A DNA stretch of 64,000 bases, taken from the NCBI GenBank assembly GCA_903912525.1, contig CAIWHK010000007.1, positions 22,563-86,562 of the forward strand, written 5' to 3'. The stretch is from an uncultured bacterium (GTDB lineage: Bacteria; Krumholzibacteriota; Krumholzibacteriia; LZORAL124-64-63). The notes beneath the pieces were generated by a model. The model was not told the DNA's origin, ran no database searches, and worked only from the letters and a program-made list of their open reading frames with translations. Positions 1 through 64,000 of this stretch are shown here, piece after piece (within the stretch, counting starts at the first letter, position 1; each line of letters starts with the position of its first letter). The position numbers were made by a program, and so were the translations under genes.

Positions 1-995
1 TGCATCAGCATGCCGCGCGGGCCGGCCTTGTCCTCCGCCACGTCGGCGATGGCCTCGTATGCCTTCAGGAGGCGCGGATCGTAGGCGCCGGTCTCGACGC
101 GCAGCGAATCAAGGACGCGCCTGACCGAATAGCCGCGCCCCTGCAACTCCTCGATACGGTTGGCCAGCTTCAGCACGCGAGAAGCGATCGGGATGTCGTC
201 GCCCGAGATCTTGCCGCGCGGCGATCCGGTGCCGTCGAAGTTCTTGTCCATGAACTGGATGGTCATCAGCACCTCGTCCAGGCGCGGGATGTGGCTGATG
301 ATGTTGTAGGTGACCTGCGGAACGCGCTCGACCATCCCCGATTCCTGCGCCGTGAGAGGCTCACCCGTCGCCAGCTTGGTGGCGATGGTATCGGGCAGCG
401 TGATGCGGCCGATCTGCGACAGCTGCGCCGCCACCTGCATCTGCCAGTCGATGTGAATCCCGGCCTCGGTGCACATGAGCTCCGCCAGGGTCTTCACGCG
501 CGTGCCGCGTCCGAAGAGCGTCGGGCTGGAGAGGGCGAGGATCTCGCTCATCGCATCGATGCTGCCCTTGAGGGTCTCCTCGAGCAGCACCCGTTCCGCC
601 GAGACCAGGCTGTGCTGACGGACACAGGCGCGAACCGCGTCGAGGATCTCCCCCATGGAACAGGGCTTGGCCAGGAAACGGAAGATGTTGCCCTCGTTGA
701 CGGCCCTGGCCACGATCTCGAGGTCCCCGTGACCGGTCAACAGCGCGCGGACAACGTCCGGGAATTCCCGGCGCACCTGCGTCAGCAGGTTGATGCCGTT
801 CATGTCCGGCATCCGCATGTCCGACACGATGACCTGGAACGGTTCGGGCGTCTCGCGAAGGGCTGTCAGGGCGTCCGCGGCGCTCGTCACCAGGGTCAGG
901 TCGAGCTTGTCCCGCAGGCTGCGCTCGATGGAATGAAGGACGCGCACTTCGTCGTCGACACACAGGACGCGCGGCAATTTGATGTTCTTTTTCAA
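1..995 (-). CDS. Response regulator with CheY-like receiver plus C-terminal HD-GYP-like domain, 3' partial (C-terminus runs off the window start). TTG start at 995 preceded by GGAGGG.
   Basis: Minus-strand translation begins LKKNIKLPRVLCVDDEVRVLHSIERSL...DMRMPDMNGINLL...K (receiver Asp and Lys signatures), followed by a region with an FDGTGSPRG motif resembling the DGSGYP of HD-GYP. Not in the ORF track because there is no in-frame ATG and no stop inside the window. Confidence 0.65.
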   Translation of the reverse strand, partial: MKKNIKLPRVLCVDDEVRVLHSIERSLRDKLDLTLVTSAADALTALRETPEPFQVIVSDMRMPDMNGINLLTQVRREFPDVVRALLTGHGDLEIVARAVNEGNIFRFLAKPCSMGEILDAVRACVRQHSLVSAERVLLEETLKGSIDAMSEILALSSPTLFGRGTRVKTLAELMCTEAGIHIDWQMQVAAQLSQIGRITLPDTIATKLATGEPLTAQESGMVERVPQVTYNIISHIPRLDEVLMTIQFMDKNFDGTGSPRGKISGDDIPIASRVLKLANRIEELQGRGYSVRRVLDSLRVETGAYDPRLLKAYEAIADVAEDKAGPRGMLM

Positions 996-1120
996 TTCCG
1001 CCCTCCCGGCGAGACGCACCCGTGTCGCCCGGCTAAGGGCTACACTTAATGTTCGGCCGCGAGTGCCGACACCTTGAGCAATCGCGGACACTTTCGTCGG
1101 CTTGAAGGGAGACGCGCTCG

Positions 1121-2464
1121 ATGGCCAGCACGACGACCACTGCAGACACCCTGGAGCCCAGGCAGGCGTCCGTGGAATCGCCTGCCGTCGAAATCGAGCG
1201 CGACCGCAGGCAGTCCGCACTGCGCGAACTCGCCGACAGCGAGAGCTATTCGCGCGTGCTGTTCCACGCCACCCAGACCGGCCTGGTCATCGCCGACCTG
1301 CGCACCGAGTGCATCATGGAGGCGAATCCGGCGGCGGCCGAGATCCTCGGGACGACAACAGATGACCTTTGTGGCCATTCCGCGGCGATCTGCGGCTTCG
1401 GCGATATCTTTGAACCCATGCGCGAGGGCAACCGTCTCCTGGAGCGCCACAAGGCGGAACTGAGACGCAGTGAAGGCACCGGCATCCCCGTGATCCTGTC
1501 GGCCGTCGCCCTGAAGCTGGGTGAGCGCGACGTGGTCGTCCTGAGTTTCGTCGACATCGGCGACATCAGCGCCGTCCAGGAGCAGCTCCGGCAGTCGCAC
1601 GTCCACCTGGAGGACGCGGCAAGGCGCCTGGAATCGCAACGCGACGCCATCATCCAGTCCGAGAAGATGGCGAGCATCGGCCAGCTTGCCGCCGGCGTGG
1701 CGCACGAGATCAACAACCCGATCGGCTACATCACGAGCAACCTGGCGACGATCTCGGAATACACCGACTTCCTGCGCACGCTCCTGTCGCTGTACCGCCA
1801 GTTGGCCGAAATGCCGATGGACGATCCGCGTCGGGACACCGTCATCGACGAATTGACGATCGCTTTGGACGAGGAGGACCTCGACTTCGTCCTCGGCGAC
1901 CTGGATGTCGTCCTGCGGGAATCGGTCGAAGGCACGACGCGGGTGGCGGACATCGTCCAGAACCTGAAGAGCTTCGCGCGGGAGGATTCGCTCCAGAAGA
2001 CGCCCCACGACCTCAACGAGGGCGTCGAGGCCATGATCCGCATGGTCTGGAACGAACTCAAGTACTCCTGCAAGATCGAGAAGGACCTGGGCGAGCTGCC
2101 GCTCATCCGGTGCCATGCCGGCCAGATCAACCAGGTGATCATGAACGTCCTGGTCAATGCGGCCCACGCCATGGCGCCGGCCGGGGGAACGATCACCATC
2201 TGCACGCGCGCCCACGAGGATGCGGTGGAAATCTCCATCTCCGACACGGGCTGCGGCATGACGCCCGAGGTCATGCAGCACATCTTCGACCCGTTCTTCA
2301 CGACCAAGGACGTCGGCAAGGGCACGGGGCTGGGCCTTTCCATCAGCCACGGCATCGTGTCGGACCACGGGGGACATTTTGACGTTTCCAGCGAACCGGG
2401 CAACGGTTCGAATTTCCGCATCTTCCTGCCGCTGGCTGAACTGGATGATGACATCGTGAGTTGA
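1121..2464 (+). CDS. PAS-domain sensor histidine kinase
   Basis: HisKA H-box AHEINNPIGYI; HATPase_c motifs DTGCGM and GKGTGLGLSIS; PAS-like N-terminus. Confidence 0.85.
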   Translation: MASTTTTADTLEPRQASVESPAVEIERDRRQSALRELADSESYSRVLFHATQTGLVIADLRTECIMEANPAAAEILGTTTDDLCGHSAAICGFGDIFEPMREGNRLLERHKAELRRSEGTGIPVILSAVALKLGERDVVVLSFVDIGDISAVQEQLRQSHVHLEDAARRLESQRDAIIQSEKMASIGQLAAGVAHEINNPIGYITSNLATISEYTDFLRTLLSLYRQLAEMPMDDPRRDTVIDELTIALDEEDLDFVLGDLDVVLRESVEGTTRVADIVQNLKSFAREDSLQKTPHDLNEGVEAMIRMVWNELKYSCKIEKDLGELPLIRCHAGQINQVIMNVLVNAAHAMAPAGGTITICTRAHEDAVEISISDTGCGMTPEVMQHIFDPFFTTKDVGKGTGLGLSISHGIVSDHGGHFDVSSEPGNGSNFRIFLPLAELDDDIVS

Positions 2465-2678
2465 GGCCCCGGAAGAATCTTCTCCCGGCGCGGCCGTGAC
2501 TCCCTCATTTTTTTCCGCGCCGCCGATCGGCCATGGTCGCGATTTTCGCAAGCTATTTGTTTTCAACACACTAACAACTACGGATTCCCCGCATGGGCGC
2601 GCACGAATCGTGCAATAGCTCCCCGGGGACCTGCGCCGACGAGCGGCGCCACGCCGCCCATGGCCGCATGAACCGGGA

Positions 2679-5366
2679 GTGCCCATGACCTGCGCGCGCC
2701 TCCACGACGACCACATGCGCGACCTTCTGGACGCCATGGGCGATGCCGTGGCGCTTCTTGGCGTCGACGGGACCATCCTGGCGATCAACGAAGCCGGAGC
2801 CGCCCAGCTCGGCCTTCCGCGCGACGAATTGATCGGGCGCTGCTGCTACCACCTGATGCCGCCCGAGATGGCCGCCTGCCGCCGTCAAATCGCCGAAGAA
2901 GTCACGCGCACGGGCCAGCCGAGGCACTTCGTCGACATGGCCGGCGGGCACTACCAGGAACACCATGTGCGCCCCCTGCGGGACGTTGACGGGCGTGTCA
3001 CGCGCCTGGCCGTCCACGTCGCGGACGTCACCGACCTGTGCCGGGCCGACCGGGAGCGGCAGGTCAAGTCCCTCGAACTGGAAACCATCCACGCGCACGT
3101 GCCGGTCGGCATCCTCCTGCTCGATTCCGAGCGGCGGGTGACCAAGGCCAACGAGGCCGTCGCCCGGATGGCCGGGGCCCCGCGCGAGGAGATCCTCAAC
3201 CGCATCGGCGGCGCTGCGCTCGGCTGCCTCAACCACCTGGACGACGAGCGCGGCTGCGGGCACGGGCCCAACTGCGCCCGGTGTGAGCTGCGACTGGCCC
3301 TAGTCCATGCGCTCGAAAACGGCATTGTCATCAACGCGCTGCCCGTGGCCCTGCCGGTGGAAGGTCCCGCCGGGCGCGAGATCAAGCATGTGCTCGTGTC
3401 GGCCGCGCCCATCACCATCGACGGACGCCCCCAGGTGCTGGTGTCCCTGCAGGACATCACGCCATTGCGCCAGGCCGAGGCCGACGTCGCCTTCAAGGCG
3501 ATGGTGCTGGACCAGATCCAGGACCGCGTCACCGTCACCGACATGCAGGGCACCGTGGTCTACGTCAACAATGCGGCCTGCCGGTCGCTGAAGAAGGCGC
3601 GCGAGGACCTGGTCGGCCGGAGCGTGTCCGGACTCGGCGAGGATGCGGCGCGCGGCGCCACCCAGCGTGAGATCATCGAGGGCACCATCGCCAACGGCGC
3701 CTGGCAGGGCGAAGTCGTCAACATCGCGGCGGACGGCGCCCCGGTGCTGCTGCACTGCCGCACCTCGCTGATCCGCGACGAACAGGGCGCGCCGATCGGC
3801 ATGTGCGGGATCGCCACGGACATCACCGAGACGAAGCGTCGCGAGGAACAGCTGCGCGAGAGCGAGCGGCGCTTCCGCCGCCTTCACGAACAGTTGCCGA
3901 TCGGCTACTTCGGCCTGGACCGCGAGGGCTGCTATGTCGACGCCAATCCCGCCTGGCTGAACCTGCTGGGGCTTCCCCGCGAGCAGGTCGAGGGTAGCCG
4001 GTTCACCGACCTGCTGGACGACAGCCACCTGGAGCGGTTCGCCGCCGCTCGGGCCCGCGTGCAGGAGGGCGGCGAGGAGCAGTTCGAGTGCGAGATCCGG
4101 GGCGGTGACGGCAGGGCCGTCACTTTCTTCTGCGTCGACCGGGGCGGACTGGACGACCAGGGCGGCGTCGACGTGACCCACTGGGTCGCGGCCGACGTCT
4201 CCGAGCGGCGACGGCTGGAGGCCCAGCTCCGCCAGGCCCAGAAGCTGGATGCGCTCGGGCGGCTGGCCGCAGGCGTCTCCCACGACTTCAACAACCAGCT
4301 GACGGTCATCTCCGGCTACTGCGACATCCTGCTGGGCCAGGTCCCCGCGGAGAGCCCCCTGCGCCCGGCGCTCGGCCAGATCCGGCGCGCCACCGAGCGG
4401 GCCTCGTCCACCACCGGCCACCTGCTGTCGTTCAGCCGCAAGCGCGACCTGGCGCCGCGCGATGTCGACCTCAACGACCTCCTGCGCGACCTGCTCCACC
4501 CGGTCAGCAAGCTGATCGGCGAGACGATCCGCGTGCGTCTGGAACTGTCGCCCCGCCTGCGCACCGTCTGCGTGGACCCGGGCGCGCTGCAGCAGGCCAT
4601 CTTCAACCTGATCATCAACGCCCGCGACTCGATGCCCGACGGGGGCACCCTCGTACTGCGCACGGCCAACCGGCCCGCCCCCGCGACGGCGCCGGGCGCC
4701 GGCCTGGTGACCCTGACGGTAGAGGACAGCGGCCACGGGATCAGCGACGGCGACCTGGAGCATGTGTTCGAGCCCTTCTTCACCACGAAGGGCGAGGGAC
4801 AGGGCACGGGACTCGGCCTGCCGATGGTCCGTGGCTTCGCCGAACAGAGCAGCGGCCAGGTCGAGATCCAGAGCCGCCCGGGCGTGGGCACGACAGCGAC
4901 GATCGCCTTGCCGGCCACGGCCGCCGCCGGTTCACCAAACGAGCAGGCAGAAGCCGCAAGTGAGCCGGAGCGACTGGCGGGACGCTTCCTGGTGGTCGAA
5001 GACTCCGAGTCGGTCCGCGACCTGGTGGGCGATGTCCTGCGCCGACAAGGAGCCGAGGTCGTGATGGCCTCCTCGCCGGAAGAAGCCCTGAGACTGGCCG
5101 CCAGCGGCGCCCGCTTCGACATGGTGGTCACGGACATCGTGATGCCGGGCATGCGCGGCGACGAGATGGTGTCGCGCCTGGTCGCCGCCGGCCGCGTCGA
5201 CCGGGTTGTCTACATGTCCGGCTACCATGACAAACGGACCGCGTCGATGTCGGGCCCCCTGCTGAGCAAGCCCTTCGCCGTGCAGGAACTCGTCGACATG
5301 GTCCAGAGCGTCATGCAGGAACCAGCCGCCGTCGCGGCGTCCGGCGCCCCCGGGAGGCCGCTGTGA
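2679..5366 (+). CDS. Multi-PAS hybrid sensor histidine kinase with C-terminal receiver domain
   Basis: H-box SHDFNNQLTVI; HATPase motifs DSGHGI and GQGTGLGL; C-terminal receiver LVVEDSESVRDLV...DIVMPGMRGDEM...K; several PAS repeats. Confidence 0.85.
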   Translation: MPMTCARLHDDHMRDLLDAMGDAVALLGVDGTILAINEAGAAQLGLPRDELIGRCCYHLMPPEMAACRRQIAEEVTRTGQPRHFVDMAGGHYQEHHVRPLRDVDGRVTRLAVHVADVTDLCRADRERQVKSLELETIHAHVPVGILLLDSERRVTKANEAVARMAGAPREEILNRIGGAALGCLNHLDDERGCGHGPNCARCELRLALVHALENGIVINALPVALPVEGPAGREIKHVLVSAAPITIDGRPQVLVSLQDITPLRQAEADVAFKAMVLDQIQDRVTVTDMQGTVVYVNNAACRSLKKAREDLVGRSVSGLGEDAARGATQREIIEGTIANGAWQGEVVNIAADGAPVLLHCRTSLIRDEQGAPIGMCGIATDITETKRREEQLRESERRFRRLHEQLPIGYFGLDREGCYVDANPAWLNLLGLPREQVEGSRFTDLLDDSHLERFAAARARVQEGGEEQFECEIRGGDGRAVTFFCVDRGGLDDQGGVDVTHWVAADVSERRRLEAQLRQAQKLDALGRLAAGVSHDFNNQLTVISGYCDILLGQVPAESPLRPALGQIRRATERASSTTGHLLSFSRKRDLAPRDVDLNDLLRDLLHPVSKLIGETIRVRLELSPRLRTVCVDPGALQQAIFNLIINARDSMPDGGTLVLRTANRPAPATAPGAGLVTLTVEDSGHGISDGDLEHVFEPFFTTKGEGQGTGLGLPMVRGFAEQSSGQVEIQSRPGVGTTATIALPATAAAGSPNEQAEAASEPERLAGRFLVVEDSESVRDLVGDVLRRQGAEVVMASSPEEALRLAASGARFDMVVTDIVMPGMRGDEMVSRLVAAGRVDRVVYMSGYHDKRTASMSGPLLSKPFAVQELVDMVQSVMQEPAAVAASGAPGRPL

Positions 5367-5935
5367 AAAGCCCCCTCTCCACAACCCAGGTCGCCATGAT
5401 GCTCGGCGTCACGTCCCAGACGATCGCGAACTGGATCGACCAGGGACAGCTGCGGGCCTCGCGCACGCCGGGCGGACATCGCCGCATCGACGCCGGTGAC
5501 TTCGAGGACTTCCTGACCAAACGCGGCATGCGCATGCCCGCGGAGCTGGTGGAGCACCCGCACACCATCCTGGTCGTCGAAGACGATCCCCAGGTGGGCC
5601 CCTGGCTGGTCCAGCAGTTGACCACGGCGCGCCCCGACCTGCACGTGATGCTGGCGCAGGACGGGTTCCGGGCCGGCGAACTGGTGGCCCTCACGCAGCC
5701 TGACACGGTGATCCTCGACATCTACCTGCCGGGCCTCGACGGGTTCGAGGTCTGCCGTCGCCTCAAGGGGCGCCCGGAGACCGCCGGCATCACCGTCATC
5801 GCAATGTCGGCCAACGACACGCCCGACGTTCGCGACACGATCCTCGAGGCCGGCGCCATCGCTTTCCTGCCCAAGCCCGTCAACCTGAGCCGCTTGCTCT
5901 GCGCGATCGCGGAACACCAACCGGTATCCGCATAG
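5363..5935 (+). CDS. MerR/excisionase-type HTH fused to receiver domain (response regulator)
   Basis: GTG start overlaps the upstream kinase stop (GTGA). N-terminal LSTTQVAMMLGVTSQTIANWIDQGQL HTH; ILVVEDD...LDIYLPGLDGFEV...K receiver motifs. Confidence 0.75.
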   Translation: MKSPLSTTQVAMMLGVTSQTIANWIDQGQLRASRTPGGHRRIDAGDFEDFLTKRGMRMPAELVEHPHTILVVEDDPQVGPWLVQQLTTARPDLHVMLAQDGFRAGELVALTQPDTVILDIYLPGLDGFEVCRRLKGRPETAGITVIAMSANDTPDVRDTILEAGAIAFLPKPVNLSRLLCAIAEHQPVSA

Positions 5936-6008
5936 GGGTCGGTCGGGGTCCCGGGCCGTGCGATCCTTAGCAAAGGAGTCCCATTTCCAAAAATTCCCAA
6001 AAATTCCC

Positions 6009-6035
6009 TAAATGTCCCTGTCGTCCGTCCGAAAA
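6009..6035 (+). promoter_or_regulatory. Possible sigma-28 (FliA)-like promoter TAAA-N15-TCCGAAAA upstream of cheW/MCP, preceded by three TTCCCAAAAAT-like direct repeats (5984-6008)
   Basis: Sequence ctTAAAtgtccctgtcgtccgTCCGAAAA compared with the TAAA-N15-GCCGATAA consensus (6 of 8 in the -10 element). About 140 bp upstream of the CheW start. Confidence 0.25.
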
Positions 6036-6173
6036 CGATCACGGTTGAAGTGACGTTCGGGGGCGGGCGCCCGAGTCCGGAACGGCAGCAACGTTGTTGC
6101 CGGGACGGAAGCGGGGTCCCTGGGCGCACGCATCGTGGCGATCATCAGGGTCGCCCTGCATGAGGAGGATCAT

Positions 6174-6662
6174 ATGACGGAGAATGAGGCTGTGCGGCCC
6201 GACTCGCAGGACAAGGCCGGCAAGTACCTCACCTTCAAGCTGGGTCCCGGGCACTACGGCCTGGAGATCCTCAAGGTACGCGAGATCATCGGGACCATCG
6301 GCGTCACCGCCATTCCCCTGGCTCCGCACCATGTGAAGGGTGTCATCAACCTGCGCGGCACGGTCATCCCGGTGGTTGACCTGCGGCTGAAGTTCGGCAT
6401 GGAGGAAGTCGAGGCCACCGCCGAGACGTGCATCATCGTGGCGCACGTCGGCGACCGCGAGATCGGGGTCCTCGTGGACCAGGTCTCCGAGGTCCAGTAC
6501 TTCAACGCTGCCGACATCCAGGATCCTCCCGCCTTTGGGCAGGGCGTCGACACGGAATTCATCCTTGGCATCGGCAAGGTCGGCGATCACGTCACTTTGC
6601 TTCTCGACATCAATCGTGTGCTCATTGCCAGCGAGATCGCGGATCTCTGTCTTACGGCGTGA
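6174..6662 (+). CDS. cheW: Chemotaxis coupling protein CheW
   Basis: Single CheW-like domain (KYLTFKLGPGHYGLEILKVREII...VINLRGTVIPVVDLR). Strong GAGGAGG RBS before the internal ATG at 6174 rather than the track start at 6135. Confidence 0.8.
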   Translation: MTENEAVRPDSQDKAGKYLTFKLGPGHYGLEILKVREIIGTIGVTAIPLAPHHVKGVINLRGTVIPVVDLRLKFGMEEVEATAETCIIVAHVGDREIGVLVDQVSEVQYFNAADIQDPPAFGQGVDTEFILGIGKVGDHVTLLLDINRVLIASEIADLCLTA

Positions 6663-6711
6663 TCACCATCTGCCGGCCGCCTGAGAACGGCCGTGTGAAG
6701 GGAGCGTACCA

Positions 6712-8721
6712 ATGCTGAAGAACATGAAACTCGGCGCTAAGATCAGCCTCGGCTTCGCGATGGTGATCTGTCTGGCGTCCGTCCTCGGCTCGCTGGGCGT
6801 CGTGAGCATGAACATGGTCCGGAAGAACTCCAACATCCTGGCCACCGAGTACATGCCGGAAGTCGAATACTGCAACCAGGTCGAGCGCAGCTCGCTGGCG
6901 ACGATGTACGCCGTTCGCGGCTACGCACTCAGCGAAGAGGCCAAGTACTTCGAGGAGGGGAACAAGGAACTGGTAGAGGTCAACAAGGCCCTCGACGACT
7001 GCGCCAAGCTGGCCACCGAGGCCAAGCACCTGACCAAGCTGGGGCCCGCCGTGCAGGCCGCCCAGGTCGCCGTCGACGATTACGAGGCCCTGCTGAAGCA
7101 GACCAACGAACTGATCACGAAGATGGACGGCAATCGCGCGACGCTGAACACGTCCGCGGCCCAGTTCATGGAGAACTGCAACACGTACCTGGCCAACCAG
7201 ACCGACAAGATGGACCAGGACATCGCCAAGGGCCTCAAGGGCGCCAAGCTGCGCGAGCGCATGAAGAAGATCACGCTGGTCAACGACATCATCGACCTCG
7301 GCAACGGCGCGCGCATCGCGAACTGGAAGGCCCAGGCCCTGCGCGAGCCGCAGTTCATCATCGATGCCGACAAGAACTTCGACCCGATGGCCGAGAAGTT
7401 CGCGGCAATGCGCGAGATCACCGCCGATCCCGCCAACCTCGAGCAGATCAACACGACCGAGAAGGCCGGCGCCGAGTACCGTGCGGCGATGAAGGACTTC
7501 CTGGCGAACTGGGAACAGCTGCAGGCCGTCGGCGTCAAGCGCGGCGAGGTCGGCAACAGCGTCCTGGCCCTGGCCAAGGAAACCTCCATGGCCGGCGTCG
7601 AGGGCGCGCGCAAGATCGCTGACGATGCGTCGGCGAGCCTGACCGCTTCTTCGCTGACCCTGCTCGTCGGCCTCGTGATCTGCATCGCGATCGGCACCTT
7701 TGCAGCGCTGATGATCACCCGTTCGATCGTCGGTCCGCTGCGTCGGATCATCGGCGGCCTGACCGCCGGCTCGCAGCAGACGTCCAGCGCCGCCGGCCAG
7801 GTGTCGTCGGCCAGCGTCTCGCTCGCGGACGGCGCCAGCCGCCAGGCGGCCGCCATCGAGGAAACCTCTTCCTCCATGGAAGAGATGGCCGCGATGACCC
7901 GCCAGAACGCAGCGAACGCCATCAAGGCCAATGCCCTGGCGTCGCAGACGAAGTCCAGCGCCGACCGCGGCGTGGACGCCATGCAGCGCATGAACACCGC
8001 CATCGACGACATCAAGAAGTCGAGCGACTCGACGGCCCGCATCATCAAGACGATCGACGAGATCGCCTTCCAGACCAACCTGCTGGCCCTCAACGCGGCT
8101 GTCGAAGCGGCGCGTGCCGGCGAGGCGGGCAAGGGCTTCGCGGTCGTGGCCGAGGAAGTGCGCAACCTGGCGCAGCGTTCGGCCGAGGCCGCCAAGAACA
8201 CGGCCCAGATGATCGAGGAGTCGGTCAAGAACGCCGACAACGGCGTGGCCATCACCCGCGAAGTGGGCGCGGCGCTGGCGGAGATCAGTTCGGCGGCCGC
8301 CGAGGTCAACGAACTGGTGGCCGGCATCGCCAAGGCCAGCAACGAGCAGGCCGAGGGCAACGCCCAGATCAACACGGCCGTGGGCCAGATGGACCACATC
8401 ACGCAGGCCAACGCTGCCAACGCGGAAGAGACCGCGTCGGCCAGCGAGGAGCTGTCGGGCCAGGCCGAGGAGCTGTCCTCGATGGTTCGCGAGCTCGAGT
8501 CGATGGTCGGTGGCGAGAACACCGGCTACGGCCCGCAGTTGAAGGTGCCGGCCAAGCCGATGCGCAAGTCCGCGCCGTCGCCGCAGCCCCCGCGGGCCCA
8601 GGCTAAGGCTCCCGCGCGCAATCAGGCTCCGGCCCGCTCGAAGAAGGTCGATCACGTGATCGCCTTCGACGAGGACGAGCTCGAGATGGTCGGCGCCGGC
8701 CGCGACATGATCGACATCTAG
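6712..8721 (+). CDS. Methyl-accepting chemotaxis protein (TM sensor, HAMP, MCP signalling domain)
   Basis: N-terminal TM helix, periplasmic helical sensor, second TM helix, then the conserved MCP hairpin [43 protein letters not shown]. Confidence 0.85.
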
Positions 8722-8739
8722 AAGTCCGGGTCCCCGCGA

Positions 8740-8790
8740 CGGGACGGGGTGCGGCGTCCGCTTCGGCGGGCGCCGCGCCTTTTTCTATGC
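8740..8790. terminator. Putative bidirectional rho-independent terminator between the convergent MCP and CYTH genes
   Basis: GC-rich imperfect hairpin gcggcgtccgcttcggcgggcgccgc followed by cctttttct. Confidence 0.3.
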
Positions 8791-9309
8791 CCGGCCCAGC
8801 AGGTCGACGTACGCGCCTTCCACCAGTTGCGCCGGCGCAACTCCCAGCTGTGCCATCAGTGCGTGGGCCTCGGCTTCGCCCACCGCGCTCGCCTCGTCAT
8901 CGCGCAGCACGACCTCGAGCTCGAGGAATTCTCCCAACCCCTCCACGCGGTCCAGGTGCACCCGCGTTCGCCCGACCATGACCAGCGTGCGCCGCTTGCG
9001 CACGCGCCCCGCCTCGCCGTAGGCCAGCGACAGCGCGAGCCGCAGGGAGTCACAGTCGTCGACGGGCGCCAGCACGTAGAACGACTCCTTCGGGCCGGCA
9101 TCGTCCGCGCGGCGATAGTAGATCAGTTCGCCGCCGCCGGTCGCGAACGCGCGCAGCTTCAGGCGCCCGGTGTCGCAGGGGAAGAACGTGTCGTCCTGGA
9201 TGATGTCGCACGCCGGCTCGGTGGCCAGCGCCGCGGCGCGGGCGGCGACGGCGTCCAGTGACGCTCCGTCGCCGCCCAGCCGGGCCTTGATCTCGATGTT
9301 GCGGGGCAT
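8785..9309 (-). CDS. CYTH-domain protein (CyaB/ThTPase class IV adenylyl cyclase-like)
   Basis: N-terminal MPRNIEIKARL, matching the ExExK signature of CYTH triphosphate tunnel enzymes. Confidence 0.65.
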   Translation of the reverse strand: MPRNIEIKARLGGDGASLDAVAARAAALATEPACDIIQDDTFFPCDTGRLKLRAFATGGGELIYYRRADDAGPKESFYVLAPVDDCDSLRLALSLAYGEAGRVRKRRTLVMVGRTRVHLDRVEGLGEFLELEVVLRDDEASAVGEAEAHALMAQLGVAPAQLVEGAYVDLLGRA

Positions 9310-9332
9310 GGTCCTCCGGGGGTCGGTGATCC

Positions 9333-11591
9333 CTACTTCTCGTCCATGATCTCAATGCGCCCGCGCCCCTCGGCCAGGTCGGCCGCCCGGCGGATCATCC
9401 GCGCCAGGTCCTGCACGGCCTGCTCGCGTGGCAGTTCGGCGGCCAGCCTGTCGGCCAGCGGCACCAGCGACGAGACGCGGCTTTCCTTCGCCCAGTAGCT
9501 GCCGCGCAGGATCTCGGCGAACTCGGCGGCCAGCACCTGCGCGCGGCGGTGGGCCGAGCCGCCGCCGTCCCGTGCCGCGAACATTGCGGCGTCGATCGGG
9601 CGCTCGATCTCGGTCACCTTGCCGGCGTGCGCCGTGTCGTGCTCGGGCGCCTCCCAGCGCAGGCGCACGACGCCGACGCGGCCCTCATTGGACTCGCTGT
9701 CGCGCCCGCCGTCCACCAGCTTCAACTCGTACAGCGCGGTGACCTGGTGCCCGGCGCCGACCTCGCCCGCGTCGACGGCGTCGTTGCGGAAGTCGCGGTC
9801 GGCCACGTCGCGGTTCTCGTAGCCCAACAGGCGCCAGCGGGACACACGCTTCGGGTCGAACTCGACCTGCACCTTGGCCTGGCGGGCGATGGTCTGCAGC
9901 ATCCCGGTCAGGTTCTCGCGGAACACGCGCTCGGCCTCGCGCGGGCCGTCCACGTAGAAGTAGTTGCCGTCGCCCTGGTCGGCCAGCTTTTCCATCAGCA
10001 CGTCGTTGTAGTTGCCCATGCCGAAGCCGACGGCCGACAGGGTGATCCCGTCGTCCGAGCCGCGGCGCGCCAGTTCGAGGATGCCCCCGGCGTCGGTGGC
10101 AGAACCGGTGTTGGCCACGCCGTCCGAGCACAGGACCAGCCGGTTGATGAGTCCGGCGTCGAAGCCGCGACGCGCCACCCCGTAGCCCAGGCGCAGGCCG
10201 TCGGCCACGTTGGTGCTGCCGTCGGTGTGCAGCCCCTGGATGATGCCGAGGATCTCGCCGCGCCGCGAGACGTCCGTCAGCGGCAGCCGCACCTCGGCCT
10301 GCGACCCGTAGGTGACGATGCCGACGCGGTCGCCCTCGCCCAGTTCGTCGACCATGGTGCGCAGCGCGCGCTTGACCGACTCCAGGCGGTTTTCGCGGCC
10401 CATCGAACCCGAGGTGTCGATCACGAAGACCAGGTTGGCGGCCTTGCGGCGCGCATTGTCCACGCTGCGCCCGACGACGCCCACTCGCAGCAGGTGGTAG
10501 CCCTCGCCGAAGCGCGACGGCCCGCCGTCCAGGCCGATGCGGAAGGTCTCCTTCTGCACGTTGTCCCAGCCGGCGTCGATCGCGTTGACGAACTCCTCGA
10601 CGCGGATGGCGGCCGCGGGCGGCAGTTCGCCGCGATCGAGGTAGCTGCGGGCCAGCGAGAACGACGCGTTGTCCACGTCCATCGCGAAGGTCGACAGCGC
10701 GTCATCCTCGGTCGCGATGAACGGGTTCACGCCGGCGTGCTCGAAGTACATCGACTCGTACTTCTCGCCGTTCGGGGGCGTGGTGCCGCCGGTGATCGAG
10801 CCGGGCGCCGACGGCGACGCCAGGCGTAGTCCGCCGAGAGTCACATCGCGGGCCGGCGTGCTGCTGCCGGGCGGCGCTTCCAGCGAGGCGGACGTCGCTG
10901 CCGCCAGCGCCGAATTGACTTCCTGCACCGTCATCGAGGCCTTGTCCGCCGCGCCCCGGGCCGATTGCTTCGCAATGGCGTCATTGACCGAATCGATGGC
11001 GTACTTGTCGAACGTCTGGGAGACCACTCCAGTGGACATGTCATCAGGCACAGGCTGCGGGACGCCCCCGCCGGTTACGGCGCTCTTGACATCGACCATG
11101 TACTCTTCGCTGGTGACCTCGACCGGCTCGAGGCTGGCCACGACCGACGATCCTGAGCCCAGATCGCGGGCCGACGCTGCGGCGCCTTCGGTCACGGCCT
11201 GGCGTTCATCCGCTTTCTTTTCGACACGGGGAGCCGCCGCGACCTTTGGGGCATCCTTCCCCGCCGGGGGCGCCGCGCGCCGACCGGCATCCGACGCGAT
11301 CGGAGGCGTCTGTTGGGTCGCCGTCGGCGGGACCCCCAACTCCGTGTACCGCACGGTGCCCTGCCGCTGCGTCCCGGGCGCCGGCGCCCGCCCGTCCTGC
11401 CACCAGACCACCGACACGACGGCCACGGCCAGGACGGCGACCGTCGCCAGCGCCGGCGGCCACACACGGAGGCCACGGCGACGCGACCCGCCGCCCTCGG
11501 TCCCGTTCAACTCGCGACGCACCGCGTACCACAGGTTGCCGGCCTCGTGTTCCGTCAGCCGGTAGCGATCGTTCTTCAGGTAGCGCTTCAT
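9333..11591 (-). CDS. Membrane anti-sigma-factor-like protein with extracytoplasmic von Willebrand factor A domain
   Basis: Start MKRYLKND overlaps the stop of the upstream ECF sigma gene (ATGA). One TM helix (LATVAVLAVAVVSVVWW), a Pro/Ala-rich linker, and a vWA MIDAS motif in LVFVIDTSGSMGRENRLESVK...IVTYGSQA. Confidence 0.7.
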   Translation of the reverse strand: MKRYLKNDRYRLTEHEAGNLWYAVRRELNGTEGGGSRRRGLRVWPPALATVAVLAVAVVSVVWWQDGRAPAPGTQRQGTVRYTELGVPPTATQQTPPIASDAGRRAAPPAGKDAPKVAAAPRVEKKADERQAVTEGAAASARDLGSGSSVVASLEPVEVTSEEYMVDVKSAVTGGGVPQPVPDDMSTGVVSQTFDKYAIDSVNDAIAKQSARGAADKASMTVQEVNSALAAATSASLEAPPGSSTPARDVTLGGLRLASPSAPGSITGGTTPPNGEKYESMYFEHAGVNPFIATEDDALSTFAMDVDNASFSLARSYLDRGELPPAAAIRVEEFVNAIDAGWDNVQKETFRIGLDGGPSRFGEGYHLLRVGVVGRSVDNARRKAANLVFVIDTSGSMGRENRLESVKRALRTMVDELGEGDRVGIVTYGSQAEVRLPLTDVSRRGEILGIIQGLHTDGSTNVADGLRLGYGVARRGFDAGLINRLVLCSDGVANTGSATDAGGILELARRGSDDGITLSAVGFGMGNYNDVLMEKLADQGDGNYFYVDGPREAERVFRENLTGMLQTIARQAKVQVEFDPKRVSRWRLLGYENRDVADRDFRNDAVDAGEVGAGHQVTALYELKLVDGGRDSESNEGRVGVVRLRWEAPEHDTAHAGKVTEIERPIDAAMFAARDGGGSAHRRAQVLAAEFAEILRGSYWAKESRVSSLVPLADRLAAELPREQAVQDLARMIRRAADLAEGRGRIEIMDEK

Positions 11592-12227
11592 GACTGTTCC
11601 CCTCCCGGCAGCTCGCTGAACACCAGGTCGTCGCCGTCGCGCAGCCAAAGGCGCAGCTTCCGGCAAGCCCGGTGATGATGGACCCTCGCGGTGGGCTCGC
11701 CGCAGTCCAGGACCGCGGCGATCTCGGCGAAGGAGGCGTCCTCCAGTTCACGCAGCAGCAGCGCGGCGCGCTGGTGCGGCGACAGGCGGTTCAGCGCCGC
11801 CTGGAAGCCGTCCCCCAGGGCGGGGAACACCGCTTCGGAACCGGAAGACGTGAGGGCGGTGCGCTCGAGGGCCAGCGCGGCGACCTTGCGGACGCCGAGC
11901 TTCACGCGCCGTCGCCAGTCCAGGCTCTTGCGCAGGCCCACCGACCGCAGCCAGCTGAGCAGCGTGCCCTGCCCGCGGTACGTGTCCAGGCGCCCGAGCG
12001 CCGTCACGTACGTCTCCTGCACGAGGTCGCGCGCGGCCTCGCGGTCGCCGGTCTGGTAGACCAGGAAGTTGAACAGCGGCTGGCAGGTGGCGTCGTACAG
12101 GCGGCGCCAGGCCTCCTCGTCGCCCAGGGCGGCGGCGCGGGCCAGGTCCAGGTCCTGTTGGGGGGCGCGCTCGGGTGGTGACGCGCCCGACGGGTCTTGC
12201 TGATCCAGTTTGCCCATGAGCATCCTC
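11588..12227 (-). CDS. ECF (sigma-70 family) RNA polymerase sigma factor
   Basis: Region 2 (LVQETYVTALGRLDTYRG) and region 4 (LSPHQRAALLLRELEDASFAEIAAVL). GAGGAGG RBS before the ATG at 12227; the track's 5' extension is implausible. Confidence 0.8.
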
Positions 12228-12510
12228 CTCGCTCTGGACCACAAGACGAACGCCGGGAGGGGTTCGTTTACCTGCGGTCGCCGAATGAGCAAGGCGCCGG
12301 GGTGGCGTGCATGAGTGTCGGGTCCCGGGCGTGGGTCGTCAAATGGGTTCGCGGGTCTGCCGGCCGAGCGCCGCAGGGCTGCGATGGCCCGGCACGCGGA
12401 CGGACTGGGCGCGGAAGCGGCTTGAATCAGCCGACGACGGGGTTTAAGCTGGGGAAACACCGCCCTGAGGGAAGCCGAACATCGCCCCACAACAGTCCGG
12501 GGAAGAGATC

Positions 12511-13410
12511 ATGCCGCGTCGCCGCCTGTCCGCCATCGCCCTGCTTGCCGCCACCGCCCTCGCGGCGCTGTTGCTGGCCGGGTGTGACGGCTCCACGAGC
12601 CCCTCCGACGAGACGCCGCGCCCCTCGCTGGCGAACATCTGGCCGCACCAGGACGGCACCGGCTGGCGATACACGATCACCTTCGAGCAGTACGCCGCGC
12701 TGCCCCTGGCAGCGACGCCACCTTCGCTGCCGTCATTCGAGGAACTGCACGCCGCCCTCGAGGCGGCCGTCCCCGCCGACATGCTCGAGACGGACACGGG
12801 CGCCTACAGCCTCACCTTTGTCGGTGACACCACGACCGATTCCGGCGTCACGGCGCAGAACCTGGTCGGCGTGATCACGCCCGGCAGCGGCAAGGCCAGG
12901 CGTGTGGCGACAGGTCGCGAACAGCTGCAGCGCGTACTGGCGGATAAATCCCTCGCCGATGCGACCGACCCCGCGTTCCTCGGCACCATGCCCTTCGCCT
13001 ACGAGGACAGCGGCTACTACGGCTATGGCGACCTCCATCGCGAGCACTCGTGGATCCTGCTCGAGGGCGACCTCAGCGTGGGCAGCGAGTTCTCGATGCT
13101 GCTGGTGCCGATGCTGGCGGAGGACATCTGGCTCTACGGGCGCATCTGGTCGGTCCGCGACCGCTTCATCAGCGGCCGGCGCTGGGAGAACGTCGTCGAG
13201 TGCATGTACGTCGTGGACCTGGGCACGCAATCGGTCACCGACGACAACGGCAACCTGCTGGGCTACTCGCGCGGCTACTGGTACGGCACCGTGCTGTACG
13301 TCCCGACCGTGGGACCGATCGCCTGCGACGAGCGCCATGTCTGGGGCCCGTCGAACTCGATCATGGGCGCCCAGCCCGGCGGCGTGAACGTGTACCGGAT
13401 CCGCCGGTAA
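12511..13410 (+). CDS. Lipoprotein (signal peptide with LLAGC lipobox), function unknown
   Basis: N-terminus MPRRRLSAIALLAATALAALLLAGCDG, a typical lipoprotein signal. Confidence 0.6.
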   Translation: MPRRRLSAIALLAATALAALLLAGCDGSTSPSDETPRPSLANIWPHQDGTGWRYTITFEQYAALPLAATPPSLPSFEELHAALEAAVPADMLETDTGAYSLTFVGDTTTDSGVTAQNLVGVITPGSGKARRVATGREQLQRVLADKSLADATDPAFLGTMPFAYEDSGYYGYGDLHREHSWILLEGDLSVGSEFSMLLVPMLAEDIWLYGRIWSVRDRFISGRRWENVVECMYVVDLGTQSVTDDNGNLLGYSRGYWYGTVLYVPTVGPIACDERHVWGPSNSIMGAQPGGVNVYRIRR

Positions 13411-13418
13411 CGGCGGGC

Positions 13419-14528
13419 TCAGGCGCCGGCATCCCACTGCGCGACGACGCGATCGAGCAGCGCGCCGGCATTCGTCTCCCCCATGCCGCCGTCGCCGAGC
13501 GGGTCGTCCTGCGCATCGCGCCCGGCCAGCGCCCGCGCCAGGTTGGCCACGCCCACGGCCAGCACCTCGGTGTCGTAGCCACCCTCGAGCATCACCGCGA
13601 TGCGGCCGCCGCAAAGCTCGTCGGCCGCCTGCACCAGCTGCCGACAAGCCCACGCATAGCCCGCCAGCGAGTACTGCAATTGCGCCAGCGGATCGCGCCA
13701 GTGCGCATCCCAACCCCCTGAAACCAGCAACAGGTCGGGCCTGAACCGGCGCAACTGCGGCAGCACGATGCGCGCGAAGGCCGCCTTGAGCGCCGCATCG
13801 CCGGCGCCGGGCGGCAGCGGGATGTTCACGTTCGCGCCGACGCCGGCGCCCTCGCCCGTCGCGTCGAACCAGCCGGTGCCCGGCCACAGCGGGTACTGGT
13901 GCAGCGAGATGAACAGCACCGACGGGTCGGCGATGAAGATGTCCTGCGTGCCGTTGCCGTGGTGCACGTCGAAGTCGACGATCGCGATGCGCGGAGTTGC
14001 GCCGGCGCAAGTGCCGGTGCCCACGCCCGCCGCCTGCGCCGCCCGCGCGGCGATGGCGATGTTGTTGAAGACGCAGAAGCCCATCGTGCGCGACGGCGTC
14101 GCGTGGTGCCCGGGCGGCCGCACCAGCGCCAGGCCGCGGTCGCACGTGCCGCGCATGATCGCGGTCGCGAGGTCCGCCGCGGCGCCGGCCGCGCACAACG
14201 ACGCCCGCCACGTGTGCTCGTTCGCATAGGTGTCCTCGTCGAGCATGACCGGCGTGTCGGCGACCAGCCGCGCGACCGTGTCGATGTGTGCGGCCTCGTG
14301 CGCGAGCAGCAGTTCGTCGCGCGTCGCCTCGCGCACGGACAGCGGCGTGAACTCGGCCAGCAGCGATGTGCGTTCGAGCTCGCGCCGGACCTCGACCAGG
14401 CGCTCGGGGCGCTCGGGGTGGCCGGGCTTGGCGTGGTCGAGGAACAGGGGGGAAGCCGCTAGGGCAAGGCGGGCGGTCACGGGAACCTCGCTTCCATGGT
14501 CGCTTCGGGTGAGGGTCCGAGCACGCAT
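13419..14528 (-). CDS. Histone deacetylase-family (HDAC/AcuC/AphA-like) deacetylase carrying an in-frame REP-derived insertion
   Basis: PPGHHA, DFDVHHGNGTQ and GGYD motifs. Start placed at the Met downstream of the REP copy at 14614-14633. An 8-residue insert VGTGTCAG is encoded by a REP copy at 13986-14005. Confidence 0.75.
   Translation of the reverse strand: MRARTLTRSDHGSEVPVTARLALAASPLFLDHAKPGHPERPERLVEVRRELERTSLLAEFTPLSVREATRDELLLAHEAAHIDTVARLVADTPVMLDEDTYANEHTWRASLCAAGAAADLATAIMRGTCDRGLALVRPPGHHATPSRTMGFCVFNNIAIAARAAQAAGVGTGTCAGATPRIAIVDFDVHHGNGTQDIFIADPSVLFISLHQYPLWPGTGWFDATGEGAGVGANVNIPLPPGAGDAALKAAFARIVLPQLRRFRPDLLLVSGGWDAHWRDPLAQLQYSLAGYAWACRQLVQAADELCGGRIAVMLEGGYDTEVLAVGVANLARALAGRDAQDDPLGDGGMGETNAGALLDRVVAQWDAGA
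13986..14005. repeat. REP-like palindrome copy (variant GAGTTGCGCCGGCGCAAGTG), in-frame inside the HDAC gene
   Basis: Matches the 20-bp family consensus GACTTGCGCCGGCGCAAGTC with 3 substitutions; encodes GTCAGA inside the ORF. Confidence 0.7.
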
Positions 14529-14613
14529 GGTTGCGAGGATCCAGGGCGGTGTCAATCCCCTGGGCAAAACGACAGGGACCCGAGCCACGGCCCGGGTCCC
14601 CATTTCCGATCCC

Positions 14614-14633
14614 GACTTGCGCCGGCGCAACTC
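14614..14633. repeat. REP-like palindrome GACTTGCGCCGGCGCAACTC
   Basis: Between the stop of the 14652 gene and the HDAC start. Confidence 0.8.
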
Positions 14634-14651
14634 CGCGAAGGGCCTGACCGC

Positions 14652-15545
14652 TTAGCCCTCCGCCTCCTGGGCCCCGGGCGCCGCCTCGGCAGCCGGGTTC
14701 AGGCGTGCGTGCACGGCCTGCACGGTGGCCCAGGCGCAGCGGGTCAGCGTCGGGCGGCCGATGAGTGCGCGGCGGATCTCGTCGAGGATGGCCGGGCCGA
14801 GGTCGGCCGCGGTGCGGAAGGCGCCACCGACAAAGAACGGGCGACGGCCGTTGCCGTCGGGCCAGTGCACGCCGATGGTGCCACCGTAGACGTTGTGCGA
14901 GCCGGACAGGTGCTTCAGCTGCATCGAGAACATGCGGTCGGGCTCGACCAGGACGTGCGCGATGCCGGTCAGGGCCAGCGCCAGTGCATCGACATGCAGG
15001 ACATGGCCGCCGGTCTGGTCGACACTGACGTAGACGACGGGCAGGCGACAGCCCGCCTCGCCGGTGACGCAGCGCACGGCGAGCTCCATGTCCAGGTCGG
15101 ACAGGCGCACGGGCGTCGAGCGCACGGCCAGGGCGCCGTCCATCGCGCCGCCAAGCTCTTCGATCAGGGTATGGACGATGACCGGCTTCTTGACGGCCGG
15201 CACCGGCACGCCGGGGCCGCGCGCGTCGGCCGAGACGCGCACCGAAATCCAGGCATCGTCAGCCTGCCGCGAGTAGACCAGCGTGGTGGCCCACTTGAGC
15301 AGGCCTTCCTGGCGCGCGAAGCCGACGGCGACCGATTCGTCCTCTGGCAGGTTGACGCGAAGCACGCGCACCAGTTCATCGCCTTCGCCGGCAGTGAACA
15401 TATTCGCGGTTTCGAAGTCGGCCAGCGACTCGGCGGTCAGCGCAGTCTCGGGCGTCGAGAGAATCCACTCCCGGACGACACGTAGGAATTCAGACGGATC
15501 GGCGCCATGGTCGATCGGGAATTCCGTAGCGAACAGCAGCATCAT
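14652..15545 (-). CDS. Hypothetical protein (298 aa), no recognisable domain
   Basis: Long ORF with genome-typical codon usage. ATGATG start with a GGAAG RBS; the track's AT-rich 5' extension is rejected. Confidence 0.5.
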   Translation of the reverse strand: MMLLFATEFPIDHGADPSEFLRVVREWILSTPETALTAESLADFETANMFTAGEGDELVRVLRVNLPEDESVAVGFARQEGLLKWATTLVYSRQADDAWISVRVSADARGPGVPVPAVKKPVIVHTLIEELGGAMDGALAVRSTPVRLSDLDMELAVRCVTGEAGCRLPVVYVSVDQTGGHVLHVDALALALTGIAHVLVEPDRMFSMQLKHLSGSHNVYGGTIGVHWPDGNGRRPFFVGGAFRTAADLGPAILDEIRRALIGRPTLTRCAWATVQAVHARLNPAAEAAPGAQEAEG

Positions 15546-16094
15546 TGTACTTCCTGCGTCATTTGGGCGATGACTACTGGAGCAATTATAATATAAACGT
15601 AAATGAAAAAGAAAGCACGCTGTTCCGTCTGGCGGAACCTGCAACGGTAAGTTGTTAAATTTGCGCAAGTTGTCGGGTCAAAAAATATGACACAGGGTCT
15701 GCTGGAGGCGGCAGGGCGAGCGGAGGAATCTCATTTTAAGTCAAATGCCGCAAATCCGCGAAAACGGGTGATTTAGTGACAATCGGGGGCTTGCCAGGAT
15801 CTTCGCCAGACAAAAGCTCTTTGCCCCCATGAACTTCACTCCAATGTACCGGCACGACCCCAAGGGCGGTCGGCCTCGTCGAGGTGTCGGCACCTGCCTG
15901 CAGGAGATGGAAATGGACTCGCTCCCCCTGTAGCGGGATAATGCCTGAAATGAATGCGGGGATGCCGGGGCGGGTGGCGCATGGGATGCCGCGCCCGGGG
16001 GCCGACCGTCGGAATCCGGTGCCGCCAGACCAACCCTCCCGCACGCCGCCGCCACCAACGGCGCCGGCAACCAGCTCGCCGATCAGGACAAGCC

Positions 16095-17585
16095 ATGACC
16101 CACCCCACCATCTCCAAGTCCAAGTTCCTCTCCGGCATCCAGTGCCCGCTCCTGCTCTGGACGCAGTACAACGACCGCGGCATCATCCCGCCCACCAACG
16201 CCGGCACGCAGTACATCTTCGACATGGGGCACAGCGTCGGCGACCTGGCCAAGCAGCTGTGGCCCAATGGCGTCGAGGTGCCGGCCGGCGGCGCCGACCG
16301 GCCCGATCTTGACGCGACCGTTGCGACGACGCGCGAGTACCTGAAGAAGCGCAAGCCGATCTTCGAGGCCAGCTTCGTGAGTGACGAGCCCGGTGGCCGC
16401 CGCTATGTGCGCGCCGACGTCATGCTGCCGGTGCTGGGCGAAGACCGCTGGGACCTGGTCGAGGTGAAGTCGTCGACGCGCACGAAAGATGTGAACATCT
16501 GGGACGTCGCGTTCCAGGCGGGGGCGATCGAGGGCGCGGGCGTGAAGCTGCGCCGATTGTCCCTGATGCACATCAACACGAGTTATGTGCGCCACGGGCC
16601 GATCGAGCCCGCGCGCCTGTTCGCGACCGACGACATCACCGATCTGGCGCGCAACCGCATGCGCGACGTGCCGCGCATGTTCGCGGAGTATGCGGCGACG
16701 ATCGACGGGCCGAAGCCCGTGGTGCCCATCGGCGCGCACTGCGTCAGCCCCTACACCTGCGCCATGAAGGACGTCTGCTGGAACCACCTGCCCGAGCACC
16801 ACGTCACGACGATGGTGCGCGCCGGCAAGAAGGCGTTCGACTGGGTCGAGCGCGGCATCCACGACGTGGCCGACATTCCCAACCGCGACCTGGCGGGCTC
16901 GCAACGCGTGCAGAAGGATGCCGTCAAGAGCGGTCGGGCGGTCATCGACCAGAAGGCCATCCACGCCCTGCTCGACAGCCTGGAGTACCCGCTCTGGCAC
17001 CTCGACTTCGAGTCGGTCAACCCGGCGGTGCCGCTGTTCAACGGCACGCGCCCGTTCCAGCAAGTGCCCTTCCAGTTCTCGCTGCACGTCGAGGAGGCGC
17101 CCGGCGCCGAACCGGAGCACATCGAGTTCCTGTCCGTCGACAGCAACGACCCGCGGCCCGCGCTGCTCGAGGCGCTGAGTCAGATCGGCCCCTACGGCAC
17201 CGTGCTGGCGTTCAACGCGACGTTCGAGTCGCAGGTGCTCGCCACGCTCGGCATGACGTTCCCCGAGTGGAAGCCGATGACCGACGACCTGGGCGCGCGC
17301 CTGCGCGACCTGGCCGACCCGTTCCGGACGTTCTCCGTCTACCACCCCGGGCAGAAGGGCAGCTACTCGTTGAAGTCGGTGTTGCCGGCGCTGACCGGGG
17401 CCGGGTACGAGGGGCTGGCGATCGCGGACGGGCAGGCGGCCGGGCGGCAGTGGCTGCAGGCAGTCTACAAACCGGGACTGCCGGAGAGCGATCGCGAGGG
17501 GATCTTCGAGGGATTGCGGGCGTACTGCGGCAAGGACACCGGGGCGATGGTCGAGATCCTCGAGGTGCTGCGCGGGATGATCTAG
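16095..17585 (+). CDS. DUF2779-like protein (predicted RecB/Cas4-like nuclease N-terminus with RNase H-like C-terminal region)
   Basis: N-terminus MTHPTISKSKFLSGIQCPLLLW resembles the conserved DUF2779 N-terminal signature. The track's 47-codon Arg-rich extension is rejected. Confidence 0.5.
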   Translation: MTHPTISKSKFLSGIQCPLLLWTQYNDRGIIPPTNAGTQYIFDMGHSVGDLAKQLWPNGVEVPAGGADRPDLDATVATTREYLKKRKPIFEASFVSDEPGGRRYVRADVMLPVLGEDRWDLVEVKSSTRTKDVNIWDVAFQAGAIEGAGVKLRRLSLMHINTSYVRHGPIEPARLFATDDITDLARNRMRDVPRMFAEYAATIDGPKPVVPIGAHCVSPYTCAMKDVCWNHLPEHHVTTMVRAGKKAFDWVERGIHDVADIPNRDLAGSQRVQKDAVKSGRAVIDQKAIHALLDSLEYPLWHLDFESVNPAVPLFNGTRPFQQVPFQFSLHVEEAPGAEPEHIEFLSVDSNDPRPALLEALSQIGPYGTVLAFNATFESQVLATLGMTFPEWKPMTDDLGARLRDLADPFRTFSVYHPGQKGSYSLKSVLPALTGAGYEGLAIADGQAAGRQWLQAVYKPGLPESDREGIFEGLRAYCGKDTGAMVEILEVLRGMI

Positions 17586-17596
17586 CGGGGCGCCGG

Positions 17597-17616
17597 CAGT
17601 TGCGCCGGCGCAAGTG
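17597..17616. repeat. REP-like palindrome CAGTTGCGCCGGCGCAAGTG
   Basis: 12 bp after the DUF2779 stop. Confidence 0.8.
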
Positions 17617-17714
17617 CAGCCTCATCAGTGGCAGGCCGGTTGACCGTCGATGCCGGTGCGTGCCAGAATGCCGTCGCCATTGCTTGCCACGTCTGCCTGC
17701 CGTGAGGGGCGCCC

Positions 17715-18815
17715 ATGATTCGCAATCGACTGTCCGCTTCAGCTGTCGCGACATTCGTCCCGGCGCTGCTCCTGGCGCTGACCTCGCTGTCCGCCAACGC
17801 CCAGGACCCGCCGGTCGATCCGGTGCAGGCGACGATCGACAAGCGCTTCGAGGCGCTGGACCACCGCCTCGACACGCTCGAGAAGGCTGTCGACGACGTC
17901 ATGTGGTACAACAAGGTCGGGGATGTCGCCGAGATCGACAAGGTCTTCATCACTGGCCCACCGCGCGCGCATGTCGACAATCCCACGGCAATGGGCGCCA
18001 ACAACCCGGTCAAGTTCTGGGCGTACACGTTTGTGCCGAGGAACCTCGACCGCTCGAAGAAGTACCCGCTGATCGTGCTGCCGCACGGCGGCGTCCACGC
18101 GAACTTCACGACGTACCATACGCACATCATCCGCGAGATGATGGCGCAGGGGTACATCGTCGTGGCTCCCGAATACCGGGGCAGCACCGGCTACGGCAAG
18201 GCCTTCTACGAAACCATCGACTACGGCGGGCTGGAGATCGACGACAACCACGCCGCCCGCGACTACATGGTCGCAAACCTCGATTACATCGACCCGGCGC
18301 GCGTCGGGGTCGTGGGCTGGAGCCACGGCGGCCTGATCGCGCTGATGGATATCTTCGCGCACCCGAACGACTATGCCGCCGCGTTCGCCGGCGTGCCGGT
18401 CAGCGACCTGGTGGCGCGCATGGGCTACTACGACGAGGAGTACCGCAAGGAATTCTCGGCGCCGTTCCACATCGGCAAGACGGCGAACGAGAATGTGGCC
18501 GAGTACCGCAAGCGGTCACCCGTGAACCACGTGAGGGAACTGGCCACGCCGCTGCTCATCCACACGAACACGAACGACGACGACGTCAATGTGCTGGAAG
18601 TGGAGCACCTCATCGAGGCGCTGAAGGCCGAAGGCAAGAAGTTCGAATATGAGATCTTCCAGGACATCCCGGGCGGCCACAGCTTCGACCGCATCGACAC
18701 CAGGCACGCGCGCGAGACGCGCGTGAAGATCTACAAATTCCTGGCTCGGTACCTGGACCCACCGAAGCCGGTCGACTCGGTGGCGGAGTTGGACCGGGCG
18801 GCGTATCGAAGGTAG
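17715..18815 (+). CDS. Secreted S9-family serine peptidase (alpha/beta hydrolase, prolyl oligopeptidase family)
   Basis: Signal peptide; GWSHGG nucleophile elbow; Asp and His of a catalytic triad downstream. Confidence 0.75.
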   Translation: MIRNRLSASAVATFVPALLLALTSLSANAQDPPVDPVQATIDKRFEALDHRLDTLEKAVDDVMWYNKVGDVAEIDKVFITGPPRAHVDNPTAMGANNPVKFWAYTFVPRNLDRSKKYPLIVLPHGGVHANFTTYHTHIIREMMAQGYIVVAPEYRGSTGYGKAFYETIDYGGLEIDDNHAARDYMVANLDYIDPARVGVVGWSHGGLIALMDIFAHPNDYAAAFAGVPVSDLVARMGYYDEEYRKEFSAPFHIGKTANENVAEYRKRSPVNHVRELATPLLIHTNTNDDDVNVLEVEHLIEALKAEGKKFEYEIFQDIPGGHSFDRIDTRHARETRVKIYKFLARYLDPPKPVDSVAELDRAAYRR

Positions 18816-18865
18816 GGCGCCGCCGGCCTGGTCATCTCACCAGGAGTCATTTCACCAGGACCCGG

Positions 18866-19645
18866 CTATTTCACCAGCACGCCCTTGGTCGAGACCTGCA
18901 GGCCCGGGGCCGTCACCGCGAAGATGTAGGTGCCCGCCGGCATCGCCCGGCCTTCCTCATCCCGCCCATCCCAGTCGACCGCCAGGGGACCTGCCGCAGC
19001 CGGGGCGTCGTACACGACCGCCACGCGGGCGCCGCGCGCGTCGTACACGGACACCGTGGCCCGCCCGGCTTCCGGCAGCACGCACTTGACCTCGGTGCGG
19101 GGGTTGAACGGATTCGGCCACACCGACAGCGAAGCGTCGCGCGTGGGCACGTCGCCCGTGCCGCTCGACAACGGCCCCACCTGCACCTTGCCGGGCGGCA
19201 GGGTGACGGTGCTGAACCAGCTGCCGTCGGTCGTCGCCAGGTAGACCTCGACGGCGGTGATCGCGCTCATGCCGTTGGCCAGCGCCTTGAAATTCCAGTA
19301 GAACAGTTCGCCGGGGCCGTGGACCGAGAGGCCCGCCCCCATCAGCACCGCGTACCCGTGCCACTGGCCGGCGACAGGCGCCTCAAAGCCCTGGAACGTG
19401 TAGACCCCGCTGCTTGTGTAGAGGGTGCCCGAACCGCCGCCCAGGGACTGGACGATGGTCGGGTCGTAGGTGACCGTCACGTCGATGGTGCGGATCTCCA
19501 CCGGCTGGTCGAGCCGGATCGACAGGCGGCAGTTCTCGCCGACGGAAAGCGTCGTATCGGCAGGATCGAACCGCAGGCTGACCTGGGCGAACGCCGTCGT
19601 CGCCAGGCACATGCCCACCAGCACAAGAAGGATCCGTCGCATCAT
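18866..19645 (-). CDS. Secreted protein with T9SS (Por) C-terminal sorting domain
   Basis: Signal peptide MMRRILLVLVGMCLATTAFAQ; C-terminus WPNPFNPRTEVKCVL...GTYIFAV is a T9SS CTD-like Ig fold. Confidence 0.65.
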   Translation of the reverse strand: MMRRILLVLVGMCLATTAFAQVSLRFDPADTTLSVGENCRLSIRLDQPVEIRTIDVTVTYDPTIVQSLGGGSGTLYTSSGVYTFQGFEAPVAGQWHGYAVLMGAGLSVHGPGELFYWNFKALANGMSAITAVEVYLATTDGSWFSTVTLPPGKVQVGPLSSGTGDVPTRDASLSVWPNPFNPRTEVKCVLPEAGRATVSVYDARGARVAVVYDAPAAAGPLAVDWDGRDEEGRAMPAGTYIFAVTAPGLQVSTKGVLVK

Positions 19646-19736
19646 TTCAGCCTCTTTCGCCAAATATCGGGGGCGTTTGGGGCGGGCCACCAAGGACGTC
19701 GTCCTCGGCCGACCCGCCCCACCGACTGCGAACAGT

Positions 19737-22700
19737 CTACTTCATCAACGTCATCTTCCGCACGTCGCTGTACGGACCAGCATCGACGCGGTAGAAGTAC
19801 GTGCCGGAAGCGACACTCTGGCCAGCATCGTCACGACCGGTCCACACGATCTCGTGCAGGCCAGCGCCACGCGTCTCGTCCAGCAGCGTCGCGACCTTGC
19901 GACCGTCCAGACCGTAGACCGTCAGCCGCACATGCTGCGTCTCGGGCAGCGAGAAGCTGATCTTGGTCATCGGGTTGAACGGGTTCGGGTAGTTGCCGTT
20001 CAGGGCGAACGCACGAGGCGTCGCCTGGCCGCCAGCCGCGCTGGTCAGCTTGACTTCCATCTTGCTGTTGTCGATGGCGCGAGCCGTGATCGTCAGGTCG
20101 CTGAGCTCGATGGCCTCACCAGCCGGGATCACGAACAGGTCGCCCGTACCGGTGAAGGTCGTGTTGACGCCCATCACCGCAACGTTGGCATCCAGCGTCT
20201 CGCCGATGTTCTGCACGAAGGTCAGCTCGGACTGCTCGTCGAGCAGGCCGCCGGCCACCAGCGCACCCACCGGCTTGTTCGCCGTCACGCGCACACCCTT
20301 GAGGCCCGCGCCGTCGACCAGACGCAGCGCCATGCTGCCGTCGTCGTAACGGACCCAGGCCAGGTCGACCGAGGTGCCCACGATCGCATCGGACTTCGCC
20401 GCCGTGACGACGCCGAAGTTCATGGCGAAGATCATCAGGTCCTCGAAGTTGATCTTGCTGTCGGTGTCCGGGATGCCGAGGCGGCTGAAGTTGTCAGTCG
20501 GACCGACGTCCACCGGGCTGGCCGCGGAATTCAGCGCCACCGAAGCGTTGCCGAAGTACGTGCCGAGCACGGTCATGTCATAGACGTTGACCAGGCCGTT
20601 GGGAACCAGGTTGCCCGCCGTGCCGTCCACATCGCCCAGCCAGTAGTTGGTCGCGCGCTTGATGGCCGCGGCCGGGCCGCTGGGGTTGTTGGCGGCGTCG
20701 ACGGCGAACACTTCGTAGTAGTACACGCCGCGGTTGGCGGCAGTGGCCCACGTGTCGGTGAAGGTCGTCGTGCCGGCAGGCACGGTACCGGCCAGCACCC
20801 ACGCCGGGCCGGCAGCGACCAGCGCACGGGTGGCCTGACGGGCCGGGATCACGTTGCCGACCAGGTCGTCGTACTCGGGGTAGGCCGAGACGCCGATCGT
20901 GCCGTTGGTCCACAGGCCGCGATAGACCTCGTAGTTAGCCACATCGACGCCGGTGTGGGTCCAGCCCACGGCGACCTTGTTGTGGCCCGGGGCCGCCGTA
21001 ATGGCGGTCACGGCCGCGGGAGCGGTGCAGTCGACCGCGATGGTCGCGCCCGACATCAGCGAGGGGATCGGGGCGTTGTTCGGGTCACGCAGCGAGAAGC
21101 TGTCGAACGAGATGTTCGCCGTGCCCGTGTTCGTCGCGACGTACTGGATCGTGAACAACGGGGTCGTGCCCACAGCAGTGATCGGCTGCGTCGGGCTGCC
21201 GACCGTCGTGCCCGAGATCATGTACGAGCCGTCGCCCTGGTTGAAGGTCAAGAACTGCGTGGTGCCGCCGAACGGCGCCAGGCTGCTGATCGTGCCCCAG
21301 TTGACCGGGCCGGTGGCCCGAACGACGGCGTTGAAGCCGAACACGTCCGGCATGCCGTCGGTCTTGGTCATGTTGACCGTCAGGGTCTGGGACTGGCTGC
21401 AGTTGATCGGGCCGCTGGTGGCCGGAGTCATGGCGACGACGGCGTTGCCGGACTCGAAGTTGACCTTCAGCGTCTGACCACTGTTGAGCTCGATGACCAG
21501 GCCGTCGAGCTGGCCGTTGAAGCCGGCTGCCCAGGCGGTGCCCACGGACAGGCCCATCATCAGGATGGTCTGGCTCGTGTAGGTCGGGTTGTTCGAAATG
21601 TCCGACAGGAAGCCGTCGGTGTAGCTACCGAAGTAGTTCGCCGGGGGCGACGAGTCGAAGAACCGCAGGCGGTTGTTGGCGCCGGCATCGGTCGTCCACT
21701 GGTTCCAGGCACCGGCGGTATCGACCAGGTTCTGCGAGAAGTAGGGCTCCGAGCCGATGCGGTTGCCGTACCAGCTGGAGTGGCCGCCCACGTACGGGTC
21801 GGTGTACATGTACAGGAACCAGTCCGACGCATCGGCCGTGTGCAGCGTACCCTTCTTGGTCAGGTAGCTGATGCGGTAGATCTCGCCGACGGTGACCGGG
21901 CGGCCGAAGACCACTTCCGGATCGAGCACGTAGCGCGTGTAGGCATTCGGGGCCTTGATCGAGCCGGTGCCGAAGCCGGCGGCGCCATCGCCGTCGACGC
22001 CGATGGCCGGGGTGCCTTCAAGGAAGAAGGGGCCGGTCGGCGTAGCGATCCGCGCCAAGACGCTGGTCGTGCGGCCGACCCAGGGCGTGAACAGGACGCC
22101 GTTCGACACCGGGGCGCCGGTGCCGGTCGGGTTCAGGACAGCGTTGGCCGGGCCACTGGCGTTGCCCCACGAGTTGTTGATGGCATTCAGCATCATACTG
22201 GTGGAGTTCAGCACGCCCTGGGCACTGCCGTTGAACGTGTTGCCGCTGAACGCAACATCGCTGAGGTCGAGCGCGCCGGGGCGCACCCGCACGCCGGCCG
22301 TGGCACAGCCGGTGAAGCTGTTGCCCGTACCGGTCAGCACGCCATCGAACCCGTCGTAGATGCTGATGCCGATTGATCCCAGATTGCTGAACGTGTTGCC
22401 CGAAACGACCAGATTGTTGTTCGCCGAGGCCACGATCATGCCCGACTGGTCATCGTACCAGTTCGGCCCGGTGATTGCGGTGTCAGTGAACAAGTTGTTG
22501 CTGATGGTCCCATGGACATTGTTCACATTCAGGGCCCAGCCCTGGTTGTCCCGGAAGACGTTATCGCGGATGTCCACGTGGTGCACGCCAGTGCCCCACA
22601 GTGCGATACCGTTCGAAACGATGCTGCCCGTGAACAGGTTGTCGAGCAGGTTGAAGTAGAGATCGCCCAACGTCCCGGTCAGGTACCAGTTGCCGTTGAC

Positions 22701-24113
22701 GCAATCCCTGGCGTTGGCGAACACGTTGTGCTCGAACGTCCAGGTGTTGCTGGCCTGGTTGATGAGTTCGACGAAGCGGTAGTTGTTATTGGTGCCCGTC
22801 AGGTCGAAATTCATGCCCTTGACGGCCACCGACATACCAGCCGCCGTACCCAGGATGGCATGGGTGTTGCCCAGGGGGGCCAGCACCGCGGGCGCCACCT
22901 GGCCGGCCGCGTTGGGGCTGAGAGCGGCGTTCGGACCCAGGATGGTCACGTTCTTGCCGATGGTCAGGCCCTCGTTGTAAGTACCGGCGGCCACCATGAC
23001 GATGTCGCCCGCCGCCGCGGTGCCGATTTCGGCCTGGATCGAAGTGCCGATCCGGCGGCAGTGGTTGAACACGTAGCTGCCCGAGGTGTAAGAGTACTCT
23101 CGCAGGTCCGCAGGCGGATTGGCGCCGGCAACCACCGCATGGTCGAACGTGTTGTTGGCGAAGTAGGAGCCCCAGTCGAACTGGCTGTTGTCATAGTCGC
23201 CGCGGGCGCGAATGTACTGCCCGTTGCCGCCGGAAAAGCTGTTACCGGTGATCACGGCACCGCCCACGCCGTAGACGAACCATTCCACACCGGTGCCGGA
23301 GCCATTGAAGCTGATGGCATTCCAAATTGCGCCGTCCATCTCGAAGCTGTTGTTCAGGACCTGACGCCCCGCGACCGGCCCGCTGAAGCCGCCGCCCGAG
23401 GCGATGTCGAGGCTGGTTCCGTAGGTGAACTGGTTGCCCAGCACGGTGTAGCTCTTCACCAACGAGGTGTCCGCAACAGCATCGTACCGGAAATCATTGA
23501 TGTAAAGACTGCCGCCATCGGTCAGGCGACAGTATTTGATGGTCGCCGCATCACCAATGACTTCGATCGTCTTGTTCACATTAATAGGATTCAGGAACAA
23601 GTTGAGACCGGAGACGGTCACATTCGATCCCTGGATGAACACGCCGCTGGCTCCGAAGCTGTTAGTGGCGTTGCACTGCACATTGGCAACGACGCCGGCG
23701 TAGCTCGTGATCGGCATCCCCGCCGCATCGACGCCCTGCACCGTCACGCCATCAGCGGCCAGGAACAGTCCGAAGGTGTACGGACCGACGCCATCGTACA
23801 GGTAGCTGTTGACAGCTGCCTCGATGTAGCTGCCCGGGAACACGTTGATGGTGCCGCCGGCGTTGATCGCCTGGACGGCGCCGTTGATGGTCGCGAAACG
23901 ATCCACGCCCCAACCGGTCGTGGCACTGGTGTAGCCGTCGTCCACCCAGGCGGTCGACACGCCCATGGGCGCTGCCTTGGCGGCCACCTGCGTGAATCCC
24001 TTGCCGTCGGGGATTCGCGAGAAGACGTTGCGATCGCCGGACTGATCCGCCGCCGCCCACGCGCTGCCGGCCAACAGGGCCAGCATCAGGAAGCTCAACA
24101 GGAATCTCTTCAT
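19737..24113 (-). CDS. Very large secreted right-handed beta-helix (pectate-lyase-like repeat) adhesin/enzyme-like protein with FN3-like domain and T9SS C-terminal domain
   Basis: Signal peptide MKRFLLSFLMLALLAGSAWA; many NxxF/NNxF parallel beta-helix repeats; FN3-like segment; C-terminus NGNYPNPFNPMTKISFSLP...GTYFYRV. Confidence 0.75.
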   Translation of the reverse strand: MKRFLLSFLMLALLAGSAWAAADQSGDRNVFSRIPDGKGFTQVAAKAAPMGVSTAWVDDGYTSATTGWGVDRFATINGAVQAINAGGTINVFPGSYIEAAVNSYLYDGVGPYTFGLFLAADGVTVQGVDAAGMPITSYAGVVANVQCNATNSFGASGVFIQGSNVTVSGLNLFLNPINVNKTIEVIGDAATIKYCRLTDGGSLYINDFRYDAVADTSLVKSYTVLGNQFTYGTSLDIASGGGFSGPVAGRQVLNNSFEMDGAIWNAISFNGSGTGVEWFVYGVGGAVITGNSFSGGNGQYIRARGDYDNSQFDWGSYFANNTFDHAVVAGANPPADLREYSYTSGSYVFNHCRRIGTSIQAEIGTAAAGDIVMVAAGTYNEGLTIGKNVTILGPNAALSPNAAGQVAPAVLAPLGNTHAILGTAAGMSVAVKGMNFDLTGTNNNYRFVELINQASNTWTFEHNVFANARDCVNGNWYLTGTLGDLYFNLLDNLFTGSIVSNGIALWGTGVHHVDIRDNVFRDNQGWALNVNNVHGTISNNLFTDTAITGPNWYDDQSGMIVASANNNLVVSGNTFSNLGSIGISIYDGFDGVLTGTGNSFTGCATAGVRVRPGALDLSDVAFSGNTFNGSAQGVLNSTSMMLNAINNSWGNASGPANAVLNPTGTGAPVSNGVLFTPWVGRTTSVLARIATPTGPFFLEGTPAIGVDGDGAAGFGTGSIKAPNAYTRYVLDPEVVFGRPVTVGEIYRISYLTKKGTLHTADASDWFLYMYTDPYVGGHSSWYGNRIGSEPYFSQNLVDTAGAWNQWTTDAGANNRLRFFDSSPPANYFGSYTDGFLSDISNNPTYTSQTILMMGLSVGTAWAAGFNGQLDGLVIELNSGQTLKVNFESGNAVVAMTPATSGPINCSQSQTLTVNMTKTDGMPDVFGFNAVVRATGPVNWGTISSLAPFGGTTQFLTFNQGDGSYMISGTTVGSPTQPITAVGTTPLFTIQYVATNTGTANISFDSFSLRDPNNAPIPSLMSGATIAVDCTAPAAVTAITAAPGHNKVAVGWTHTGVDVANYEVYRGLWTNGTIGVSAYPEYDDLVGNVIPARQATRALVAAGPAWVLAGTVPAGTTTFTDTWATAANRGVYYYEVFAVDAANNPSGPAAAIKRATNYWLGDVDGTAGNLVPNGLVNVYDMTVLGTYFGNASVALNSAASPVDVGPTDNFSRLGIPDTDSKINFEDLMIFAMNFGVVTAAKSDAIVGTSVDLAWVRYDDGSMALRLVDGAGLKGVRVTANKPVGALVAGGLLDEQSELTFVQNIGETLDANVAVMGVNTTFTGTGDLFVIPAGEAIELSDLTITARAIDNSKMEVKLTSAAGGQATPRAFALNGNYPNPFNPMTKISFSLPETQHVRLTVYGLDGRKVATLLDETRGAGLHEIVWTGRDDAGQSVASGTYFYRVDAGPYSDVRKMTLMK

Positions 24114-24257
24114 GGGTTCCCCCCCAATTGGGTAAAAAGGCACATCACGTTCTTCCCTGACCGATCGAGTCCGGCTGCGTCCATGCATGCCGGATCGCCG
24201 GCCAGGCGCCTGGGGGGTGAGTCCCGGGGCGCCCGACCGGCGCCGTGATCATCCGAA

Positions 24258-27176
24258 CTACTTCATCAACGTCATCTTCATGACCTGGCTGTACGGTCCC
24301 GCGTCGAGGCGGTACATGTACGAGCCCGATGCCACCGGCTGGCCGGCATCGTCGAGGCCCATCCAGGTCACTTCATGCGTGCCGGCGCTGCGGGGTTCGT
24401 CCAGCAGCGTCGCCACCTTGCGGCCGTCCAGGCTGAAGACCGCCAGCTTGACCTGCTGGTTGGCAGGCAGGCTGAAGCTGATCGTGGTCTTCGGGTTGAA
24501 CGGGTTGGGGTAATTGTTGTGCAGGCTGTAGACGCCCGGGATCTGCTCGCCGCCGGCGCGGTTCAGGCTGACCTCGAGGCGGCTGTTGTCGGTGCCGCGG
24601 GCGTCGATGACCACGCGGGTCGTCGACAGGTCGGCAGCGGAGGACACGATCAGCAGCGAGCCGGTGCCCGTGAACGAGCGGCCCGAGCCCAGCAGGGCCA
24701 GGTTCGCGTCGAGGCGGGTGCCGGGGTTGACCAGGAAGGCCTGGTTCTCGCCGGCGAGCAGGTCGCCCAACATGACGCCGCCGACCGCGAGGTCAGCCGA
24801 CACATGCAGGCCCTGCAGGCCGCTGCCGCCGGTCAGGTCGAGGGACCAGTTGCCGTCGCCCAGGTTGCGCCAGGCCAGGTAAACCGGGCCCGCCGCGCTG
24901 GACGTACTCTTCGCAGGAGAAACCTGGCCGAAGTTCAGCGCGAAGATCATGAGGTCTTCGAAGTCGATCACGCTGTCGGTGGTCGGGATGCCGAAGCCGC
25001 TCCAGTCGTCGGTCGGGCCCACGTCGACGACGTTGTCGTACGCCGGCATGCTCTCGTTGCGGCCGAAGGCGGCGCCCAGGCGGTTGACGTCGAACGACTC
25101 GACCAGGCCGTTGGGCACCGGGTGCAGGTTGTCCTCGCCCCAGACGTCGCCCAGCCAGTAGTTGGTCGCGCGGTCGTTGGCCGACGCGCGCGGGCTGGCG
25201 TTGGCGGCCGCGTCGATCGCGAACACCTCGTAGTAGTAGATGCCACGGCCGCCCATGAACGGGCCGTCATCGACGAAGCTCGTCGTGCCGACCGTCGTGG
25301 TGCCGGCCAGTTCCCACTCGCCGATGGTCGCCGCATCGGCGCGGTCGTCAGGACGCGTCGGGATGGTGCCCGGCAGGTCGTCGTACTCGGGGTACGCCGA
25401 CAGGCCCATCGCGCCGTACCACATCAGGCCGCGGTACACCTCGTAGGTGACGGTGTCGGCGCCGTTGTGGGTCCAGCTGACGTTGACCTTGTTGTGCGCC
25501 GGCGAGGCCGTGATGCCGGTGACCGCGGCGGGCGCGGTGCAGTCGACGGTGAAGCCGGTGCCGCTCAGGCCGGCGAAGATCGGCGCATTCGCCGGGTCGC
25601 GCAGCTTGTACGACACGAGGTCGAAGGCCACCGGGCCGTTGTCGACGGTCGCCAGCGAAACGGTGAACAGGTCGGCATCGGCCAGCAGGCCGGGCGTGGC
25701 GCCGAGGATGGCGTCGTTCACGGTCCAGGTGCCGTCCAGGTTCTGGATCGGATGGAAGTAGTGCAGGCCCAGGCCGCCCAGCGAGCCGGCGTCGGCGATG
25801 TTGCCGGCGCCGAAGCTGACCGCGCTGCCGGTCACGCGGAACGTGACCTCGTAGCCGCGCAGGCCCGGCGTCGCCGCACTGCGGTCGAAGCGGACGGTGA
25901 CGACCTTCGTGTTGCCGCAGGAGACGGGGTCCGGGCCGCTGACCGTCGCGCCGATCGCCACGTAGGACGTGGTCGCGGCCGCAGCCAGGGCGTCGGCGCA
26001 CTCGGCGCCGACTTCGGTCGTGTGCGAACCGTCGCTCCACAGCCAGCCGCCGCTGGCATCCTGCCAGTAGGACAGCCAGTAGGCGCCGTTGTGCACGGCA
26101 GCCTGCGTCGTCGCGCTGGCGGGCAGGTAGCGGGCGCAGGCGGTCACGGCATAGGCCGACGCCTGGAAGTCGCGGAAGTTGTAGGCGGGGTCGTTGCCGT
26201 ACTGGTCGCTGAAGGCGCCGTCGTCGTACTGGCAGTCCAGCAGCAGCGACTGCAGCAGCGGCATGTCGCTCGCGTGCACGTCGGCGGCGTCGAAGGCCTT
26301 GATCAGGCCGCTGACGCCCAGGCTGTACCAATAGTAACTCACGGTGTTCCAGTCCGGATCGAAGCCCTTGTTCACGCCGTTGGGCTGGAAGTAGCCGGGG
26401 CTGAGCGCGAAGCTGTCCTGCCAAAGCACCTCGGCCATGTCATCGGCCGCGACGTCGTAGCCCTGGCCGGGGAACGCCGCGTCCAGGCGCGCCGCCGCCT
26501 CGACGTAGTGCGAGATGTCCCAGGGGATGATGCCGTTGTCGTAGCCCTGGCCATGGCGCGCATCACGCAGGTACCGCGCGAAACCGGCAGCCGTATGGTC
26601 GCCGTAGTTGGCCAGGCGGTAATCCCAGATGGCCTTCGCCGCGGCGGTGTAGGTCGCGGGACCCACCACGCCCGGCAGCGCCGAGAAGTTGAGCAGGAAC
26701 GTGATGTCGCCCGCGTAGCGGATCGACGTCGGCCCGACGGCGACGATGTGGTCGGCCGTGTCCTTCATCAGCGTGAACAGCGCGGGGTCGTTGTTCAGGC
26801 GGTACACCTCGTACGCGCCGAGCACCGTCACGCCGTAGCAATTGAGGGCGCTGGCAGCGGCCGAGTGCGTGAACGACGACGTCGACCAGTCCCAGCCGGC
26901 ATCCTCGGGGTCGATGTCGGGACTGCCGTTGCCGGCATTGTCCTCGGTGACGTCGGCCTGCAGGTGGCGCAGGTAGTTGCCCGCAGACGCGGCCGCGACG
27001 GCGGGATCGAGCGGATCGCCCCACGCCTTGTCCAGCGACTTGATCGCGGAACCAGGCGCAGCTTCGCGCACGGTAGGCGCGACGCCTTCAGGGGACATGG
27101 CGGGGCCGGCAGCGTGTGCCGCGGCCGCGCATACGAGAAGCGAACAGAGCAGGAAGAATCTCATGCGAGAATTCAT
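24258..27176 (-). CDS. Secreted protein with T9SS C-terminal domain; C-terminal half is paralogous to the 19737-24113 protein
   Basis: Signal peptide MNSRMRFFLLCSLLVCAAAAHA; shares the CTAPAAVTGITA...YEVYRGL...YPEYDD and ATNYWLGDV segments with the neighbouring protein; C-terminus HNNYPNPFNPKTTISFSLP. Confidence 0.75.
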   Translation of the reverse strand: MNSRMRFFLLCSLLVCAAAAHAAGPAMSPEGVAPTVREAAPGSAIKSLDKAWGDPLDPAVAAASAGNYLRHLQADVTEDNAGNGSPDIDPEDAGWDWSTSSFTHSAAASALNCYGVTVLGAYEVYRLNNDPALFTLMKDTADHIVAVGPTSIRYAGDITFLLNFSALPGVVGPATYTAAAKAIWDYRLANYGDHTAAGFARYLRDARHGQGYDNGIIPWDISHYVEAAARLDAAFPGQGYDVAADDMAEVLWQDSFALSPGYFQPNGVNKGFDPDWNTVSYYWYSLGVSGLIKAFDAADVHASDMPLLQSLLLDCQYDDGAFSDQYGNDPAYNFRDFQASAYAVTACARYLPASATTQAAVHNGAYWLSYWQDASGGWLWSDGSHTTEVGAECADALAAAATTSYVAIGATVSGPDPVSCGNTKVVTVRFDRSAATPGLRGYEVTFRVTGSAVSFGAGNIADAGSLGGLGLHYFHPIQNLDGTWTVNDAILGATPGLLADADLFTVSLATVDNGPVAFDLVSYKLRDPANAPIFAGLSGTGFTVDCTAPAAVTGITASPAHNKVNVSWTHNGADTVTYEVYRGLMWYGAMGLSAYPEYDDLPGTIPTRPDDRADAATIGEWELAGTTTVGTTSFVDDGPFMGGRGIYYYEVFAIDAAANASPRASANDRATNYWLGDVWGEDNLHPVPNGLVESFDVNRLGAAFGRNESMPAYDNVVDVGPTDDWSGFGIPTTDSVIDFEDLMIFALNFGQVSPAKSTSSAAGPVYLAWRNLGDGNWSLDLTGGSGLQGLHVSADLAVGGVMLGDLLAGENQAFLVNPGTRLDANLALLGSGRSFTGTGSLLIVSSAADLSTTRVVIDARGTDNSRLEVSLNRAGGEQIPGVYSLHNNYPNPFNPKTTISFSLPANQQVKLAVFSLDGRKVATLLDEPRSAGTHEVTWMGLDDAGQPVASGSYMYRLDAGPYSQVMKMTLMK

Positions 27177-27654
27177 GGTGCTTTCCTCCGATGAACGTGA
27201 TTGCCGTCATCTGGAGTGCTGGGCGAAAGCACGCCGAGATCATAGCGAAACCGAATGAGTTGTTTTGCGTCTCCCCTGAGTTGATGCTAAGGGCATCATC
27301 ATCGATTGCTGGTCGCCCATGCGGTGCATTGGGCAGGCATCGAACGGGGTGCATGATGGCACGTTTGCAACATCCGAGTCAAGAGACTTGCAATATTCTC
27401 GCAGTTCTTTAGAGATACATGACTTTGAACGTCATTATTGTAAAGTACCATGGTGCAACGAACCGCATCGATTGTCTATTTTGTGCCTGTCGCGTGTGGG
27501 GGCTCCGGTGGAAAAGACGCGATACCTTGTGTCTTGATTGTATTTTGCACGTGTATGAAGCTTTTTTTTGCCGACGGGGGAGAATGTGTTAGGCTAGGGA
27601 ACGAGGCACGGCAGTGATGCACGTGCATGTGCTCCATCATGGGGGATATTCATC
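27177..27654. promoter_or_regulatory. AT-rich (about 45% GC) 480-bp divergent intergenic region, likely carrying promoters for both flanking secreted-protein genes
   Basis: Sharp GC drop relative to the 68% background; includes ttgcacgtgtatgaagcttttttttgcc; no convincing ORF. Confidence 0.4.
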
Positions 27655-28212
27655 ATGAATTCGACGACATCTCGATACAGGCGACGCGCATCGATTTTCG
27701 CCTGCCTGTGGGCCGCCTGTGTCCTGCTGGGCGCCGTGACGGCGCCGGCCGCAACCCTGACGCTGGTGCCACCCACCGGCGAATTCCACTGCGGCAACAC
27801 CTGGACCATCGACGTGGTGCTCGATGGCGCCACCGTCGACCTGCGGGGTTTCTCGCTTCTCATCGCCTACGACAACAGCATTATCTCACCATACAACGTC
27901 AGCGTCGGCAGCCTGGTCCTGGGCGCCACCTGCCCCAACTTCCTCAGCTGGGTCGTGCCGCCGTCGACGAGCACCCTCAAGGTCGATGTCGCCAACCTCG
28001 GCTGCTCGGTGAGCGGCCCCGGGACAATCCTCTCGATCGTCTTCGAGGGCGAATCCGCCGGCACCAGCAACATCAGCGTGCTCGAGGGCGAGATGCGCGA
28101 CGGCACGAACACCCCCATCGCGTTCACGAGCAACGTCGTGTCGGTGCACTACGACTGCGCCGTGCCGGTGGACGAGGCGAGCTGGGGCGCGTTGAAGGCG
28201 ATTTATCGTTGA
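27655..28212 (+). CDS. Secreted cohesin-domain-like protein
   Basis: Signal peptide; FSLLIAYDNSIISPYNVSVGSLV and TILSIVFEGESAGTSNISVL resemble conserved cohesin (PF00963) segments. Confidence 0.45.
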   Translation: MNSTTSRYRRRASIFACLWAACVLLGAVTAPAATLTLVPPTGEFHCGNTWTIDVVLDGATVDLRGFSLLIAYDNSIISPYNVSVGSLVLGATCPNFLSWVVPPSTSTLKVDVANLGCSVSGPGTILSIVFEGESAGTSNISVLEGEMRDGTNTPIAFTSNVVSVHYDCAVPVDEASWGALKAIYR

Positions 28213-28244
28213 GGCCGGACTGTCGTTGAGACCGGATTACGGGG

Positions 28245-28264
28245 GACTTGCGCCGGCGCAAGTC
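28245..28264. repeat. REP-like palindrome GACTTGCGCCGGCGCAAGTC (perfect; extended to 28 bp by GGGG/CCCC flanks)
   Basis: Between the cohesin-like and VOC genes. Confidence 0.85.
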
Positions 28265-28375
28265 CCCCTTGCCGTCCCCACCCGCCCATTCTTATCTAGT
28301 CCGCCTATAGGTCCCCCGCATGGACTTGCCCGGCCGCGTCGCCCCTCACCGCGATGCCGCGCCCAAGGAGACAGC

Positions 28376-29152
28376 ATGAGCAGCGCCCATCGCCCCGCGA
28401 CCCCGTTCATCTGGTACGAACTGATGACCAGCGACCACAAGGCCGCATTCCCGTTCTACAAGCAGGTCTTCGGATGGTCGATCTCGAAGTCGCCCCTGGC
28501 CAGCCATGAATACATGATCGCCAACGCGGGCCCGTACAACGCCGCCGGCATGATGACGATCCCTGCGGAAGCCCACGGCATGCCGCCGTGCTGGGCGATG
28601 TACCTGGGCGTGGCCGACGTCGAGGCCACGTGCACGCAGGTCGAAGCCGCGGGCGGCAGTGTGCTGCGCGCGCCGGACGACATCCCCGGCGTAGGACGGT
28701 TCGCGGTGCTGGCCGATCCCGACGGCGCGATGTTCATCGTGATGAAGCCGATCAGCAACGAACCGATGCCGGTGGTGCCCGAGAACACGCCGGGCGTCGT
28801 GGGCTGGCGCGAACTGCAGGCCGGCGACGGCGACCGCGCGCTGGCCTGGTACATCGAGCAATTTGGCTGGACGCAGGCCGGCGGCGTCGACATGGGCCCC
28901 AACGGCACCTACCACATGTTCGCCGCGGGCGGCACGCCCGTCGGCGGCATCATGACGAAGGTGCCCGAGGCGCCGATGGCGTTCTGGTCGTTCTACTTCA
29001 ACGTCGTCGGCCTCGACGCGGCGGTCGCGCGCGTGCGGGCGGGCGGTGGTGGCGTGATGATCGAAGCGCACGAGGTGCCGGGGCCGATGTGGATCGCGTA
29101 CGTTACGGATCCGCAGGGGGCGGTGTTTGGGATGGTGGCGCCGAAGCGGTAG
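28376..29152 (+). CDS. VOC-family (glyoxalase/bleomycin resistance, PhnB-like) two-domain protein
   Basis: AAGGAGA RBS before ATG; tandem VOC-like halves (IWYELMTSDHKAAFPFYKQVFGW and LAWYIEQFGW). Confidence 0.7.
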   Translation: MSSAHRPATPFIWYELMTSDHKAAFPFYKQVFGWSISKSPLASHEYMIANAGPYNAAGMMTIPAEAHGMPPCWAMYLGVADVEATCTQVEAAGGSVLRAPDDIPGVGRFAVLADPDGAMFIVMKPISNEPMPVVPENTPGVVGWRELQAGDGDRALAWYIEQFGWTQAGGVDMGPNGTYHMFAAGGTPVGGIMTKVPEAPMAFWSFYFNVVGLDAAVARVRAGGGGVMIEAHEVPGPMWIAYVTDPQGAVFGMVAPKR

Positions 29153-29181
29153 GGGGCGGCGGCACAGAGAGATCGAGAGGG

Positions 29182-29201
29182 GGACTTGCGCCGGCGCAAG
29201 T
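29182..29201. repeat. REP-like palindrome GACTTGCGCCGGCGCAAGTC (perfect)
   Basis: 30 bp after the VOC stop; first of a tandem pair. Confidence 0.85.
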
Positions 29202-29251
29202 CCCCTTTGCCGTTCTCAGGCGGAGAGAAGGATGCCTGGCCGCTACACCCC

Positions 29252-29271
29252 GGACTTGCACCGGCGCAAGT
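29252..29271. repeat. REP-like palindrome GACTTGCACCGGCGCAAGTC (1 mismatch)
   Basis: Second of the pair, 50 bp downstream. Confidence 0.8.
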
Positions 29272-29377
29272 CCGCCGCGCGGCGAATCGCAGTTTGCTCC
29301 CGGGGCACAAAATCGGTGTATTGTATTTTTCGTTTTTTATCTGTTACAATATATCAGCAAAGGAGCGTACACTGCAT

Positions 29378-30204
29378 TGAAGTCGGGCATCGGACGAATA
29401 GAAGCCCTATTGCTGGCCTACCTGCAGTTGCGGGGCATGAGGCTCGTCGAAGCCGGCGAGCTCGGGGAGCCCTTGCAACTGACGGCCGCCCAGGAGTGCG
29501 ACGCCCTGCGCCGGTTGGCGCGCGGCGGGCTGATCGCACGGGTGCGCCCTGGGCTGTACCTCGTTCCTGACCGGTTGCCGCTCGGCGGGGCCTGGACCCC
29601 GGACGAGGCGCTGGCGATCTCCTCGCTCATGGCCGATTGCGGCGGCACCTACCAGGTATGCGGCCCGAACGCCTTCCGTCGCCATGGCTTTTCTGACCAG
29701 GTGCCGATGCGGGTCTATGCCTACAACGACCGCATCTCCGGCGAGCGGACAATCGGCGCCGTCGCCTTGACGCTGATCAAGGTCAACGCGAAGCGTCTCG
29801 GCGATGTCGAAACGTTGCGCGGCGTTGACGGCGGCGAAATGGTCTATGCGTCGCGCGCGCGGACATTGGTCGACGCCGTATACGACTGGTCCCGCTTCAA
29901 CAGCCTGCCCCGCGCCTATGCGTGGATCCTCGACGATCTCGATGCCGGCCGCGTCGATCCGGCACGGCTGGTGCGTACAGCCCTCCGATTCGGGGACCTC
30001 GGCACACGCCGCCGCCTGGGCGTGCTGCTCGAGAGGGCCGGCGCACCGGAGAGCACGCTGGCGCGGCTCGAACGATCGCTGACGCCCTCATCGAGCCTGA
30101 TTCCGTGGATTCCCAGCCGCCCCAAGCGGGGCACAGTCAGCCGGCGCTGGGGGGTCCTGGTCAATGGACAGGTTGGCGAGTGGGGCGATACGGATCCTGG
30201 ATGA
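29378..30204 (+). CDS. AbiEi-family antitoxin / COG5340 transcriptional regulator (type IV TA)
   Basis: Probable TTG start after AAGGAG. N-terminal winged-helix-like region and C-terminal GAVALTLIKVNAKRLGDVETLRGVDGGEMVYASRARTLVDAVYDW typical of AbiEi. Its 3' end overlaps the AbiEii gene by 41 nt. Confidence 0.6.
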
Positions 30205-31081
30205 CCCGGCCCATTTCCGGAGCGCCGTTAACTATACGGCGGCAGTCACGGCGTTCCCTGTGGCACCCATCGAGAAGGACTTCTTCTGCACCCTTCTTCT
30301 GGAGCACCTGGCACGCAACGAACCTGACCTCGTCTTCAAGGGCGGAACCGCCCTGGCGAAAGTCCACGCTGGATTCTACCGATTGAGCGAGGACCTGGAC
30401 TTCACCCTTCCGATGCCGCTTGATTCCCCACGCTCGGCCCGCAGGCGGCGCATGGCCGGCATCCGTCGCGCGCTGGAAGGCATCGGCCGCGAATTGGCCG
30501 TCTTCCATTTGGCTGAGCCCCTGCGTGGCGCCAACAACTCGTCCCAATACTCGGCCACGGTCCGGTACCAGTCGCCATGCCTCGGATCGAGCGAAGACAT
30601 CAGACTCGACATATCCCTGAGGGAGCCACTGCTGACTCCCATCTATGCCGGGGCTGCGCAGACCATACTCCGCAACCCTGTCAATGGCAGCCGCATCATT
30701 CGCGATGTGCGCATCCCGTGCCTGTCGTGGCAGGAGTCGTGGGCCGAAAAGTTCCGCGCAGCGCTTTCGCGCCGGGATGTGGCCATTCGCGATTTCTACG
30801 ACATCGATGTTGCCGTCAGGCGGTGGAACCTGGACTCAGGCGCCGACGGGTTCGTCGCACTCGTACACCGGAAGCTATCGACTCCCGGATTCGAAAGACT
30901 GGAGCTTTCGTCGACGCGCCTGCGGTGCCTGAGAGCCCAGATCGACACGGAACTGCGACCCGTGCTCAGGCCCGTTGACTTCGAACCCTTCGACATGGAC
31001 AGGGCCGTCGACATCGTTGACGAGATGGCGAGGCGGATCCGCAAGATCGGACGCCAACGCCCAACCACCGGCACGGGATGA
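30164..31081 (+). CDS. AbiEii-family nucleotidyltransferase toxin (DUF1814), type IV TA
   Basis: EKDFFCTLLLEHLA...LVFKGGTALAKV...RLSEDLDF, the hallmark of AbiEii/DUF1814. The stop codon lies inside the REP copy at 31080-31099. Confidence 0.75.
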   Translation: MDRLASGAIRILDDPAHFRSAVNYTAAVTAFPVAPIEKDFFCTLLLEHLARNEPDLVFKGGTALAKVHAGFYRLSEDLDFTLPMPLDSPRSARRRRMAGIRRALEGIGRELAVFHLAEPLRGANNSSQYSATVRYQSPCLGSSEDIRLDISLREPLLTPIYAGAAQTILRNPVNGSRIIRDVRIPCLSWQESWAEKFRAALSRRDVAIRDFYDIDVAVRRWNLDSGADGFVALVHRKLSTPGFERLELSSTRLRCLRAQIDTELRPVLRPVDFEPFDMDRAVDIVDEMARRIRKIGRQRPTTGTG

Positions 31082-31099
31082 GTTGCGCCGGCGCAAGTC
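31080..31099. repeat. REP-like palindrome GAGTTGCGCCGGCGCAAGTC
   Basis: Overlaps the AbiEii stop codon; sits between convergent genes. Confidence 0.8.
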
Positions 31100-31113
31100 A
31101 GCCCAACGCCCCC

Positions 31114-31983
31114 CTACCCCACCGCCACCCCATACAGGCGCATCACCTCGTCAAAATCCGCCATCGACTTCGCCACATCCTCGAAGTCATCGACCATCCC
31201 CCAGTAGCAGGCGATCGACCCGCGGTCCTCGATCGCGATGCCGCCGTGGGCACGGATGTCGGCCAGGAGTTCGTCGCGCCCCTTGGCGAGGTAGCCGACG
31301 AGTTCCGAGTGGTCCAGCGCGGCCTCCTCCCTGACGAACCAGGCATCAACCGAGGATGGCGACAGAAGGTGGTTGATCCCGCCGGTGGCGTCGGGGCGCC
31401 TGAGGATCTCGTCCCCGATCAACTCTTCGAGGTCACCCTCGTCGATCGTGTCGTCGTCCTCGATCGGGCGATCGCCACGCCACGAGAGGCCGGCCCAGGC
31501 GGCGTCGAGGGCGGCGAGGAACTCGGGGTCCTCGCTGCGATCGTATTCCTCATCGGGATCCGGCTTGCCGGCCTGGCGGCGGTCGTACAGGTAGTCGTCC
31601 CAGAACGGTTCCTCGTACTCGTCCTTGTCCCTGTACTCGGCCCGGTCGTCCATGGCATCCGCCAGGCTGGCGGCGACGCCCGGCGCGATGGCGCGATATT
31701 CGGCGAGCGTGCCCGTGAAGCCGAACGAGGCCGCTTCCGCGGCGGTCTCGATGACATCGCCCAGCGTCGCGAACGCCAACCGGCCGGGGTTGCACGGATC
31801 GACGCTCCACAGCACGACGCTGCTGTCCTTCTCGACAGGGCCGGTCAGGCACTCCTGCTGCGCCTGGAGGTGCTCGAGCAGGGCGGCGGCCAGGTGCTTC
31901 ACCGGTTCGTGGATTTCGGTCCGGGTAGCGAAATCGGCGAGCGTCTGCCGGGCGGCGGCGCGGGACTCATCTCTTGACGGCAT
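31114..31983 (-). CDS. Acidic hypothetical protein, paralog 1 of a three-member family (DPCNxG N-motif, G-x-IxD...WG...EDV C-motif)
   Basis: GAGGAGG RBS; pI clearly acidic; motifs LWSVDPCNPGRLAFATLGD and GGIAIEDRGSIACYWGMVDDFEDV shared with 32026-32802 and 33625-34719. Confidence 0.5.
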   Translation of the reverse strand: MPSRDESRAAARQTLADFATRTEIHEPVKHLAAALLEHLQAQQECLTGPVEKDSSVVLWSVDPCNPGRLAFATLGDVIETAAEAASFGFTGTLAEYRAIAPGVAASLADAMDDRAEYRDKDEYEEPFWDDYLYDRRQAGKPDPDEEYDRSEDPEFLAALDAAWAGLSWRGDRPIEDDDTIDEGDLEELIGDEILRRPDATGGINHLLSPSSVDAWFVREEAALDHSELVGYLAKGRDELLADIRAHGGIAIEDRGSIACYWGMVDDFEDVAKSMADFDEVMRLYGVAVG

Positions 31984-32025
31984 CACGGCCTCCTCATGCG
32001 AGTGATCCGCGCGTGCGCGGCGAAC

Positions 32026-32802
32026 CTAGTCATCTTCTTCATCGCCGATCGAGGCCATGGCGGCTTCCTGCAGGGCGCGCTCGGCGTCCTCGTGCGCGGC
32101 CAGGCGCCGATGGACTTCATTCACGTCCACCGTGAACCCCCAGAAGCACTCGAGCAGGACATCGTCGCGGATCATGGTGCAGCCGAACCGCGTGAAGCAT
32201 GCAACGATGGCGTCGTGGTCCTTGGACCTGAATGCGAGATTAGGCTCCATGTCGCAAGAGGTGTCCTGCCATTCGCCATAGGCGTTGGCGACGATGGGCG
32301 GGACGCCCTCCTCCATCGCCCTCATGGGGCAGTAGAGGTGGAGGTATCCCTCTTCTTCGTATTCGTATAGGTCTCCCAGGCAGATCTCGTCCTCGTCCAG
32401 CGGGCCGCGGCCGAGCGGAAACGGGATATCGGCGTACTCGGCGCGCAACTCGGCCTCGGTCAGCGTCGCGCGCAGTTCGTCGACGTCGAGGTCGTCACAG
32501 TAGGCGGCATCGTGCGCAGCATCGTTCAGTTCGCCATTTGCGAACGCATCGAAATCCGGGTAGCACGCTATGAAGGACAGTTCCTCGCGCAGGTCGTCGG
32601 CCTCGCACCCGCCCAGTTCGGTGAAACGCCCCCAGGTCCCTGCGGATTCGGCCGCGGCGAAGAAAGGGGCCCACAACGACATCTCGTCGAACGGGACGAA
32701 CACCAGGCCGCCATTGCACGGGTCCGCGCCGTAGATGAAGACCTCGGCCATGGGATCCGGACGACGGGCGGGGCCGTTGCCCGAAAAGTGGCGCACGCTC
32801 AT
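32026..32802 (-). CDS. Acidic hypothetical protein, paralog 2
   Basis: Start MSVRHF overlaps the stop of the upstream gene (ATGA). IYGADPCNGGLVFVPFDE and GCTMIRDDVLLECFWGFTVDVNEV motifs. Confidence 0.5.
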   Translation of the reverse strand: MSVRHFSGNGPARRPDPMAEVFIYGADPCNGGLVFVPFDEMSLWAPFFAAAESAGTWGRFTELGGCEADDLREELSFIACYPDFDAFANGELNDAAHDAAYCDDLDVDELRATLTEAELRAEYADIPFPLGRGPLDEDEICLGDLYEYEEEGYLHLYCPMRAMEEGVPPIVANAYGEWQDTSCDMEPNLAFRSKDHDAIVACFTRFGCTMIRDDVLLECFWGFTVDVNEVHRRLAAHEDAERALQEAAMASIGDEEDD

Positions 32803-33623
32803 CGGCGACTCCCCTCGACAACGGCAGTCCGCACATCCTCGCACGCGAACCGCAGGAAGTCGTGCACATGGGCCAGCAGCGGATGATCCGGACCGCCCAC
32901 CGGCACCAGCGTCCGGTTGACCTCGACCATCAGCGAGCGCGTGTCGTTGACGTGCGGCGGCAGGTCGCCGGGCACGAAGGAACCCGCGAACGGCCGGTTG
33001 TGGTCGATGAGGCCCGGCGCGCCCGCGGCGCGACCCGTCCACCACGCCAGCCAGTTGCGCGGCGCGTGGACCTCGTCGTAGCCGAGGCAATACCATGGCC
33101 GCGAGCCGCCGTCCGTCTCGTAGGGCAGCGGCGCCTGGGGAAACGAGTGCAGGTCGATGATGTGGACCGGCGCGTCGAAGCGCTCGCGCAGTTCGACGAC
33201 CAGGTCGCGCATGGCGCGGTGGTACGGGTGGTAGAACTCGTCCATGCGCTCGGCGCGGTCGTCGGCGTCCCAGTTGCGCCGGCGCAAGCGGCGGCCGTCG
33301 TGCGCGTGCACATAGATGGCGCCCATGCCCCAGACGGCGGCGATCTCGTCGGCGTCGGCGGCGTATCGCTCGGGGTCCATCACGACACGGCAGACGTTGT
33401 TGACCACGACGTGGGCGCCGAGCGCCACCAGGGGCAGCGCCAGGCGGTCGGTGTCGTGGTCGACGAGGGCCTCGATCACTTCGCGGAGCTCTGCGTCGGT
33501 CAGCACGAAGTCGCCACGGCAGTGCAGGGGCACGAAGCGCGAGGCGTGGGGCACGTGGATGATGATCGGCAGCGCCACTGCCGGGTCGGGACGATGGATG
33601 GTAAGCCAGGCGTTGTCGCCCAT
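32799..33623 (-). CDS. N-formylglutamate amidohydrolase (FGase, PF05013-like) fold protein with in-frame REP-derived insertion
   Basis: IIIHVPHAS motif typical of the FGase family. A REP copy at 33271-33290 encodes the RRLRRRNW insert. Confidence 0.6.
   Translation of the reverse strand: MGDNAWLTIHRPDPAVALPIIIHVPHASRFVPLHCRGDFVLTDAELREVIEALVDHDTDRLALPLVALGAHVVVNNVCRVVMDPERYAADADEIAAVWGMGAIYVHAHDGRRLRRRNWDADDRAERMDEFYHPYHRAMRDLVVELRERFDAPVHIIDLHSFPQAPLPYETDGGSRPWYCLGYDEVHAPRNWLAWWTGRAAGAPGLIDHNRPFAGSFVPGDLPPHVNDTRSLMVEVNRTLVPVGGPDHPLLAHVHDFLRFACEDVRTAVVEGSRR
33271..33290. repeat. REP-like palindrome variant CAGTTGCGCCGGCGCAAGCG, in-frame inside the FGase-fold gene
   Basis: Encodes RRLRRRNW on the minus strand. 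Confidence 0.65.
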
Positions 33624-33624
33624 C

Positions 33625-34719
33625 TCAGAATCCCCCTTCGTCGTCATCGTCCTCTTCCTCTTCCCACTCCTCGTCTTCCTCGAGGTCAGGGTCCTTCAAG
33701 TCGTCGAGCACGCTGGCGCAGCCCGGTGACGGGTCGGCCGGGGTGATCAGTTCCAGCTCGGCCCTGAACTCGGCCTCGCGCGCCCGGTATGCCTTGCACT
33801 TGGCGATCACGTCCTCGTAGCTCTTGAAGGTGCCGAAGAACGCGCGGATCGCGTCGTCGTCACGGATGGTCAGGTAGCCCAGGCGACGGAACGCCGCCTG
33901 GAGCAGCGAGCTGCTGACTTCGTCGTACGAGGCGAACGGGCCGTTGCAGCTCATGTCATAGAACGAACCGGCGTACTTGTCCTCGATGAGCGAGGGCATC
34001 GACGAACTCATGGCCGTCTCGGGGCGGTACAGCCAAATCTTCCCGTCCCAGATGGCCTGCGACATGTCCAGCTCGTTGATCTCGTCGGTCGGCTGCGGCG
34101 GGCGGTCGCCGAAGCAGCTGAGCGCCTCCCACCGCGCGCGCAGGACCTCTTCCGTGGGCCGGACGGCCGGCGGCGTCCACTCGCACTTGTCATCGTCGTC
34201 CCACTCGTCATCGCACGGGCGCTCGGCCGGATCGCCCTTCTTCAGGAACTCGCTGCGGAACGAGCGAAAGGTCTTCCACCGCGCCGCCTCGCGAAGCGTG
34301 GCCTTGAGCGCCACCGCCCGCTTGCGGTCCAGCTTGGCGTAGCCCGCCCACGTCTTGCCCGCGGCGATGGCGGCCCACGCCGGCAGGTAGGCCAGCAGGT
34401 CGTCCAACGGGACGTAGAGCTGGGAGTCGCCGTGGTCGTAGCCCCAGACGTAGACCATCTCGAGCGGACTGACGACCGTCGGCACACCGCGCAGCGGCTG
34501 CTCCTGTCCGCTGGCCTTCTCGACGAGCTGCCGTACTTCGCGCCAGGGCTTGCAGCCGAGGTTCCCGAAGTAGGCGGCGCGCGCGTGGGCACGGCGTTCC
34601 TCGGGCGTGAGCTGCTCGAAATCGATTTCGGGCGCTACTGCCTTCTTGGCCGACGGGGTCGTCTTGCCAGTGGTCGTCTTGCCAGTGGCCTTCTTGCGAG
34701 CGGTCGTCTTGGTAGCCAT
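33625..34719 (-). CDS. Hypothetical protein with Lys/Thr/Ala-rich basic N-terminal tail and acidic C-terminus; paralog 3 of the acidic family
   Basis: AAGGGAGA RBS; N-terminus MATKTTARKKATGKTTTGKTT; C-terminus SCNGPFASYDE...GYLTIRDDDAIRAFFGTFKSYEDV...EEDEEWEEEEDDDDEGGF. Confidence 0.5.
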   Translation of the reverse strand: MATKTTARKKATGKTTTGKTTPSAKKAVAPEIDFEQLTPEERRAHARAAYFGNLGCKPWREVRQLVEKASGQEQPLRGVPTVVSPLEMVYVWGYDHGDSQLYVPLDDLLAYLPAWAAIAAGKTWAGYAKLDRKRAVALKATLREAARWKTFRSFRSEFLKKGDPAERPCDDEWDDDDKCEWTPPAVRPTEEVLRARWEALSCFGDRPPQPTDEINELDMSQAIWDGKIWLYRPETAMSSSMPSLIEDKYAGSFYDMSCNGPFASYDEVSSSLLQAAFRRLGYLTIRDDDAIRAFFGTFKSYEDVIAKCKAYRAREAEFRAELELITPADPSPGCASVLDDLKDPDLEEDEEWEEEEDDDDEGGF

Positions 34720-34834
34720 GATCTTGTCTCCCTTGCGTTTGCGGCCGGAGCCGATGGTTGATCCAACCCGGCGCCGTCACGGCGCTATTCATACCAGAGG
34801 GCCGTTCCGTCCCGCGGAACGGCTCCGCACTTCC

Positions 34835-36271
34835 CTACCCTCCCTCAGCGAGCCGCGGCAGCGGCACGACCTCCTTCCCGAGGACGCCGGCCAGGTCGCG
34901 GTCGTAGCTCCCCGCCAGCAGCACCACGCATTGCAGGCGCCGTTCGCGCAGTTCGCGCCGATGCTCTTCCGGCACGCTCCCGACGTACCCGTCGGTGATG
35001 ACCACGGCGCGCCGGACACCCTCGGCCAACATGTGCGCCGAGACGCAACGGATGTCCGTGCCCCCGTCGCCGACGACCTTGCGGGCGACCAGCTCGGCGG
35101 GTGAGATGTCGTGCAGCGTGGTGCTGAACAGGTGGATGCGCGGGTAAAGCAACGCGCGCAGCGGCGCCAGGGCGCCGTAGAGCAGGGCAATGACGCCCGC
35201 CATGCTGCCGCTGACGTCCAGGTACACGTGCACGAGGCTGCCGGGGTCGGGCTCGCGTTCGCGCCGCACGGCGCGGAACACGATCGGCGCCGCGCCGAAG
35301 GCCTCGCGCACGCCGGCGCGGCGGTCGGCCACGGTGCGGAACGGCAGCGCGGACTCGACGTCCACGTCACGCGCGCCCCGAGACGGCGCAGAACCCGGCT
35401 GGTCGCCCGCAACCCGCAGCAGTGCCCCGCGGATCACGCGGACGACGTCGCGCCGCGCCTCGCGCGCCTCGACGAACGCCGCGCCGGGATCACCGCCCTG
35501 GCCCCGGTCGACGCCGACGCCGCGCGCGGCCAACGTGACCTCGGCCGGCCAGTGGGCGACGACGCGGCGCAGGGTTTCGAGCAGGGCGGGATCGACCCCG
35601 CCGCCCTCATCGTCGCCCGGCGGACCGACGTCGTGGCTGCCCAGCAGCGGCGGCAATTCAAGCGACGCCTTCGCGCGACCCCGACGGCGGCGGCACCCGA
35701 GCGACTCCTCGAGCACCTCGACGAGGTCCGCATGCGTGACGGTGTCGCCCGCATACAGCGCGCGATGGGCGACGAGCGCCTTGCCCGTCATCCGCCACGA
35801 CTCGTTCGCGGTGCGCCAGCCGACGGGCGGGCGCAGCAGCGCCTCGGGGAAGCGGGCGTCCGCGTACAGTTCGCGAAACAGCGCCGTGTACGCCGGTCGG
35901 GGTAATGCGCGGCACAGCTGGGCGTTGACCAGGGCGTCGAAGATGAAGTTCCGCGCCGGCGTCGTGCGCGGGTACAGGCGCGTGTGGCCGAGCACGATGT
36001 GGTTGAGCTCGTGCAGCACGAGCATCACCAGGGCCGCGTCGGTGCGGCAATGCCGCGCCACGAAGTCCGGATTCAACAACAGGCGTGAGCGGGCGCCCGA
36101 GGTCACGGCCGCCGTCGCCACGTCGCGGTTGACCTCCACGTCCAGCAGGCCCAGCAGCTTCGCAAACTCGAGGTGCGAGGCAGGGACCGTTTCGGCGATG
36201 CGCTCGGCAAGGGTGGCCGAGAGGGCGCGATCGACGGCACGGTCGGCAGCATGGTCAATGGCGGTCGTCAT
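34835..36271 (-). CDS. Putative HExxH metallopeptidase plus vWA-like domain protein (DUF2201-type MoxR partner)
   Basis: Start MTTAIDHA overlaps the upstream stop (ATGA). LVLHELNHIVLGH zinc-peptidase motif; VHVYLDVSGSMAG vWA-like MIDAS. Confidence 0.6.
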   Translation of the reverse strand: MTTAIDHAADRAVDRALSATLAERIAETVPASHLEFAKLLGLLDVEVNRDVATAAVTSGARSRLLLNPDFVARHCRTDAALVMLVLHELNHIVLGHTRLYPRTTPARNFIFDALVNAQLCRALPRPAYTALFRELYADARFPEALLRPPVGWRTANESWRMTGKALVAHRALYAGDTVTHADLVEVLEESLGCRRRRGRAKASLELPPLLGSHDVGPPGDDEGGGVDPALLETLRRVVAHWPAEVTLAARGVGVDRGQGGDPGAAFVEAREARRDVVRVIRGALLRVAGDQPGSAPSRGARDVDVESALPFRTVADRRAGVREAFGAAPIVFRAVRREREPDPGSLVHVYLDVSGSMAGVIALLYGALAPLRALLYPRIHLFSTTLHDISPAELVARKVVGDGGTDIRCVSAHMLAEGVRRAVVITDGYVGSVPEEHRRELRERRLQCVVLLAGSYDRDLAGVLGKEVVPLPRLAEGG

Positions 36272-36813
36272 GCCGGCACCTCCCCCGCGCCGGGCGCCGC
36301 GTAGAACGCGAAGGCCATCCGGGGAGTCCGCATCACGGCCGTGCCCGGCGCGCGCCGCCGGATGAACACGGAGCCGGACACGCGCGACAGCAGGGCCAGC
36401 GCACGCGCCGGGTCCGCCTCGAAGCCCTGTTCGTGGACGCCGTCCACCGGGATGCGGCGCACGATGGCGAATGGCGGCAATCCCAGCGCCACGGGATCCA
36501 GGCGCCCGAGCATTTCCTCCAGCCGGTCGGACAACTCGTCGTCGGGGCACGGGTACAGCTCGATGTCGGCATCACGACGGCCGAGCACCGCGTCCTGGGC
36601 CAGCGCCACCAGCCGCACCAGGCGCAGGTGCGCATCGCGCTCCCACTCGCGTTCGAACGGGCGCCCGAGCAGGAGCGGGTACGGGTCGACAAACGAGAAC
36701 AGCCGCAGCGACGGAACGGGCGCCGCCACACCGCTCCGCAGCGCCACAGCGCCGACAGTGCGCGCCGGGTCGAACGGGCGGCACCTGACCTTGATGGAGC
36801 GCGAGGTGCTCAT
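36268..36813 (-). CDS. Hypothetical protein (181 aa) between the MoxR ATPase and the metallopeptidase-vWA gene
   Basis: ATGA overlaps on both sides indicate translational coupling; no recognisable domain. Confidence 0.45.
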   Translation of the reverse strand: MSTSRSIKVRCRPFDPARTVGAVALRSGVAAPVPSLRLFSFVDPYPLLLGRPFEREWERDAHLRLVRLVALAQDAVLGRRDADIELYPCPDDELSDRLEEMLGRLDPVALGLPPFAIVRRIPVDGVHEQGFEADPARALALLSRVSGSVFIRRRAPGTAVMRTPRMAFAFYAAPGAGEVPA

Positions 36814-38276
36814 GCCGCCTCCCCGTCCGCTGCCGGATGCAGCAACTCGTGCCACTCGCGGTAGCAGGCGACCACCCGTGCCGCGTCCAGGCCCGTCGCA
36901 TCGTCCAGGAACGCCGCGTAGAGCAGGTTGCCGATCTCGCCGAGTTGCGGCTCGCCCTCCTTCGACAGGCGGTCGATGGTGGCGCACACGTTATCCCATG
37001 CATTGGCGTGCGCGCGCGGCACTGTGCGGGTGACCTTGCCACCGCCCGCAAATGCGAGCACCGGCTCGACCAGCACCGCCAATTGCTCGCAGGCCTCGGC
37101 GGTCAGCAGATCCTCGCGCGTGAACCGCGAGGCCAGCACCAGCGCCAGCACACGGCGTCCGTTCGGCGTCTGCGAGGCCAGGGCATCGAGCACGAGCTGG
37201 CTGACCTGCGTGCGCGTCGACTCGCCGGGCTCCGCGCGCAACGCGATGGCGACGCGGCGCACCGGGTCGGCCTCGCCGCGGATGTCGCGCCAGGTGGCGC
37301 CGTCGATTGCGCGCGCCGCGTGGTCGGCCAGGCGGTGGGCCGCCTTCAACGCGGCGTCATCGATCACGCGGCCGAGCGCGCGCTGAGGCAGACCCCAGCG
37401 CAGCGCGGTGTACGCCGACTGCGGCAGCGAACTGCGCACCCCGAGCGCCAGGTGGGCCGCGTGCACGGCCAGCGCCGACGAGGCCAGCGCGACCGCGCGG
37501 CGCCCGCTGATGTCGAGCCCCATCTGGTGCAGCGGCACGATGAGCCCCTGCACCCAGGCCGCGGCCCAGGCGCGCTGGCCCTCGGTCAGCTCCGCCAGGC
37601 GCGCGCGGGCTGTGGCGACCAGCGCGGGCAGGCCGGCATCGCCGTCAGGCGCGGTGCCGCCCTGCGCGATGATCGCCGTGCGATCGGCCACCGACAGGTC
37701 CAGCAGGCGCGGGACGGTCACCACGTACGGGAACCGATCGGCGAGCGCCGGGTCGAGCGGCACCGAGCCGGAATAGGCATCGCCCTCGACCGTGCCGTCG
37801 TCGAGCGCCGGCGGGTTCATCGCGGCCCACCGATACCTCAGGTTTACCAGCGGCAACCCCTGCACGCGCCGCTCGTGAATCACCGCGAACAGCTTGTTCT
37901 GCGTCTCGGGGCGGCAGCGCGAGATCTCGTCGAGGAACACCGACTCGGCGCCCCACAGGTCGCCCGGCGTGCGCAGCCACGAGAGAGCGTCGCGCGCCTC
38001 ATTGGGCACGGGGTAGCCGAGCAGGTCGTCAAAGCTGATGAGGCTGGCGTTGAAGTGGCGGTGCTCGAGGCGCAGCGCCGCGGCAAGCCGGTTGAGCAGC
38101 TCGCTCTTGGCGGTGCCGTGCGCGCCGATCAGGAGCAGCGGGCGCTCGTCGGTGAGCGCCGCCAGGATGACGGCATCGAGGTGGTCGAGTCCGAAGATGT
38201 TCAGGCGTCGCAGCAGGTGGTTGTTGCCGGACGTATCGGATGGGGCTGCAATATCGGCGTGGCTTGCGTTGGGCAT
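36810..38276 (-). CDS. MoxR-like AAA+ ATPase
   Basis: Walker A LLLIGAHGTAKSEL; Walker B VFLDEISRC; sensor/arginine-finger region typical of the MoxR/RavA family; GGGAGGTG RBS. Confidence 0.7.
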   Translation of the reverse strand: MPNASHADIAAPSDTSGNNHLLRRLNIFGLDHLDAVILAALTDERPLLLIGAHGTAKSELLNRLAAALRLEHRHFNASLISFDDLLGYPVPNEARDALSWLRTPGDLWGAESVFLDEISRCRPETQNKLFAVIHERRVQGLPLVNLRYRWAAMNPPALDDGTVEGDAYSGSVPLDPALADRFPYVVTVPRLLDLSVADRTAIIAQGGTAPDGDAGLPALVATARARLAELTEGQRAWAAAWVQGLIVPLHQMGLDISGRRAVALASSALAVHAAHLALGVRSSLPQSAYTALRWGLPQRALGRVIDDAALKAAHRLADHAARAIDGATWRDIRGEADPVRRVAIALRAEPGESTRTQVSQLVLDALASQTPNGRRVLALVLASRFTREDLLTAEACEQLAVLVEPVLAFAGGGKVTRTVPRAHANAWDNVCATIDRLSKEGEPQLGEIGNLLYAAFLDDATGLDAARVVACYREWHELLHPAADGEAA

Positions 38277-38437
38277 GCCGCACCTCCCGTTTCCCCCAAT
38301 GGCCGCCCGTGCGGCCAGGCTCCGGGGGCAGGGAGCGCGGCCGACGCTTTAGCAGCATTTGTTTAGGCCGCCCTGCAAGCTGTCAGGGTCAAATCGGCGG
38401 CCCCCGGCAAATGCCGGGAAGAGAAAAGTGCCGGGCA

Positions 38438-38472
38438 AAGAAAAAGCCTGCTTCCAATGGCTGAAGCAGGCA
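38438..38472 (-). terminator. Rho-independent terminator (minus strand) upstream of the MoxR operon
   Basis: Perfect 9-bp stem GCCTGCTTC-N9-GAAGCAGGC followed on the minus strand by TTTTTCTT. Confidence 0.45.
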
Positions 38473-38614
38473 GCGCGCGATCATGTCGCGTTCGGCCTCG
38501 CTTTAGCCTGATTTGTATCGCGCCGGCAAGCTGAGGTCAAAGAGGCGCGTTTGAATATTATCGGCGCGATGGGGTGTTTGGTCAAGAGGTATTTCGCAAG
38601 TTTGTTGCGTGGGT

Positions 38615-38634
38615 GAGTTGCGCCGGCGCAAGTC
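38615..38634. repeat. REP-like palindrome GAGTTGCGCCGGCGCAAGTC
   Basis: Intergenic, next to the 38646 remnant ORF. Confidence 0.8.
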
Positions 38635-38645
38635 CGGCACGCAAT

Positions 38646-39017
38646 TCACGCGTTCATTCCTCGCCAAGGCCTGCCCGGCAATTTCGTCGCGATGCGTTGA
38701 TGTACTTCTCGCCAGGCGGCATTCCCGTCGTACGCGAGCCCGGGCCGCAGCAGCAGTTTCACGTCACCGACGAAAGCCGCGTCCCTCATCTTTGCGGCCA
38801 GGTTCGCCTCCATGCGGGCGCGGGTCACGGGCACGCCGAGCCAGGGCGCGAGATATCCCCAGGTCCTGTTCGACCAGCGCCGACTCGGGCCAGGGCGTAG
38901 CGGCACGATGGTGGTGCGGCGGGCGACCAGCCACGCGGCCAGCGAACCTGCCAGACGTTCCTCGCCCAGCTGTTCGAGCACGTAGCCGAGACGCTGGGCA
39001 TCGGGCCGGCGCACCAT
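38646..39017 (-). pseudogene. Probable remnant or short ORF of unknown function (C-terminal about 120 aa of a larger protein)
   Basis: Protein-like codon usage only in the segment 38646-39017; the long ORF in the track runs through REP 39303-39322 and an AT-rich intergenic stretch, so the 5' part is not credible. Confidence 0.3.
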
Positions 39018-39302
39018 TGGTTGCTGGTGGCCGGCGCCATGGAGCGCGGCGGCCGACACCAGGCGCCCCTTCTGCTTCTGGCGGCGCAATGCCGATTGCG
39101 TTGCGACGAACGACGACCGGAGGGCAGCCTCGGCCTCTTGGCGCCTACAACATGTAGCGGCCCTTGGCGGGAAGGGATTCGATCCAGTCTTCGAGGTGGT
39201 GAAGGGCGTCCATGTTCGGCAAGCCTCAGCATGTAAGTCAGCATCAAATGCTAATATATTGTCGTATATTTGATCGATTCTTGGGATTGGGGGTGTCGCG
39301 CG

Positions 39303-39322
39303 GACTTGCGCCGGCGCAAGTC
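39303..39322. repeat. REP-like palindrome GACTTGCGCCGGCGCAAGTC (perfect)
   Basis: Upstream of the SWIM-SNF2 helicase gene. Confidence 0.85.
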
Positions 39323-39462
39323 GCAGCCGATCCGGCCGGACCCGCAACGGCATTTGCGCCCGCCCCCGCAAGGGTATAGGCTTTGCTGCCGACCTGCCCA
39401 TGGCAGAGCCTCCCGGCTGCACCCATCGACCGCTGGCCCAGGACTCCGGAAAAGAGCCGCAG

Positions 39463-42400
39463 ATGACCGTGTTTTCGCTCCGCCATTTCGACGAGGACAC
39501 CGTCTTCGAGCGGGCCGCGCTCGAAACTGTCAGGCGCGGTCACACCTACCACAGAGCCGGACGGGTCGTTAATGTCTCCGTCAAACGGGACGACCTTGCG
39601 GTGCTCGGGGTGGACGGCAAGACCGGCCACTACGTGGTGACCATCTCCGTAAACCAGTCGACCGACACGCTCGACCACACCTGCACATGCCCGCACGCGG
39701 GCGGCGGCGCGTTCTGCAAGCACATGGTGGCCGCCACGCTCGAACTCGAGGAATACGTCCAGGCGATGGCCGATGAATTCGGCGAGGACGATTTGGATGA
39801 TGATGACGACGTCATTGCATTCAACGTCGAGACGTTCGATTCCGGCCGACCTGTCACTGGTACTCCGCCCCGAAAGGACGCCCGCCTGAAGCTGATCGAC
39901 GGCTCCGCGCGCACCGACCAACCGGCCCGCACCGCCCCGGACTGGCGGCAGAAACTGACCAGCGCCCTGACCGACATGTCGCACCTGGTGCCCGGCGCGA
40001 AACCGCGCCCCTACGTCGCCGCCATCGTCCTGGATCGTGGGCGTACCGACATCCACAGGTACGGCAGCTGGAACTACGGCTCCGAACCGTACGCGCTGGT
40101 GCCGTACGTCATCAGCGCCACCTCGTGGAAGCGAATCCCGGGCGACAAGCCGACTTCCCCCCGAGACATCAATGCGTATCTGGAAACCGAGCCGGGGTGG
40201 CTCCAATTCGCCGACCGCATGTACCAGCAAGGCAACCCGGCGGGATGCCTCAACCTTGACCCCCATACGGCCGGCGTCCTGAACCTGATCGTGAGTGCGT
40301 TGCCGTTGTATGTCAGCCGCACGGCCAATCTTTCCAGCCTACTGTCGCTGCTGGCGCGTTCGGACATTCCCGTGTTCCTGGGCGACATCCGTTCGCATCA
40401 GGTCGCGTGCCGCCTCCGGATCGAGAGCGATCCCGTGGTGTTGGCCGCCGACGTGCGAACCGCGGAGAGCGCGTTCACAGTACACCTGGGCACTACGCGG
40501 GATGGTGTCTTTCGCGAGCTTCCCGCGGCGATCGAGACGATCGCGGAAAATCCGACGTGGATCCTGGACGGCAAGGACATCCTGAGGGTCGAAAACGAGC
40601 GGGCCTTGTCGATCGCCCGCGCGTTTCCGCTCACCGTTCCGGCGGCGGAGATCGACGAGTTCCGCGGGAACCACTTTGGGGCCATCGCCCAGATGGTGCC
40701 GATCCACGGCGATGTCGTCCACTGGCGGGACTTGCAGGTGGCGCCGGTGCCGCGGCTGTATCTGCAGGACGACGGAGCCCGCTCGCTGCGCGCCGAGCTG
40801 CGCTTCGCCTATGGCGAGTTTTCGACGGCGGACATCAAGGCCACCTTCACCGTCGGCATTGCGAACATGCCCGACTCGTGGGACCTGGTGCGCGTCCACC
40901 GGCAGCCCGAATCCGAAGAGCGGATCCTGAAGCTGCTGGCCGAGCCCGCCCACGGCCTCAAGCGCGTGGACGCCGCCGCGCGGCCGGGCACGTACCAGCT
41001 GCGGGCCCGCACGCATCCGCTGGATTTCCTCCTGAACGCCGTGCCCCGGCTTGCGCAGGCCGGATTCGAGATCTACGGCGCCGAGGACCTGAAGGTCGGC
41101 CGCGTCAACCGCGCGACGGCGAACGTGCGCGTGAGCATCACCTCGGGCCTCGACTGGTTCGACCTCGAGACCGTCGTCGAGTTCGGCGACCAGCAGGTCT
41201 CGCTGCAGGACGTGCGCAAGGCCCTCAAGCGGGGCGAGCACTACGTGAAGCTGGCCGACGGCTCGGTAGGCCGGATCCCCGAGGAATGGCTGGCGAAATA
41301 CAGGCACCTGCTCGACCTGGCCGAGGAGTCCGGACCAGGTCTGCGGTTGCGCGACTTCCACCTGCCCCTGCTCGACCAGCTGCTGCAGGAGGACGCCGCG
41401 CTTCGCTTGCCTGCCGACCTGACCCGTCGGCGCGAACGGCTGCGCGATTTCGAGGGGATCAGGCCGCAGCCGCTGTCGGCCGCGTTCACCGGCGAGCTGC
41501 GCCCGTACCAGAAGCACGGCTACGACTGGCTGCATTTCCTGGGCGAGTGCGGCTTCGGCGGCATCCTGGCCGACGACATGGGCCTGGGCAAGACCGTCCA
41601 GGTCCTGGCCTACCTCCAGGCGCGCCACGAACAGCCCGTGGTCACGGCCGCGACGCTGCTGGTCGTCCCCCGCAGCCTGATCACGAACTGGCAGCTCGAA
41701 TCGCGGAAGTTCACGCCCGGCCTGCGCTTCCTGGACCATACCGGAAGCGCGCGCGCGAAGGATGTCGCCGCCTTCGACGGCTGCGACATCGTGCTGACGA
41801 CCTACGGCACGATGCTGCGCGACATCGAGGTGCTGCGCGGGTACACGTTCAGCCACATCGTGCTGGACGAATCGCAGGCCATCAAGAATCCCCTGGCCAA
41901 GGGCGCCAAGGCCACGCGGCTGCTTCACGGCGACCAGCGCCTGGTGATGACGGGCACGCCGGTCGAGAACAGCACGTTCGAACTGTGGTCCCAGTTCGCG
42001 TTCCTGAACCCCGGGATGCTCGGCGGCATGGAGTACTTCCGGCGCGAGTTCGCCAACCCCATCGAGGCCAACCGCGACGAGCAGGCTGCCGCCACGTTGC
42101 GCCGGCTGGTGCGCCCCTTCATCATGCGCCGCACCAAGGAACAGGTCGCGCCCGAATTGCCCCCGCGCACCGAGCGCATCGTCTATACGGAGATGGGTAC
42201 CGCGCAGAAGAAGCTCTACGCGCTGACGCGTGAACGCTACCGCGCCGAACTGATGGGATTGATCGACGGCGGCGCCATGAACGATGCCCGGTTCCGGATC
42301 CTCGAGGGCCTGCTGCGCCTGCGGCAGATCGCGATCCACCCGGCGCTGATGGACCGCACATACAAGGGCGAAGCGCCCAAGTTCGAAGCGCTGCTGGAGA

Positions 42401-42879
42401 TCCTCGAGACCCTGCACTCCGAGGGGCACAAGGCGCTCATTTTCTCACAGTTCGTCGAGACGCTCAAGCTGGTCCGGACCGAGCTGGACCGGCTTGGGAT
42501 GCGCTACACCTATCTCGACGGCAAGACGCGGGACCGGCAGGCCACGGTCGACGAGTTCCAGAACAACGATGCCATCCCGGTCTTCCTGATCAGCCTGAAG
42601 GCGGGCGGCGTCGGGCTGAACCTGACGGCCGCCGACTACGTCATCCACCTCGATCCCTGGTGGAACCCGGCCGTGGAGATGCAGGCCAGCGACCGCGCGC
42701 ACCGCATCGGGCAGGACAAACCCGTGTTCGTCTACAAGATCATCGCGCGCGGGACGGTCGAGGAGAAGATCCTGGAGTTGCAGGAACGGAAGCGGGCGCT
42801 GGTCCGCAGCGTGATCGCGACCGAGGAGGGATTCCTGAAGTCGCTTACGAAAGAGGATGTGAGCATGCTGTTCGAATAG
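39463..42879 (+). CDS. SNF2-family helicase with N-terminal SWIM zinc finger
   Basis: CTCPHAGGGAFCKHMVAATL SWIM CxC...CxH motif; SNF2_N motifs LADDMGLGKTVQ, DESQAIKN, MTGTPVEN; helicase C-terminal domain with QASDRAHRIGQ. Confidence 0.8.
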   Translation: MTVFSLRHFDEDTVFERAALETVRRGHTYHRAGRVVNVSVKRDDLAVLGVDGKTGHYVVTISVNQSTDTLDHTCTCPHAGGGAFCKHMVAATLELEEYVQAMADEFGEDDLDDDDDVIAFNVETFDSGRPVTGTPPRKDARLKLIDGSARTDQPARTAPDWRQKLTSALTDMSHLVPGAKPRPYVAAIVLDRGRTDIHRYGSWNYGSEPYALVPYVISATSWKRIPGDKPTSPRDINAYLETEPGWLQFADRMYQQGNPAGCLNLDPHTAGVLNLIVSALPLYVSRTANLSSLLSLLARSDIPVFLGDIRSHQVACRLRIESDPVVLAADVRTAESAFTVHLGTTRDGVFRELPAAIETIAENPTWILDGKDILRVENERALSIARAFPLTVPAAEIDEFRGNHFGAIAQMVPIHGDVVHWRDLQVAPVPRLYLQDDGARSLRAELRFAYGEFSTADIKATFTVGIANMPDSWDLVRVHRQPESEERILKLLAEPAHGLKRVDAAARPGTYQLRARTHPLDFLLNAVPRLAQAGFEIYGAEDLKVGRVNRATANVRVSITSGLDWFDLETVVEFGDQQVSLQDVRKALKRGEHYVKLADGSVGRIPEEWLAKYRHLLDLAEESGPGLRLRDFHLPLLDQLLQEDAALRLPADLTRRRERLRDFEGIRPQPLSAAFTGELRPYQKHGYDWLHFLGECGFGGILADDMGLGKTVQVLAYLQARHEQPVVTAATLLVVPRSLITNWQLESRKFTPGLRFLDHTGSARAKDVAAFDGCDIVLTTYGTMLRDIEVLRGYTFSHIVLDESQAIKNPLAKGAKATRLLHGDQRLVMTGTPVENSTFELWSQFAFLNPGMLGGMEYFRREFANPIEANRDEQAAATLRRLVRPFIMRRTKEQVAPELPPRTERIVYTEMGTAQKKLYALTRERYRAELMGLIDGGAMNDARFRILEGLLRLRQIAIHPALMDRTYKGEAPKFEALLEILETLHSEGHKALIFSQFVETLKLVRTELDRLGMRYTYLDGKTRDRQATVDEFQNNDAIPVFLISLKAGGVGLNLTAADYVIHLDPWWNPAVEMQASDRAHRIGQDKPVFVYKIIARGTVEEKILELQERKRALVRSVIATEEGFLKSLTKEDVSMLFE

Positions 42880-42909
42880 CGGGGCGCAGGTCACACCGGG
42901 CCGGCGGCG

Positions 42910-42929
42910 GACTTGCGCCGGCGCAAGTC
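42910..42929. repeat. REP-like palindrome GACTTGCGCCGGCGCAAGTC (perfect)
   Basis: Between the convergent helicase stop (42879) and MqsA-like stop (42942). Confidence 0.85.
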
Positions 42930-42941
42930 CCCGCTACTCCC

Positions 42942-43547
42942 CTACGCCGCCCGCCCGCGCACCGCCGCCCACTCGCCCGACGACTTGATGCGCTTGAGGC
43001 TGCGCGGGCCGTGTGGCTCGCGCGGGGTAAGCATCTGGTCGACGCGCGAGATGAAGTCGCGGCGCGCCGCGTGGAACTGGTCGAGGTGGCGCGGCGCCAG
43101 GCAGCACCACTTCGACTCGACGACCTTCTTCTGGAACAGCGACATCAGCACGACGCGCAGGTTCAGCTCGTCGAACGGGGCGCGGAAGACGGGCTGCGTG
43201 CCGCGCGCCTCCCAGTCGGCGATGGTCTCGCGGCGGCTGCGGCCGATGGCGGTGGCGAGGTCTTCCTGGGACATCCGGTAGAGGCTGCGCAGGTAGGCGA
43301 TTTCCTCGCCGGTCAGGCCGGGGCCGCTCAGGAGGATGACCAGGCCGAGGTAGTCCATGAGTTGCACTTCGTTGAGGATCATCGAGGTACCTTGGCCGCA
43401 CTTGTCACACTCGGTCAATTCGACCGCGTTTCCCTCGAGAAAGACGCCGGTCAGGCCGCAGTGGTCGTACTCGTATCGCGCGGGGTGTTCAAAGCGGGCT
43501 TCCGGGGAGCCGCAGAGGGGGCATGTTCGCGTTCCGGCCAACTTCAC
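42942..43547 (-). CDS. MqsA-like regulator (YgiT-type zinc finger plus Xre-type HTH), orphan antitoxin-like
   Basis: N-terminus CPLCG...CDKCG Zn-ribbon followed by an HTH (MSQEDLATAIGRSRRETIADWEARG). The stop lies next to REP 42910-42929. Confidence 0.6.
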   Translation of the reverse strand: MKLAGTRTCPLCGSPEARFEHPARYEYDHCGLTGVFLEGNAVELTECDKCGQGTSMILNEVQLMDYLGLVILLSGPGLTGEEIAYLRSLYRMSQEDLATAIGRSRRETIADWEARGTQPVFRAPFDELNLRVVLMSLFQKKVVESKWCCLAPRHLDQFHAARRDFISRVDQMLTPREPHGPRSLKRIKSSGEWAAVRGRAA

Positions 43548-43603
43548 TTCCCCGTTCTCAGTCGAACCTGTTCCTTCGTCATTCTGTCGCTAATCCTCAC
43601 CTA

Positions 43604-43620
43604 TGTACGTTAAACGTACA
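43604..43620. promoter_or_regulatory. Perfect 17-bp palindrome TGTACGTTAAACGTACA about 57 bp upstream of the MqsA-like gene; candidate autoregulatory operator
   Basis: Exact inverted repeat in the predicted promoter region of an HTH regulator. Confidence 0.4.
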
Positions 43621-43892
43621 CCATCGAATTGGCAAGCCCGCTGGGGACGCGTGGGCTGTCAGCCAAACCGGCGATGGCCACATGGCGCCCTACAAAGCCC
43701 AGAATGTGACAGGTGCGTCATCAACCGCCACTTGCCGGTGACATCGGCGACGGCACAGCCCACGCGACGGCCCATCATAACCACGGCCAGTGACGGCACT
43801 AGGCCTCGAATGGCGTCCAGCCCTCGCTTGGTCACTGGAGTTGCTCGCCATTGGCTGGCATCGAGAACTGACCAACGGCAAAGGCGGCGCCA

Positions 43893-44909
43893 TTGCTCCC
43901 CGAGATTCCCGACGGTTATCCACAACTGCTCGACGCGCTAAAGGCCCGCATCAGGGAAGCTCGGGTCCGAGCGGCTTCAAGCGTCAACAGCGAGTTGATC
44001 GCGCTCTACTGGCAGATCGGTCAGGAGATCCTTCTGCGCCAGAGGGAGGCCGGCTGGGGATCAAAGGTGGCTGACAGACTGTCAGGAGACCTTCGGAGTG
44101 CATTCCCCAACATGAGAGGCTTCTCGAAATCCAACCTCATGTATATGCGCAAGTTAGCGGCTGCGTGGCCGGCCGGGACAATTTTCCCACAGCTTGTGGG
44201 AAAATTGGCATGGGGCCACAACCGCCTCCTCCTGGACAAGGTGGGGGATCCGGCCGAACGGTGCTGGTACCTGCAGGCCGCCATCGAACACGGCTGGAGT
44301 CGCGATGTCCTCCTGCACCAGATCGAGAGCGGGCTTTGCAACCGACAAGGCAAGGCGATCACGAACTCTGAGCGGGCATTGCCACCGCTGCAATCGGAAC
44401 TCGCGCTGGGCTTGTTGAAGGACCCGTACAACCTCGAATTCCTCGACATGGGAAACGACTTCCGCGAACGCGAACTCCACCGCGGCCTGGTGCGGCACAT
44501 GCGGGACTTCCTGCTCGAATTGGGCTCCGGATTCGCGTTCGTGGGCGACGAGTACCATCTGGAGGTCGGCGGCGCTGACTTCTTCATCGACCTGCTGTTC
44601 TATCACGTCCGTTTGCATTGCTATGTCATCATTGAACTCAAGCCCGGCGAATTCCGTCCGGAACATGCCGGCAAGCTCGGCTTCTATCTTTCAGCGGTCG
44701 ATGACCTGCTGCGCCTGCCGCCGGATGGGCCCAGCATCGGGCTTGTGCTCTGCCGCGAGAAGAACCGCGTTGTGGCGGAATACGCCCTGCGCGAGATCAG
44801 CGCCCCGATGAGCGTGTCGGGCATCACACTGAAGAAGAGCCTGCCGGATGGCCTGCGTGCCAGCCTGCCGACCGTGGAGGAAATCGAATCCAGGCTGCGC
44901 GAATCGTAG
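43893..44909 (+). CDS. YhcG-family (DUF1016) PD-(D/E)XK nuclease, paralog 3
   Basis: IIELKPGEF PD-(D/E)XK motif, LAWGHNRLL, HGWSRDVLLHQI. TTG start. Contains the internal AT-rich palindrome 44181-44205. Confidence 0.75.
   Translation: MLPEIPDGYPQLLDALKARIREARVRAASSVNSELIALYWQIGQEILLRQREAGWGSKVADRLSGDLRSAFPNMRGFSKSNLMYMRKLAAAWPAGTIFPQLVGKLAWGHNRLLLDKVGDPAERCWYLQAAIEHGWSRDVLLHQIESGLCNRQGKAITNSERALPPLQSELALGLLKDPYNLEFLDMGNDFRERELHRGLVRHMRDFLLELGSGFAFVGDEYHLEVGGADFFIDLLFYHVRLHCYVIIELKPGEFRPEHAGKLGFYLSAVDDLLRLPPDGPSIGLVLCREKNRVVAEYALREISAPMSVSGITLKKSLPDGLRASLPTVEEIESRLRES
44181..44205. repeat. AT-rich palindrome ATTTTCCCACA-GCT-TGTGGGAAAAT inside the YhcG paralog 3 CDS (encodes TIFPQLVGKL)
   Basis: 11-bp arms that are exact reverse complements, in a GC-rich gene, at the codon position homologous to the palindromes in paralogs 1 and 2. 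Confidence 0.75.
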
Positions 44910-44911
44910 GC

Positions 44912-44931
44912 GACTTGCGCCGGCGCAAGTC
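44912..44931. repeat. REP-like palindrome GACTTGCGCCGGCGCAAGTC (perfect)
   Basis: 3 bp after the YhcG paralog 3 stop. Confidence 0.85.
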
Positions 44932-44943
44932 CCGCCCATCACC

Positions 44944-44975
44944 AAAGAAAACCCCGGCCGTCACCAGCCGGGGCT
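44944..44975 (-). terminator. Rho-independent terminator for the M6 protease gene (minus strand)
   Basis: Stem CCCCGGC-N8-GCCGGGG followed on the minus strand by TTTTCTTT. Confidence 0.5.
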
Positions 44976-45012
44976 CCCCCAAGACACTTCTTGACCGGCC
45001 GACCGCTCCGGC

Positions 45013-48000
45013 TCACTTCACCAAAGCCAGCCTCCGCACCCACTCGCCGCCACCGGTCACCAACCGGCACATATAACTGCCCGACGCCACAGGCCGGCCG
45101 CGATCGTCGCGTCCGTCCCACACCGTCGTGTGCCGGCCCGCGACCTGTTCGCCCGTGATCAACGTCGTGACGCGGCGGCCGTCCAGGGAGTACACGGCCA
45201 GTTCCACCGTGCCGGCCGTAGCCAGGTCGAAGGCGATCGTCGTCGTGGGATTGAACGGGTTGGGATACGGCGCGCCCAATGCCGTCACCGACGGCACGAC
45301 CGACGGTTGTGCGACATCGCTGGCCACGTTCTGGTCGATGGTGAGCACGCGATCGCCCGCCACGTTCAGGCGCACGGTGGTCGTGCCGTCGGGCCAGCGC
45401 ACGACGACGCTGTCGGCCGTCGTCGCGGCGCCCAGACCGAAAGCAACGCGCAACGCGTTCTGCGCCAGGCTCTCGCCGCCGGCCGAAACGTGGCGCAGCT
45501 GGGAAACTCCACCGACGACGCACCAGACGCGCGCGCCGATGGCCGCGATGTTCGTGCCCTTGCCCTTCAGGTCCAGCTGCAGCCAGTGGCCACGACCGCT
45601 GATGGTATTGCGCAGCAGGACATTCGGCTGGCCGTCGCGCGACAGGTACAAGTCCTGGCCGCCGTCGCCGTCGAGGTCGCCGCAGGCGACGGCCGTGGTC
45701 GCCCCCTGCGCCGCGGGCAGCAGCTGCGACACGCCGAACTGGCCGGCGTCGGCGCCGAACAGCAGCAGGTCGGGCTCGCTGAAGCGGCAGACGTAGATGT
45801 CCAGGCGGCCGTCGTTGTCGAAGTCGGCCATGGCGAGGCCGCGGCCCGATCCGGTGTCGCCCAGGCCGGGGCCGGTGAGCGTGGTCCAGTACGTCCCGTC
45901 ATTGCGATAGAGGACGTCGGCCGAGCCGTCGTTGACCAGGTAGAGGTCCAGGTCGCCGTCGTTGTCGACGTCGCCCCAGGCCGCGGCCTGGCCCGAGCTG
46001 CCGTTGGCCGCCTGGCCCGTTACGAGGAACGTGCCGCCGCCCCCGTTCTGCACCAGCTGGTTCGCCTGCCAGGACATGACGCGGTAGACGTCCAGGTCGC
46101 CGTCGCCGTCGTAGTCGGCCCACGGCGCGGCGGTGCCGGTGCCGGCTGTCTGCAGCGCGGCGATGGCCTGCGGCATGAAGAAGAACTGCCCCGTCCCGAT
46201 GTTGCCGTACGAGCGGGCGAGCATGCTCGCCGTGCCGGTGTTGACCAGCGAGAGGTCGAGCAGGCCGTCGCGGTCGTAGTCGCACCACGCCGCGGCGCGG
46301 CCGGCGCCGGCGTCGTCGACGCCGTACTGCGCGATGTTGGTGAACGTGCCGTTGCCGTTGTTGGCCAGCAGCTGGTTGGCCTGGCCGTCGCGCGACAGGT
46401 AGACGTCCTGGTCGCCGTCGCCGTCGAAGTCGCACCACGCGGCGGCCATCGTCAGGCCGGTGTCGGTCAGCAGGCCGGTGGCGATGTCGGTGAACGACAG
46501 GTTGCCGTCGTTGCGCAGCAGGCGGTTGGCCGAGCCGCGGTTGCAGATGTAGAGATCGAGGTCGCCGTCGGCATCGTAATCGAGCAGGCTGACGCCGCGG
46601 CCCGCGCCCGCATCGCCGAGCGCGCCGGCCGACGTCGCGGTGAACGGCGCGTTCGTGTGGACGCCCGTGAACGCGAGCGCCGCGCCGCTGGTGGCCACGG
46701 TGCCGGTCACGACGGCCGGTGACGGCGAGGTCCAGCCGGGCACGCCCAGCCAGGTCAGCGTGAACAGCCCCGGGGCCCAGACCACCACCGAGGCGTCGCC
46801 GACGCCCGTCTCCTGGTAGCCGTCGGGGCCGTCCAGCCGCCACGGCGCCTGCAGGCCCGCGGGCTGAACTGCGATGTTGACGGCCAGCGAGCCGACCGCC
46901 GGACGGTAACTGAACGTCATGGTCGATGCGCTCGCACTGATCTGGTCGATGTACACGGGCGCGACGGAACCATTCCACCACCTGGCGGCCGGGCTGGTGG
47001 CAGGCGTCAGCAGCGTGGAGCCGGGCGCGGACCACAGGTCGGTATAGTCGCCGTAGTTGAGGTAGTACTCGAGATCCCAGCGGCCGTCGGCCTGGACCAG
47101 CGTGCAGTAGTAGTGCCGCGCCGCGGTCATGTCCTGGTAGCTGTTGTTGCCGGACGTGTCGACATGCCAGATGGCCAGGCCCGCATCGGGAAGCGCGGCA
47201 TCGCGGCCGGCCTGCTGCCGGTTCTCGATCATGTAGTACTCGCCCGAGCGCGCCGGGTTGGAGACGCGATAGAAATGGTTGCTGCCGGCGGTGACGGGCA
47301 GGTTGGTGGCCACGCTGGTCAACGCGGTCACCGAGGCCGACCAGCCGGCCGTGTCCTTCAGCGGCGCGCAGGGCTGGACGGGATTGTTGGCCGGCCCCGA
47401 ATTGCACATCAGGCAGAACTGCCCCACGCCGGACGAATCGGAATCGTAGTCGTACAGGTCGGGCCAACCGCAGAGCATGTGACCGTTCTCGTGGCAGAAC
47501 GTGGCCAGCGAGGGCCCCGAGCCGATGTTCGTGATCTGGTAGCGGTAGGTCGAGACGCCGTCCGCGGAATACGAAATGCTGCTGCTGTGCGGCCACAGGC
47601 CCACCGACCAGCCCATGGACGGCTCACCGGCATAGAAGGCGTTGAGGGCGTCGATGACGCCGTCGTGATTGCTGTCGTACTGGCTGTAGTCGAAGCCGCT
47701 GTTGTTCAGCGCGATGAGCGCCTCGCGGATCAGCGCGCGGGCACTGGTTCCATAGGTCTGGGATGCGCTGTCGTAGTACGACTTCGGCTGGGCGGCCCGG
47801 TAGTAGACCGTCGGCGAGAAGTTCGTGTACGTGAGCAGGCCGCCCGACACGTCGTAGAAGTAGTCGCGCACCGAGCCGTGGCTGCTGTAGCCCGTGTAGC
47901 CCGGCAGGTTGAGGTAGGCGTCGAAGTCGGCGGCGGCAATCGTGGCCGGCTGGTCGCTGAAGTCGATGAGCAGGGTGATGCCGCGCACATTGCCGACGGT

Positions 48001-48429
48001 CGTGGCCTGCGTGGCCTTGTTCGCCGCGGGGATCAGTGCCCGCTCGGCGTCGAGCAGCTGCCGCGCCGCCTGGGCTTGCTTCTGCCGCGCCAGCGTCGAC
48101 TGCTTCAGGTGGGGCGTGAGCCCGAGGCCCGCCATCGCGGCGGCATCGCCGGCGCGGACACCGGTGCTCTGGAGATCGTCGCTGCCATTCACGAGCCGCG
48201 CGTAGCAGATCACGCCGGTGCCCGCATCGCGGACCAGAGTGAAGCCGTCGAGCGATTCGATGTGCTGCGAATACTCGTCGCCCCAGACCAGCACGGGCAC
48301 GGCGGCGCCGTCGGGCTGCCGCAGGTCGAAACGGGCGCCGTGGTAGGGGGCGGCGGTGGCGGCGGAGGCCAGGAGGAGCGACAGCGCCAGGGTGACGGGG
48401 GCGGTGAGCCGGGCGAAGTGGCGGAGCAT
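45013..48429 (-). CDS. Secreted M6-family (immune inhibitor A-like) metalloprotease with FG-GAP/VCBS repeats and T9SS C-terminal domain
   Basis: Signal peptide MLRHFARLTAPVTLALSLLLASA; HExxH in FCHENGHMLCGWPDLYD; repeated DxDxDGxxD FG-GAP-like motifs; C-terminus YPNPFNPTTTIAFDL. Confidence 0.75.
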   Translation of the reverse strand: MLRHFARLTAPVTLALSLLLASAATAAPYHGARFDLRQPDGAAVPVLVWGDEYSQHIESLDGFTLVRDAGTGVICYARLVNGSDDLQSTGVRAGDAAAMAGLGLTPHLKQSTLARQKQAQAARQLLDAERALIPAANKATQATTVGNVRGITLLIDFSDQPATIAAADFDAYLNLPGYTGYSSHGSVRDYFYDVSGGLLTYTNFSPTVYYRAAQPKSYYDSASQTYGTSARALIREALIALNNSGFDYSQYDSNHDGVIDALNAFYAGEPSMGWSVGLWPHSSSISYSADGVSTYRYQITNIGSGPSLATFCHENGHMLCGWPDLYDYDSDSSGVGQFCLMCNSGPANNPVQPCAPLKDTAGWSASVTALTSVATNLPVTAGSNHFYRVSNPARSGEYYMIENRQQAGRDAALPDAGLAIWHVDTSGNNSYQDMTAARHYYCTLVQADGRWDLEYYLNYGDYTDLWSAPGSTLLTPATSPAARWWNGSVAPVYIDQISASASTMTFSYRPAVGSLAVNIAVQPAGLQAPWRLDGPDGYQETGVGDASVVVWAPGLFTLTWLGVPGWTSPSPAVVTGTVATSGAALAFTGVHTNAPFTATSAGALGDAGAGRGVSLLDYDADGDLDLYICNRGSANRLLRNDGNLSFTDIATGLLTDTGLTMAAAWCDFDGDGDQDVYLSRDGQANQLLANNGNGTFTNIAQYGVDDAGAGRAAAWCDYDRDGLLDLSLVNTGTASMLARSYGNIGTGQFFFMPQAIAALQTAGTGTAAPWADYDGDGDLDVYRVMSWQANQLVQNGGGGTFLVTGQAANGSSGQAAAWGDVDNDGDLDLYLVNDGSADVLYRNDGTYWTTLTGPGLGDTGSGRGLAMADFDNDGRLDIYVCRFSEPDLLLFGADAGQFGVSQLLPAAQGATTAVACGDLDGDGGQDLYLSRDGQPNVLLRNTISGRGHWLQLDLKGKGTNIAAIGARVWCVVGGVSQLRHVSAGGESLAQNALRVAFGLGAATTADSVVVRWPDGTTTVRLNVAGDRVLTIDQNVASDVAQPSVVPSVTALGAPYPNPFNPTTTIAFDLATAGTVELAVYSLDGRRVTTLITGEQVAGRHTTVWDGRDDRGRPVASGSYMCRLVTGGGEWVRRLALVK

Positions 48430-48545
48430 GGGTACGTCCCGTGGTCGATGGTGGCGGTGCCGGGTGTGTGAGGGCCGGTGGGGATGACAATAGTGCATTA
48501 TAACGCGTTTGGGGGTGATGGATCTACAGAAATGAGGGGGTGCGC

Positions 48546-48565
48546 CAGTTGCGCCGGCGCAAGTC
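48546..48565. repeat. REP-like palindrome CAGTTGCGCCGGCGCAAGTC
   Basis: Between the M6 protease start region and the YhcG1 stop. Confidence 0.8.
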
Positions 48566-48591
48566 CCCCGCACCGTAGTCGCAATTTATAA

Positions 48592-49690
48592 CTACCTCAG
48601 CCGCCCCCGAAACGCCCGCTGTGACTTGAGGATTTCCTGCCGCAACGCTTCCGTGTCCGGCAGCATGGTCAGGTAGCGCGAGGCAAAGACGTTGGCGGCG
48701 ATGCCGCCCATCGCGTAGTGGACGACGGCGTCGTTCTTGGCACTGCAGAGGATCAAGCCCACCGGTTCGTGTTCGTCGGGGCCCATGAGGTGTTCGCGGG
48801 CGTAGTTGAGGTAGAGGTTCATCTGGCCGGCGTCGGCGTGGCTGAACTTACCAAGCTTGAGGTCGACCACGACCAGGCAACGCAGGGCGCGGTGGTAGAG
48901 CAAGAGGTCGATGCGATACCACTCGTCGCCGATGCGGATGCGCTTCTGGCGGGCCACGAAGGTGAAGCCGGCTCCCAGTTCGAGCAGGAACGATTCAAGG
49001 TGGCGCACGATGGCGTCCTCGAGGTCGGACTCGCTGTACTCGTCCTTCAGGTCGAGGAACTCGAGGAGGTAGGGGTCGCGGATGTGGTCGCGCAGGGCGA
49101 CGGCATCCGGCGGGGATGGCTTCCTGGCGGACGTGAGCATGCGTTCGGGGTTGGACGAGGCCGAAACGCGCTCGAAGAACTGGGTGCTGATCTGCCTTTC
49201 CAGCTGCCGGACAGTCCAACCGCCGCGAATGGCTTCAGCTTCGTAGAGCGCGCGGGCCTGGGGGTCGCTGACAGACATCAGGCGGATGTAATGGGTCCAC
49301 GACAGGGGGAAGGAATGATGCATAACTGACGCATTTGCAGGCAGTTGTAATTTTACCATCACTGATGGTAAAATCTGATGACTGAGATAAAAAGATCTCA
49401 TTTTGTAAAGACTGGTCGGCGAGAACCCGCGCCCATGCTGGCGGGCCAAGTCGCGCCCCAGCCGCTGCAGCAACTCTTCCCCGTAGATGGCCCGCGGGTT
49501 TCCGTCCTGCTCGAATTCGACGATTCGCCGGCCAATCTCCCAATAGGTCGACACGATGACGCTGCTGGTCGTGCGCACCACGACGCGCCTGGCCTCGTCG
49601 ACCAGGCCGGAGATGCCGACATCAACTCACTGTAGGGCTCCGCACCAGCGGGGCCGGACATCGGCGCGGGGATCCCCGCGTCTTCAGACT
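48592..49690 (-). pseudogene. YhcG-family (DUF1016) nuclease paralog 1 with a -1 frameshift near the N-terminus
   Basis: The body 48592-49581 is intact (VVDLKLGKF PD-(D/E)XK motif). The N-terminal segment MVRKRKSEDAGIPAPMSGPAGAEPYSEL is in another frame; alignment with paralog 2 DNA shows a single-base deletion in copy 1. Contains the internal palindrome 49350-49374. Confidence 0.65.
49350..49374. repeat. AT-rich palindrome ATTTTACCATCA-C-TGATGGTAAAAT inside the YhcG paralog 1 CDS (minus-strand sense encodes QILPSVMVKLQ)
   Basis: Perfect 12+1+12 palindrome embedded in coding sequence. Confidence 0.8.
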
Positions 49691-49969
49691 TTCGTTTCCT
49701 GACCATGATTCCCGTCCCAATCTGCCGGATGTGCCGACGCGGTCCTGATGCCAACGTGGGTTCACGGATGCGGCGCGACGTGTCGCGGACGATATGCGCC
49801 TGCGGGACAACGTCGTGGCGAAGGTGCTGTCTGCGACGAACCGCACGCAGGGCACCAAACGGGCCGTTCCTGTGGAGTTGCACGGGTTGCGCGATGACGC
49901 CAATGGGGCAGCCACGCACGCATTCGCGGTGGCTATAGGGCAGGCGGCGGGCCAGATGGTGAATGAGGC

Positions 49970-49989
49970 AACTTGCGCCGGCGCAAGTC
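49970..49989. repeat. REP-like palindrome AACTTGCGCCGGCGCAAGTC
   Basis: Cassette array; followed 45 bp later by the AT-palindrome 50027-50060. Confidence 0.8.
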
Positions 49990-50026
49990 GGGCCCGTTAC
50001 CGGGCAACTGATTGCTGTTTTGCGAC

Positions 50027-50060
50027 TTGGAATTCTGCCAACAGTGTTGGCAGAATTGGG
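50027..50060. repeat. AT-palindrome family copy TTGGAATTCTGCCAACAGTGTTGGCAGAATTGGG (intergenic remnant, 45 bp downstream of REP 49970)
   Basis: Perfect 11+1+11 core with family-conserved flanks TTGGAATT...AATTGGGCAA. Minus-strand translation RFFAVLPNSANTVGRIPS resembles a YhcG N-domain segment. Confidence 0.75.
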
Positions 50061-50200
50061 CAATACAGCAAAAAATCGCTCATTGGGTGGGTCGCGCAAA
50101 GCTGGTGTCCCCACCGATCTCTCCTTCCCCCAGGGAGAATTCAGCCTGGTATTAGCCGTATCGCAGTATGAATGTCCTCCGCGCTTGTCCGCCGAGGCTC

Positions 50201-50220
50201 GAGTTGCGCCGGCGCAAGTC
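50201..50220. repeat. REP-like palindrome GAGTTGCGCCGGCGCAAGTC
   Basis: Cassette array; upstream of the HTH-ImmA gene. Confidence 0.8.
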
Positions 50221-50256
50221 CTGACGCTACGACCGCCCCGCATGGGCGTGTATTCT

Positions 50257-50277
50257 GATAAACCTTTTAGGTTAATC
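50257..50277. promoter_or_regulatory. 21-bp near-perfect palindrome GATAAACCTTTTAGGTTAATC about 75 bp upstream of the HTH-ImmA gene; candidate operator
   Basis: Inverted repeat AACCT-TTT-AGGTT with symmetric flanks, in an AT-rich promoter-like stretch. Confidence 0.35.
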
Positions 50278-50351
50278 TTTCTTGGCGGCGATATCCGATC
50301 TGCATATACTCATTGAAGGCCGTACCTGCCTGGACTTCATCGGGGACTACC

Positions 50352-51434
50352 ATGACTGACACCCACGCATTCACGCCAAACTGGGCCTCTCCCCCCGGCA
50401 GTACGATTGCCGACCTGCTGGCCGAGCGCAGCCTGACCCAGGCGGACCTTGCCGACCGCACCGGCTACACGCGCAAGCACATCAACGAACTGGTGCGCGG
50501 CCGCGCGGCGATTTCGTTCGAAGCGGCCCTGAAGCTGGAGACCGTGCTGGGCTCGACGGCCGACTTCTGGATGCGCCGCGAAGTGCAGTACCGCGAGGCG
50601 CTGGCACGGCAGGAGCTCAACCGGCAGTTCAAGGCCTCGGCGCCCTGGCTCAGGCGGATTCCACTGGCAAGCATGGTGCGGCTCGGGTGGGTGGAGCGGT
50701 TCCCTGATTCCGGGCAGCAGGTGGCCGCCTGCCTGCGGTATTTCGGCGTGGCCACGGTCGAGGCCTGGGAAGCGACGTACGCGGAACCCCTGGCGGCCTT
50801 CCGCAGGTCACCCAACGCCGAGACGGCCGGCGCGGCGGCCGCAGCCTGGCTGCGACAGGGCGAACTGCAGGCGGCCGCCATCCGGACCGGGGACTACAGC
50901 GCGTCCGGGTTGCGCGCGTGCCTGCCCCGACTGCGGCAGCTCACGCTGCTCACCGACCCCGACGCATTCGTACCCGCACTGACCGGCATGTGCGCGGAAG
51001 TGGGCATCGCCGTCGTGTTCGTGCCCACGCCGCAGGGATGTCCCGCCTACGGCGCCACGCGGTGGCTCTCTCCCACCAAGGCGCTGCTGATGCTCAGCAA
51101 CCGCACCAAGACCCACGATGTGCTGTGGTTCACCTTCTTCCATGAGATCTGCCACCTGCTGCACCACAGCAAGAAGATGACCGTCATCGAGGGCGGCCGG
51201 AGCCTGGACGCCGGCCTCGAGGAAGAGGCCGACACGTTTGCCGCCCACATCCTGATTCCGCCGGCGGACGCGCGCCGCATCGAGGAATTGCCCCGCAACG
51301 CGGATGCCATTGCTTCGTTCGCCCGTGAGATCGGGGTTGCGCCGGGGATCGTGCTGGGGCGGATGCAGAAGATGGGGCTGATCGGCTGGTCCAGGTGTGG
51401 GGAGTTGAAGGTCAGGTATGAGATCGGCGGGTGA
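50352..51434 (+). CDS. Xre-type HTH fused to ImmA/IrrE-family (COG2856) metallopeptidase domain (HigA2/ImmA-like)
   Basis: N-terminal HTH (LTQADLADRTGYTRKHINELVRG); C-terminal FFHEICHLLHH HExxH motif typical of ImmA/IrrE. Confidence 0.75.
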   Translation: MTDTHAFTPNWASPPGSTIADLLAERSLTQADLADRTGYTRKHINELVRGRAAISFEAALKLETVLGSTADFWMRREVQYREALARQELNRQFKASAPWLRRIPLASMVRLGWVERFPDSGQQVAACLRYFGVATVEAWEATYAEPLAAFRRSPNAETAGAAAAAWLRQGELQAAAIRTGDYSASGLRACLPRLRQLTLLTDPDAFVPALTGMCAEVGIAVVFVPTPQGCPAYGATRWLSPTKALLMLSNRTKTHDVLWFTFFHEICHLLHHSKKMTVIEGGRSLDAGLEEEADTFAAHILIPPADARRIEELPRNADAIASFAREIGVAPGIVLGRMQKMGLIGWSRCGELKVRYEIGG

Positions 51435-51440
51435 CCTGGC

Positions 51441-51460
51441 CACTTGCGCCGGCGCAAGTC
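51441..51460. repeat. REP-like palindrome CACTTGCGCCGGCGCAAGTC
   Basis: 7 bp after the ImmA stop; followed by the AT-palindrome 51497-51530. Confidence 0.8.
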
Positions 51461-51496
51461 CGGCCGGATCGCGCCTAAGCGATTGATTTCCCGCTC

Positions 51497-51530
51497 TTTG
51501 GAATTTTATCATCACTGATGAGAATATTGG
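51497..51530. repeat. AT-palindrome family copy TTGGAATTTTATCATCACTGATGAGAATATTGGG
   Basis: Imperfect arms (2 mismatches); 37 bp downstream of REP 51441. Confidence 0.7.
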
Positions 51531-51546
51531 GCAACGCCGGCAGGCC

Positions 51547-52182
51547 CTACCGATAGCAGTCATGGAACCACTCGGGTCCAAGCCGGATGAACGTGTTCAC
51601 GGCAGCCGCGAGTCTCGCACCGGGCGCCGCACTGGCCGCCAGGACCCTCTTGCCATGCGCCCGCACAGCATCGACGGCTGGCGTGAAGTCGCCATCGGCC
51701 GACAGCAGGTACGCGGTATCGAATTCGTCGCGCTCGGCCATCACGACCATGTCGACGGCCAGAAAGACATCAACGGCTTTTTCGACATAGGCCGTGGCAC
51801 GCATGTTCCGCCGCGCGATGTCATACAGGTCCCGGTAAACCTGCTGGTCGATGCGCGTGGACAATGTCGTGAGATAGTCCTTGAGTTCCCTGGCCGCGTT
51901 GTCAGTCACCGGGCGTGACTCGAGGCGCCCGAAGTGCACGCTGATCTTCGGCGACGATGCCCTGAGAGCGGCAATGAACCTGCGCTGGGCCGCATAGAGT
52001 GCCAGACTGCTTCGTTGCTCGACCTGGCCTACGTAGTACCTGGTGGCGCACCACTGCCGCGGCCCGACGAGCTTGCGCGAAATCACCCCATAGTCGAGCC
52101 GACCCAAGTCGGCGATGCCATGCTGCTTGGCGCCGTGATACCAGTTGTTGCCATCGATGAAGAGCACTGCGCGTTCAGCCAC
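51547..52182 (-). CDS. NYN-domain (LabA-like) predicted RNase
   Basis: VLFIDGNNWYH and VDVFLAVDMVVMAERDEFDTAYLLSADGDF motifs. Probable GTG start. A deleted version of this cassette is present at 55110-55320. Confidence 0.6.
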   Translation of the reverse strand: MAERAVLFIDGNNWYHGAKQHGIADLGRLDYGVISRKLVGPRQWCATRYYVGQVEQRSSLALYAAQRRFIAALRASSPKISVHFGRLESRPVTDNAARELKDYLTTLSTRIDQQVYRDLYDIARRNMRATAYVEKAVDVFLAVDMVVMAERDEFDTAYLLSADGDFTPAVDAVRAHGKRVLAASAAPGARLAAAVNTFIRLGPEWFHDCYR

Positions 52183-52194
52183 GGCGCCGACCCA

Positions 52195-52236
52195 AAAGAA
52201 AAACCCCGGCGTGTGGCTGAGCCAGACCCCGGGGGG
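52195..52236 (-). terminator. Terminator-like hairpin plus T-run (minus strand) immediately upstream of the NYN gene; same element as 55215-55260
   Basis: CCCCGG-cgtgtggctgagccagac-CCGGGG stem followed on the minus strand by TTTTTCTTTT. Confidence 0.35.
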
Positions 52237-52675
52237 ATAAAACACCCGGTCCCGTGGGATCCGAGCGACCCGCAGTATACACAGGGCTGGGCTGCCGTGT
52301 CAACTGCAGTGGCGAAGCGCTAAAGAAGAGCCCTCCGGGGCGCCACCAGAAGGGGGTCAACCGGCTCAGCAAGCCGGGCTGGGGTTGATACGCATTCAGT
52401 TGCGATCTGATCGCGGGGCGGGTCAAGGGCGATTCCCTCTTTGGCGCTGGAGTGGGCCGGCGCGGTCGAGAATGCAAGGACCCCGCCCGGCGGCGTCCTT
52501 GTCGCTGCGCCAGTGCACAAGTAGTCGCGCAACTGCCGCGTCGTTTGCGCGTCATGACGGCCAAGTTCCGAAAGCCCCCGGGCGAGGTGCCATGCACCTT
52601 GCGAGCCCACCGCAAATACATGTCATGCTCCGTTGACAGCTTCATGGGAGATGGCGCCCGCCGTCTTCACTTGCC

Positions 52676-52695
52676 GACTTGCGCCGGCGCAAGTT
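52676..52695. repeat. REP-like palindrome GACTTGCGCCGGCGCAAGTT
   Basis: 14 bp downstream of the YhcG2 stop. Confidence 0.8.
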
Positions 52696-52708
52696 CCCTA
52701 CCCCCACG

Positions 52709-53824
52709 TCAGCGCAACCGCCCCAGAAACGCCCTCTGCGTCCGAATGATCTCCTGCCGCAGCGACTCCGTGTCCGGCAGCACCGTCAGGTAGCGCGAGG
52801 CGAAGACGTTCGCGGCGATGCCGCCCATCGCGTAGTGGACGACGGCGTCGTTCTTCGCGCTGCAGAGAATCAAGCCCACCGGCTCGTGCTCGTCGGGGCC
52901 CATGAGGTGCTCGCGCGCGTAGTTGAGGTAGAGGTTCATCTGGCCGGCGTCGGCGTGCGTGAACTTGCCGAGCTTGAGGTCGACCACGACCAGGCAGCGC
53001 AGCGCGCGGTGGTAGAGCAAGAGGTCGATGCGGTACCACTCGTCGCCGATGCGGATGCGCTTCTGCCTCGCCACGAACGTGAAGCCGGCGCCCAGTTCGA
53101 GCAGGAACGATTCGAGGTGGCGGACGATGGCGTCCTCGAGATCGGACTCGCTGTACTCATCCTTCAGGTCGAGGAACTCGAGGAGGTACGGGTCGCGGAT
53201 GTGGTGCTGCAGTTCGGCGGGGTCGACAGGCGCGGGCTTGCGCGCGGCGGCGAGCATGCGGTCGGGGTTGGCGGACGCGGTGACGCGCTCGAAGAACTGC
53301 GTGCTGATCTGGCGGTCGAGCTGGCGGACGGACCAGCCGGAGCGGATAGCTTCGGATTCGTAGAGGGTGCGGGCGGCGTGGTTTTCGACGGACATCAGAC
53401 GGACGTAATGTGACCACGAAAGGGGGAAGGAAATGGGCGTAACTGACGACTCATCAAGTGTTTGTAATTTTCTCGACACTGTCGAGAATATCTGCAATTC
53501 CAGATAAAAACATCTCATTTTGTAAAGTCCCGGCCTGGAGAATCCCCTGCCGTATCGGCTGGACAGATCGCGCCCCAGACGCGTGAGCAACTCTTCGCCA
53601 TACTCGGCGCGGACACGCCCACCCTGTTCATATTCGACGATTCGGCGTCCGATTTCCCAGTACGCCGACACGACGACGCTTTGCGTCGATCGCACGACAG
53701 AGCGCCGGGCCTCTTCCAGTAGGCCGGAGATTCCCGTCACCAGTTCTCCGTAGGGCTCCGCGCCGGATGCACCGGACGTCGGTGCGGGGACCCTCGCGTC
53801 CCGAGGCTTTCGATTCCTGGCCAT
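52709..53824 (-). CDS. YhcG-family (DUF1016) nuclease, paralog 2 (intact)
   Basis: About 88% protein identity to paralog 1 across the body; contains the internal palindrome 53467-53492. Confidence 0.7.
   Translation of the reverse strand: MARNRKPRDARVPAPTSGASGAEPYGELVTGISGLLEEARRSVVRSTQSVVVSAYWEIGRRIVEYEQGGRVRAEYGEELLTRLGRDLSSRYGRGFSRPGLYKMRCFYLELQIFSTVSRKLQTLDESSVTPISFPLSWSHYVRLMSVENHAARTLYESEAIRSGWSVRQLDRQISTQFFERVTASANPDRMLAAARKPAPVDPAELQHHIRDPYLLEFLDLKDEYSESDLEDAIVRHLESFLLELGAGFTFVARQKRIRIGDEWYRIDLLLYHRALRCLVVVDLKLGKFTHADAGQMNLYLNYAREHLMGPDEHEPVGLILCSAKNDAVVHYAMGGIAANVFASRYLTVLPDTESLRQEIIRTQRAFLGRLR
53467..53492. repeat. AT-rich palindrome AATTTTCTCGACA-C-TGTCGAGAATAT inside the YhcG paralog 2 CDS (sense encodes QIFSTVSRKLQ)
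   Basis: 1 arm mismatch; same codon position as in paralogs 1 and 3 but a different half-site sequence. Confidence 0.8.
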
Positions 53825-54087
53825 GCTTCCCATTCCCATCTGCCGGATGTACCGACGCGGTCCAGATGCCAACGAGAGTTCACGGAAGAGGCGCGATGTG
53901 TCGCGGGTGATGGGCGCCTGCGGTGCGACGTCGGGGATGAATCATTGCCGACGACAAACCACATTCGCGGCGCCAATCGAGCCTTTCCTAGGGAGATGCC
54001 GGCGCTGGGCGGCGGCGCCGATTAGGCGGCCACGCACACACAGCGATGGCCATTGAGGCAGGCGGCAGGCCAGATGGTGAACGTGGC

Positions 54088-54107
54088 GACGTGCGCCGGC
54101 GCAAGTC
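54088..54107. repeat. REP-like palindrome GACGTGCGCCGGCGCAAGTC
   Basis: Cassette array; followed by the AT-palindrome 54145-54177. Confidence 0.8.
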
Positions 54108-54144
54108 AGCCCGATTTCGGCGCAAACAGTTGTCGCGGCGTGAC

Positions 54145-54177
54145 TTGGAATTTTACCATCACTGATGGTAAAATTGG
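54145..54177. repeat. AT-palindrome family copy TTGGAATTTTACCATCACTGATGGTAAAATTGG (intergenic remnant)
   Basis: Core identical to the YhcG1 internal palindrome. Flanking 30 bp on both sides align to the YhcG1 3' end and to the YhcG1 sequence next to its palindrome, so this looks like an internally deleted yhcG copy. Confidence 0.75.
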
Positions 54178-54400
54178 CCAAAACAGAAAACAATCTCACA
54201 TCAAGCAACATCGGCACGCACTGCTGCGCGCTACCGCGAGGCCGTGAACACACATCCAATCGGTGCCGCCCTGGCGAAGAACGCGCCCCTGTGCCCACTC
54301 CTGGCGGCGCTCCCAGCCGCCCACCTCAGAACGCCGGACCAAGCAGACCGGCCGATCCGGGCACAACTGCTGCCTACAAATGGTCGCGAACCGCCGCACC

Positions 54401-54420
54401 GACTTGCGCCGGCGCAAGTC
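54401..54420. repeat. REP-like palindrome GACTTGCGCCGGCGCAAGTC (perfect)
   Basis: Cassette array; followed by the AT-palindrome 54457-54490. Confidence 0.85.
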
Positions 54421-54456
54421 GACGGCCTTCGACATAACTGGTTCCAAAACAATCAA

Positions 54457-54490
54457 TTGGAATTTTCCCGACAGTGTCGGGAAAATCTGA
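54457..54490. repeat. AT-palindrome family copy TTGGAATTTTCCCGACAGTGTCGGGAAAATCTGA, about 45 bp upstream of the AbiEi-like gene 54534
   Basis: Perfect 11+1+11 core. Confidence 0.75.
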
Positions 54491-54533
54491 CGGCAGGCAC
54501 AGCCCTGCACATAACTAAATCTTGGGTTAAGTT

Positions 54534-55127
54534 TTGTGCATGGACACCAAGACACAAAGCCACCGCGCCGGCCCCAGCTGGGACCAGCTCTACGAAACCG
54601 CTGCCGCCCAGGCCGGCCACTTCACGACGGCCCAGGCCGAGGCCGCGGGGTACTCGCCCCAGCTGCTGGCCAAGTACCTGGCCAACGGGCGTGTGGTCAG
54701 GGTGCGTCGCGGCGTGTACCGCCTCACCCATTTTCCGGCGGGCGAACTCGAGGAGTTCGCCGTCGTGTGGCTGTGGAGCGAGCGGGCCGGGGTCTTTTCG
54801 CATGAGACGGCGCTGTTTCTGCATGGGCTGTCCGATGCGCTGCCGTCACGAGTCCACCTGACGCTGCCCGCGGATTGGCGTCGGCGAAGGCTGCGCGTAC
54901 CGGATGGCGTCGCGACGCACTTCGGCGAGGTGGCCGGTGCGGATCGCGGCTGGGTGGGCCCGGTGCCTGTGACCGCTGTTGCGCGGACGCTCGTCGATTG
55001 TGCGGAGGCCGGGGTTGCGCCGGAGATGGTGCGCGATGCCATGGAGCAGGCGATCGAGCGTGGGATGATTCGCAAGGGATCAGTGCCGCGACTTGCGCCG
55101 GCGCAAGTCCGGCCGGATCGCGCCTAA
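54534..55127 (+). CDS. AbiEi-like (COG5340) antitoxin/regulator, orphan; C-terminus encoded by a REP copy
   Basis: WDQLYETAAAQAGHFTTAQAEAAGYSPQLLAKYLANGRVVRVRRGVYRL winged-helix N-domain typical of AbiEi. The last residues LAPAQVRPDRA are translated from REP 55090-55109. Confidence 0.5.
   Translation: MCMDTKTQSHRAGPSWDQLYETAAAQAGHFTTAQAEAAGYSPQLLAKYLANGRVVRVRRGVYRLTHFPAGELEEFAVVWLWSERAGVFSHETALFLHGLSDALPSRVHLTLPADWRRRRLRVPDGVATHFGEVAGADRGWVGPVPVTAVARTLVDCAEAGVAPEMVRDAMEQAIERGMIRKGSVPRLAPAQVRPDRA
55090..55109. repeat. REP-like palindrome GACTTGCGCCGGCGCAAGTC (perfect)
   Basis: Forms the 3' end of the AbiEi-like ORF 54534-55127; followed by the AT-palindrome 55147-55180. Confidence 0.85.
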
Positions 55128-55145
55128 GCGATTGATTTTCCGCGC

Positions 55146-55320
55146 CTTGGAATTTTATCATCACTGATGAGAATATTGGGCAAAGCCGATCAGGTCCTGG
55201 CGATATCAGCAATGGAACCACTCGAGGCCAAAAGAAAAACCCCGGCGTGTGGCCAAGCCAGACCCCGGGGGGATTAAGGTGCCCGGTCCCGTGGAATCCG
55301 AGCGGCTGTAAGTATAGCCG
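55146..55320. other. Deletion derivative of the 51441-52300 cassette: REP, AT-palindrome, about 25 bp of NYN 3' end, then the terminator hairpin; the NYN ORF is precisely missing
   Basis: 55090-55205 aligns to 51441-51565 and 55206-55320 aligns to 52190-52300, with about 640 bp absent in between. Confidence 0.6.
55147..55180. repeat. AT-palindrome family copy TTGGAATTTTATCATCACTGATGAGAATATTGGG (duplicate of 51497-51530)
   Basis: Part of the duplicated cassette 55090-55320. Confidence 0.7.
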
Positions 55321-55357
55321 ATGCCCAAATGCCGCAGCAACTCCCACCGCCGACTGA

Positions 55358-56152
55358 TCACACATCGCCTTCCTCCACGCCCCCCACCAGTCCCACCGGC
55401 ACGATCAACCGCCACCTGCGGACGAGTCGGCCTCCGCGCGCGCGGTCGAGGTGCACCGGCTGGGCCGGCAGCAGCGACTGCAGGCTGGCCAGGGTCGCGT
55501 CGGGCACGGCCAGTTCGCGCTGGCGGGTGTCGAGCAAGAAGCCGACCCTCGACGCGAGCGTGCGGTTGGCGAGGACGCGGACGTACGCGAGCAGCGCGTC
55601 CGGGTCGATGGCCGGGATCGCCATCAGCGAGCGCCACACCTCGTCGAGGCCGCCGGCAATCGATGGCCGGTCGAGAACGTCGGCCACCGTGCGCTCGAGG
55701 CTGGTCACGCGCACTTCGAGTCCATTGCGGTCCAGGACGTCGATCCACGCCTGCTGCGGGTGGCGCGCGCGCAACTCGCACCGCGGCTGCACCGGCGACA
55801 GGCGGCGGCCCCGGAACGTGGCGGCACGGGCTCGCGTCCAGGTGATGAACGTGAAATTGTCGGACAGGCTCTGCGCACAACCGTGCGCCTCGAGCGCCGT
55901 GTGGTAGGCGGCGGCCGCGTCCGGCGCCATGCGGGCGGCCAGCGCGATGTAATCGGGGGTTGGCTCCCAGGGCTCCGTTGACCCCGGCGGACGACCGACA
56001 TACAGGCCGCTCTTCACGCGCAGCAACCGGCCCTGGCGTACCCAGCGGGCGAGGTGGGCATCGACGGTGGCAGGAGCGCGACCGGGGAGCGCGGCGATCA
56101 GCTCGTCGCGGGTGAAGAGCGGGGTCGTGGCCAGGAAGTGGTCCGGCTTCAT
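55358..56152 (-). CDS. AbiEi-like (COG5340) antitoxin/regulator, orphan
   Basis: MKPDHFLATTPLFTRDELIAALPGRAPATVDAHLARWVRQGRLLRVKSGLYV N-domain typical of the family; GGGAGG RBS. Confidence 0.5.
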   Translation of the reverse strand: MKPDHFLATTPLFTRDELIAALPGRAPATVDAHLARWVRQGRLLRVKSGLYVGRPPGSTEPWEPTPDYIALAARMAPDAAAAYHTALEAHGCAQSLSDNFTFITWTRARAATFRGRRLSPVQPRCELRARHPQQAWIDVLDRNGLEVRVTSLERTVADVLDRPSIAGGLDEVWRSLMAIPAIDPDALLAYVRVLANRTLASRVGFLLDTRQRELAVPDATLASLQSLLPAQPVHLDRARGGRLVRRWRLIVPVGLVGGVEEGDV

Positions 56153-56162
56153 GTTAGTGCCT

Positions 56163-56194
56163 CCCAATATTTGCAATTTATTACAAATTATGGG
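56163..56194. promoter_or_regulatory. Imperfect 32-bp palindrome CCCAATATTTGCAATTTATTACAAATTATGGG overlapping RBS/5' UTR of the AbiEi-like gene 55358-56152; candidate autoregulatory operator
   Basis: Inverted repeat immediately upstream of the start codon. AbiEi proteins are known to autoregulate through inverted repeats. Confidence 0.35.
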
Positions 56195-56294
56195 CGTCTA
56201 CAACAACGGTGTCGCATGGCCGACCAGCCGCCGGTCCCGGTTGCAGGGCGCCGCCACGAAACACAACGGGCCCCAGTAGGAGCCCAGGGCCTGC

Positions 56295-56314
56295 GACTTG
56301 CGCCGGCGCAAGTC
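56295..56314. repeat. REP-like palindrome GACTTGCGCCGGCGCAAGTC (perfect); last copy in the window
   Basis: Followed by the AT-palindrome 56351-56384. No copies are found in the lower-GC island beyond 56.7 kb. Confidence 0.85.
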
Positions 56315-56350
56315 CCCCCAAACGCAGCATAAACGACGACTCTTCAGCCG

Positions 56351-56384
56351 TTTGTAATTCTCCCGACAGTGTCGAGAGAATTGG
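56351..56384. repeat. AT-palindrome family copy TTTGTAATTCTCCCGACAGTGTCGAGAGAATTGG
   Basis: 1 arm mismatch; 36 bp downstream of REP 56295. Confidence 0.7.
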
Positions 56385-56499
56385 ACCATACCGAAAGAAA
56401 TCCCACCCAGCCCACCTCGGCCGCGCCAGCTCGCTCCGCCGGCCACCACCACCCGGCCCGGCGAGCCCAGCGCACCCTGGCCGCACCCCCACCCACCAC

Positions 56500-56700
56500 A
56501 ACCGCAGCACCTGACGAGGCCCCCCCGACCCGGACGCGTTCGGGCCCGCCCTGGCCGGCAGGTGCGCGGAGGTGGGCGTCGCCGTCGTGATCGTGCCCGC
56601 GCCGCAGGGGTGTCCGGCGGGCGGGGCCTCGCGGTGGCTGGCACGCGCCAGGGCGCTGGTGATGGCTGGTGGCCGGACCAGGAGCGGCGTCATGTCGTAA
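56500..56700 (+). pseudogene. Fragment of a second ImmA/IrrE-family gene
   Basis: Translation DPDAFGPALAGRCAEVGVAVVIVPAPQGCPAGGASRWL aligns to DPDAFVPALTGMCAEVGIAVVFVPTPQGCPAYGATRWL of the intact gene 50352-51434; the peptidase HExxH region is missing. Confidence 0.45.
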
Positions 56701-56896
56701 CACGTTCTGCCATGATTGGTTAGCTTCGCATGGTCGTCGGCCTGCTCGATCGAGAAGACCGAAATCGCTCAACTTCCCGCCCTATTGTGCCGAAGACAGA
56801 ATGCCTCTTTCGGCATCGATGGGAAGTATCGCGATTGACCGATATTCGCAGTGCGCTTGGCACCATGACCGGCCACTGCAATGAGGAGGGATGACA

Positions 56897-57235
56897 ATGC
56901 CGGCGCGTAACGCCCAACAGCGCAGCCACAGTATCTACGTCATCGAGCTCGACAAAGCAGTTCTGCAGATCAAGCGCTTTCGCGAAGCGAATCCGGGCTA
57001 CAGGGAAGGGATGCCGTGCGTCTACGTCGGGATGACTTGCCGCACGCCGGAAGAGCGCTTCAGGCAGCACATTTCCGGCTACAAGGCCGCGAGGCTCGCG
57101 CATCGATTCGGGATACGATTGAAACCACGACAATACCGAGCGTTCAATCCCATGACCAGAGCCGAGGCAAAGTACATGGAAGTCGAAAAGGCGCGACGGC
57201 TGCGCAATCGGGGATATGGAGTCTGGCAGAACTAG
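56897..57235 (+). CDS. GIY-YIG nuclease-family small protein
   Basis: SIYVIEL and VYVGMTCRTPEERFRQH resemble GIY...YIG/R/H signatures. GAGGAGGG RBS. Local GC about 58%. Confidence 0.5.
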   Translation: MPARNAQQRSHSIYVIELDKAVLQIKRFREANPGYREGMPCVYVGMTCRTPEERFRQHISGYKAARLAHRFGIRLKPRQYRAFNPMTRAEAKYMEVEKARRLRNRGYGVWQN

Positions 57236-57284
57236 GCGACAGACGCTCCGGATCCCCTGGGTCGAACCCCCATAGCCGGAACCC

Positions 57285-58850
57285 CTACTCCCGATACTTC
57301 GCCACCAAATCACACTGCACCGTCTTGTGCGTCATCCACGAGAACTTGTTGTCGAACATGAGGTAGTACTTCCCATCCGCGCGAATGGGGACCTCCATCT
57401 CCGCCGCCGTGACGACTCCCGAATCGTAGATCGCCTTTGCGGCATGCCCGTTGGACCAATTGAGATAGTTGAGTTCGTCCAGCAGCAGAATGCGAACATC
57501 GTTGCCAGTGCCGCCCTGCGCCAACATGCGCCCACAAAGCGAGTATTCGCCATACACGCTGGGGGTCAGGTTTAGCACCAAGCCTTCCGCCTCGCCGGCA
57601 GGAATGAAAACGGCCTGTGAGGTCAACGCCTCCTGCCTCAGCGGATACGGCAGGCCAGCCAACCGCGCCTGAACCTCATGAAACGCCTGCGTGTCGCTCC
57701 GCAGGTCATTCAGGTTCAGCTTCGGCAATTCTGCCTCGGTGTTGGCGATGCGTTCTTCCGCGGCCGGATGAGTCTGAAAGAAGACCTCAAATGCCGACGG
57801 ATCCCCGCCCGCGTTCTTGCGAAGGGTCTCGAACATGCTCGTCATCGCCCGCGGGTCATAGCCCATCCGGTAGAGCGTATAGATGGCCAGGAAATCGGAC
57901 TCGCGCTCGTCGTCGCGCGAATAGTCCATCTGCTGGAAGAAAGCCACCGCACCGCCAGCCTCAGTGATCATCTGGCGCCGCTTCTCGTCCCCGCCGCTCA
58001 GCAACTCGCCGCCGGCGGCGACAATGCCCGCCATGATCAGCTGATTTGTCAGGGATCGGGCGGTGTGCTTGCCAACGATGTGGCCGACTTCGTGAGCAAT
58101 GACGCCCGCCAGTTCGGCTTCGCTCGACATCTGATCAATCAGGCCGCGATAGATGAAGACCTGGCCGCCGCCCACGGTAAAGGCGTTGACAGTGCGGGAA
58201 TCGATCACCTGGAACGAATAGGCGATGTCGCGCCGGCGAGAGGCTCCGGCGATGCGCTGGCCGAGGTCATTCACGTAGGCTGTCACCAATGAGTCGGCGA
58301 GCATTGGCTCGGATTCGGTGATCATCGCTCCGTTTTGGAGTCCCATCGCAACTTCGAGATCGTCGCCAAGGATATTGAACGATGTGCCGTAGTCGTGCCG
58401 GTCGTCGTCCAGCACCTTGTCGCCGAATACGATTGCCCGCAGATCAGCCGTCTTGAATTCGGACAGCTTCCAGCCGTCCGAGGCGACGCGACACTTGAGT
58501 CGATCCTTATCGAACTTCCTGAGCATGACCGGCACGATAGTGCCATCCCGCAGATAGAGGACATCGCAGGAATCAGCAGCCGTCGTGGTGACCGAGTCGC
58601 CCACCGTGAAAGTGATCCCGAAGAGGTCCCGAAGTGCGATCTCTTTCTTGGCTTTGTCCTGCTTGGCCTTGAAGAGTAGTCGGTCCTCTTTGTAGCCGTC
58701 GAAGACCAGGCTCTCAGCATGGCCGTCCGCGAAGATGAACTGCATAGGAACTGGCGGCTCACCTGCGCAAACAGGCGCAGCTACAATGCAAGCTAGCGTC
58801 ATCGCGCCAAGAACCGCGAGAACAAAGCCAACACGAATGTGATGCATCAT
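57285..58850 (-). CDS. Secreted/membrane-anchored M48-family Zn metallopeptidase
   Basis: N-terminal hydrophobic segment MMHHIRVGFVLAVLGAMTLACIVAAPVCA; HExxH in VIAHEVGHIVGKH with a downstream E; M48-like architecture. Confidence 0.65.
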   Translation of the reverse strand: MMHHIRVGFVLAVLGAMTLACIVAAPVCAGEPPVPMQFIFADGHAESLVFDGYKEDRLLFKAKQDKAKKEIALRDLFGITFTVGDSVTTTAADSCDVLYLRDGTIVPVMLRKFDKDRLKCRVASDGWKLSEFKTADLRAIVFGDKVLDDDRHDYGTSFNILGDDLEVAMGLQNGAMITESEPMLADSLVTAYVNDLGQRIAGASRRRDIAYSFQVIDSRTVNAFTVGGGQVFIYRGLIDQMSSEAELAGVIAHEVGHIVGKHTARSLTNQLIMAGIVAAGGELLSGGDEKRRQMITEAGGAVAFFQQMDYSRDDERESDFLAIYTLYRMGYDPRAMTSMFETLRKNAGGDPSAFEVFFQTHPAAEERIANTEAELPKLNLNDLRSDTQAFHEVQARLAGLPYPLRQEALTSQAVFIPAGEAEGLVLNLTPSVYGEYSLCGRMLAQGGTGNDVRILLLDELNYLNWSNGHAAKAIYDSGVVTAAEMEVPIRADGKYYLMFDNKFSWMTHKTVQCDLVAKYRE

Positions 58851-58899
58851 ACAATTCCTTCCGTTCGTCCCGATAGGCGAACTGCTGCACTCCCAAAGA

Positions 58900-60570
58900 T
58901 TATCGCCGAAAAATCCGCATTCCAGCCTGTTCCTCAAAAGCCGCGCAAATGAGCTGCAACCGCTCCGACCTGAACTTCTCAAATGCTGCCGCAGTCCCCT
59001 TCTGCCAGACACCGCCACTGGGTCCCGCGGGGATCAGGTGACTTCGTACAACCCGCGCAAAGCGCTGCCGATTTTCGTCGCGACACGCACTCAGGTACAC
59101 GCGCGGCAACTTCATCCCGATGGCCAAATTGTCTTGCGACACCAGAAAACAGATGTTACACAAGCCGTTATATACACTGGCCGGGAAGTGAGCATGCAGT
59201 TGCCCCTTCGGGAAGATGTGGTGCCGATGCGCCACGTTTGCGTAACTCGCAATGTCTGTTGAGAGATTGATCGGCTCTCCGTTTTCCAAGTACCGCGGAC
59301 GAGATGCCGCGAGTAGGCAGAAGTAGACTCGGGTTCGGGCTGCTTTCGATGAATACTCGGCGTTTTGGATCGTCGCGATCGGATCTAGCTGGCTCTCCAG
59401 GACAAACGTCCGGGACTTGCCGCGCGCGAGATCGGCGAACAACTGGGCATCGGCGACAAGATTCTGATGATATCCGCGGCCACTGTATCGCTGCGCCACG
59501 CCAGTGGCCCAGAACCACTTCCGAATCTCCTTCCGCGCCTTTGTGTGCGGTTGACCGGGGTGGTGATAGAAGTAGGACGCCAGCGTCGCCGGCATATTGG
59601 CCGACGGCAAGTACGATTCATCGTAGACCCAGAAATGGGACCGCAGGTAGTCGACAGCGGAAAGGAATGACCGTTGATAGCGATCCCAGGTCTTTTCAAA
59701 CTGTTTGACATTGGCCTTTCCGCTATTCAATTCACGTGACCAACGCGCAGCCATTGTCTCAAGTTTCGGGGGCACACCTCTCCCGTTGGGCTTTTCGTGG
59801 ATTAGATTGAAGCCCATCAGAATCGGATCGACACCTTCGAGGCGGAACGACTTGGCGGCCAATCGCTGACGGACGTCCTCCGCCATAGCGCGAATGTCCA
59901 TTTCACCCATGATGGCGATTGCACGATCAGCGGAGGTGATGCGCATTCCTTGCGAATTGACCCTGATGAAGACCTCTCCGATTTCCTCGAGCGAGGCCTG
60001 CGCAACAGTCACGATGGGCACCGGGTAGTTCAGGATGCGGTGCCTGCAATCTGCAATTTGCTTCATCATCCAGGCCGGCTTGCCCTTCAGTCGAACTCGC
60101 CAATCAAGAGCCAGAATGTCTACAAGCGGCACTAGGTGCTTGCCAATCGGTCGACGATAGACGATCCGCTGAGAGTCTCGTTGCTCAGCCGTGGCTGCGG
60201 CGACAAAACACAGGCGCGAAAAATGAATCTCGCGGCCACGGTCATTGATTTTTGTCTCGCCAGCAAATGCCTGGTGGATGACGGACAGCCGCTGCTGACC
60301 ATCAATCACGAACCAAATCTGCTTATGGTCGGGGTCGTAGTGTGGCAGCACCGCTGACGACTGGCGGATGAGATTGGCGGCCTTACGCTCCATCTCCCAG
60401 AGGAAGATGGAACCGATCGGGATGTTCCGATAAATGGAGTCTAGCAGCTTCGCGGCCCTCCCCGCGTCCCACACGAAGTTGCGCTGGAGCTTTGGGATCG
60501 CATATCGCCTGGCGACCAACTCACGGCGCAAGGCGCCGATCCGTTTCTTCTTGATTGCCGGAGGCCTCAT
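58900..60570 (-). CDS. GmrSD-family type IV (modification-dependent) restriction endonuclease-like protein (DUF262 plus DUF1524)
   Basis: N-terminal QRNFVWDAGRAAKLLDSIYRNIPIGSIFLW and DGQQRL (ParB-like DUF262); C-terminal HRHHIFPK (His-Me finger DUF1524 motif). Confidence 0.7.
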   Translation of the reverse strand: MRPPAIKKKRIGALRRELVARRYAIPKLQRNFVWDAGRAAKLLDSIYRNIPIGSIFLWEMERKAANLIRQSSAVLPHYDPDHKQIWFVIDGQQRLSVIHQAFAGETKINDRGREIHFSRLCFVAAATAEQRDSQRIVYRRPIGKHLVPLVDILALDWRVRLKGKPAWMMKQIADCRHRILNYPVPIVTVAQASLEEIGEVFIRVNSQGMRITSADRAIAIMGEMDIRAMAEDVRQRLAAKSFRLEGVDPILMGFNLIHEKPNGRGVPPKLETMAARWSRELNSGKANVKQFEKTWDRYQRSFLSAVDYLRSHFWVYDESYLPSANMPATLASYFYHHPGQPHTKARKEIRKWFWATGVAQRYSGRGYHQNLVADAQLFADLARGKSRTFVLESQLDPIATIQNAEYSSKAARTRVYFCLLAASRPRYLENGEPINLSTDIASYANVAHRHHIFPKGQLHAHFPASVYNGLCNICFLVSQDNLAIGMKLPRVYLSACRDENRQRFARVVRSHLIPAGPSGGVWQKGTAAAFEKFRSERLQLICAAFEEQAGMRIFRR

Positions 60571-60849
60571 GACACAAGCACCTTCCAGAATTCTTGCTCA
60601 ACGCACCGTGGCATTCGACCCGATATCGCCTGAGTGGCGGCACGTCATTTGAGAAATACGCTCAAACTGGCTTACACCTAAGCCGCTTAGTTACTCATCT
60701 TACCGCGCCAACCCCACCGGCTTCAAGTCTAGCAATTCCAATGGACATCCAGATGGGGTATCCTGGCGTCCTCCTGGAACCGAACTCAATCCGATTTTGG
60801 CCTCAATCGTTGTCGGTGATGCAGACATGCGGCCCGACTGGAGAATTGG

Positions 60850-61236
60850 ATGAACAACTGTCCGTTCTGCCCACCATACGGGTTTCGAGCTATCCAAGAA
60901 TCCGAGTCCAGCCTGGCCCTGTATGACAGCTACCCCGTCTCGCCCGGCCACGCCCTCATCGTGCCCCGTCGCCACGTCCCCTCGTGGTTTGACCTCCTAG
61001 AACCGGAGCAAATCGACCTTCTAAAGTTGGCCAACCTCGTCAAAGGCCATTTAGACCTGGAACGGCACCCCATCGCCTACAACCTGGGCATAAACGACGG
61101 CCCCCAAGCCGGCCAGTCCATCCCCCACGTCCACCTGCACCTTATCCCACGCTACGCCGGCGATCAGGTTGATCCGCGGGGTGGAATTCGGCTAATCTTC
61201 CCCGAGAAGGCCAGATACTGGGAAGATGGCAAATAG
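60850..61236 (+). CDS. HIT-family (histidine triad) protein
   Basis: HVHLHLIP histidine-triad motif; CPFC zinc-binding N-terminus. Confidence 0.75.
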   Translation: MNNCPFCPPYGFRAIQESESSLALYDSYPVSPGHALIVPRRHVPSWFDLLEPEQIDLLKLANLVKGHLDLERHPIAYNLGINDGPQAGQSIPHVHLHLIPRYAGDQVDPRGGIRLIFPEKARYWEDGK

Positions 61237-61272
61237 CTGAATTCAAGCCCGATACCGATAAGGACTAGTCTA

Positions 61273-64000
61273 TGGCGAAGCACCTGGTCACCGGCGGCGC
61301 AAATGACCCCCTCCTGCCGCTCATCCGCGATGCCATCAACAGCGCCGATGAAATCGAATTGGCGGTGGCCTTCATCAAGAGCAGCGGCCTTGAGCTCCTC
61401 TATCCCGCGCTCCAGGAGGCGGTAGTCGAACGCGGAGCGAAGCTCGCACTGCTGACCAGCGACTACCTCGACGTCACCGATCCTCAAGCGCTCCGGGACC
61501 TGATGCTGCTCGCAGACCGCGGCGCCGACGTGCGCGTATTCCAGACGTCCGGAAGCGATAGCTTCCACCTCAAGGCGTATATTTTCGTTCGACGGCATTC
61601 CGAAACTGGATTCGACGGCATTGCATTCGTCGGTTCGAGCAATATCAGCCGTCCCGCCCTTACTGACGGAATCGAATGGAACTATCGCATTGAATCCGAA
61701 ACCAATTCGGGAGATGTTGAAGGTTTTCGCGAAATTAGAGCCGCATTTTGCAAACTGATCGCGAATCCAGCCGTCATTGCGCTCGACTACGAGTGGATTG
61801 CCGATTACGAAGCCCGGCGCGCGCCCATCGCACAACTGGTGGCACCCGGCGCCCTGGATCCCGAATTGCCCACCCCAGTTCCTAACGCCATTCAAGCCGA
61901 GGCCCTGGAGGCCCTGGCCGCGTCTCGGCTCGCGGGCTACAAGCGCGGTCTGGTGGTTCTGGCGACGGGTCTTGGTAAGACGTTCCTTGCCGCTTTTGAC
62001 ACCCACGCCACGGACGCTCGACGGGTCCTGTTCGTTGCCCACCGCGAGGAGATCCTTCTCCAGGCCGAAAAGACCTTTCTGCGGATACATCCGCAGGCTA
62101 AAGTGGGTAGCTTTGGCAATGGTGCCCGCGATGTGGCCGCCGACATGCTCTTTGCGTCAGTGCAAACGCTTGGACGCGCGGCGCACCTGGACACATTTGC
62201 ACCGGATCACTTCGACTACGTCGTGATCGACGAATTTCACCACGCGCACGCGCCGACCTATCGCCGACTCCTTCAGCACTTCACACCGAAGTTTTTACTA
62301 GGCATGACCGCCACGCCCAAACGTACAGACCAGTCGGACATCCTGAGTCTTTGCGACAACAATCTCGTCTACGAGCGGAATCTGATCGCCGGCGTCACCG
62401 AAGGCTATTTGTGCCCATTTACCTACTTCGGCATATACGACGACACGGTCGACTACGACGACATCAAATGGCGCAATGGAAAATTCGACCCTGAGGCTCT
62501 TACCAGCAAACTCGCGACAATGGCACGGTTTCGGCACGTCCTCAACGAGTGGCAAGCGAAAGGCACAAAGAAGACCCTCGCCTTTTGCTCCGCGAAGAAG
62601 CACGCCCAATTCATGGCCGATCAATTCAATGCTGCGGGCGTTCCCGCAGCCGCCGTCTACGATGGCTCAAGTATGGCTAGGGATACTTCACTTGCTCATC
62701 TCAAGACCGGCACCCTTCAGGTCATCTTCTCCGTAGACATCTTCAGCGAAGGCGTGGACATTCCTGAGGTCGACACGGTACTCATGCTGCGCCCAACCGA
62801 ATCACAAGTGCTCTTTCTTCAACAACTTGGTCGAGGCTTGCGCAGATGTGAGGGCAAAGAGCGGCTCACCATTCTTGACTTCGTCGGCAACCACCGGGCG
62901 TTCCTAAACAAGCCCCAGGCCCTGTTCAACGTGGAGGGCAACTACCGCGCGCTCGCAGAATTTGCCAATCAGGTCAAAGATGGAACACTCAGCCTGCCTG
63001 CCGGGTGCTTTGTTAATTATGACCTTGAGATCATTGAATTCCTGCAAGCCCTCGCCGGCAATGGACCTGCAGTAGACTATGACAATCTGAAGGCAGCGCT
63101 TAATCGGAGACCGTCATTGACCGAATACTTCTACTCGGGGGCCAGCCTACCTCAAATGCGCAACGCTTCCGGTAGCTGGTGGGGACTCGTGCGAGATGCC
63201 AATGACCTTAGTGACCAAGAAGCGAATTGCTATTTGCAGTACAAAGACTTCCTCCGGGATGTTGAGACAACGCGCTTTGAAAAATGCTACAAAGCCGTCC
63301 TCCTCGAGTCCTTCTTAGACCTTGACGGATTCGCCAATCCGCCCACCCTGGACGCTCTCGCGTCCCAGGCCCTCGCTGTGTTTCGACGCAGAAGAACATT
63401 CATCGAAGACCTTCCTTCCGAGTTTGCGGACATCGACAAAGTCGACCCCGCTGCCTGGCGTCGCTATTGGGATCGCAACCCCGTAAATGCATGGCGGGGC
63501 GGCAACCTTCAGGACCCGGCTGCAGCGTGGTTTGAAGTAGTCGACGACAGGTTCCGCGGCAGGTTTATAGTGCCGACTGACGAACTTGAGACCTTTTCAA
63601 GCATGCTCCAGCAGGTCGTGGAGTACCGGCTAGCCAACTATGCGCGGCGGTTCAACCGCAGCGCGAGTCCGCAGAACCCAGCCACCACGGGAATTCCTGT
63701 CTTTGCAAATCTTGAGATCGCTTGCGGTCATTTCCGGCCAGGCGACACGAAGGTTAACCGCTACAAGCGCCTCCCGGCCCAATTCGGATCGCTCGATGAA
63801 ACTCGGCATTTCATTGCTCGCGCTTCTGGAGAATCTATGAATGGCGGAAAACGGCCAATCCGCGATGGCGACTACATGCTACTAGAACGCAACTTACAAC
63901 CGCAACTTCCGCCACCCCACCAGGAAACTGTTGTTGTTTCGCGGCCGAATGCGACTGGAACTCGCGAGTACATTCTTCGCATTGCAAATGCGCAACTCGA
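61273..64000 (+). CDS. PLD-family nuclease domain fused to SF2 (ResIII/DEAD-like) helicase with C-terminal DUF3427-like region; 3' partial
   Basis: HxK(x4)D(x6)GSxN motif in FHLKAYIFVRRHSETGFDGIAFVGSSNIS; Walker A LATGLGKTF; Walker B VVIDEFHH; helicase C motifs LQQLGRGLRR. The ORF continues beyond the window end. Confidence 0.7.

What the first reader, a model, noticed from the sequence alone, without database searches (positions are those of the whole stretch)
51441..55320. Duplicated cassette with and without its gene: precise excision of the NYN ORF in the second copy
Segment 55090-55205 matches 51441-51565 (REP, spacer, palindrome, last 25 bp of the NYN gene). Segment 55206-55320 matches 52190-52300 (the hairpin with A-run immediately 5' of the NYN gene). 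The 640-bp NYN ORF body is cleanly missing at a short ggtcc/gaccc/aggcc microhomology. In the first copy the hairpin-T-run sits directly upstream of the NYN gene. In the second copy the same hairpin serves as the terminator of the AbiEi-like gene. This amounts to an occupied and an empty cassette site in the same array.
Basis: seen in the sequence. Interest (0 to 1): 0.55.

Follow-up and report, generated by a model that had tools for sequence, protein, structure and literature searches.

The report
Ribonuclease gene remnant keeps its leader RNA
The second copy is a decayed duplicate of a small NYN ribonuclease module that lost its coding region in a 614-bp deletion; the piece that survives is the gene's own promoter and a structured leader RNA that precedes this gene family in many bacteria, with a related hairpin in archaea, and that matches no Rfam family.

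Summary
Window 51439-51581 matches 55088-55231 (89.6%, E 9e-49). Window 52192-52267 matches 55228-55304 (89.6%, E 4e-22). The two matches abut in copy 2 at a CCAA microhomology, and 614 bp are missing: the NYN ORF from 9 nt upstream of its start to 35 nt before its end.

This is not a cassette excision. No integrase and no attC-like sites were found, and the 'REP' palindrome lies between ordinary genes across 48 kb. The deletion is internal and leaves a piece of the gene's tail.

The 'hairpin with A-run' is not a generic terminator. On the minus strand it is a sigma-70-type promoter followed by a ~73-nt RNA: a P1 hairpin with a YNMG tetraloop, a linker, and a P2 terminator of near-invariant sequence. 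The same RNA sits directly upstream of NYN homologues in 46 bacterial loci, with covariation support. A related hairpin precedes archaeal NYN genes. Rfam 15 has no match.

Two close relatives carry a single intact RNA-NYN module next to the same AbiEi gene, so the 'empty' site was once occupied.

Most likely function (inferred): the RNA controls or neutralises the NYN RNase, either as an attenuator or in a type III toxin-antitoxin-like way. Copy 2 is an ORF-less remnant that still folds correctly.

The parts
51441..51460 (.). REP palindrome (ACTTGCGCCGGCGCAAGT core) at the 3' flank of the intact module
   Evidence: The 14-nt core occurs 22 times in the window against about 1 expected, spread over 8.8-56.3 kb.
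51498..51527 (+). 'pal' palindrome (TTGGAATTTTATCATCACTGATGAGAATAT), part of a REP-pal unit homologous to the interior of YhcG genes
   Evidence: There are 8 plus-strand copies, all within 49.3-56.4 kb, against 0 expected. They align with YhcG-internal sequence.
51547..52182 (-). Intact NYN (PF01936, LabA-like) ribonuclease gene, 211 aa, GTG start
   Evidence: Pfam NYN 2e-18 over the full domain. PADLOC HEC-09 1e-22. 93% amino-acid identity to L001.
51578..52195 (.). Stretch bounded by the two CCAA repeats; 614 bp of it are absent from copy 2
   Evidence: In the relative L001 the same two positions carry a 9-nt direct repeat, CCGGCCCAA.
52195..52273 (-). NYN leader RNA, copy 1: P1 hairpin (about 52243-52267) with a CACG tetraloop, a linker, the P2 terminator stem (52204-52234) and a U-tract
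   Evidence: Covariance model R1 scores it 80.3 bits, E 3e-17. MFE fold -36.7 kcal/mol, z -3.6, 83% of the ensemble. Covariation is counted.
52274..52303 (-). Sigma-70-type promoter TTGACA-18-TATACT driving the leader RNA and NYN
   Evidence: 11 of 12 consensus positions match. A TTGAC hexamer sits just upstream of the RNA in 42 of 45 homologous loci, against a 3.9% background.
55090..55109 (.). REP palindrome of copy 2; it overlaps the 3' end of the plus-strand AbiEi gene (..RLAPAQV..)
55147..55176 (+). 'pal' palindrome of copy 2, identical to the copy-1 pal
55197..55231 (-). Remnant of the last 35 nt of an NYN gene (reads ..GLEWFHC*; 28 of 35 nt identical to copy 1; the original stop is lost)
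55231..55310 (-). NYN leader RNA, copy 2 (no ORF follows); the P1 and P2 pairings are all intact
   Evidence: R1 scores it 73.2 bits, E 1.6e-15. It has the same fold as copy 1, -34.2 kcal/mol, z -2.6. Only 2 of 42 stem positions differ from copy 1, and both changes keep the pair.
55311..55340 (-). Degraded promoter of copy 2: -10 TATACT kept, -35 TTGCTG (3 of 6)
   Evidence: Read from the sequence. 21 of 39 positions identical to copy 1. It falls below the promoter scan threshold.
55358..56176 (-). AbiEi-family gene directly upstream of copy 2 on the same strand; in relatives it is the upstream neighbour of the intact NYN module
   Evidence: Pfam AbiEi_4 and AbiEi_1. PADLOC AbiEi 5e-69. Synteny with relatives.

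Best explanation
The unit is a one-gene module: promoter, then a ~73-nt structured RNA that ends in an intrinsic terminator, then an NYN-domain ribonuclease gene. Copy 1 (51547-52303, minus strand) is intact.

Copy 2 (55197-55340) is a diverged second copy. A 614-bp deletion between short direct repeats removed the start codon and about 200 of the 211 codons. The repeat is CCAA here and a 9-nt CCGGCCCAA in a relative. What remains is the last 35 nt of the gene, the complete leader RNA and a weakened promoter. The event looks like ordinary replication slippage or microhomology-mediated deletion, not site-specific cassette excision.

Shown here:
- the homology, the junction and the missing ORF;
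- the promoter match;
- the RNA secondary structure and its covariation;
- its position directly upstream of an NYN gene at every hit in the NYN loci;
- the single intact arrangement in two relatives.

Inferred function: most transcripts stop at P2, which yields a stable short RNA with a 5' hairpin and a 3' terminator hairpin. Read-through yields the NYN mRNA. The near-invariant P2 sequence, including two conserved internal mismatches, is probably the site the NYN protein recognises. The RNA would then do one of two things. It could let the RNase limit its own expression (a cis attenuator or autoregulatory leader, about 0.4). Or it could be made in excess and hold the RNase inactive, as in type III toxin-antitoxin systems (about 0.35).

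Copy 2 would then be either a neutral relic or a free-standing source of that RNA. Transcription could come from its weak promoter or from AbiEi read-through.
For: Homology and junction.

Gene identity: Pfam NYN 2e-18 and PADLOC HEC-09 1e-22.

Promoter: 11 of 12 consensus positions. TTGAC lies upstream of the RNA in 42 of 45 loci, against a 3.9% background.

RNA motif:
- It is visible upstream of NYN homologues in about 50 loci.
- RNAalifold recovers P1 and P2.
- The covariance model finds exactly two copies in the 64-kb window, both at the sites in question.
- It finds 46 copies in 1.2 Mb of NYN loci, every one directly upstream of the NYN gene on the same strand.
- Of 21 pairs, 88.8% of cells are paired and 15 pairs show changes on both sides. 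No shuffle out of 500 reaches this, and slid controls give 32-57% paired.
- G-U pairs are frequent on the sense strand, which points to RNA rather than duplex DNA.
- Archaeal NYN genes carry a related 5' hairpin, one per paralogue where checked.

Both window copies fold into the same P1/P2 structure.

Relatives L001 and L081 each have one intact module next to the same AbiEi gene. L001 has a 9-nt direct repeat at the two deletion endpoints.

The stems of copy 2 changed at 2 of 42 positions, against 25 of 74 in the flanking gene tail and promoter (Fisher p 2e-4).
Against: - No expression data exist. The promoter, the termination at P2 and the short RNA are all predictions.
- The history of the two copies is not resolved. 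The REP-pal part of copy 2 is closer to copy 1 (94 of 99) than to the relatives (87 of 99). The RNA and promoter of copy 1 are nearly identical to the relatives, while those of copy 2 are not. This implies gene conversion or import of one copy.
- The CCAA microhomology is only 4 nt in the sequences available for this genome.
- The type III analogy lacks the tandem RNA repeats that define known type III antitoxins.
- The HEC-09 NYN candidate gave no phage defence in the one published test (bioRxiv 10.1101/2024.01.29.577857).
- The conservation of copy 2's stems could date from before the deletion, so it does not prove that the remnant is functional.
- Read coverage could not be checked.
Confidence: 0.8

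Rival explanations
1. Site-specific cassette excision: the NYN ORF is a mobile cassette that a recombinase removed from an array, leaving an empty site.
For: Repeated REP and pal elements flank many genes in 48.5-56.7 kb. Gene order differs from the relatives at REP copies.
Against: The breakpoints lie inside the ORF (35 nt before its end) and 9 nt upstream of the start codon, not at REP or pal. About 45 window ORFs were scanned and none carries an integrase, transposase or RAYT domain. No RYYYAAC..GTTRRRY pair occurs in 48.4-57 kb. REP is spread over 48 kb between chemotaxis, peptidase, deacetylase and other ordinary genes.
Confidence: 0.03
2. Assembly artefact: copy 2 is a chimeric or collapsed join of repeat-containing reads.
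For: The region is rich in repeats. No read data were available, and no other contig shows the copy-2 junction (one search found only an intact relative).
Against: Copy 2 differs from copy 1 by about 10% on both sides of the junction, and from the relatives by 11-15%. It therefore cannot be built from copy-1 reads. Its flanks (AbiEi plus and AbiEi minus) are unique sequence.
Confidence: 0.04
3. Reverse polarity: copy 2 is the original state (RNA and REP-pal only), and the NYN ORF was inserted into copy 1.
For: Apart from the coding remnant in copy 2, which is counted against this reading below, the two states alone do not give a direction.
Against: Copy 2 holds 35 nt homologous to the NYN coding end, still reading ..EWFH... 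The RNA sits directly in front of an NYN ORF at all 46 hits in the bacterial loci and at the archaeal copies examined. Both relatives have the intact gene at that position.
Confidence: 0.02
4. The ORF-less copy is kept by selection as a stand-alone RNA gene, for example an extra dose of an RNA that neutralises the NYN RNase, and is not a neutral relic.
For: All stem pairs are intact and the linker still fits the family consensus. The model score is 73 bits against 80 for copy 1. Stems changed at 2 of 42 positions against 25 of 74 in the flanks. The -10 hexamer is intact, and the RNA lies downstream of AbiEi on the same strand. Two ORF-less copies of the same RNA occur on IMG/VR contigs: L082 (70.9 bits, followed by only 13 NYN codons) and L083 (50.8 bits). 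This recalls phage-borne pseudo-ToxI, which is my own knowledge of the ToxIN literature and was not tested here.
Against: The constraint may predate a recent deletion. The -35 hexamer is degraded (3 of 6). No orphan copy was seen in 1.2 Mb of flanks around NYN genes. The 'viral' status of L082 and L083 is a database label only.
Confidence: 0.3

Closest known systems
Type III toxin-antitoxin systems (ToxIN, CptIN, TenpIN)
   Same: The order of parts is the same: promoter, non-coding RNA, intrinsic terminator, endoribonuclease-type gene. In those systems the terminator sets an excess of RNA over protein. Single-gene modules of this kind are found in defence contexts, and ORF-less RNA copies occur on IMG/VR contigs labelled viral.
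   Different: The RNA here is a single unit (P1-linker-P2) and not a tandem array of 34-47-nt repeats. The protein is a NYN/PIN-like fold, not ToxN/AbiQ-like. Neither toxicity nor neutralisation has been shown.
Autoregulatory leaders of ribonuclease genes (rne 5' UTR, rnc and pnp leaders; Rfam rne-II and Actino-pnp)
   Same: A conserved structured 5' leader sits in front of an RNase gene. Sequence-conserved stems suggest recognition by the encoded enzyme.
   Different: Here the leader ends in a full intrinsic terminator before the ORF and has its own 5' hairpin. There is no sequence or structure similarity to those families (no Rfam match).
HEC-09 (Hma-embedded candidate 09), a NYN-domain candidate defence protein in PADLOC
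   Same: The window protein matches the HEC-09 model at 1e-22. In Vicinamibacterales loci L002 and L011 the module sits between a SNF2 helicase and an MmeI/Eco57I-type methylase.
   Different: The paper's passages on HEC-09 and NYN describe no RNA, and a text search of it found no 'ncRNA' or 'non-coding'. HEC-09 is described with an extra N-terminal domain, and no defence was detected against the phages tested.
Integron gene cassettes and attC sites
   Same: Short genes are separated by repeated palindromic elements, and gene order varies between relatives.
   Different: There is no IntI, no attC core sites, and the repeats are spread between ordinary genes across the window. The deletion endpoints are unrelated to the repeats.
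REP/BIME-type intergenic palindromes
   Same: The element is a 20-nt perfect GC-rich palindrome, present in many intergenic copies, often just after stop codons.
   Different: No RAYT transposase was seen in the window. Some copies are overlapped by ORF ends. In 49-56 kb the REP is coupled to a second palindrome that derives from YhcG genes.

Membership tests
NYN domain family (Pfam PF01936, LabA-like) | Full-length match to the NYN profile above the curated cut-off | tested here: met
   67.7 bits against a cut-off of 24.2; profile positions 1-143 of 145.
NYN domain family (Pfam PF01936, LabA-like) | Conserved acidic residues (FIDGNN.., ..SGDxDF..) | tested here: met
   LFIDGNNWYHG and LLSADGDFTPAV are present in the translation. 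Catalysis itself was not tested.
PADLOC HEC-09 candidate defence protein | Match to the HEC-09 HMM | tested here: met
   E 1e-22, 78.8 bits, but in two stretches covering only part of the profile.
PADLOC HEC-09 candidate defence protein | Embedded within an Hma (helicase-methylase-ATPase) system | tested here: not met
   In the window the gene lies between REP-pal units, XRE-ImmA and YhcG genes. It is met only in the distant homologous loci L002 and L011.
Type III toxin-antitoxin system | Promoter, non-coding RNA, Rho-independent terminator, then the toxin gene, all on one strand | tested here: met
   These are predictions from sequence and covariation, not transcript data.
Type III toxin-antitoxin system | Antitoxin made of tandem direct RNA repeats that the toxin processes | tested here: not met
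   The RNA is a single P1-linker-P2 unit. No tandem repeat is visible in 52190-52310 or in the homologous leaders.
Type III toxin-antitoxin system | Toxin of the ToxN/CptN/TenpN (AbiQ-like) fold | tested here: not met
   The protein is NYN/PIN-like.
Type III toxin-antitoxin system | Protein is toxic and is neutralised by the RNA | not testable with these tools
   This needs expression of NYN with and without the RNA.
Integron cassette array | IntI tyrosine recombinase with attI and Pc nearby | tested here: not met
   No integrase domain among the ~45 window ORFs scanned. Only 64 kb could be seen.
Integron cassette array | attC sites with an inverse core RYYYAAC and a core GTTRRRY at cassette borders | tested here: not met
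   No such pair within 40-130 nt in 48.4-57 kb on either strand.
Integron cassette array | Cassette loss occurs exactly at attC borders | tested here: not met
   The deletion endpoints lie inside the ORF and in the leader-to-start spacer.
Any Rfam 15 RNA family | Score at or above a family's gathering threshold | tested here: not met
   No hit at gathering thresholds in the window. The best sub-threshold hit is anti-hemB at 19 bits against 49.5. Nothing at E<=0.1 in 48.4-57 kb.
REP (repetitive extragenic palindrome) elements | Short GC-rich palindrome in many intergenic copies | tested here: met
   22 copies against about 1 expected; most lie between ORFs.
REP (repetitive extragenic palindrome) elements | Associated RAYT (IS200/IS605-like) transposase | tested here: inconclusive
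   None was found in the window. The rest of the genome was not available.

The most novel reading that the evidence does not exclude
The conserved promoter-RNA-terminator-NYN unit could be a previously unrecognised RNA-protein toxin-antitoxin or abortive-infection family, type III-like but with a single-unit RNA and a NYN/PIN-like RNase. It would span many bacterial phyla and, in a simpler hairpin form, DPANN archaea. ORF-less copies of the RNA, such as window copy 2 and those on two IMG/VR contigs, would then be functional antidotes or decoys.
Probability: 0.25. Interest if true: 0.8.

Novelty: new variant of a known kind. Interest (0 to 1): 0.55.

Why it matters
The gene loss itself is routine pseudogenisation in a defence and toxin-antitoxin island.

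What it exposed is more useful. NYN/LabA-like RNases are a large family whose prokaryotic function is essentially unknown. One branch, HEC-09, is already listed as a candidate phage-defence gene that showed no activity when tested.

This subfamily comes with a sequence-conserved structured RNA and its own promoter and terminator. That gives a concrete, testable handle: the RNA is a candidate regulator, inhibitor or substrate of the enzyme. It may also explain a negative defence test, if stoichiometry or host factors matter.

The ORF-less copies offer natural experiments on whether the RNA acts in trans.

Tried and rejected
- **Source genome.** An exact-protein look-up of the NYN product (211-aa and 232-aa versions) found nothing on record. 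The source genome is not in the collections, so nothing beyond the window could be examined.
- **Rfam.** Searches at gathering and at permissive thresholds found no family for the leader or anything else in 48.4-57 kb. No tRNA was found.
- **Literature.** Searches for an NYN-associated RNA motif or an NYN type III system found nothing relevant. Only the HEC-09 preprint and the PIN-superfamily classification were useful, and neither passage read mentions an RNA.
- **Metagenome scan.** A 26-mer shared by both window copies found one contig, an intact relative, and no second example of the deletion junction.
- **Extra viral-contig scans.** Scans for the A-U stem variant and for the GUCUGC variant found nothing. 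The archaeal-type pattern gave 8 hits. No NYN homologue was detected on any of them (tblastn, E<=1e-3), and only L084 resembles the archaeal motif by eye.
- **Solved structures.** No solved structure is close by sequence.
- **Unexplained spacers.** Pfam on the ORFs in the 52.3-52.7 kb and 54.0-54.5 kb spacers found nothing.
- **Hairpin as a reusable terminator module.** Rejected, because the covariance model hits only NYN-adjacent sites in the NYN loci.
- **Integron reading.** Rejected; see the membership tests.
- **Start-codon-sequestering hairpin.** An alternative hairpin of this kind appears in folds of copy 1 and L001. By eye it did not look conserved in other loci, so I did not build on it.
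Full report
**1. The observation**

I read 51000-55800, ran repeat detection and a blastn self-comparison.

- Window 51439-51581 matches 55088-55231 at 89.6% over 144 nt (E 9e-49).
- Window 52192-52267 matches 55228-55304 at 89.6% over 77 nt (E 3.6e-22).
- In copy 2 the two matches overlap by CCAA (55228-55231). In copy 1 the same tetranucleotide sits at 51578-51581 and at 52192-52195.
- So 614 bp present in copy 1 are absent from copy 2.

The missing stretch is a minus-strand ORF with a full-length Pfam NYN match (2e-18). Its likely start is GTG 52182 and its stop is at 51547. Copy 2 keeps the last 35 nt of that gene (28 of 35 identical, still reading ..EWFH..). It has lost everything from 9 nt upstream of the start codon onwards.

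A junction microhomology of 4 nt or more is expected in only about 1-2% of random joins. That figure is my own calculation, not a tool result.

**2. The surroundings**

The 'REP' palindrome (core TTGCGCCGGCGCAA) occurs 22 times between 8.8 and 56.3 kb, against about 1 expected. It lies between ordinary genes: histidine kinases, CheW/MCP, a sigma factor, a deacetylase, peptidases and FG-GAP proteins.

About 45 ORFs were scanned and none carries an integrase, transposase or RAYT domain. No attC-like core-site pair exists in 48.4-57 kb. This is not an integron.

The stretch 39-60 kb does look like a defence and toxin-antitoxin island. It holds:
- a SNF2/SWIM helicase;
- three YhcG/DUF1016 genes (the one scanned against PADLOC matches PDC-S02);
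- an XRE-ImmA gene;
- the NYN gene;
- two AbiEi genes;
- a GmrSD gene.

A larger duplication, 48598-50083 vs 52715-54201 (78.7%), and an ImmA fragment at 56419-56664 show that the island has been rearranged repeatedly.

**3. What the hairpin is**

On the minus strand, 52303 to 52274 is a near-consensus promoter, TTGACA-18-TATACT (11 of 12). The sequence from about 52267 to 52195 folds into two hairpins followed by a U-tract. The fold is -36.7 kcal/mol, z -3.6, and makes up 83% of the ensemble. The NYN start codon follows 13 nt later.

I fetched 80 loci that encode NYN homologues. The same leader is visible upstream of the gene in Acidobacteriota, Gemmatimonadota, Myxococcota, Planctomycetota, Fermentibacteria, Binatia, Eisenbacteria and a Lysobacteraceae MAG. 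Its parts are:

- **P1:** a hairpin of variable sequence capped by a YNMG tetraloop (CACG, UACG, CAAG, UAAG, UUCG).
- **Linker:** UUYAYC.
- **P2:** CCCCGG-G/U-GUCUGG..loop..CCACAC-G-CCGGGG, then U5-8.

RNAalifold recovers P1 and P2. A covariance model (R1) gives these results:

- Exactly two full-length (sense-strand) copies in the window, at 52195-52273 (80.3 bits) and 55231-55310 (73.2 bits).
- 46 copies in 1.2 Mb of NYN loci, every one directly upstream of the NYN gene on its strand, with no stray copy.

Covariation on the model alignment:
- 88.8% of cells are paired.
- 15 of 21 pairs show changes on both sides.
- No shuffle out of 500 reaches the observed values.
- Slid controls give 32-57% paired.
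- G-U pairs are common on the sense strand, which points to RNA rather than DNA structure.

A TTGAC -35 hexamer lies just upstream of the RNA in 42 of 45 loci, against a 3.9% background, followed in most by a TAnnnT-like -10 about 17 nt downstream. The RNA therefore has its own promoter and begins at P1.

In DPANN archaea a related hairpin (CCCCGGUAUGAC-GNRA-GGAAUGCCGGG) lies 20-60 nt upstream of 15 of 22 NYN genes. In many of these loci a TTTAAATA-type box precedes it. Tandem NYN paralogues each have their own copy.

P2 is more conserved than the protein, which is 55-66% identical across phyla. Two internal mismatches of P2 are conserved as well. This suggests sequence-specific recognition, most simply by the NYN protein itself; that is an inference.

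Rfam 15 has no match. Literature searches found no description of the RNA. The HEC-09 preprint, whose PADLOC model matches this protein at 1e-22, describes the protein only and found no defence against the phages tested.

**4. What copy 2 is**

Copy 2 keeps the whole RNA. Relative to copy 1 it has 8 substitutions and one 1-nt insertion:
- Two are in P1. C-G becomes U-G and G-U becomes G-C, so both keep the pair.
- Two are in the P2 loop.
- The rest are in the linker, which still fits the family consensus (UUAAUCC also occurs in L017 and L026).

Copy 2 folds identically to copy 1. Its stems changed at 2 of 42 positions, against 25 of 74 in the adjoining gene tail and promoter (Fisher p 2e-4).

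Its -10 hexamer is intact (TATACT, 55316 to 55311). Its -35 is degraded (TTGCTG). The AbiEi gene at 55358-56176 ends 18 nt upstream of it on the same strand.

**5. Relatives**

Two relatives were found:
- L001, a MAG contig with 93% amino-acid identity in NYN.
- L081, a metagenome contig found with a 26-mer from the leader.

Both show a single arrangement: YhcG, REP-pal, intact NYN, leader and promoter, about 115 nt, REP, then the same AbiEi gene, REP-pal and an ImmA part. So the position occupied by the ORF-less copy in the window is occupied by an intact module in relatives.

In L001 the two deletion endpoints carry a 9-nt direct repeat, CCGGCCCAA. This makes slippage or microhomology-mediated deletion a natural mechanism.

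The history of the two window copies is mosaic:
- The REP-pal segments of copies 1 and 2 are closer to each other (94 of 99) than to the relatives (83-87 of 99).
- The 8-nt spacer of copy 2 equals that of the relatives.
- The RNA and promoter of copy 1 are 97-100% identical to the relatives, while those of copy 2 are 89% and 54% identical to copy 1.

Gene conversion, or import of one copy from another strain, is needed to explain this. I could not resolve the order of events.

**6. Mechanism**

Shown: the architecture of promoter, P1-linker-P2 RNA, U-tract and NYN ORF. Also shown: its conservation, its covariation, and its position directly in front of the gene at every hit in the NYN loci.

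Inferred:
- P2 terminates most transcripts, which gives a stable short RNA bounded by hairpins at both ends.
- Read-through gives the NYN mRNA.
- NYN recognises P2.

The two readings I consider most likely are:
- a cis-acting attenuator or autoregulatory leader of an RNase gene, about 0.4;
- a type III toxin-antitoxin-like pair in which excess RNA holds the RNase in check, about 0.35.

The second shares the order of parts with ToxIN. It lacks that system's defining tandem repeats and its toxin fold, so I do not file this module as a member.

Two IMG/VR contigs carry the RNA without a functional NYN gene: L082 (70.9 bits, followed by only 13 NYN codons) and L083 (50.8 bits). This recalls phage-borne pseudo-antitoxin RNAs. 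It rests on two contigs and a database label.

**7. Verdict**

The finding as stated is real but ordinary: a gene remnant from a microhomology deletion in a rearranging defence island. The 'cassette excision' interpretation is not supported.

The interest lies in what the remnant preserved. It is a conserved leader RNA of NYN RNase genes that matches no Rfam family, and I found no description of it in the literature available to me.

Noticed in passing
window 49345-49374 and 53462-53491 (inside YhcG genes); 50027, 51498, 54145, 54457, 55147, 56352 (intergenic): A 30-nt palindrome ('pal') lies inside two intact YhcG/DUF1016 genes, where it encodes I(L/F)xxVxxKLQ. It also lies in six intergenic REP-pal units that align with about 100 nt of the YhcG interior. 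The stems differ between copies by compensatory changes even though these alter the peptide. On the plus strand it reads as a sigma-70-like promoter (TTGGAA-18-TAAAAT), which is antisense inside YhcG. The intergenic units look like YhcG relics that always keep this piece.
   Followed up: partly
window 55093, 52679, 56298; L001 about 3306-3325: Breaks in synteny between the window and its relatives fall exactly at REP copies. ORFs run into REP (..LAPAQV..) at the end of AbiEi(+) in the window and at the end of AbiEi(-) in L001. The window's AbiEi(-) has a different C-terminus and no REP. REP may act as a recombination junction.
   Followed up: partly
L082 3199-3280(-); L083 5444-5513(-): Two IMG/VR contigs carry the NYN leader RNA without a functional NYN gene. 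L082 keeps only the first 13 codons, near tail-fibre-like and IS1595-like (ISXO2-type) transposase-like ORFs as judged by eye. L083 has no NYN at all.
   Followed up: partly
L058 9949-9976 and 11994-12020; L067 1062-1088; 15 of 22 archaeal loci: DPANN archaeal NYN genes have a related 5' hairpin, CCCCGGUAUGAC-GNRA-GGAAUGCCGGG, preceded in many loci by a TTTAAATA-type box. Tandem NYN paralogues each carry one.
   Followed up: partly
L002 6251-14662; L011 6298-14809: In Vicinamibacterales genomes the RNA+NYN module is embedded between a SNF2-type helicase and an MmeI/Eco57I-type methylase. This is the Hma-embedded context that defined HEC-09.
   Followed up: partly
window 48598-50083 vs 52715-54201: A 1.5-kb duplication (78.7% identity) covers a YhcG gene, its upstream region and a REP-pal unit. 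The YhcG genes of the relatives are also only about 80-82% identical to either copy, so this gene evolves fast or is swapped between strains.
   Followed up: no
window 56419-56664 vs 50848-51092: A fragment of an XRE-ImmA (Peptidase_M78) gene, 73.6% identical to the intact gene at 50313-51434, follows the REP-pal unit at 56298.
   Followed up: no
window 52314-52675: About 360 nt lie between the NYN promoter and REP 52679 with no Pfam or Rfam hit. The stretch ends in a terminator-like hairpin (52353 to 52331, minus strand). The relatives have about 115 unrelated nt here. Its nature is unknown.
   Followed up: partly
window 54534-55127(+) and 55358-56176(-); 30164-31081(+): Both AbiEi-family genes in the island lack an adjacent AbiEii partner. 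The only AbiEii-like gene seen in the window is 24 kb away.
   Followed up: no
window 52170-52225(-); L001 3500-3565: In folds of copy 1 and L001 the 3' arm of P2 can instead pair with the region around the NYN start codon (CAGCCACACGCCGG / CCGGCGCCGUGGCUG). This would sequester the GUG start. By eye it did not look conserved in more distant loci.
   Followed up: partly

Follow-up and report, generated by a model that had tools for sequence, protein, structure and literature searches.

Type IV enzymes of the BrxU/GmrSD family act against hmC and glucosyl-hmC DNA, and UmuD and LexA, members of peptidase family S24, cleave themselves on RecA filaments. SauUSI of Staphylococcus aureus, a type IV ATP-dependent restriction enzyme, has been described as a single polypeptide (PMC3141236, PMC7913695), and the McaZI and YenY4I group consists of DUF3427-PD-(D/E)XK fusions (PMC6765204). 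In the literature, no description was found of a HIT hydrolase paired with a SauUSI-like nuclease-helicase. Such a pair lies at the right end of the 64-kb stretch of DNA analyzed here (the window), beside a GmrSD-like gene (Table 1). Taken as a whole, positions 56.69-64.0 kb are best explained, with a probability of about 0.7, as the left-hand portion of a mosaic anti-phage island. The island would carry two restriction enzymes, independent of each other and both of the modification-dependent type IV: a stand-alone GmrSD/BrxU-family protein (unit 1) and a two-gene module of a HIT protein and a SauUSI-like enzyme (unit 2).

Table 1. Features of the low-GC block and its left flank (positions in the window)
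Feature	Position	Strand	Evidence
Orphan AbiEi antitoxin-like gene	55358..56176	-	PADLOC AbiEi 5.1e-69; Pfam AbiEi_4 + AbiEi_1
Final composite repeat	56293..56393	.	REP palindrome 56295-56318 + AT palindrome 56352-56386; repeat families D1, D5, D9; alignment A1
HTH-M78 (ImmA/IrrE) paralogue pseudogene fragment	56419..56685	+	Both ends truncated, frameshifted; blastn + tblastn
GIY-YIG-like ORF, 112 aa, uncertain assignment	56897..57235	+	Pfam GIY-YIG 21.0 bits (cut-off 22.6)
M48 (BepA/LoiP-like) zinc metallopeptidase	57285..58850	-	Pfam Peptidase_M48 4.7e-32; NCBIfam BepA-like 1.4e-36 (score far under the model cut-off)
GmrSD/BrxU-family DUF262 protein, 556 aa (unit 1)	58900..60570	-	Pfam GmrSD_N 2.7e-22; PADLOC PDC-M55C 2.5e-36 over full length; HEC-05 3.2e-28
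Fhit-branch HIT protein, 128 aa (unit 2)	60850..61236	+	Triad HVHLHLI; Pfam HIT 6.8e-22; 35-nt gap to helicase downstream
SauUSI-like restriction nuclease-helicase, first 909 aa (unit 2)	61272..64000	+	PDB SauUSI 7clg 8.7e-87 (residues 5-552); PADLOC mREase_IV 7.7e-110
Helicase, PLD domain	~61326-61706	+	FHLKAY 61563-61580; GSSN 61632-61643
Helicase, SF2 motor	~61881-62927	+	TGLGKT 61965; DEFHH 62229; TATP 62307; QQLGRGLR 62820
Helicase, helical coupler-like region	63009-63716	+	
Helicase, start of UmuD/LexA-like S24 module	63717..64000	+	IACGHF 63717-63734 (Cys-Gly); GESM 63828-63839 (Ser); EYILR 63966-63980 (Arg in the catalytic Lys position)

Composition and left edge of the low-GC block

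The GC content was 67.0% at positions 1-56700 and 57.5% at 56701-64000, so that the decrease from 68% to 55-58% near 56.7 kb given in a preliminary description was about right. In the composition profile proposed there, the block had the lowest GC (0.575) of all 7.3-kb windows of the stretch (mean 0.664, SD 0.024), and gene GC3 decreased from 0.82-0.93 before the block to 0.67-0.74 within it. The GC-normalized tetranucleotide signature of the block was the most deviant in the window (r = 0.75 versus 0.85-0.94), but that of 49.3-56.6 kb was almost as deviant. The REP core TTGCGCCGGCGCAA was present in 20 copies, the final one at 56298, and the REP and AT-palindrome families both end at 56.3-56.4 kb, as had been noticed; however, the lack of REP over 7.7 kb is a weak argument alone, because REP copies in other parts of the window lie as much as 10.6 kb apart.

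The insertion scar suggested at this edge contains a real M78 pseudogene, and the sequence taken for proline-rich junk belongs to that pseudogene too, as its 5' portion read out of frame after a frameshift. The fragment is related to the gene at 50313-51434, with 73.6% nucleotide identity over 246 nt to 50848-51092 (blastn) and 66% amino acid identity over residues 215-267 (tblastn). Because its homology stops at 56685, exactly where the GC content drops, the pseudogene was taken as the left junction of the island. The accessory region itself starts already near 43.8-49 kb, at host GC, and includes three YhcG nucleases, HTH-M78, NYN, and two orphan AbiEi genes, which had been missed. The AbiEi gene listed in Table 1 has host-like GC and lies just outside the low-GC block, and no AbiEii partner ORF was present downstream of it.

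The GmrSD-like protein and its neighbors

The ORF nearest the junction had been called a GIY-YIG gene; its Pfam score was under the cut-off, which leaves that assignment uncertain, and it had zero matches in NCBIfam, PADLOC, and PHROG. An identical protein has already been recorded, with its start at 56897. The M48 peptidase was recognized correctly, as confirmed by Pfam. This protein has a signal-like segment at its N terminus, with the start MMHHIRV at 58850 in an ORF that stays open to 59018, and its HEVGH motif begins at nt 58094 (minus-strand codon). The M48 gene lies 49 nt downstream of the GmrSD-like gene in the same direction, and the unit 1 gene may be cotranscribed with this unrelated secreted protease.

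For the GmrSD-like protein, a DUF262+DUF1524 architecture had been proposed. The N-terminal domain (GmrSD_N/DUF262) was recovered, but DUF1524 was not confirmed by any HMM: no Pfam match was obtained even at E ≤ 10, none of 120 homologues carries the domain, and the conserved C-terminal element is a motif only (RHHxFP...CNxCxLV...N). A DGQQR motif was located at nt 60289-60303 and the candidate His-Me motif HRHHIFPK at nt 59206-59229. The sequence match to BrxU (PDB 7p9k) was confined to the N-terminal part, and in the Foldseek search the predicted model, which has low confidence in the nuclease region, gave 7p9k as its sole significant fold match (E = 1.5e-10, TM 0.41).

The PADLOC classification that had been recommended assigned the helicase and the GmrSD-like protein to the models given in Table 1, whereas the M48 protein and the GIY-YIG-like ORF had no match. 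The anti-phage island was only partly upheld: the block is a compositionally foreign set of defense genes bounded on the left by a scar, but "packed" with such genes is an overstatement.

The HIT gene and the SauUSI-like nuclease-helicase

The claims of a HIT protein and of a PLD-helicase fusion both agreed with the Pfam results (HIT; PLDc_2, ResIII, and Helicase_C), and every PLD and SF2 motif of the helicase was located and intact. The helicase gene runs past the window end and is cut at residue 909, and no profile matched residues 580-815. The DUF3427-like tail that had been described was undetectable in the within-window part (residues 1-909); full-length relatives that are 74-78% identical carry DUF3427 beyond the window-end point, and an SRA-like DUF3427 is accordingly expected, from these relatives, past the window end. 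The predicted model of a 78%-identical relative, P0002 (pLDDT 83), matched 7clg end to end (E = 6e-43). In the full-length relatives, DUF3427 is preceded by Pfam Peptidase_S24 (25-31 bits, cut-off 23.3), and in 53 sequences A817, C818, G819, S855, and R903 of this module were invariant.

The best solved relatives of the HIT protein were Fhit (1.6e-15) and Ap4A phosphorylase, and the only HIT model of PADLOC, ThsC (2.6e-08), comes from a different system. Linkage was analyzed in 48 species-representative loci with a related helicase, plus three metagenome loci (L055-L057). A HIT gene was found within 42 nt on the same strand in 10 of the 48 loci; in 2 it was fused to the helicase, and in 1 it lay at a distance of 1.3 kb. 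In L055 and L056 it adjoins the helicase with the same 35-nt gap as in the window, and in L057 a HIT 3' end lies at the contig start; HIT is adjacent in all three closest relatives. Fusion of HIT with the helicase in one chain occurs in at least 120 protein clusters, and the best 120 matches to the fusion in locus L018 all combine HIT, PLD, helicase, and DUF3427. A methyltransferase of the small-molecule SAM type was the partner in 18/48 loci and was fused in 24/120 homologues, and a MazG-like PRA-PH partner lay within 250 nt in 13/48 (6 of them also with HIT) and 1-4 kb away in 2 more. At least one of these three partners was present in 39 loci, and the partner types were interleaved on a crude tree. 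Judged from sequence, the functional unit is the HIT protein with the PLD-helicase, a conserved partnership that the preliminary description had missed; the SauUSI-like nature of the helicase and its S24 module, starting at nt 63717, had likewise gone unnoticed there. These neighborhoods and fusions show HIT to be an integral accessory module of this enzyme subfamily, adjacent or fused. In other lineages its position is filled by a small-molecule SAM methyltransferase, or a MazG-like NTP pyrophosphatase occurs along with it.

By homology to SauUSI, the unit 2 enzyme would be ordered as PLD nuclease, SF2 motor, helical coupler, UmuD-like S24, and SRA-like DUF3427; the C-terminal recognition domain would bind modified cytosine, binding would switch on ATP-driven translocation, and dimerized PLD domains would cut the DNA. 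Tentatively, the HIT protein might hydrolyze a molecule of the nucleotide type, for instance a dinucleoside polyphosphate or a modified nucleotide that is formed or set free in the course of infection. It might in this way either prevent modified precursors from entering host DNA or act as a gate on the enzyme. Modification dependence of the helicase is assumed by analogy with SauUSI. Two side observations speak against it: 49 of 120 helicase homologues are without DUF3427, and a C5 DNA methylase adjoins the helicase relative in L056.

Another reading is that the helicase is not mainly a modification sensor; instead, DNA damage or RecA filaments would switch its nuclease through the S24 module, so that it would act as an abortive-infection or SOS-linked effector; for example, self-cleavage at the conserved Cys-Gly could release or re-position the recognition domain. 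The invariant A817, C818, G819, and S855 stand at the UmuD spacing of 36 residues, and the S24 profile aligns, weakly (E = 0.042), to UmuD across its Cys24-Gly25 cleavage site. S24 can also be the sole C-terminal sensor, because the homologues lacking DUF3427 stop after S24. However, an invariant Arg (R903) takes the place of the catalytic Lys, and Arg is a poor general base; the UmuD match is weak, and DUF3427 is retained in the window lineage. We regard such a switch as credible but doubtful. Cooperation of the GmrSD-like enzyme with the PLD-helicase in one system, as originally suggested, is very improbable. A distance of 0.7 kb and a single gene, HIT, separate the two, and both are nuclease-type defense genes, but they are divergently oriented, and no GmrSD homologue was found within 10 kb of the helicase in 48/48 related loci or in L055-L057; M48 and GIY homologues were likewise absent from all of these loci. 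Moreover, the GmrSD-like homologue that is closest (63% identity) belongs to an SNF2/NOV_C-DUF1156-DUF499 cluster that has no PLD-helicase, and L055 has a different gene at the GmrSD-like position.

Origin of the probable island and comparison with known systems

Contig L055 contains an M78 remnant (93% identical to window positions 56491-56549), REP with the same core as in the window, a 153-aa gene, and then HIT-helicase. In L057, three more genes follow before the island ends, and REP and a GC of 0.70 resume about 2.9 kb beyond the helicase. The island parts of both contigs have a GC of 0.57-0.58, and in these assemblies, which come from other samples, the cassette is bordered by REP-bearing DNA of 70-72% GC, on the left in L055 and on the right in L057. 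These comparisons support a locus that is variable among contigs with the same REP family. Because HIT-helicase is common to L055 and L057, it is an old resident of the hotspot that did not arrive recently, and its GC remains unameliorated. The GIY-YIG-like, M48, and GmrSD genes (56.7-60.8 kb) would have been added to this hotspot later, or have replaced other genes there, and the island would sit at a variable, REP-rich site of a bacterium of about 67% GC and continue past the window end.

No integrase, transposase, or tRNA marks the island in the 64-kb window, which counts against the preferred reading and bears also on two other accounts of its origin. The block might not have been acquired horizontally at all, its low GC reflecting weakly expressed native genes or its junction an assembly chimera of two organisms. 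The lack of mobility genes fits this, as does the presence of HIT-helicase in at least two other contigs with the same REP family, which marks it as lineage-resident; in addition, the exact M78|GIY junction (56686-56700) is present in one assembly only and in no independent contig; L054 begins at about 56705. We nevertheless consider this account quite improbable, given that independent assemblies join the cassette to REP-bearing, high-GC DNA, that a truncated pseudogene lies at the junction, that the gene content differs between the window and L055, and that the helicase, GmrSD, and HIT families are scattered over unrelated phyla. A larger mobile element with mobility genes beyond the window (a prophage remnant, an ICE, or an integron-like cassette array) is also an unlikely carrier of the block. 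At 48.5-56.4 kb, copies of a composite palindromic element of about 100 nt lie between the genes, duplications and gene fragments occur, and there is an HTH-M78 (ImmA-like) regulator such as mobile elements typically carry; however, the 64 kb contain no integrase, recombinase, tRNA, or phage structural gene, the gene orientations are mixed, unlike integron cassettes, and the L057 island ends after its three genes. The preferred reading is thus a mosaic defense island of an ordinary kind that carries a SauUSI-type variant.

Compared with SauUSI (7clg), the window enzyme has the same order of PLD HxK...GSxN nuclease, SF2 DExH motor, helical coupler, and DUF3427/SRA-like C terminus (the last in full-length relatives); the sequence match (E = 8.7e-87) covers nuclease and motor, and identity is about 20% outside the motor. 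Unlike SauUSI, the window type has an extra UmuD/LexA-like S24 module between the coupler and the recognition domain and, in place of a single polypeptide, an obligate-looking partner, which is HIT in the window and a methyltransferase or MazG-like protein in other loci. The S24 module shares with UmuD and LexA the UmuD-type Cys-Gly site and the GxSM serine 36 residues on, and its strand pattern VVVAR...EY(V/L)LR resembles LexA VVVARIDDEVTVKRL; it differs in its invariant Arg for the catalytic Lys and in sitting inside a 1,090-aa restriction enzyme, not on a repressor or polymerase subunit. The McaZI and YenY4I fusions are likewise presumed to sense modified cytosine through DUF3427 and are found in defense islands, but they have a PD-(D/E)XK nuclease and no helicase, HIT, or S24 modules. 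The window HIT has the HxHxHxx triad of the Fhit/Ap4A phosphorylase branch but, unlike those proteins, its type is a partner or N-terminal domain of a restriction nuclease-helicase. Finally, the GmrSD-like protein shares with BrxU and GmrSD the N-terminal DUF262 with DGQQR and a similar size (556 versus 587 aa), but it has a His-Me-like motif without an HMM-detected DUF1524 and a TM-score of just 0.41, and its family is nearer to PADLOC PDC-M55C and HEC-05, elsewhere embedded in Hma-like clusters, than to BrxU/GmrSD.

The helicase and its genomic partners

The SauUSI-like PLD-SF2 helicase runs off the window end within the low-GC island (56701-64000). Its PLD motif (FHLKAY, residues 98-103; GSSN, residues 121-124) matched Pfam PLDc_2 at 6.4e-08, and the SF2 DExH motor motifs TGLGKT, DEFHH, TATP, and QQLGRGLR were present. 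The phmmer search aligned residues 5-552 with residues 31-572 of SauUSI (7clg; 8.7e-87), and the PADLOC mREase_IV model was matched at 7.7e-110. As judged from sequence, these results showed that the PLD and SF2 catalytic motifs are intact and that the protein is a SauUSI homologue.

Full-length relatives of the helicase are approximately 1,085-1,100 aa long, and in these Pfam detected Peptidase_S24 at about 827-945 (scores of 25-31 bits exceed the cut-off of 23.3), followed at about 955-1089 by DUF3427 (C-terminal half). DUF3427 was present in the three full-length relatives with 74-78% identity (P0001-P0003) and in loci L006, L009, and L010, but had no match in the window part of the helicase (to residue 909); the DUF3427-like tail proposed in the preliminary description is thus real for the family and is expected past the window end. 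Residues 580-815 matched no family. The helical coupler of SauUSI spans residues 618-805, and its SRA-fold recognition domain spans residues 806-953 (PMC7913695). In the AF2 model of P0002 (78% identity; pLDDT 83), residues 585-795 were helical, residues 805-945 formed a beta-rich module, and an alpha/beta domain closed the chain; the fold of this model matched SauUSI end to end (E=6e-43). Among the best 120 helicase homologues, 71 carried DUF3427, 49 ended after the S24 module, and 24 had an N-terminal class-I SAM methyltransferase.

The nearest solved structures to the HIT protein were Fhit (1.6e-15) and Ap4A phosphorylase. In all three closest metagenomic relatives (74-78% identity), HIT lies directly upstream of the helicase; the gap is 35 nt in two of them, as in the window, and the third contig starts inside the HIT 3' end. 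Of 48 loci analyzed from species-representative genomes encoding a helicase relative, 10 had a same-strand HIT gene no more than 42 nt away and one had it at a distance of 1.3 kb; in two (L018, Gemmatimonadetes; L019, Thermoanaerobaculia), HIT and the helicase formed a single chain with HIT at the N-terminus. When the L018 fusion was used as the query, all of the best 120 matches were single chains of about 1,190 aa that combined HIT, PLD, helicase, and DUF3427. Such fusions, counted as at least 120 protein clusters, come from Myxococcaceae, Latescibacterota, and many metagenomes. Gene order and fusion together showed the predicted HIT protein to be a conserved partner of the helicase.

The HIT position was occupied by a TehB/Methyltransf_25-type SAM methyltransferase, which is no recognisable DNA methyltransferase, in 18 of the 48 loci. 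This gene overlaps the helicase start or, elsewhere, is fused to it, giving proteins of about 1,290 aa (P0053, P0080, P0109, and others). A MazG-like PRA-PH pyrophosphatase was encoded within 250 nt in 13 of the 48 loci (six of them with HIT) and at 1-4 kb in two more, and at least one of the three partner types was present in 39/48. When the nuclease-motor regions were placed on a crude neighbour-joining tree, the partner types were interleaved, which suggests that partners were swapped repeatedly. No homologue of the GmrSD-like protein, the M48 peptidase, or the GIY-YIG-like ORF was encoded within 10 kb of the helicase in any of the 48 loci, and the absence of GmrSD homologues (0/48) speaks against the earlier proposal that the GmrSD-like enzyme and the PLD-helicase function together. 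In L056, a C5 cytosine DNA methylase gene (4845-5723, minus strand) lies convergently just 3' of the HIT and SauUSI-like pair (78% identity), an odd neighbour if 5mC in any sequence context is the target.

Features of the window and of the relatives' loci
Feature	Position	Strand	Details
Third, more distant YhcG/DUF1016 copy	43893-44909
Segmental duplication	48598-50083 / 52715-54201		75-90% identity; offset 4117 nt; YhcG/DUF1016 PD-(D/E)XK nuclease paralogues
Composite element, about 100 nt, five copies	49968-50068, 51439-51539, 54086-54186, 55088-55188, 56293-56393
AbiEi-type antitoxin/regulator gene	54534-55127	+
NYN gene fragment	55228-55272		15-aa N-terminal fragment; adjoins a 95% copy of 51439-51539
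AbiEi-type antitoxin/regulator gene	55358-56176	-
M78 pseudogene fragment	56419-56685		paralogue of the HTH-M78 (ImmA/IrrE-type) gene 50313-51434
GIY-YIG-like ORF	56897-57235	+	112 aa; GIY-YIG 21.0 bits, cut-off 22.6
M48 metallopeptidase	57285-58850	-	4.7e-32; HEVGH; signal-like N-terminus
GmrSD-like protein	58900-60570	-	556 aa; DUF262/GmrSD_N 2.7e-22; DGQQR, residues 90-94
HIT protein	60850-61236	+	128 aa; Pfam HIT 6.8e-22; HVHLHLI at residue 93
Helicase	61272-64000	+	unbroken 909 codons off the window end; PLDc_2, ResIII, Helicase_C
S24 module, IACGHF	63717-63734		residues 816-821
S24 module, GESM	63828-63839		residues 853-856
S24 module, EYILR	63966-63980		third S24 position; Arg = R903 (P0002 numbering)
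ORFs sharing a C-terminal domain of about 190 aa	18866-19693, 19737-24188, 24258-27176, 45013-48573	-	34-36% identity
Methyltransferase, overlapping or fused			L006-L017, L025, L031, L036, L038, L039, L046, L050, L051

The S24-like module

The criterion for an S24 peptidase was a Ser in GxSM, an Ala/Cys-Gly cleavage site about 35 residues upstream, and a catalytic Lys equivalent to LexA K156 and UmuD K97. The module in the helicase has the GxSM Ser and the Cys-Gly cleavage site, and A817, C818, G819, S855 (GxSM), and R903 were invariant in 53 homologues. At the position of the catalytic Lys, however, all 53 homologues carry the invariant Arg; the module is therefore not called an active S24 peptidase, and classical catalysis is less likely with this residue. 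When the S24 segment was searched against the PDB as a single sequence, there was no match, whereas a profile of 15 S24-segment sequences aligned with the Cys24-Gly25 site and the Ser60 motif of UmuD, a weak match (E=0.042). This module may serve as a switch, acting through a conformational change or self-cleavage.

Databases name these proteins "DUF3427 domain-containing protein" or give domain lists, and no report tying HIT or MazG to SauUSI, DUF3427, or type IV restriction was found in the open-access literature searched. What appears to be new here is the HIT-partnered, S24-containing SauUSI-like enzyme; the island itself is ordinary.

The low-GC island and the larger variable region

The drop in GC content at the left edge of the island had been pointed out previously, and the sliding GC, GC3, and tetranucleotide profiles all confirmed that the island composition is atypical. 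The GC content was 0.575 in 56701-64000 compared with 0.670 in 1-56700, and the island was the lowest of all 7.3-kb windows (mean 0.664, SD 0.024). In 1-kb steps, GC was 0.689 at 55.5-56.5 kb, 0.61 at 56.5-57.5 kb, and 0.55-0.59 beyond 58 kb, and the GC3 of long ORFs was 0.82-0.93 outside the island and 0.67-0.74 inside. The GC-normalised tetranucleotide signature of the island correlated with that of the rest at r=0.75, compared with 0.85-0.94 for most windows. The stretch at 49.3-56.6 kb was nearly as deviant (r=0.755), yet its GC was host-like. A GC-normalised deviation at host-like GC was seen throughout 47.5-56.6 kb (r 0.75-0.85), indicating that the start of the variable region is far to the left of the GC boundary.

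The REP core TTGCGCCGGCGCAA occurs in 20 copies in the window, the final one at 56298, and the AT palindrome family in eight, all within 49.3-56.4 kb, the final one at 56352-56386. Both families stop just before the GC drop, as had been observed, but the 7.7-kb REP-free stretch is unremarkable given a 10.6-kb gap elsewhere. The M78 fragment was 73.6% identical to its paralogue over 246 nt and 66% identical in amino acids over residues 215-267, and it contains neither the HTH nor the HExxH part. Its homology stops at 56685, precisely at the GC fall, which gives a definable junction. The degenerate ImmA fragment described at this boundary is thus real, whereas the "proline-rich junk" is the frameshifted 5' part of the same M78 fragment.

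At host GC, the region of 43.8-56.2 kb is already accessory, with three YhcG/DUF1016 PD-(D/E)XK genes, the HTH-M78 gene, NYN, two orphan AbiEi genes, gene fragments, and a 1.5-kb duplication. The GC boundary therefore marks one layer of a larger variable region. A GC boundary can thus under-call an island; here the variable hotspot begins several kilobases upstream, at host GC. No AbiEii gene lies beside the two AbiEi-type genes, which therefore do not constitute an AbiE toxin-antitoxin pair. The composite element consists of the REP palindrome GACTTGCGCCGGCGCAAGTC, a spacer of about 40 nt, and an AT-rich palindrome (TTGGAATTTT..AAAATTGG); its five copies bracket the accessory genes of 48.5-56.4 kb, and it could be a lineage-specific MITE or a recombination site. 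Two more AT palindromes (49345 and 53462) lie within long YhcG ORFs. Because genes point both ways and no integrase is present, the label of an integron-like cassette array was rejected for 48.5-56.4 kb. The domain of about 190 aa common to four minus-strand ORFs matched FlgD_ig in the FG-GAP/ASPIC protein among them and is possibly a common secretion or anchoring domain.

The contigs of close relatives bear on the history of this hotspot. In L055 (JGI 3300033519), the first 500 bp have a GC of 0.72 and contain a REP core and an M78 remnant, which is internally deleted and 93% identical to window 56491-56549. After this start, at a GC of about 0.58, come a 153-aa gene (DNA-SBD_ScoMcrA per a precomputed annotation table), HIT, and the helicase. 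In L057, a REP core and a GC of 0.70 were found at the contig end, 2.9 kb past the helicase stop, and three genes, one an HNH_2 endonuclease, lie between. Both contigs are short and come from organisms with the REP family of the window. Genes identical to those of the window are present in further samples, among them ENA ERZ18657221, ERZ18658410, and ERZ18658644. These results indicate that HIT-helicase is physically joined to this high-GC genome in independent assemblies and that the right boundary in one relative (L057) lies about 3 kb past the helicase. The L055 gene of 153 aa stands where the window has GIY-M48-GmrSD, a variable content as seen in short metagenomic contigs. The 4.1 kb with the GIY-like, M48, and GmrSD genes is thus specific to the window version, from which we infer that it was inserted, or replaced other DNA, at this hotspot at a later time. 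The HNH_2 endonuclease (minus strand; L055 6023-6946, L057 4418-5344; about 307 aa) is accompanied 3' of the helicase by paralogous genes of about 200 aa of no assigned function, and comparable genes may follow shortly beyond the window.

Horizontal acquisition, as previously proposed, is supported by the composition, the junction, and the variable content, but hallmarks of integration were not detected within the window: scans revealed no tRNA or Rfam family, no recombinase was found among the scanned ORFs, and comparison of the junction with the ends of the three closest metagenomic contigs (L055, L056, and L057) revealed no att-like direct repeats other than REP cores. The island right end lies beyond the window. 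Promoter and terminator scans gave sites no commoner than in shuffled sequence.

Genes matching the PADLOC models mREase_IV, PDC-M55C/HEC-05, and AbiEi cluster here, and the region is a defence island with predicted type IV enzymes, of an ordinary, known kind. At least two recognised defence genes are thus clustered, but the picture of an island packed with such genes is overstated: the M48 and GIY-YIG-like ORFs had no defence match. The GIY-YIG assignment remains a candidate domain match, spanning only 34 residues and below the cut-off, and the ORF had no NCBIfam, PADLOC, or PHROG match. The M48 metallopeptidase matched no PADLOC model, and nothing in the sequence of either ORF links it to defence.

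The GmrSD-like protein matched PADLOC PDC-M55C over its full length (2.5e-36) and also HEC-05. BrxU was its sole solved relative, both by sequence (the N-terminus aligns) and by fold; in a Foldseek search, only BrxU chains were significant (E=1.5e-10, TM 0.41, alignment across both proteins) with an AF2 model of moderate quality (pLDDT 66; below 50 at residues 426-526, the nuclease region). Of the DUF262+DUF1524 architecture reported in the preliminary description, DUF262 with DGQQR stood, but DUF1524 was undetected by Pfam on residues 358-556 even at E<=10 and was annotated in 0/120 homologues (56-63% identity). The profile search of the PDB gave no match for the C-terminal nuclease region. 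R449, H450, H451, P454, N472, and N481 were invariant in the homologues, and the resulting pattern (RHHxFP...CNxCxLV...N) fits a His-Me finger without proving it. The metagenome scan returned relatives of this protein at 22-26% identity only, too distant to be informative. The closest homologue (63% identity; gene 5001-6674 in L063, from the set L063-L069 of Terriglobia-type contigs) lies between an SNF2/NOV_C helicase and DUF1156 methylase/DUF499 ATPase genes, in agreement with the HEC-05 match, and the "Hma-embedded candidates" of PADLOC seem to derive from this context. The result shows the GmrSD-like protein as a self-contained cassette moving among contexts.

Proposed mechanism and comparison with SauUSI

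By extension from SauUSI (PMC3141236, PMC7913695, PMC6765204), the C-terminal SRA-like domain would recognise modified cytosine, this recognition would activate the helicase ATPase and translocation, and a dimeric PLD nuclease would then cut the DNA. The Fhit-like HIT protein might, with low confidence, hydrolyse a nucleotide-type small molecule; that it alternates or occurs together with a small-molecule methyltransferase and an NTP pyrophosphatase points to nucleotide-pool chemistry. HIT might remove modified precursors, keeping host DNA from becoming a target; alternatively, it might sense, or gate through, a dinucleoside polyphosphate. By analogy with BrxU and GmrSD, the GmrSD-like enzyme would be a separately acting NTP-dependent nuclease that attacks modified DNA.

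A more far-reaching reading, to which we assign a probability of only about 12%, is that in a large, uncharacterised SauUSI-like branch restriction is coupled to the chemistry of the nucleotide pool or of alarmones by a nucleotide-processing module (Fhit-like HIT, MazG-like pyrophosphatase, or small-molecule methyltransferase), and that the embedded UmuD/LexA-like module switches the PLD nuclease. The latter, self-cleaving or conformational and responsive to RecA filaments or ssDNA, would time the nuclease. If so, a restriction enzyme would be tied directly to the kind of SOS-type sensing that LexA, UmuD, and phage repressors use.

The value of the region lies in the helicase module. PADLOC covers this helicase by a one-protein model, mREase_IV, yet partners occur in most members, and the LexA/UmuD-like module is also present in many members of the branch. 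If activity or self-protection requires these parts, a one-gene model would be incomplete for this enzyme class, annotation would be affected, and a helicase cloned alone might fail or be toxic; the question of how modification-dependent restriction spares its own host would be affected as well. SauUSI is presented in its papers as one polypeptide, whereas the helicase here has a conserved partner, although conservation does not by itself prove dependence. With a HIT, methyltransferase, or MazG-like partner in 39 of the 48 loci, this branch differs from the self-sufficient SauUSI type enzyme.
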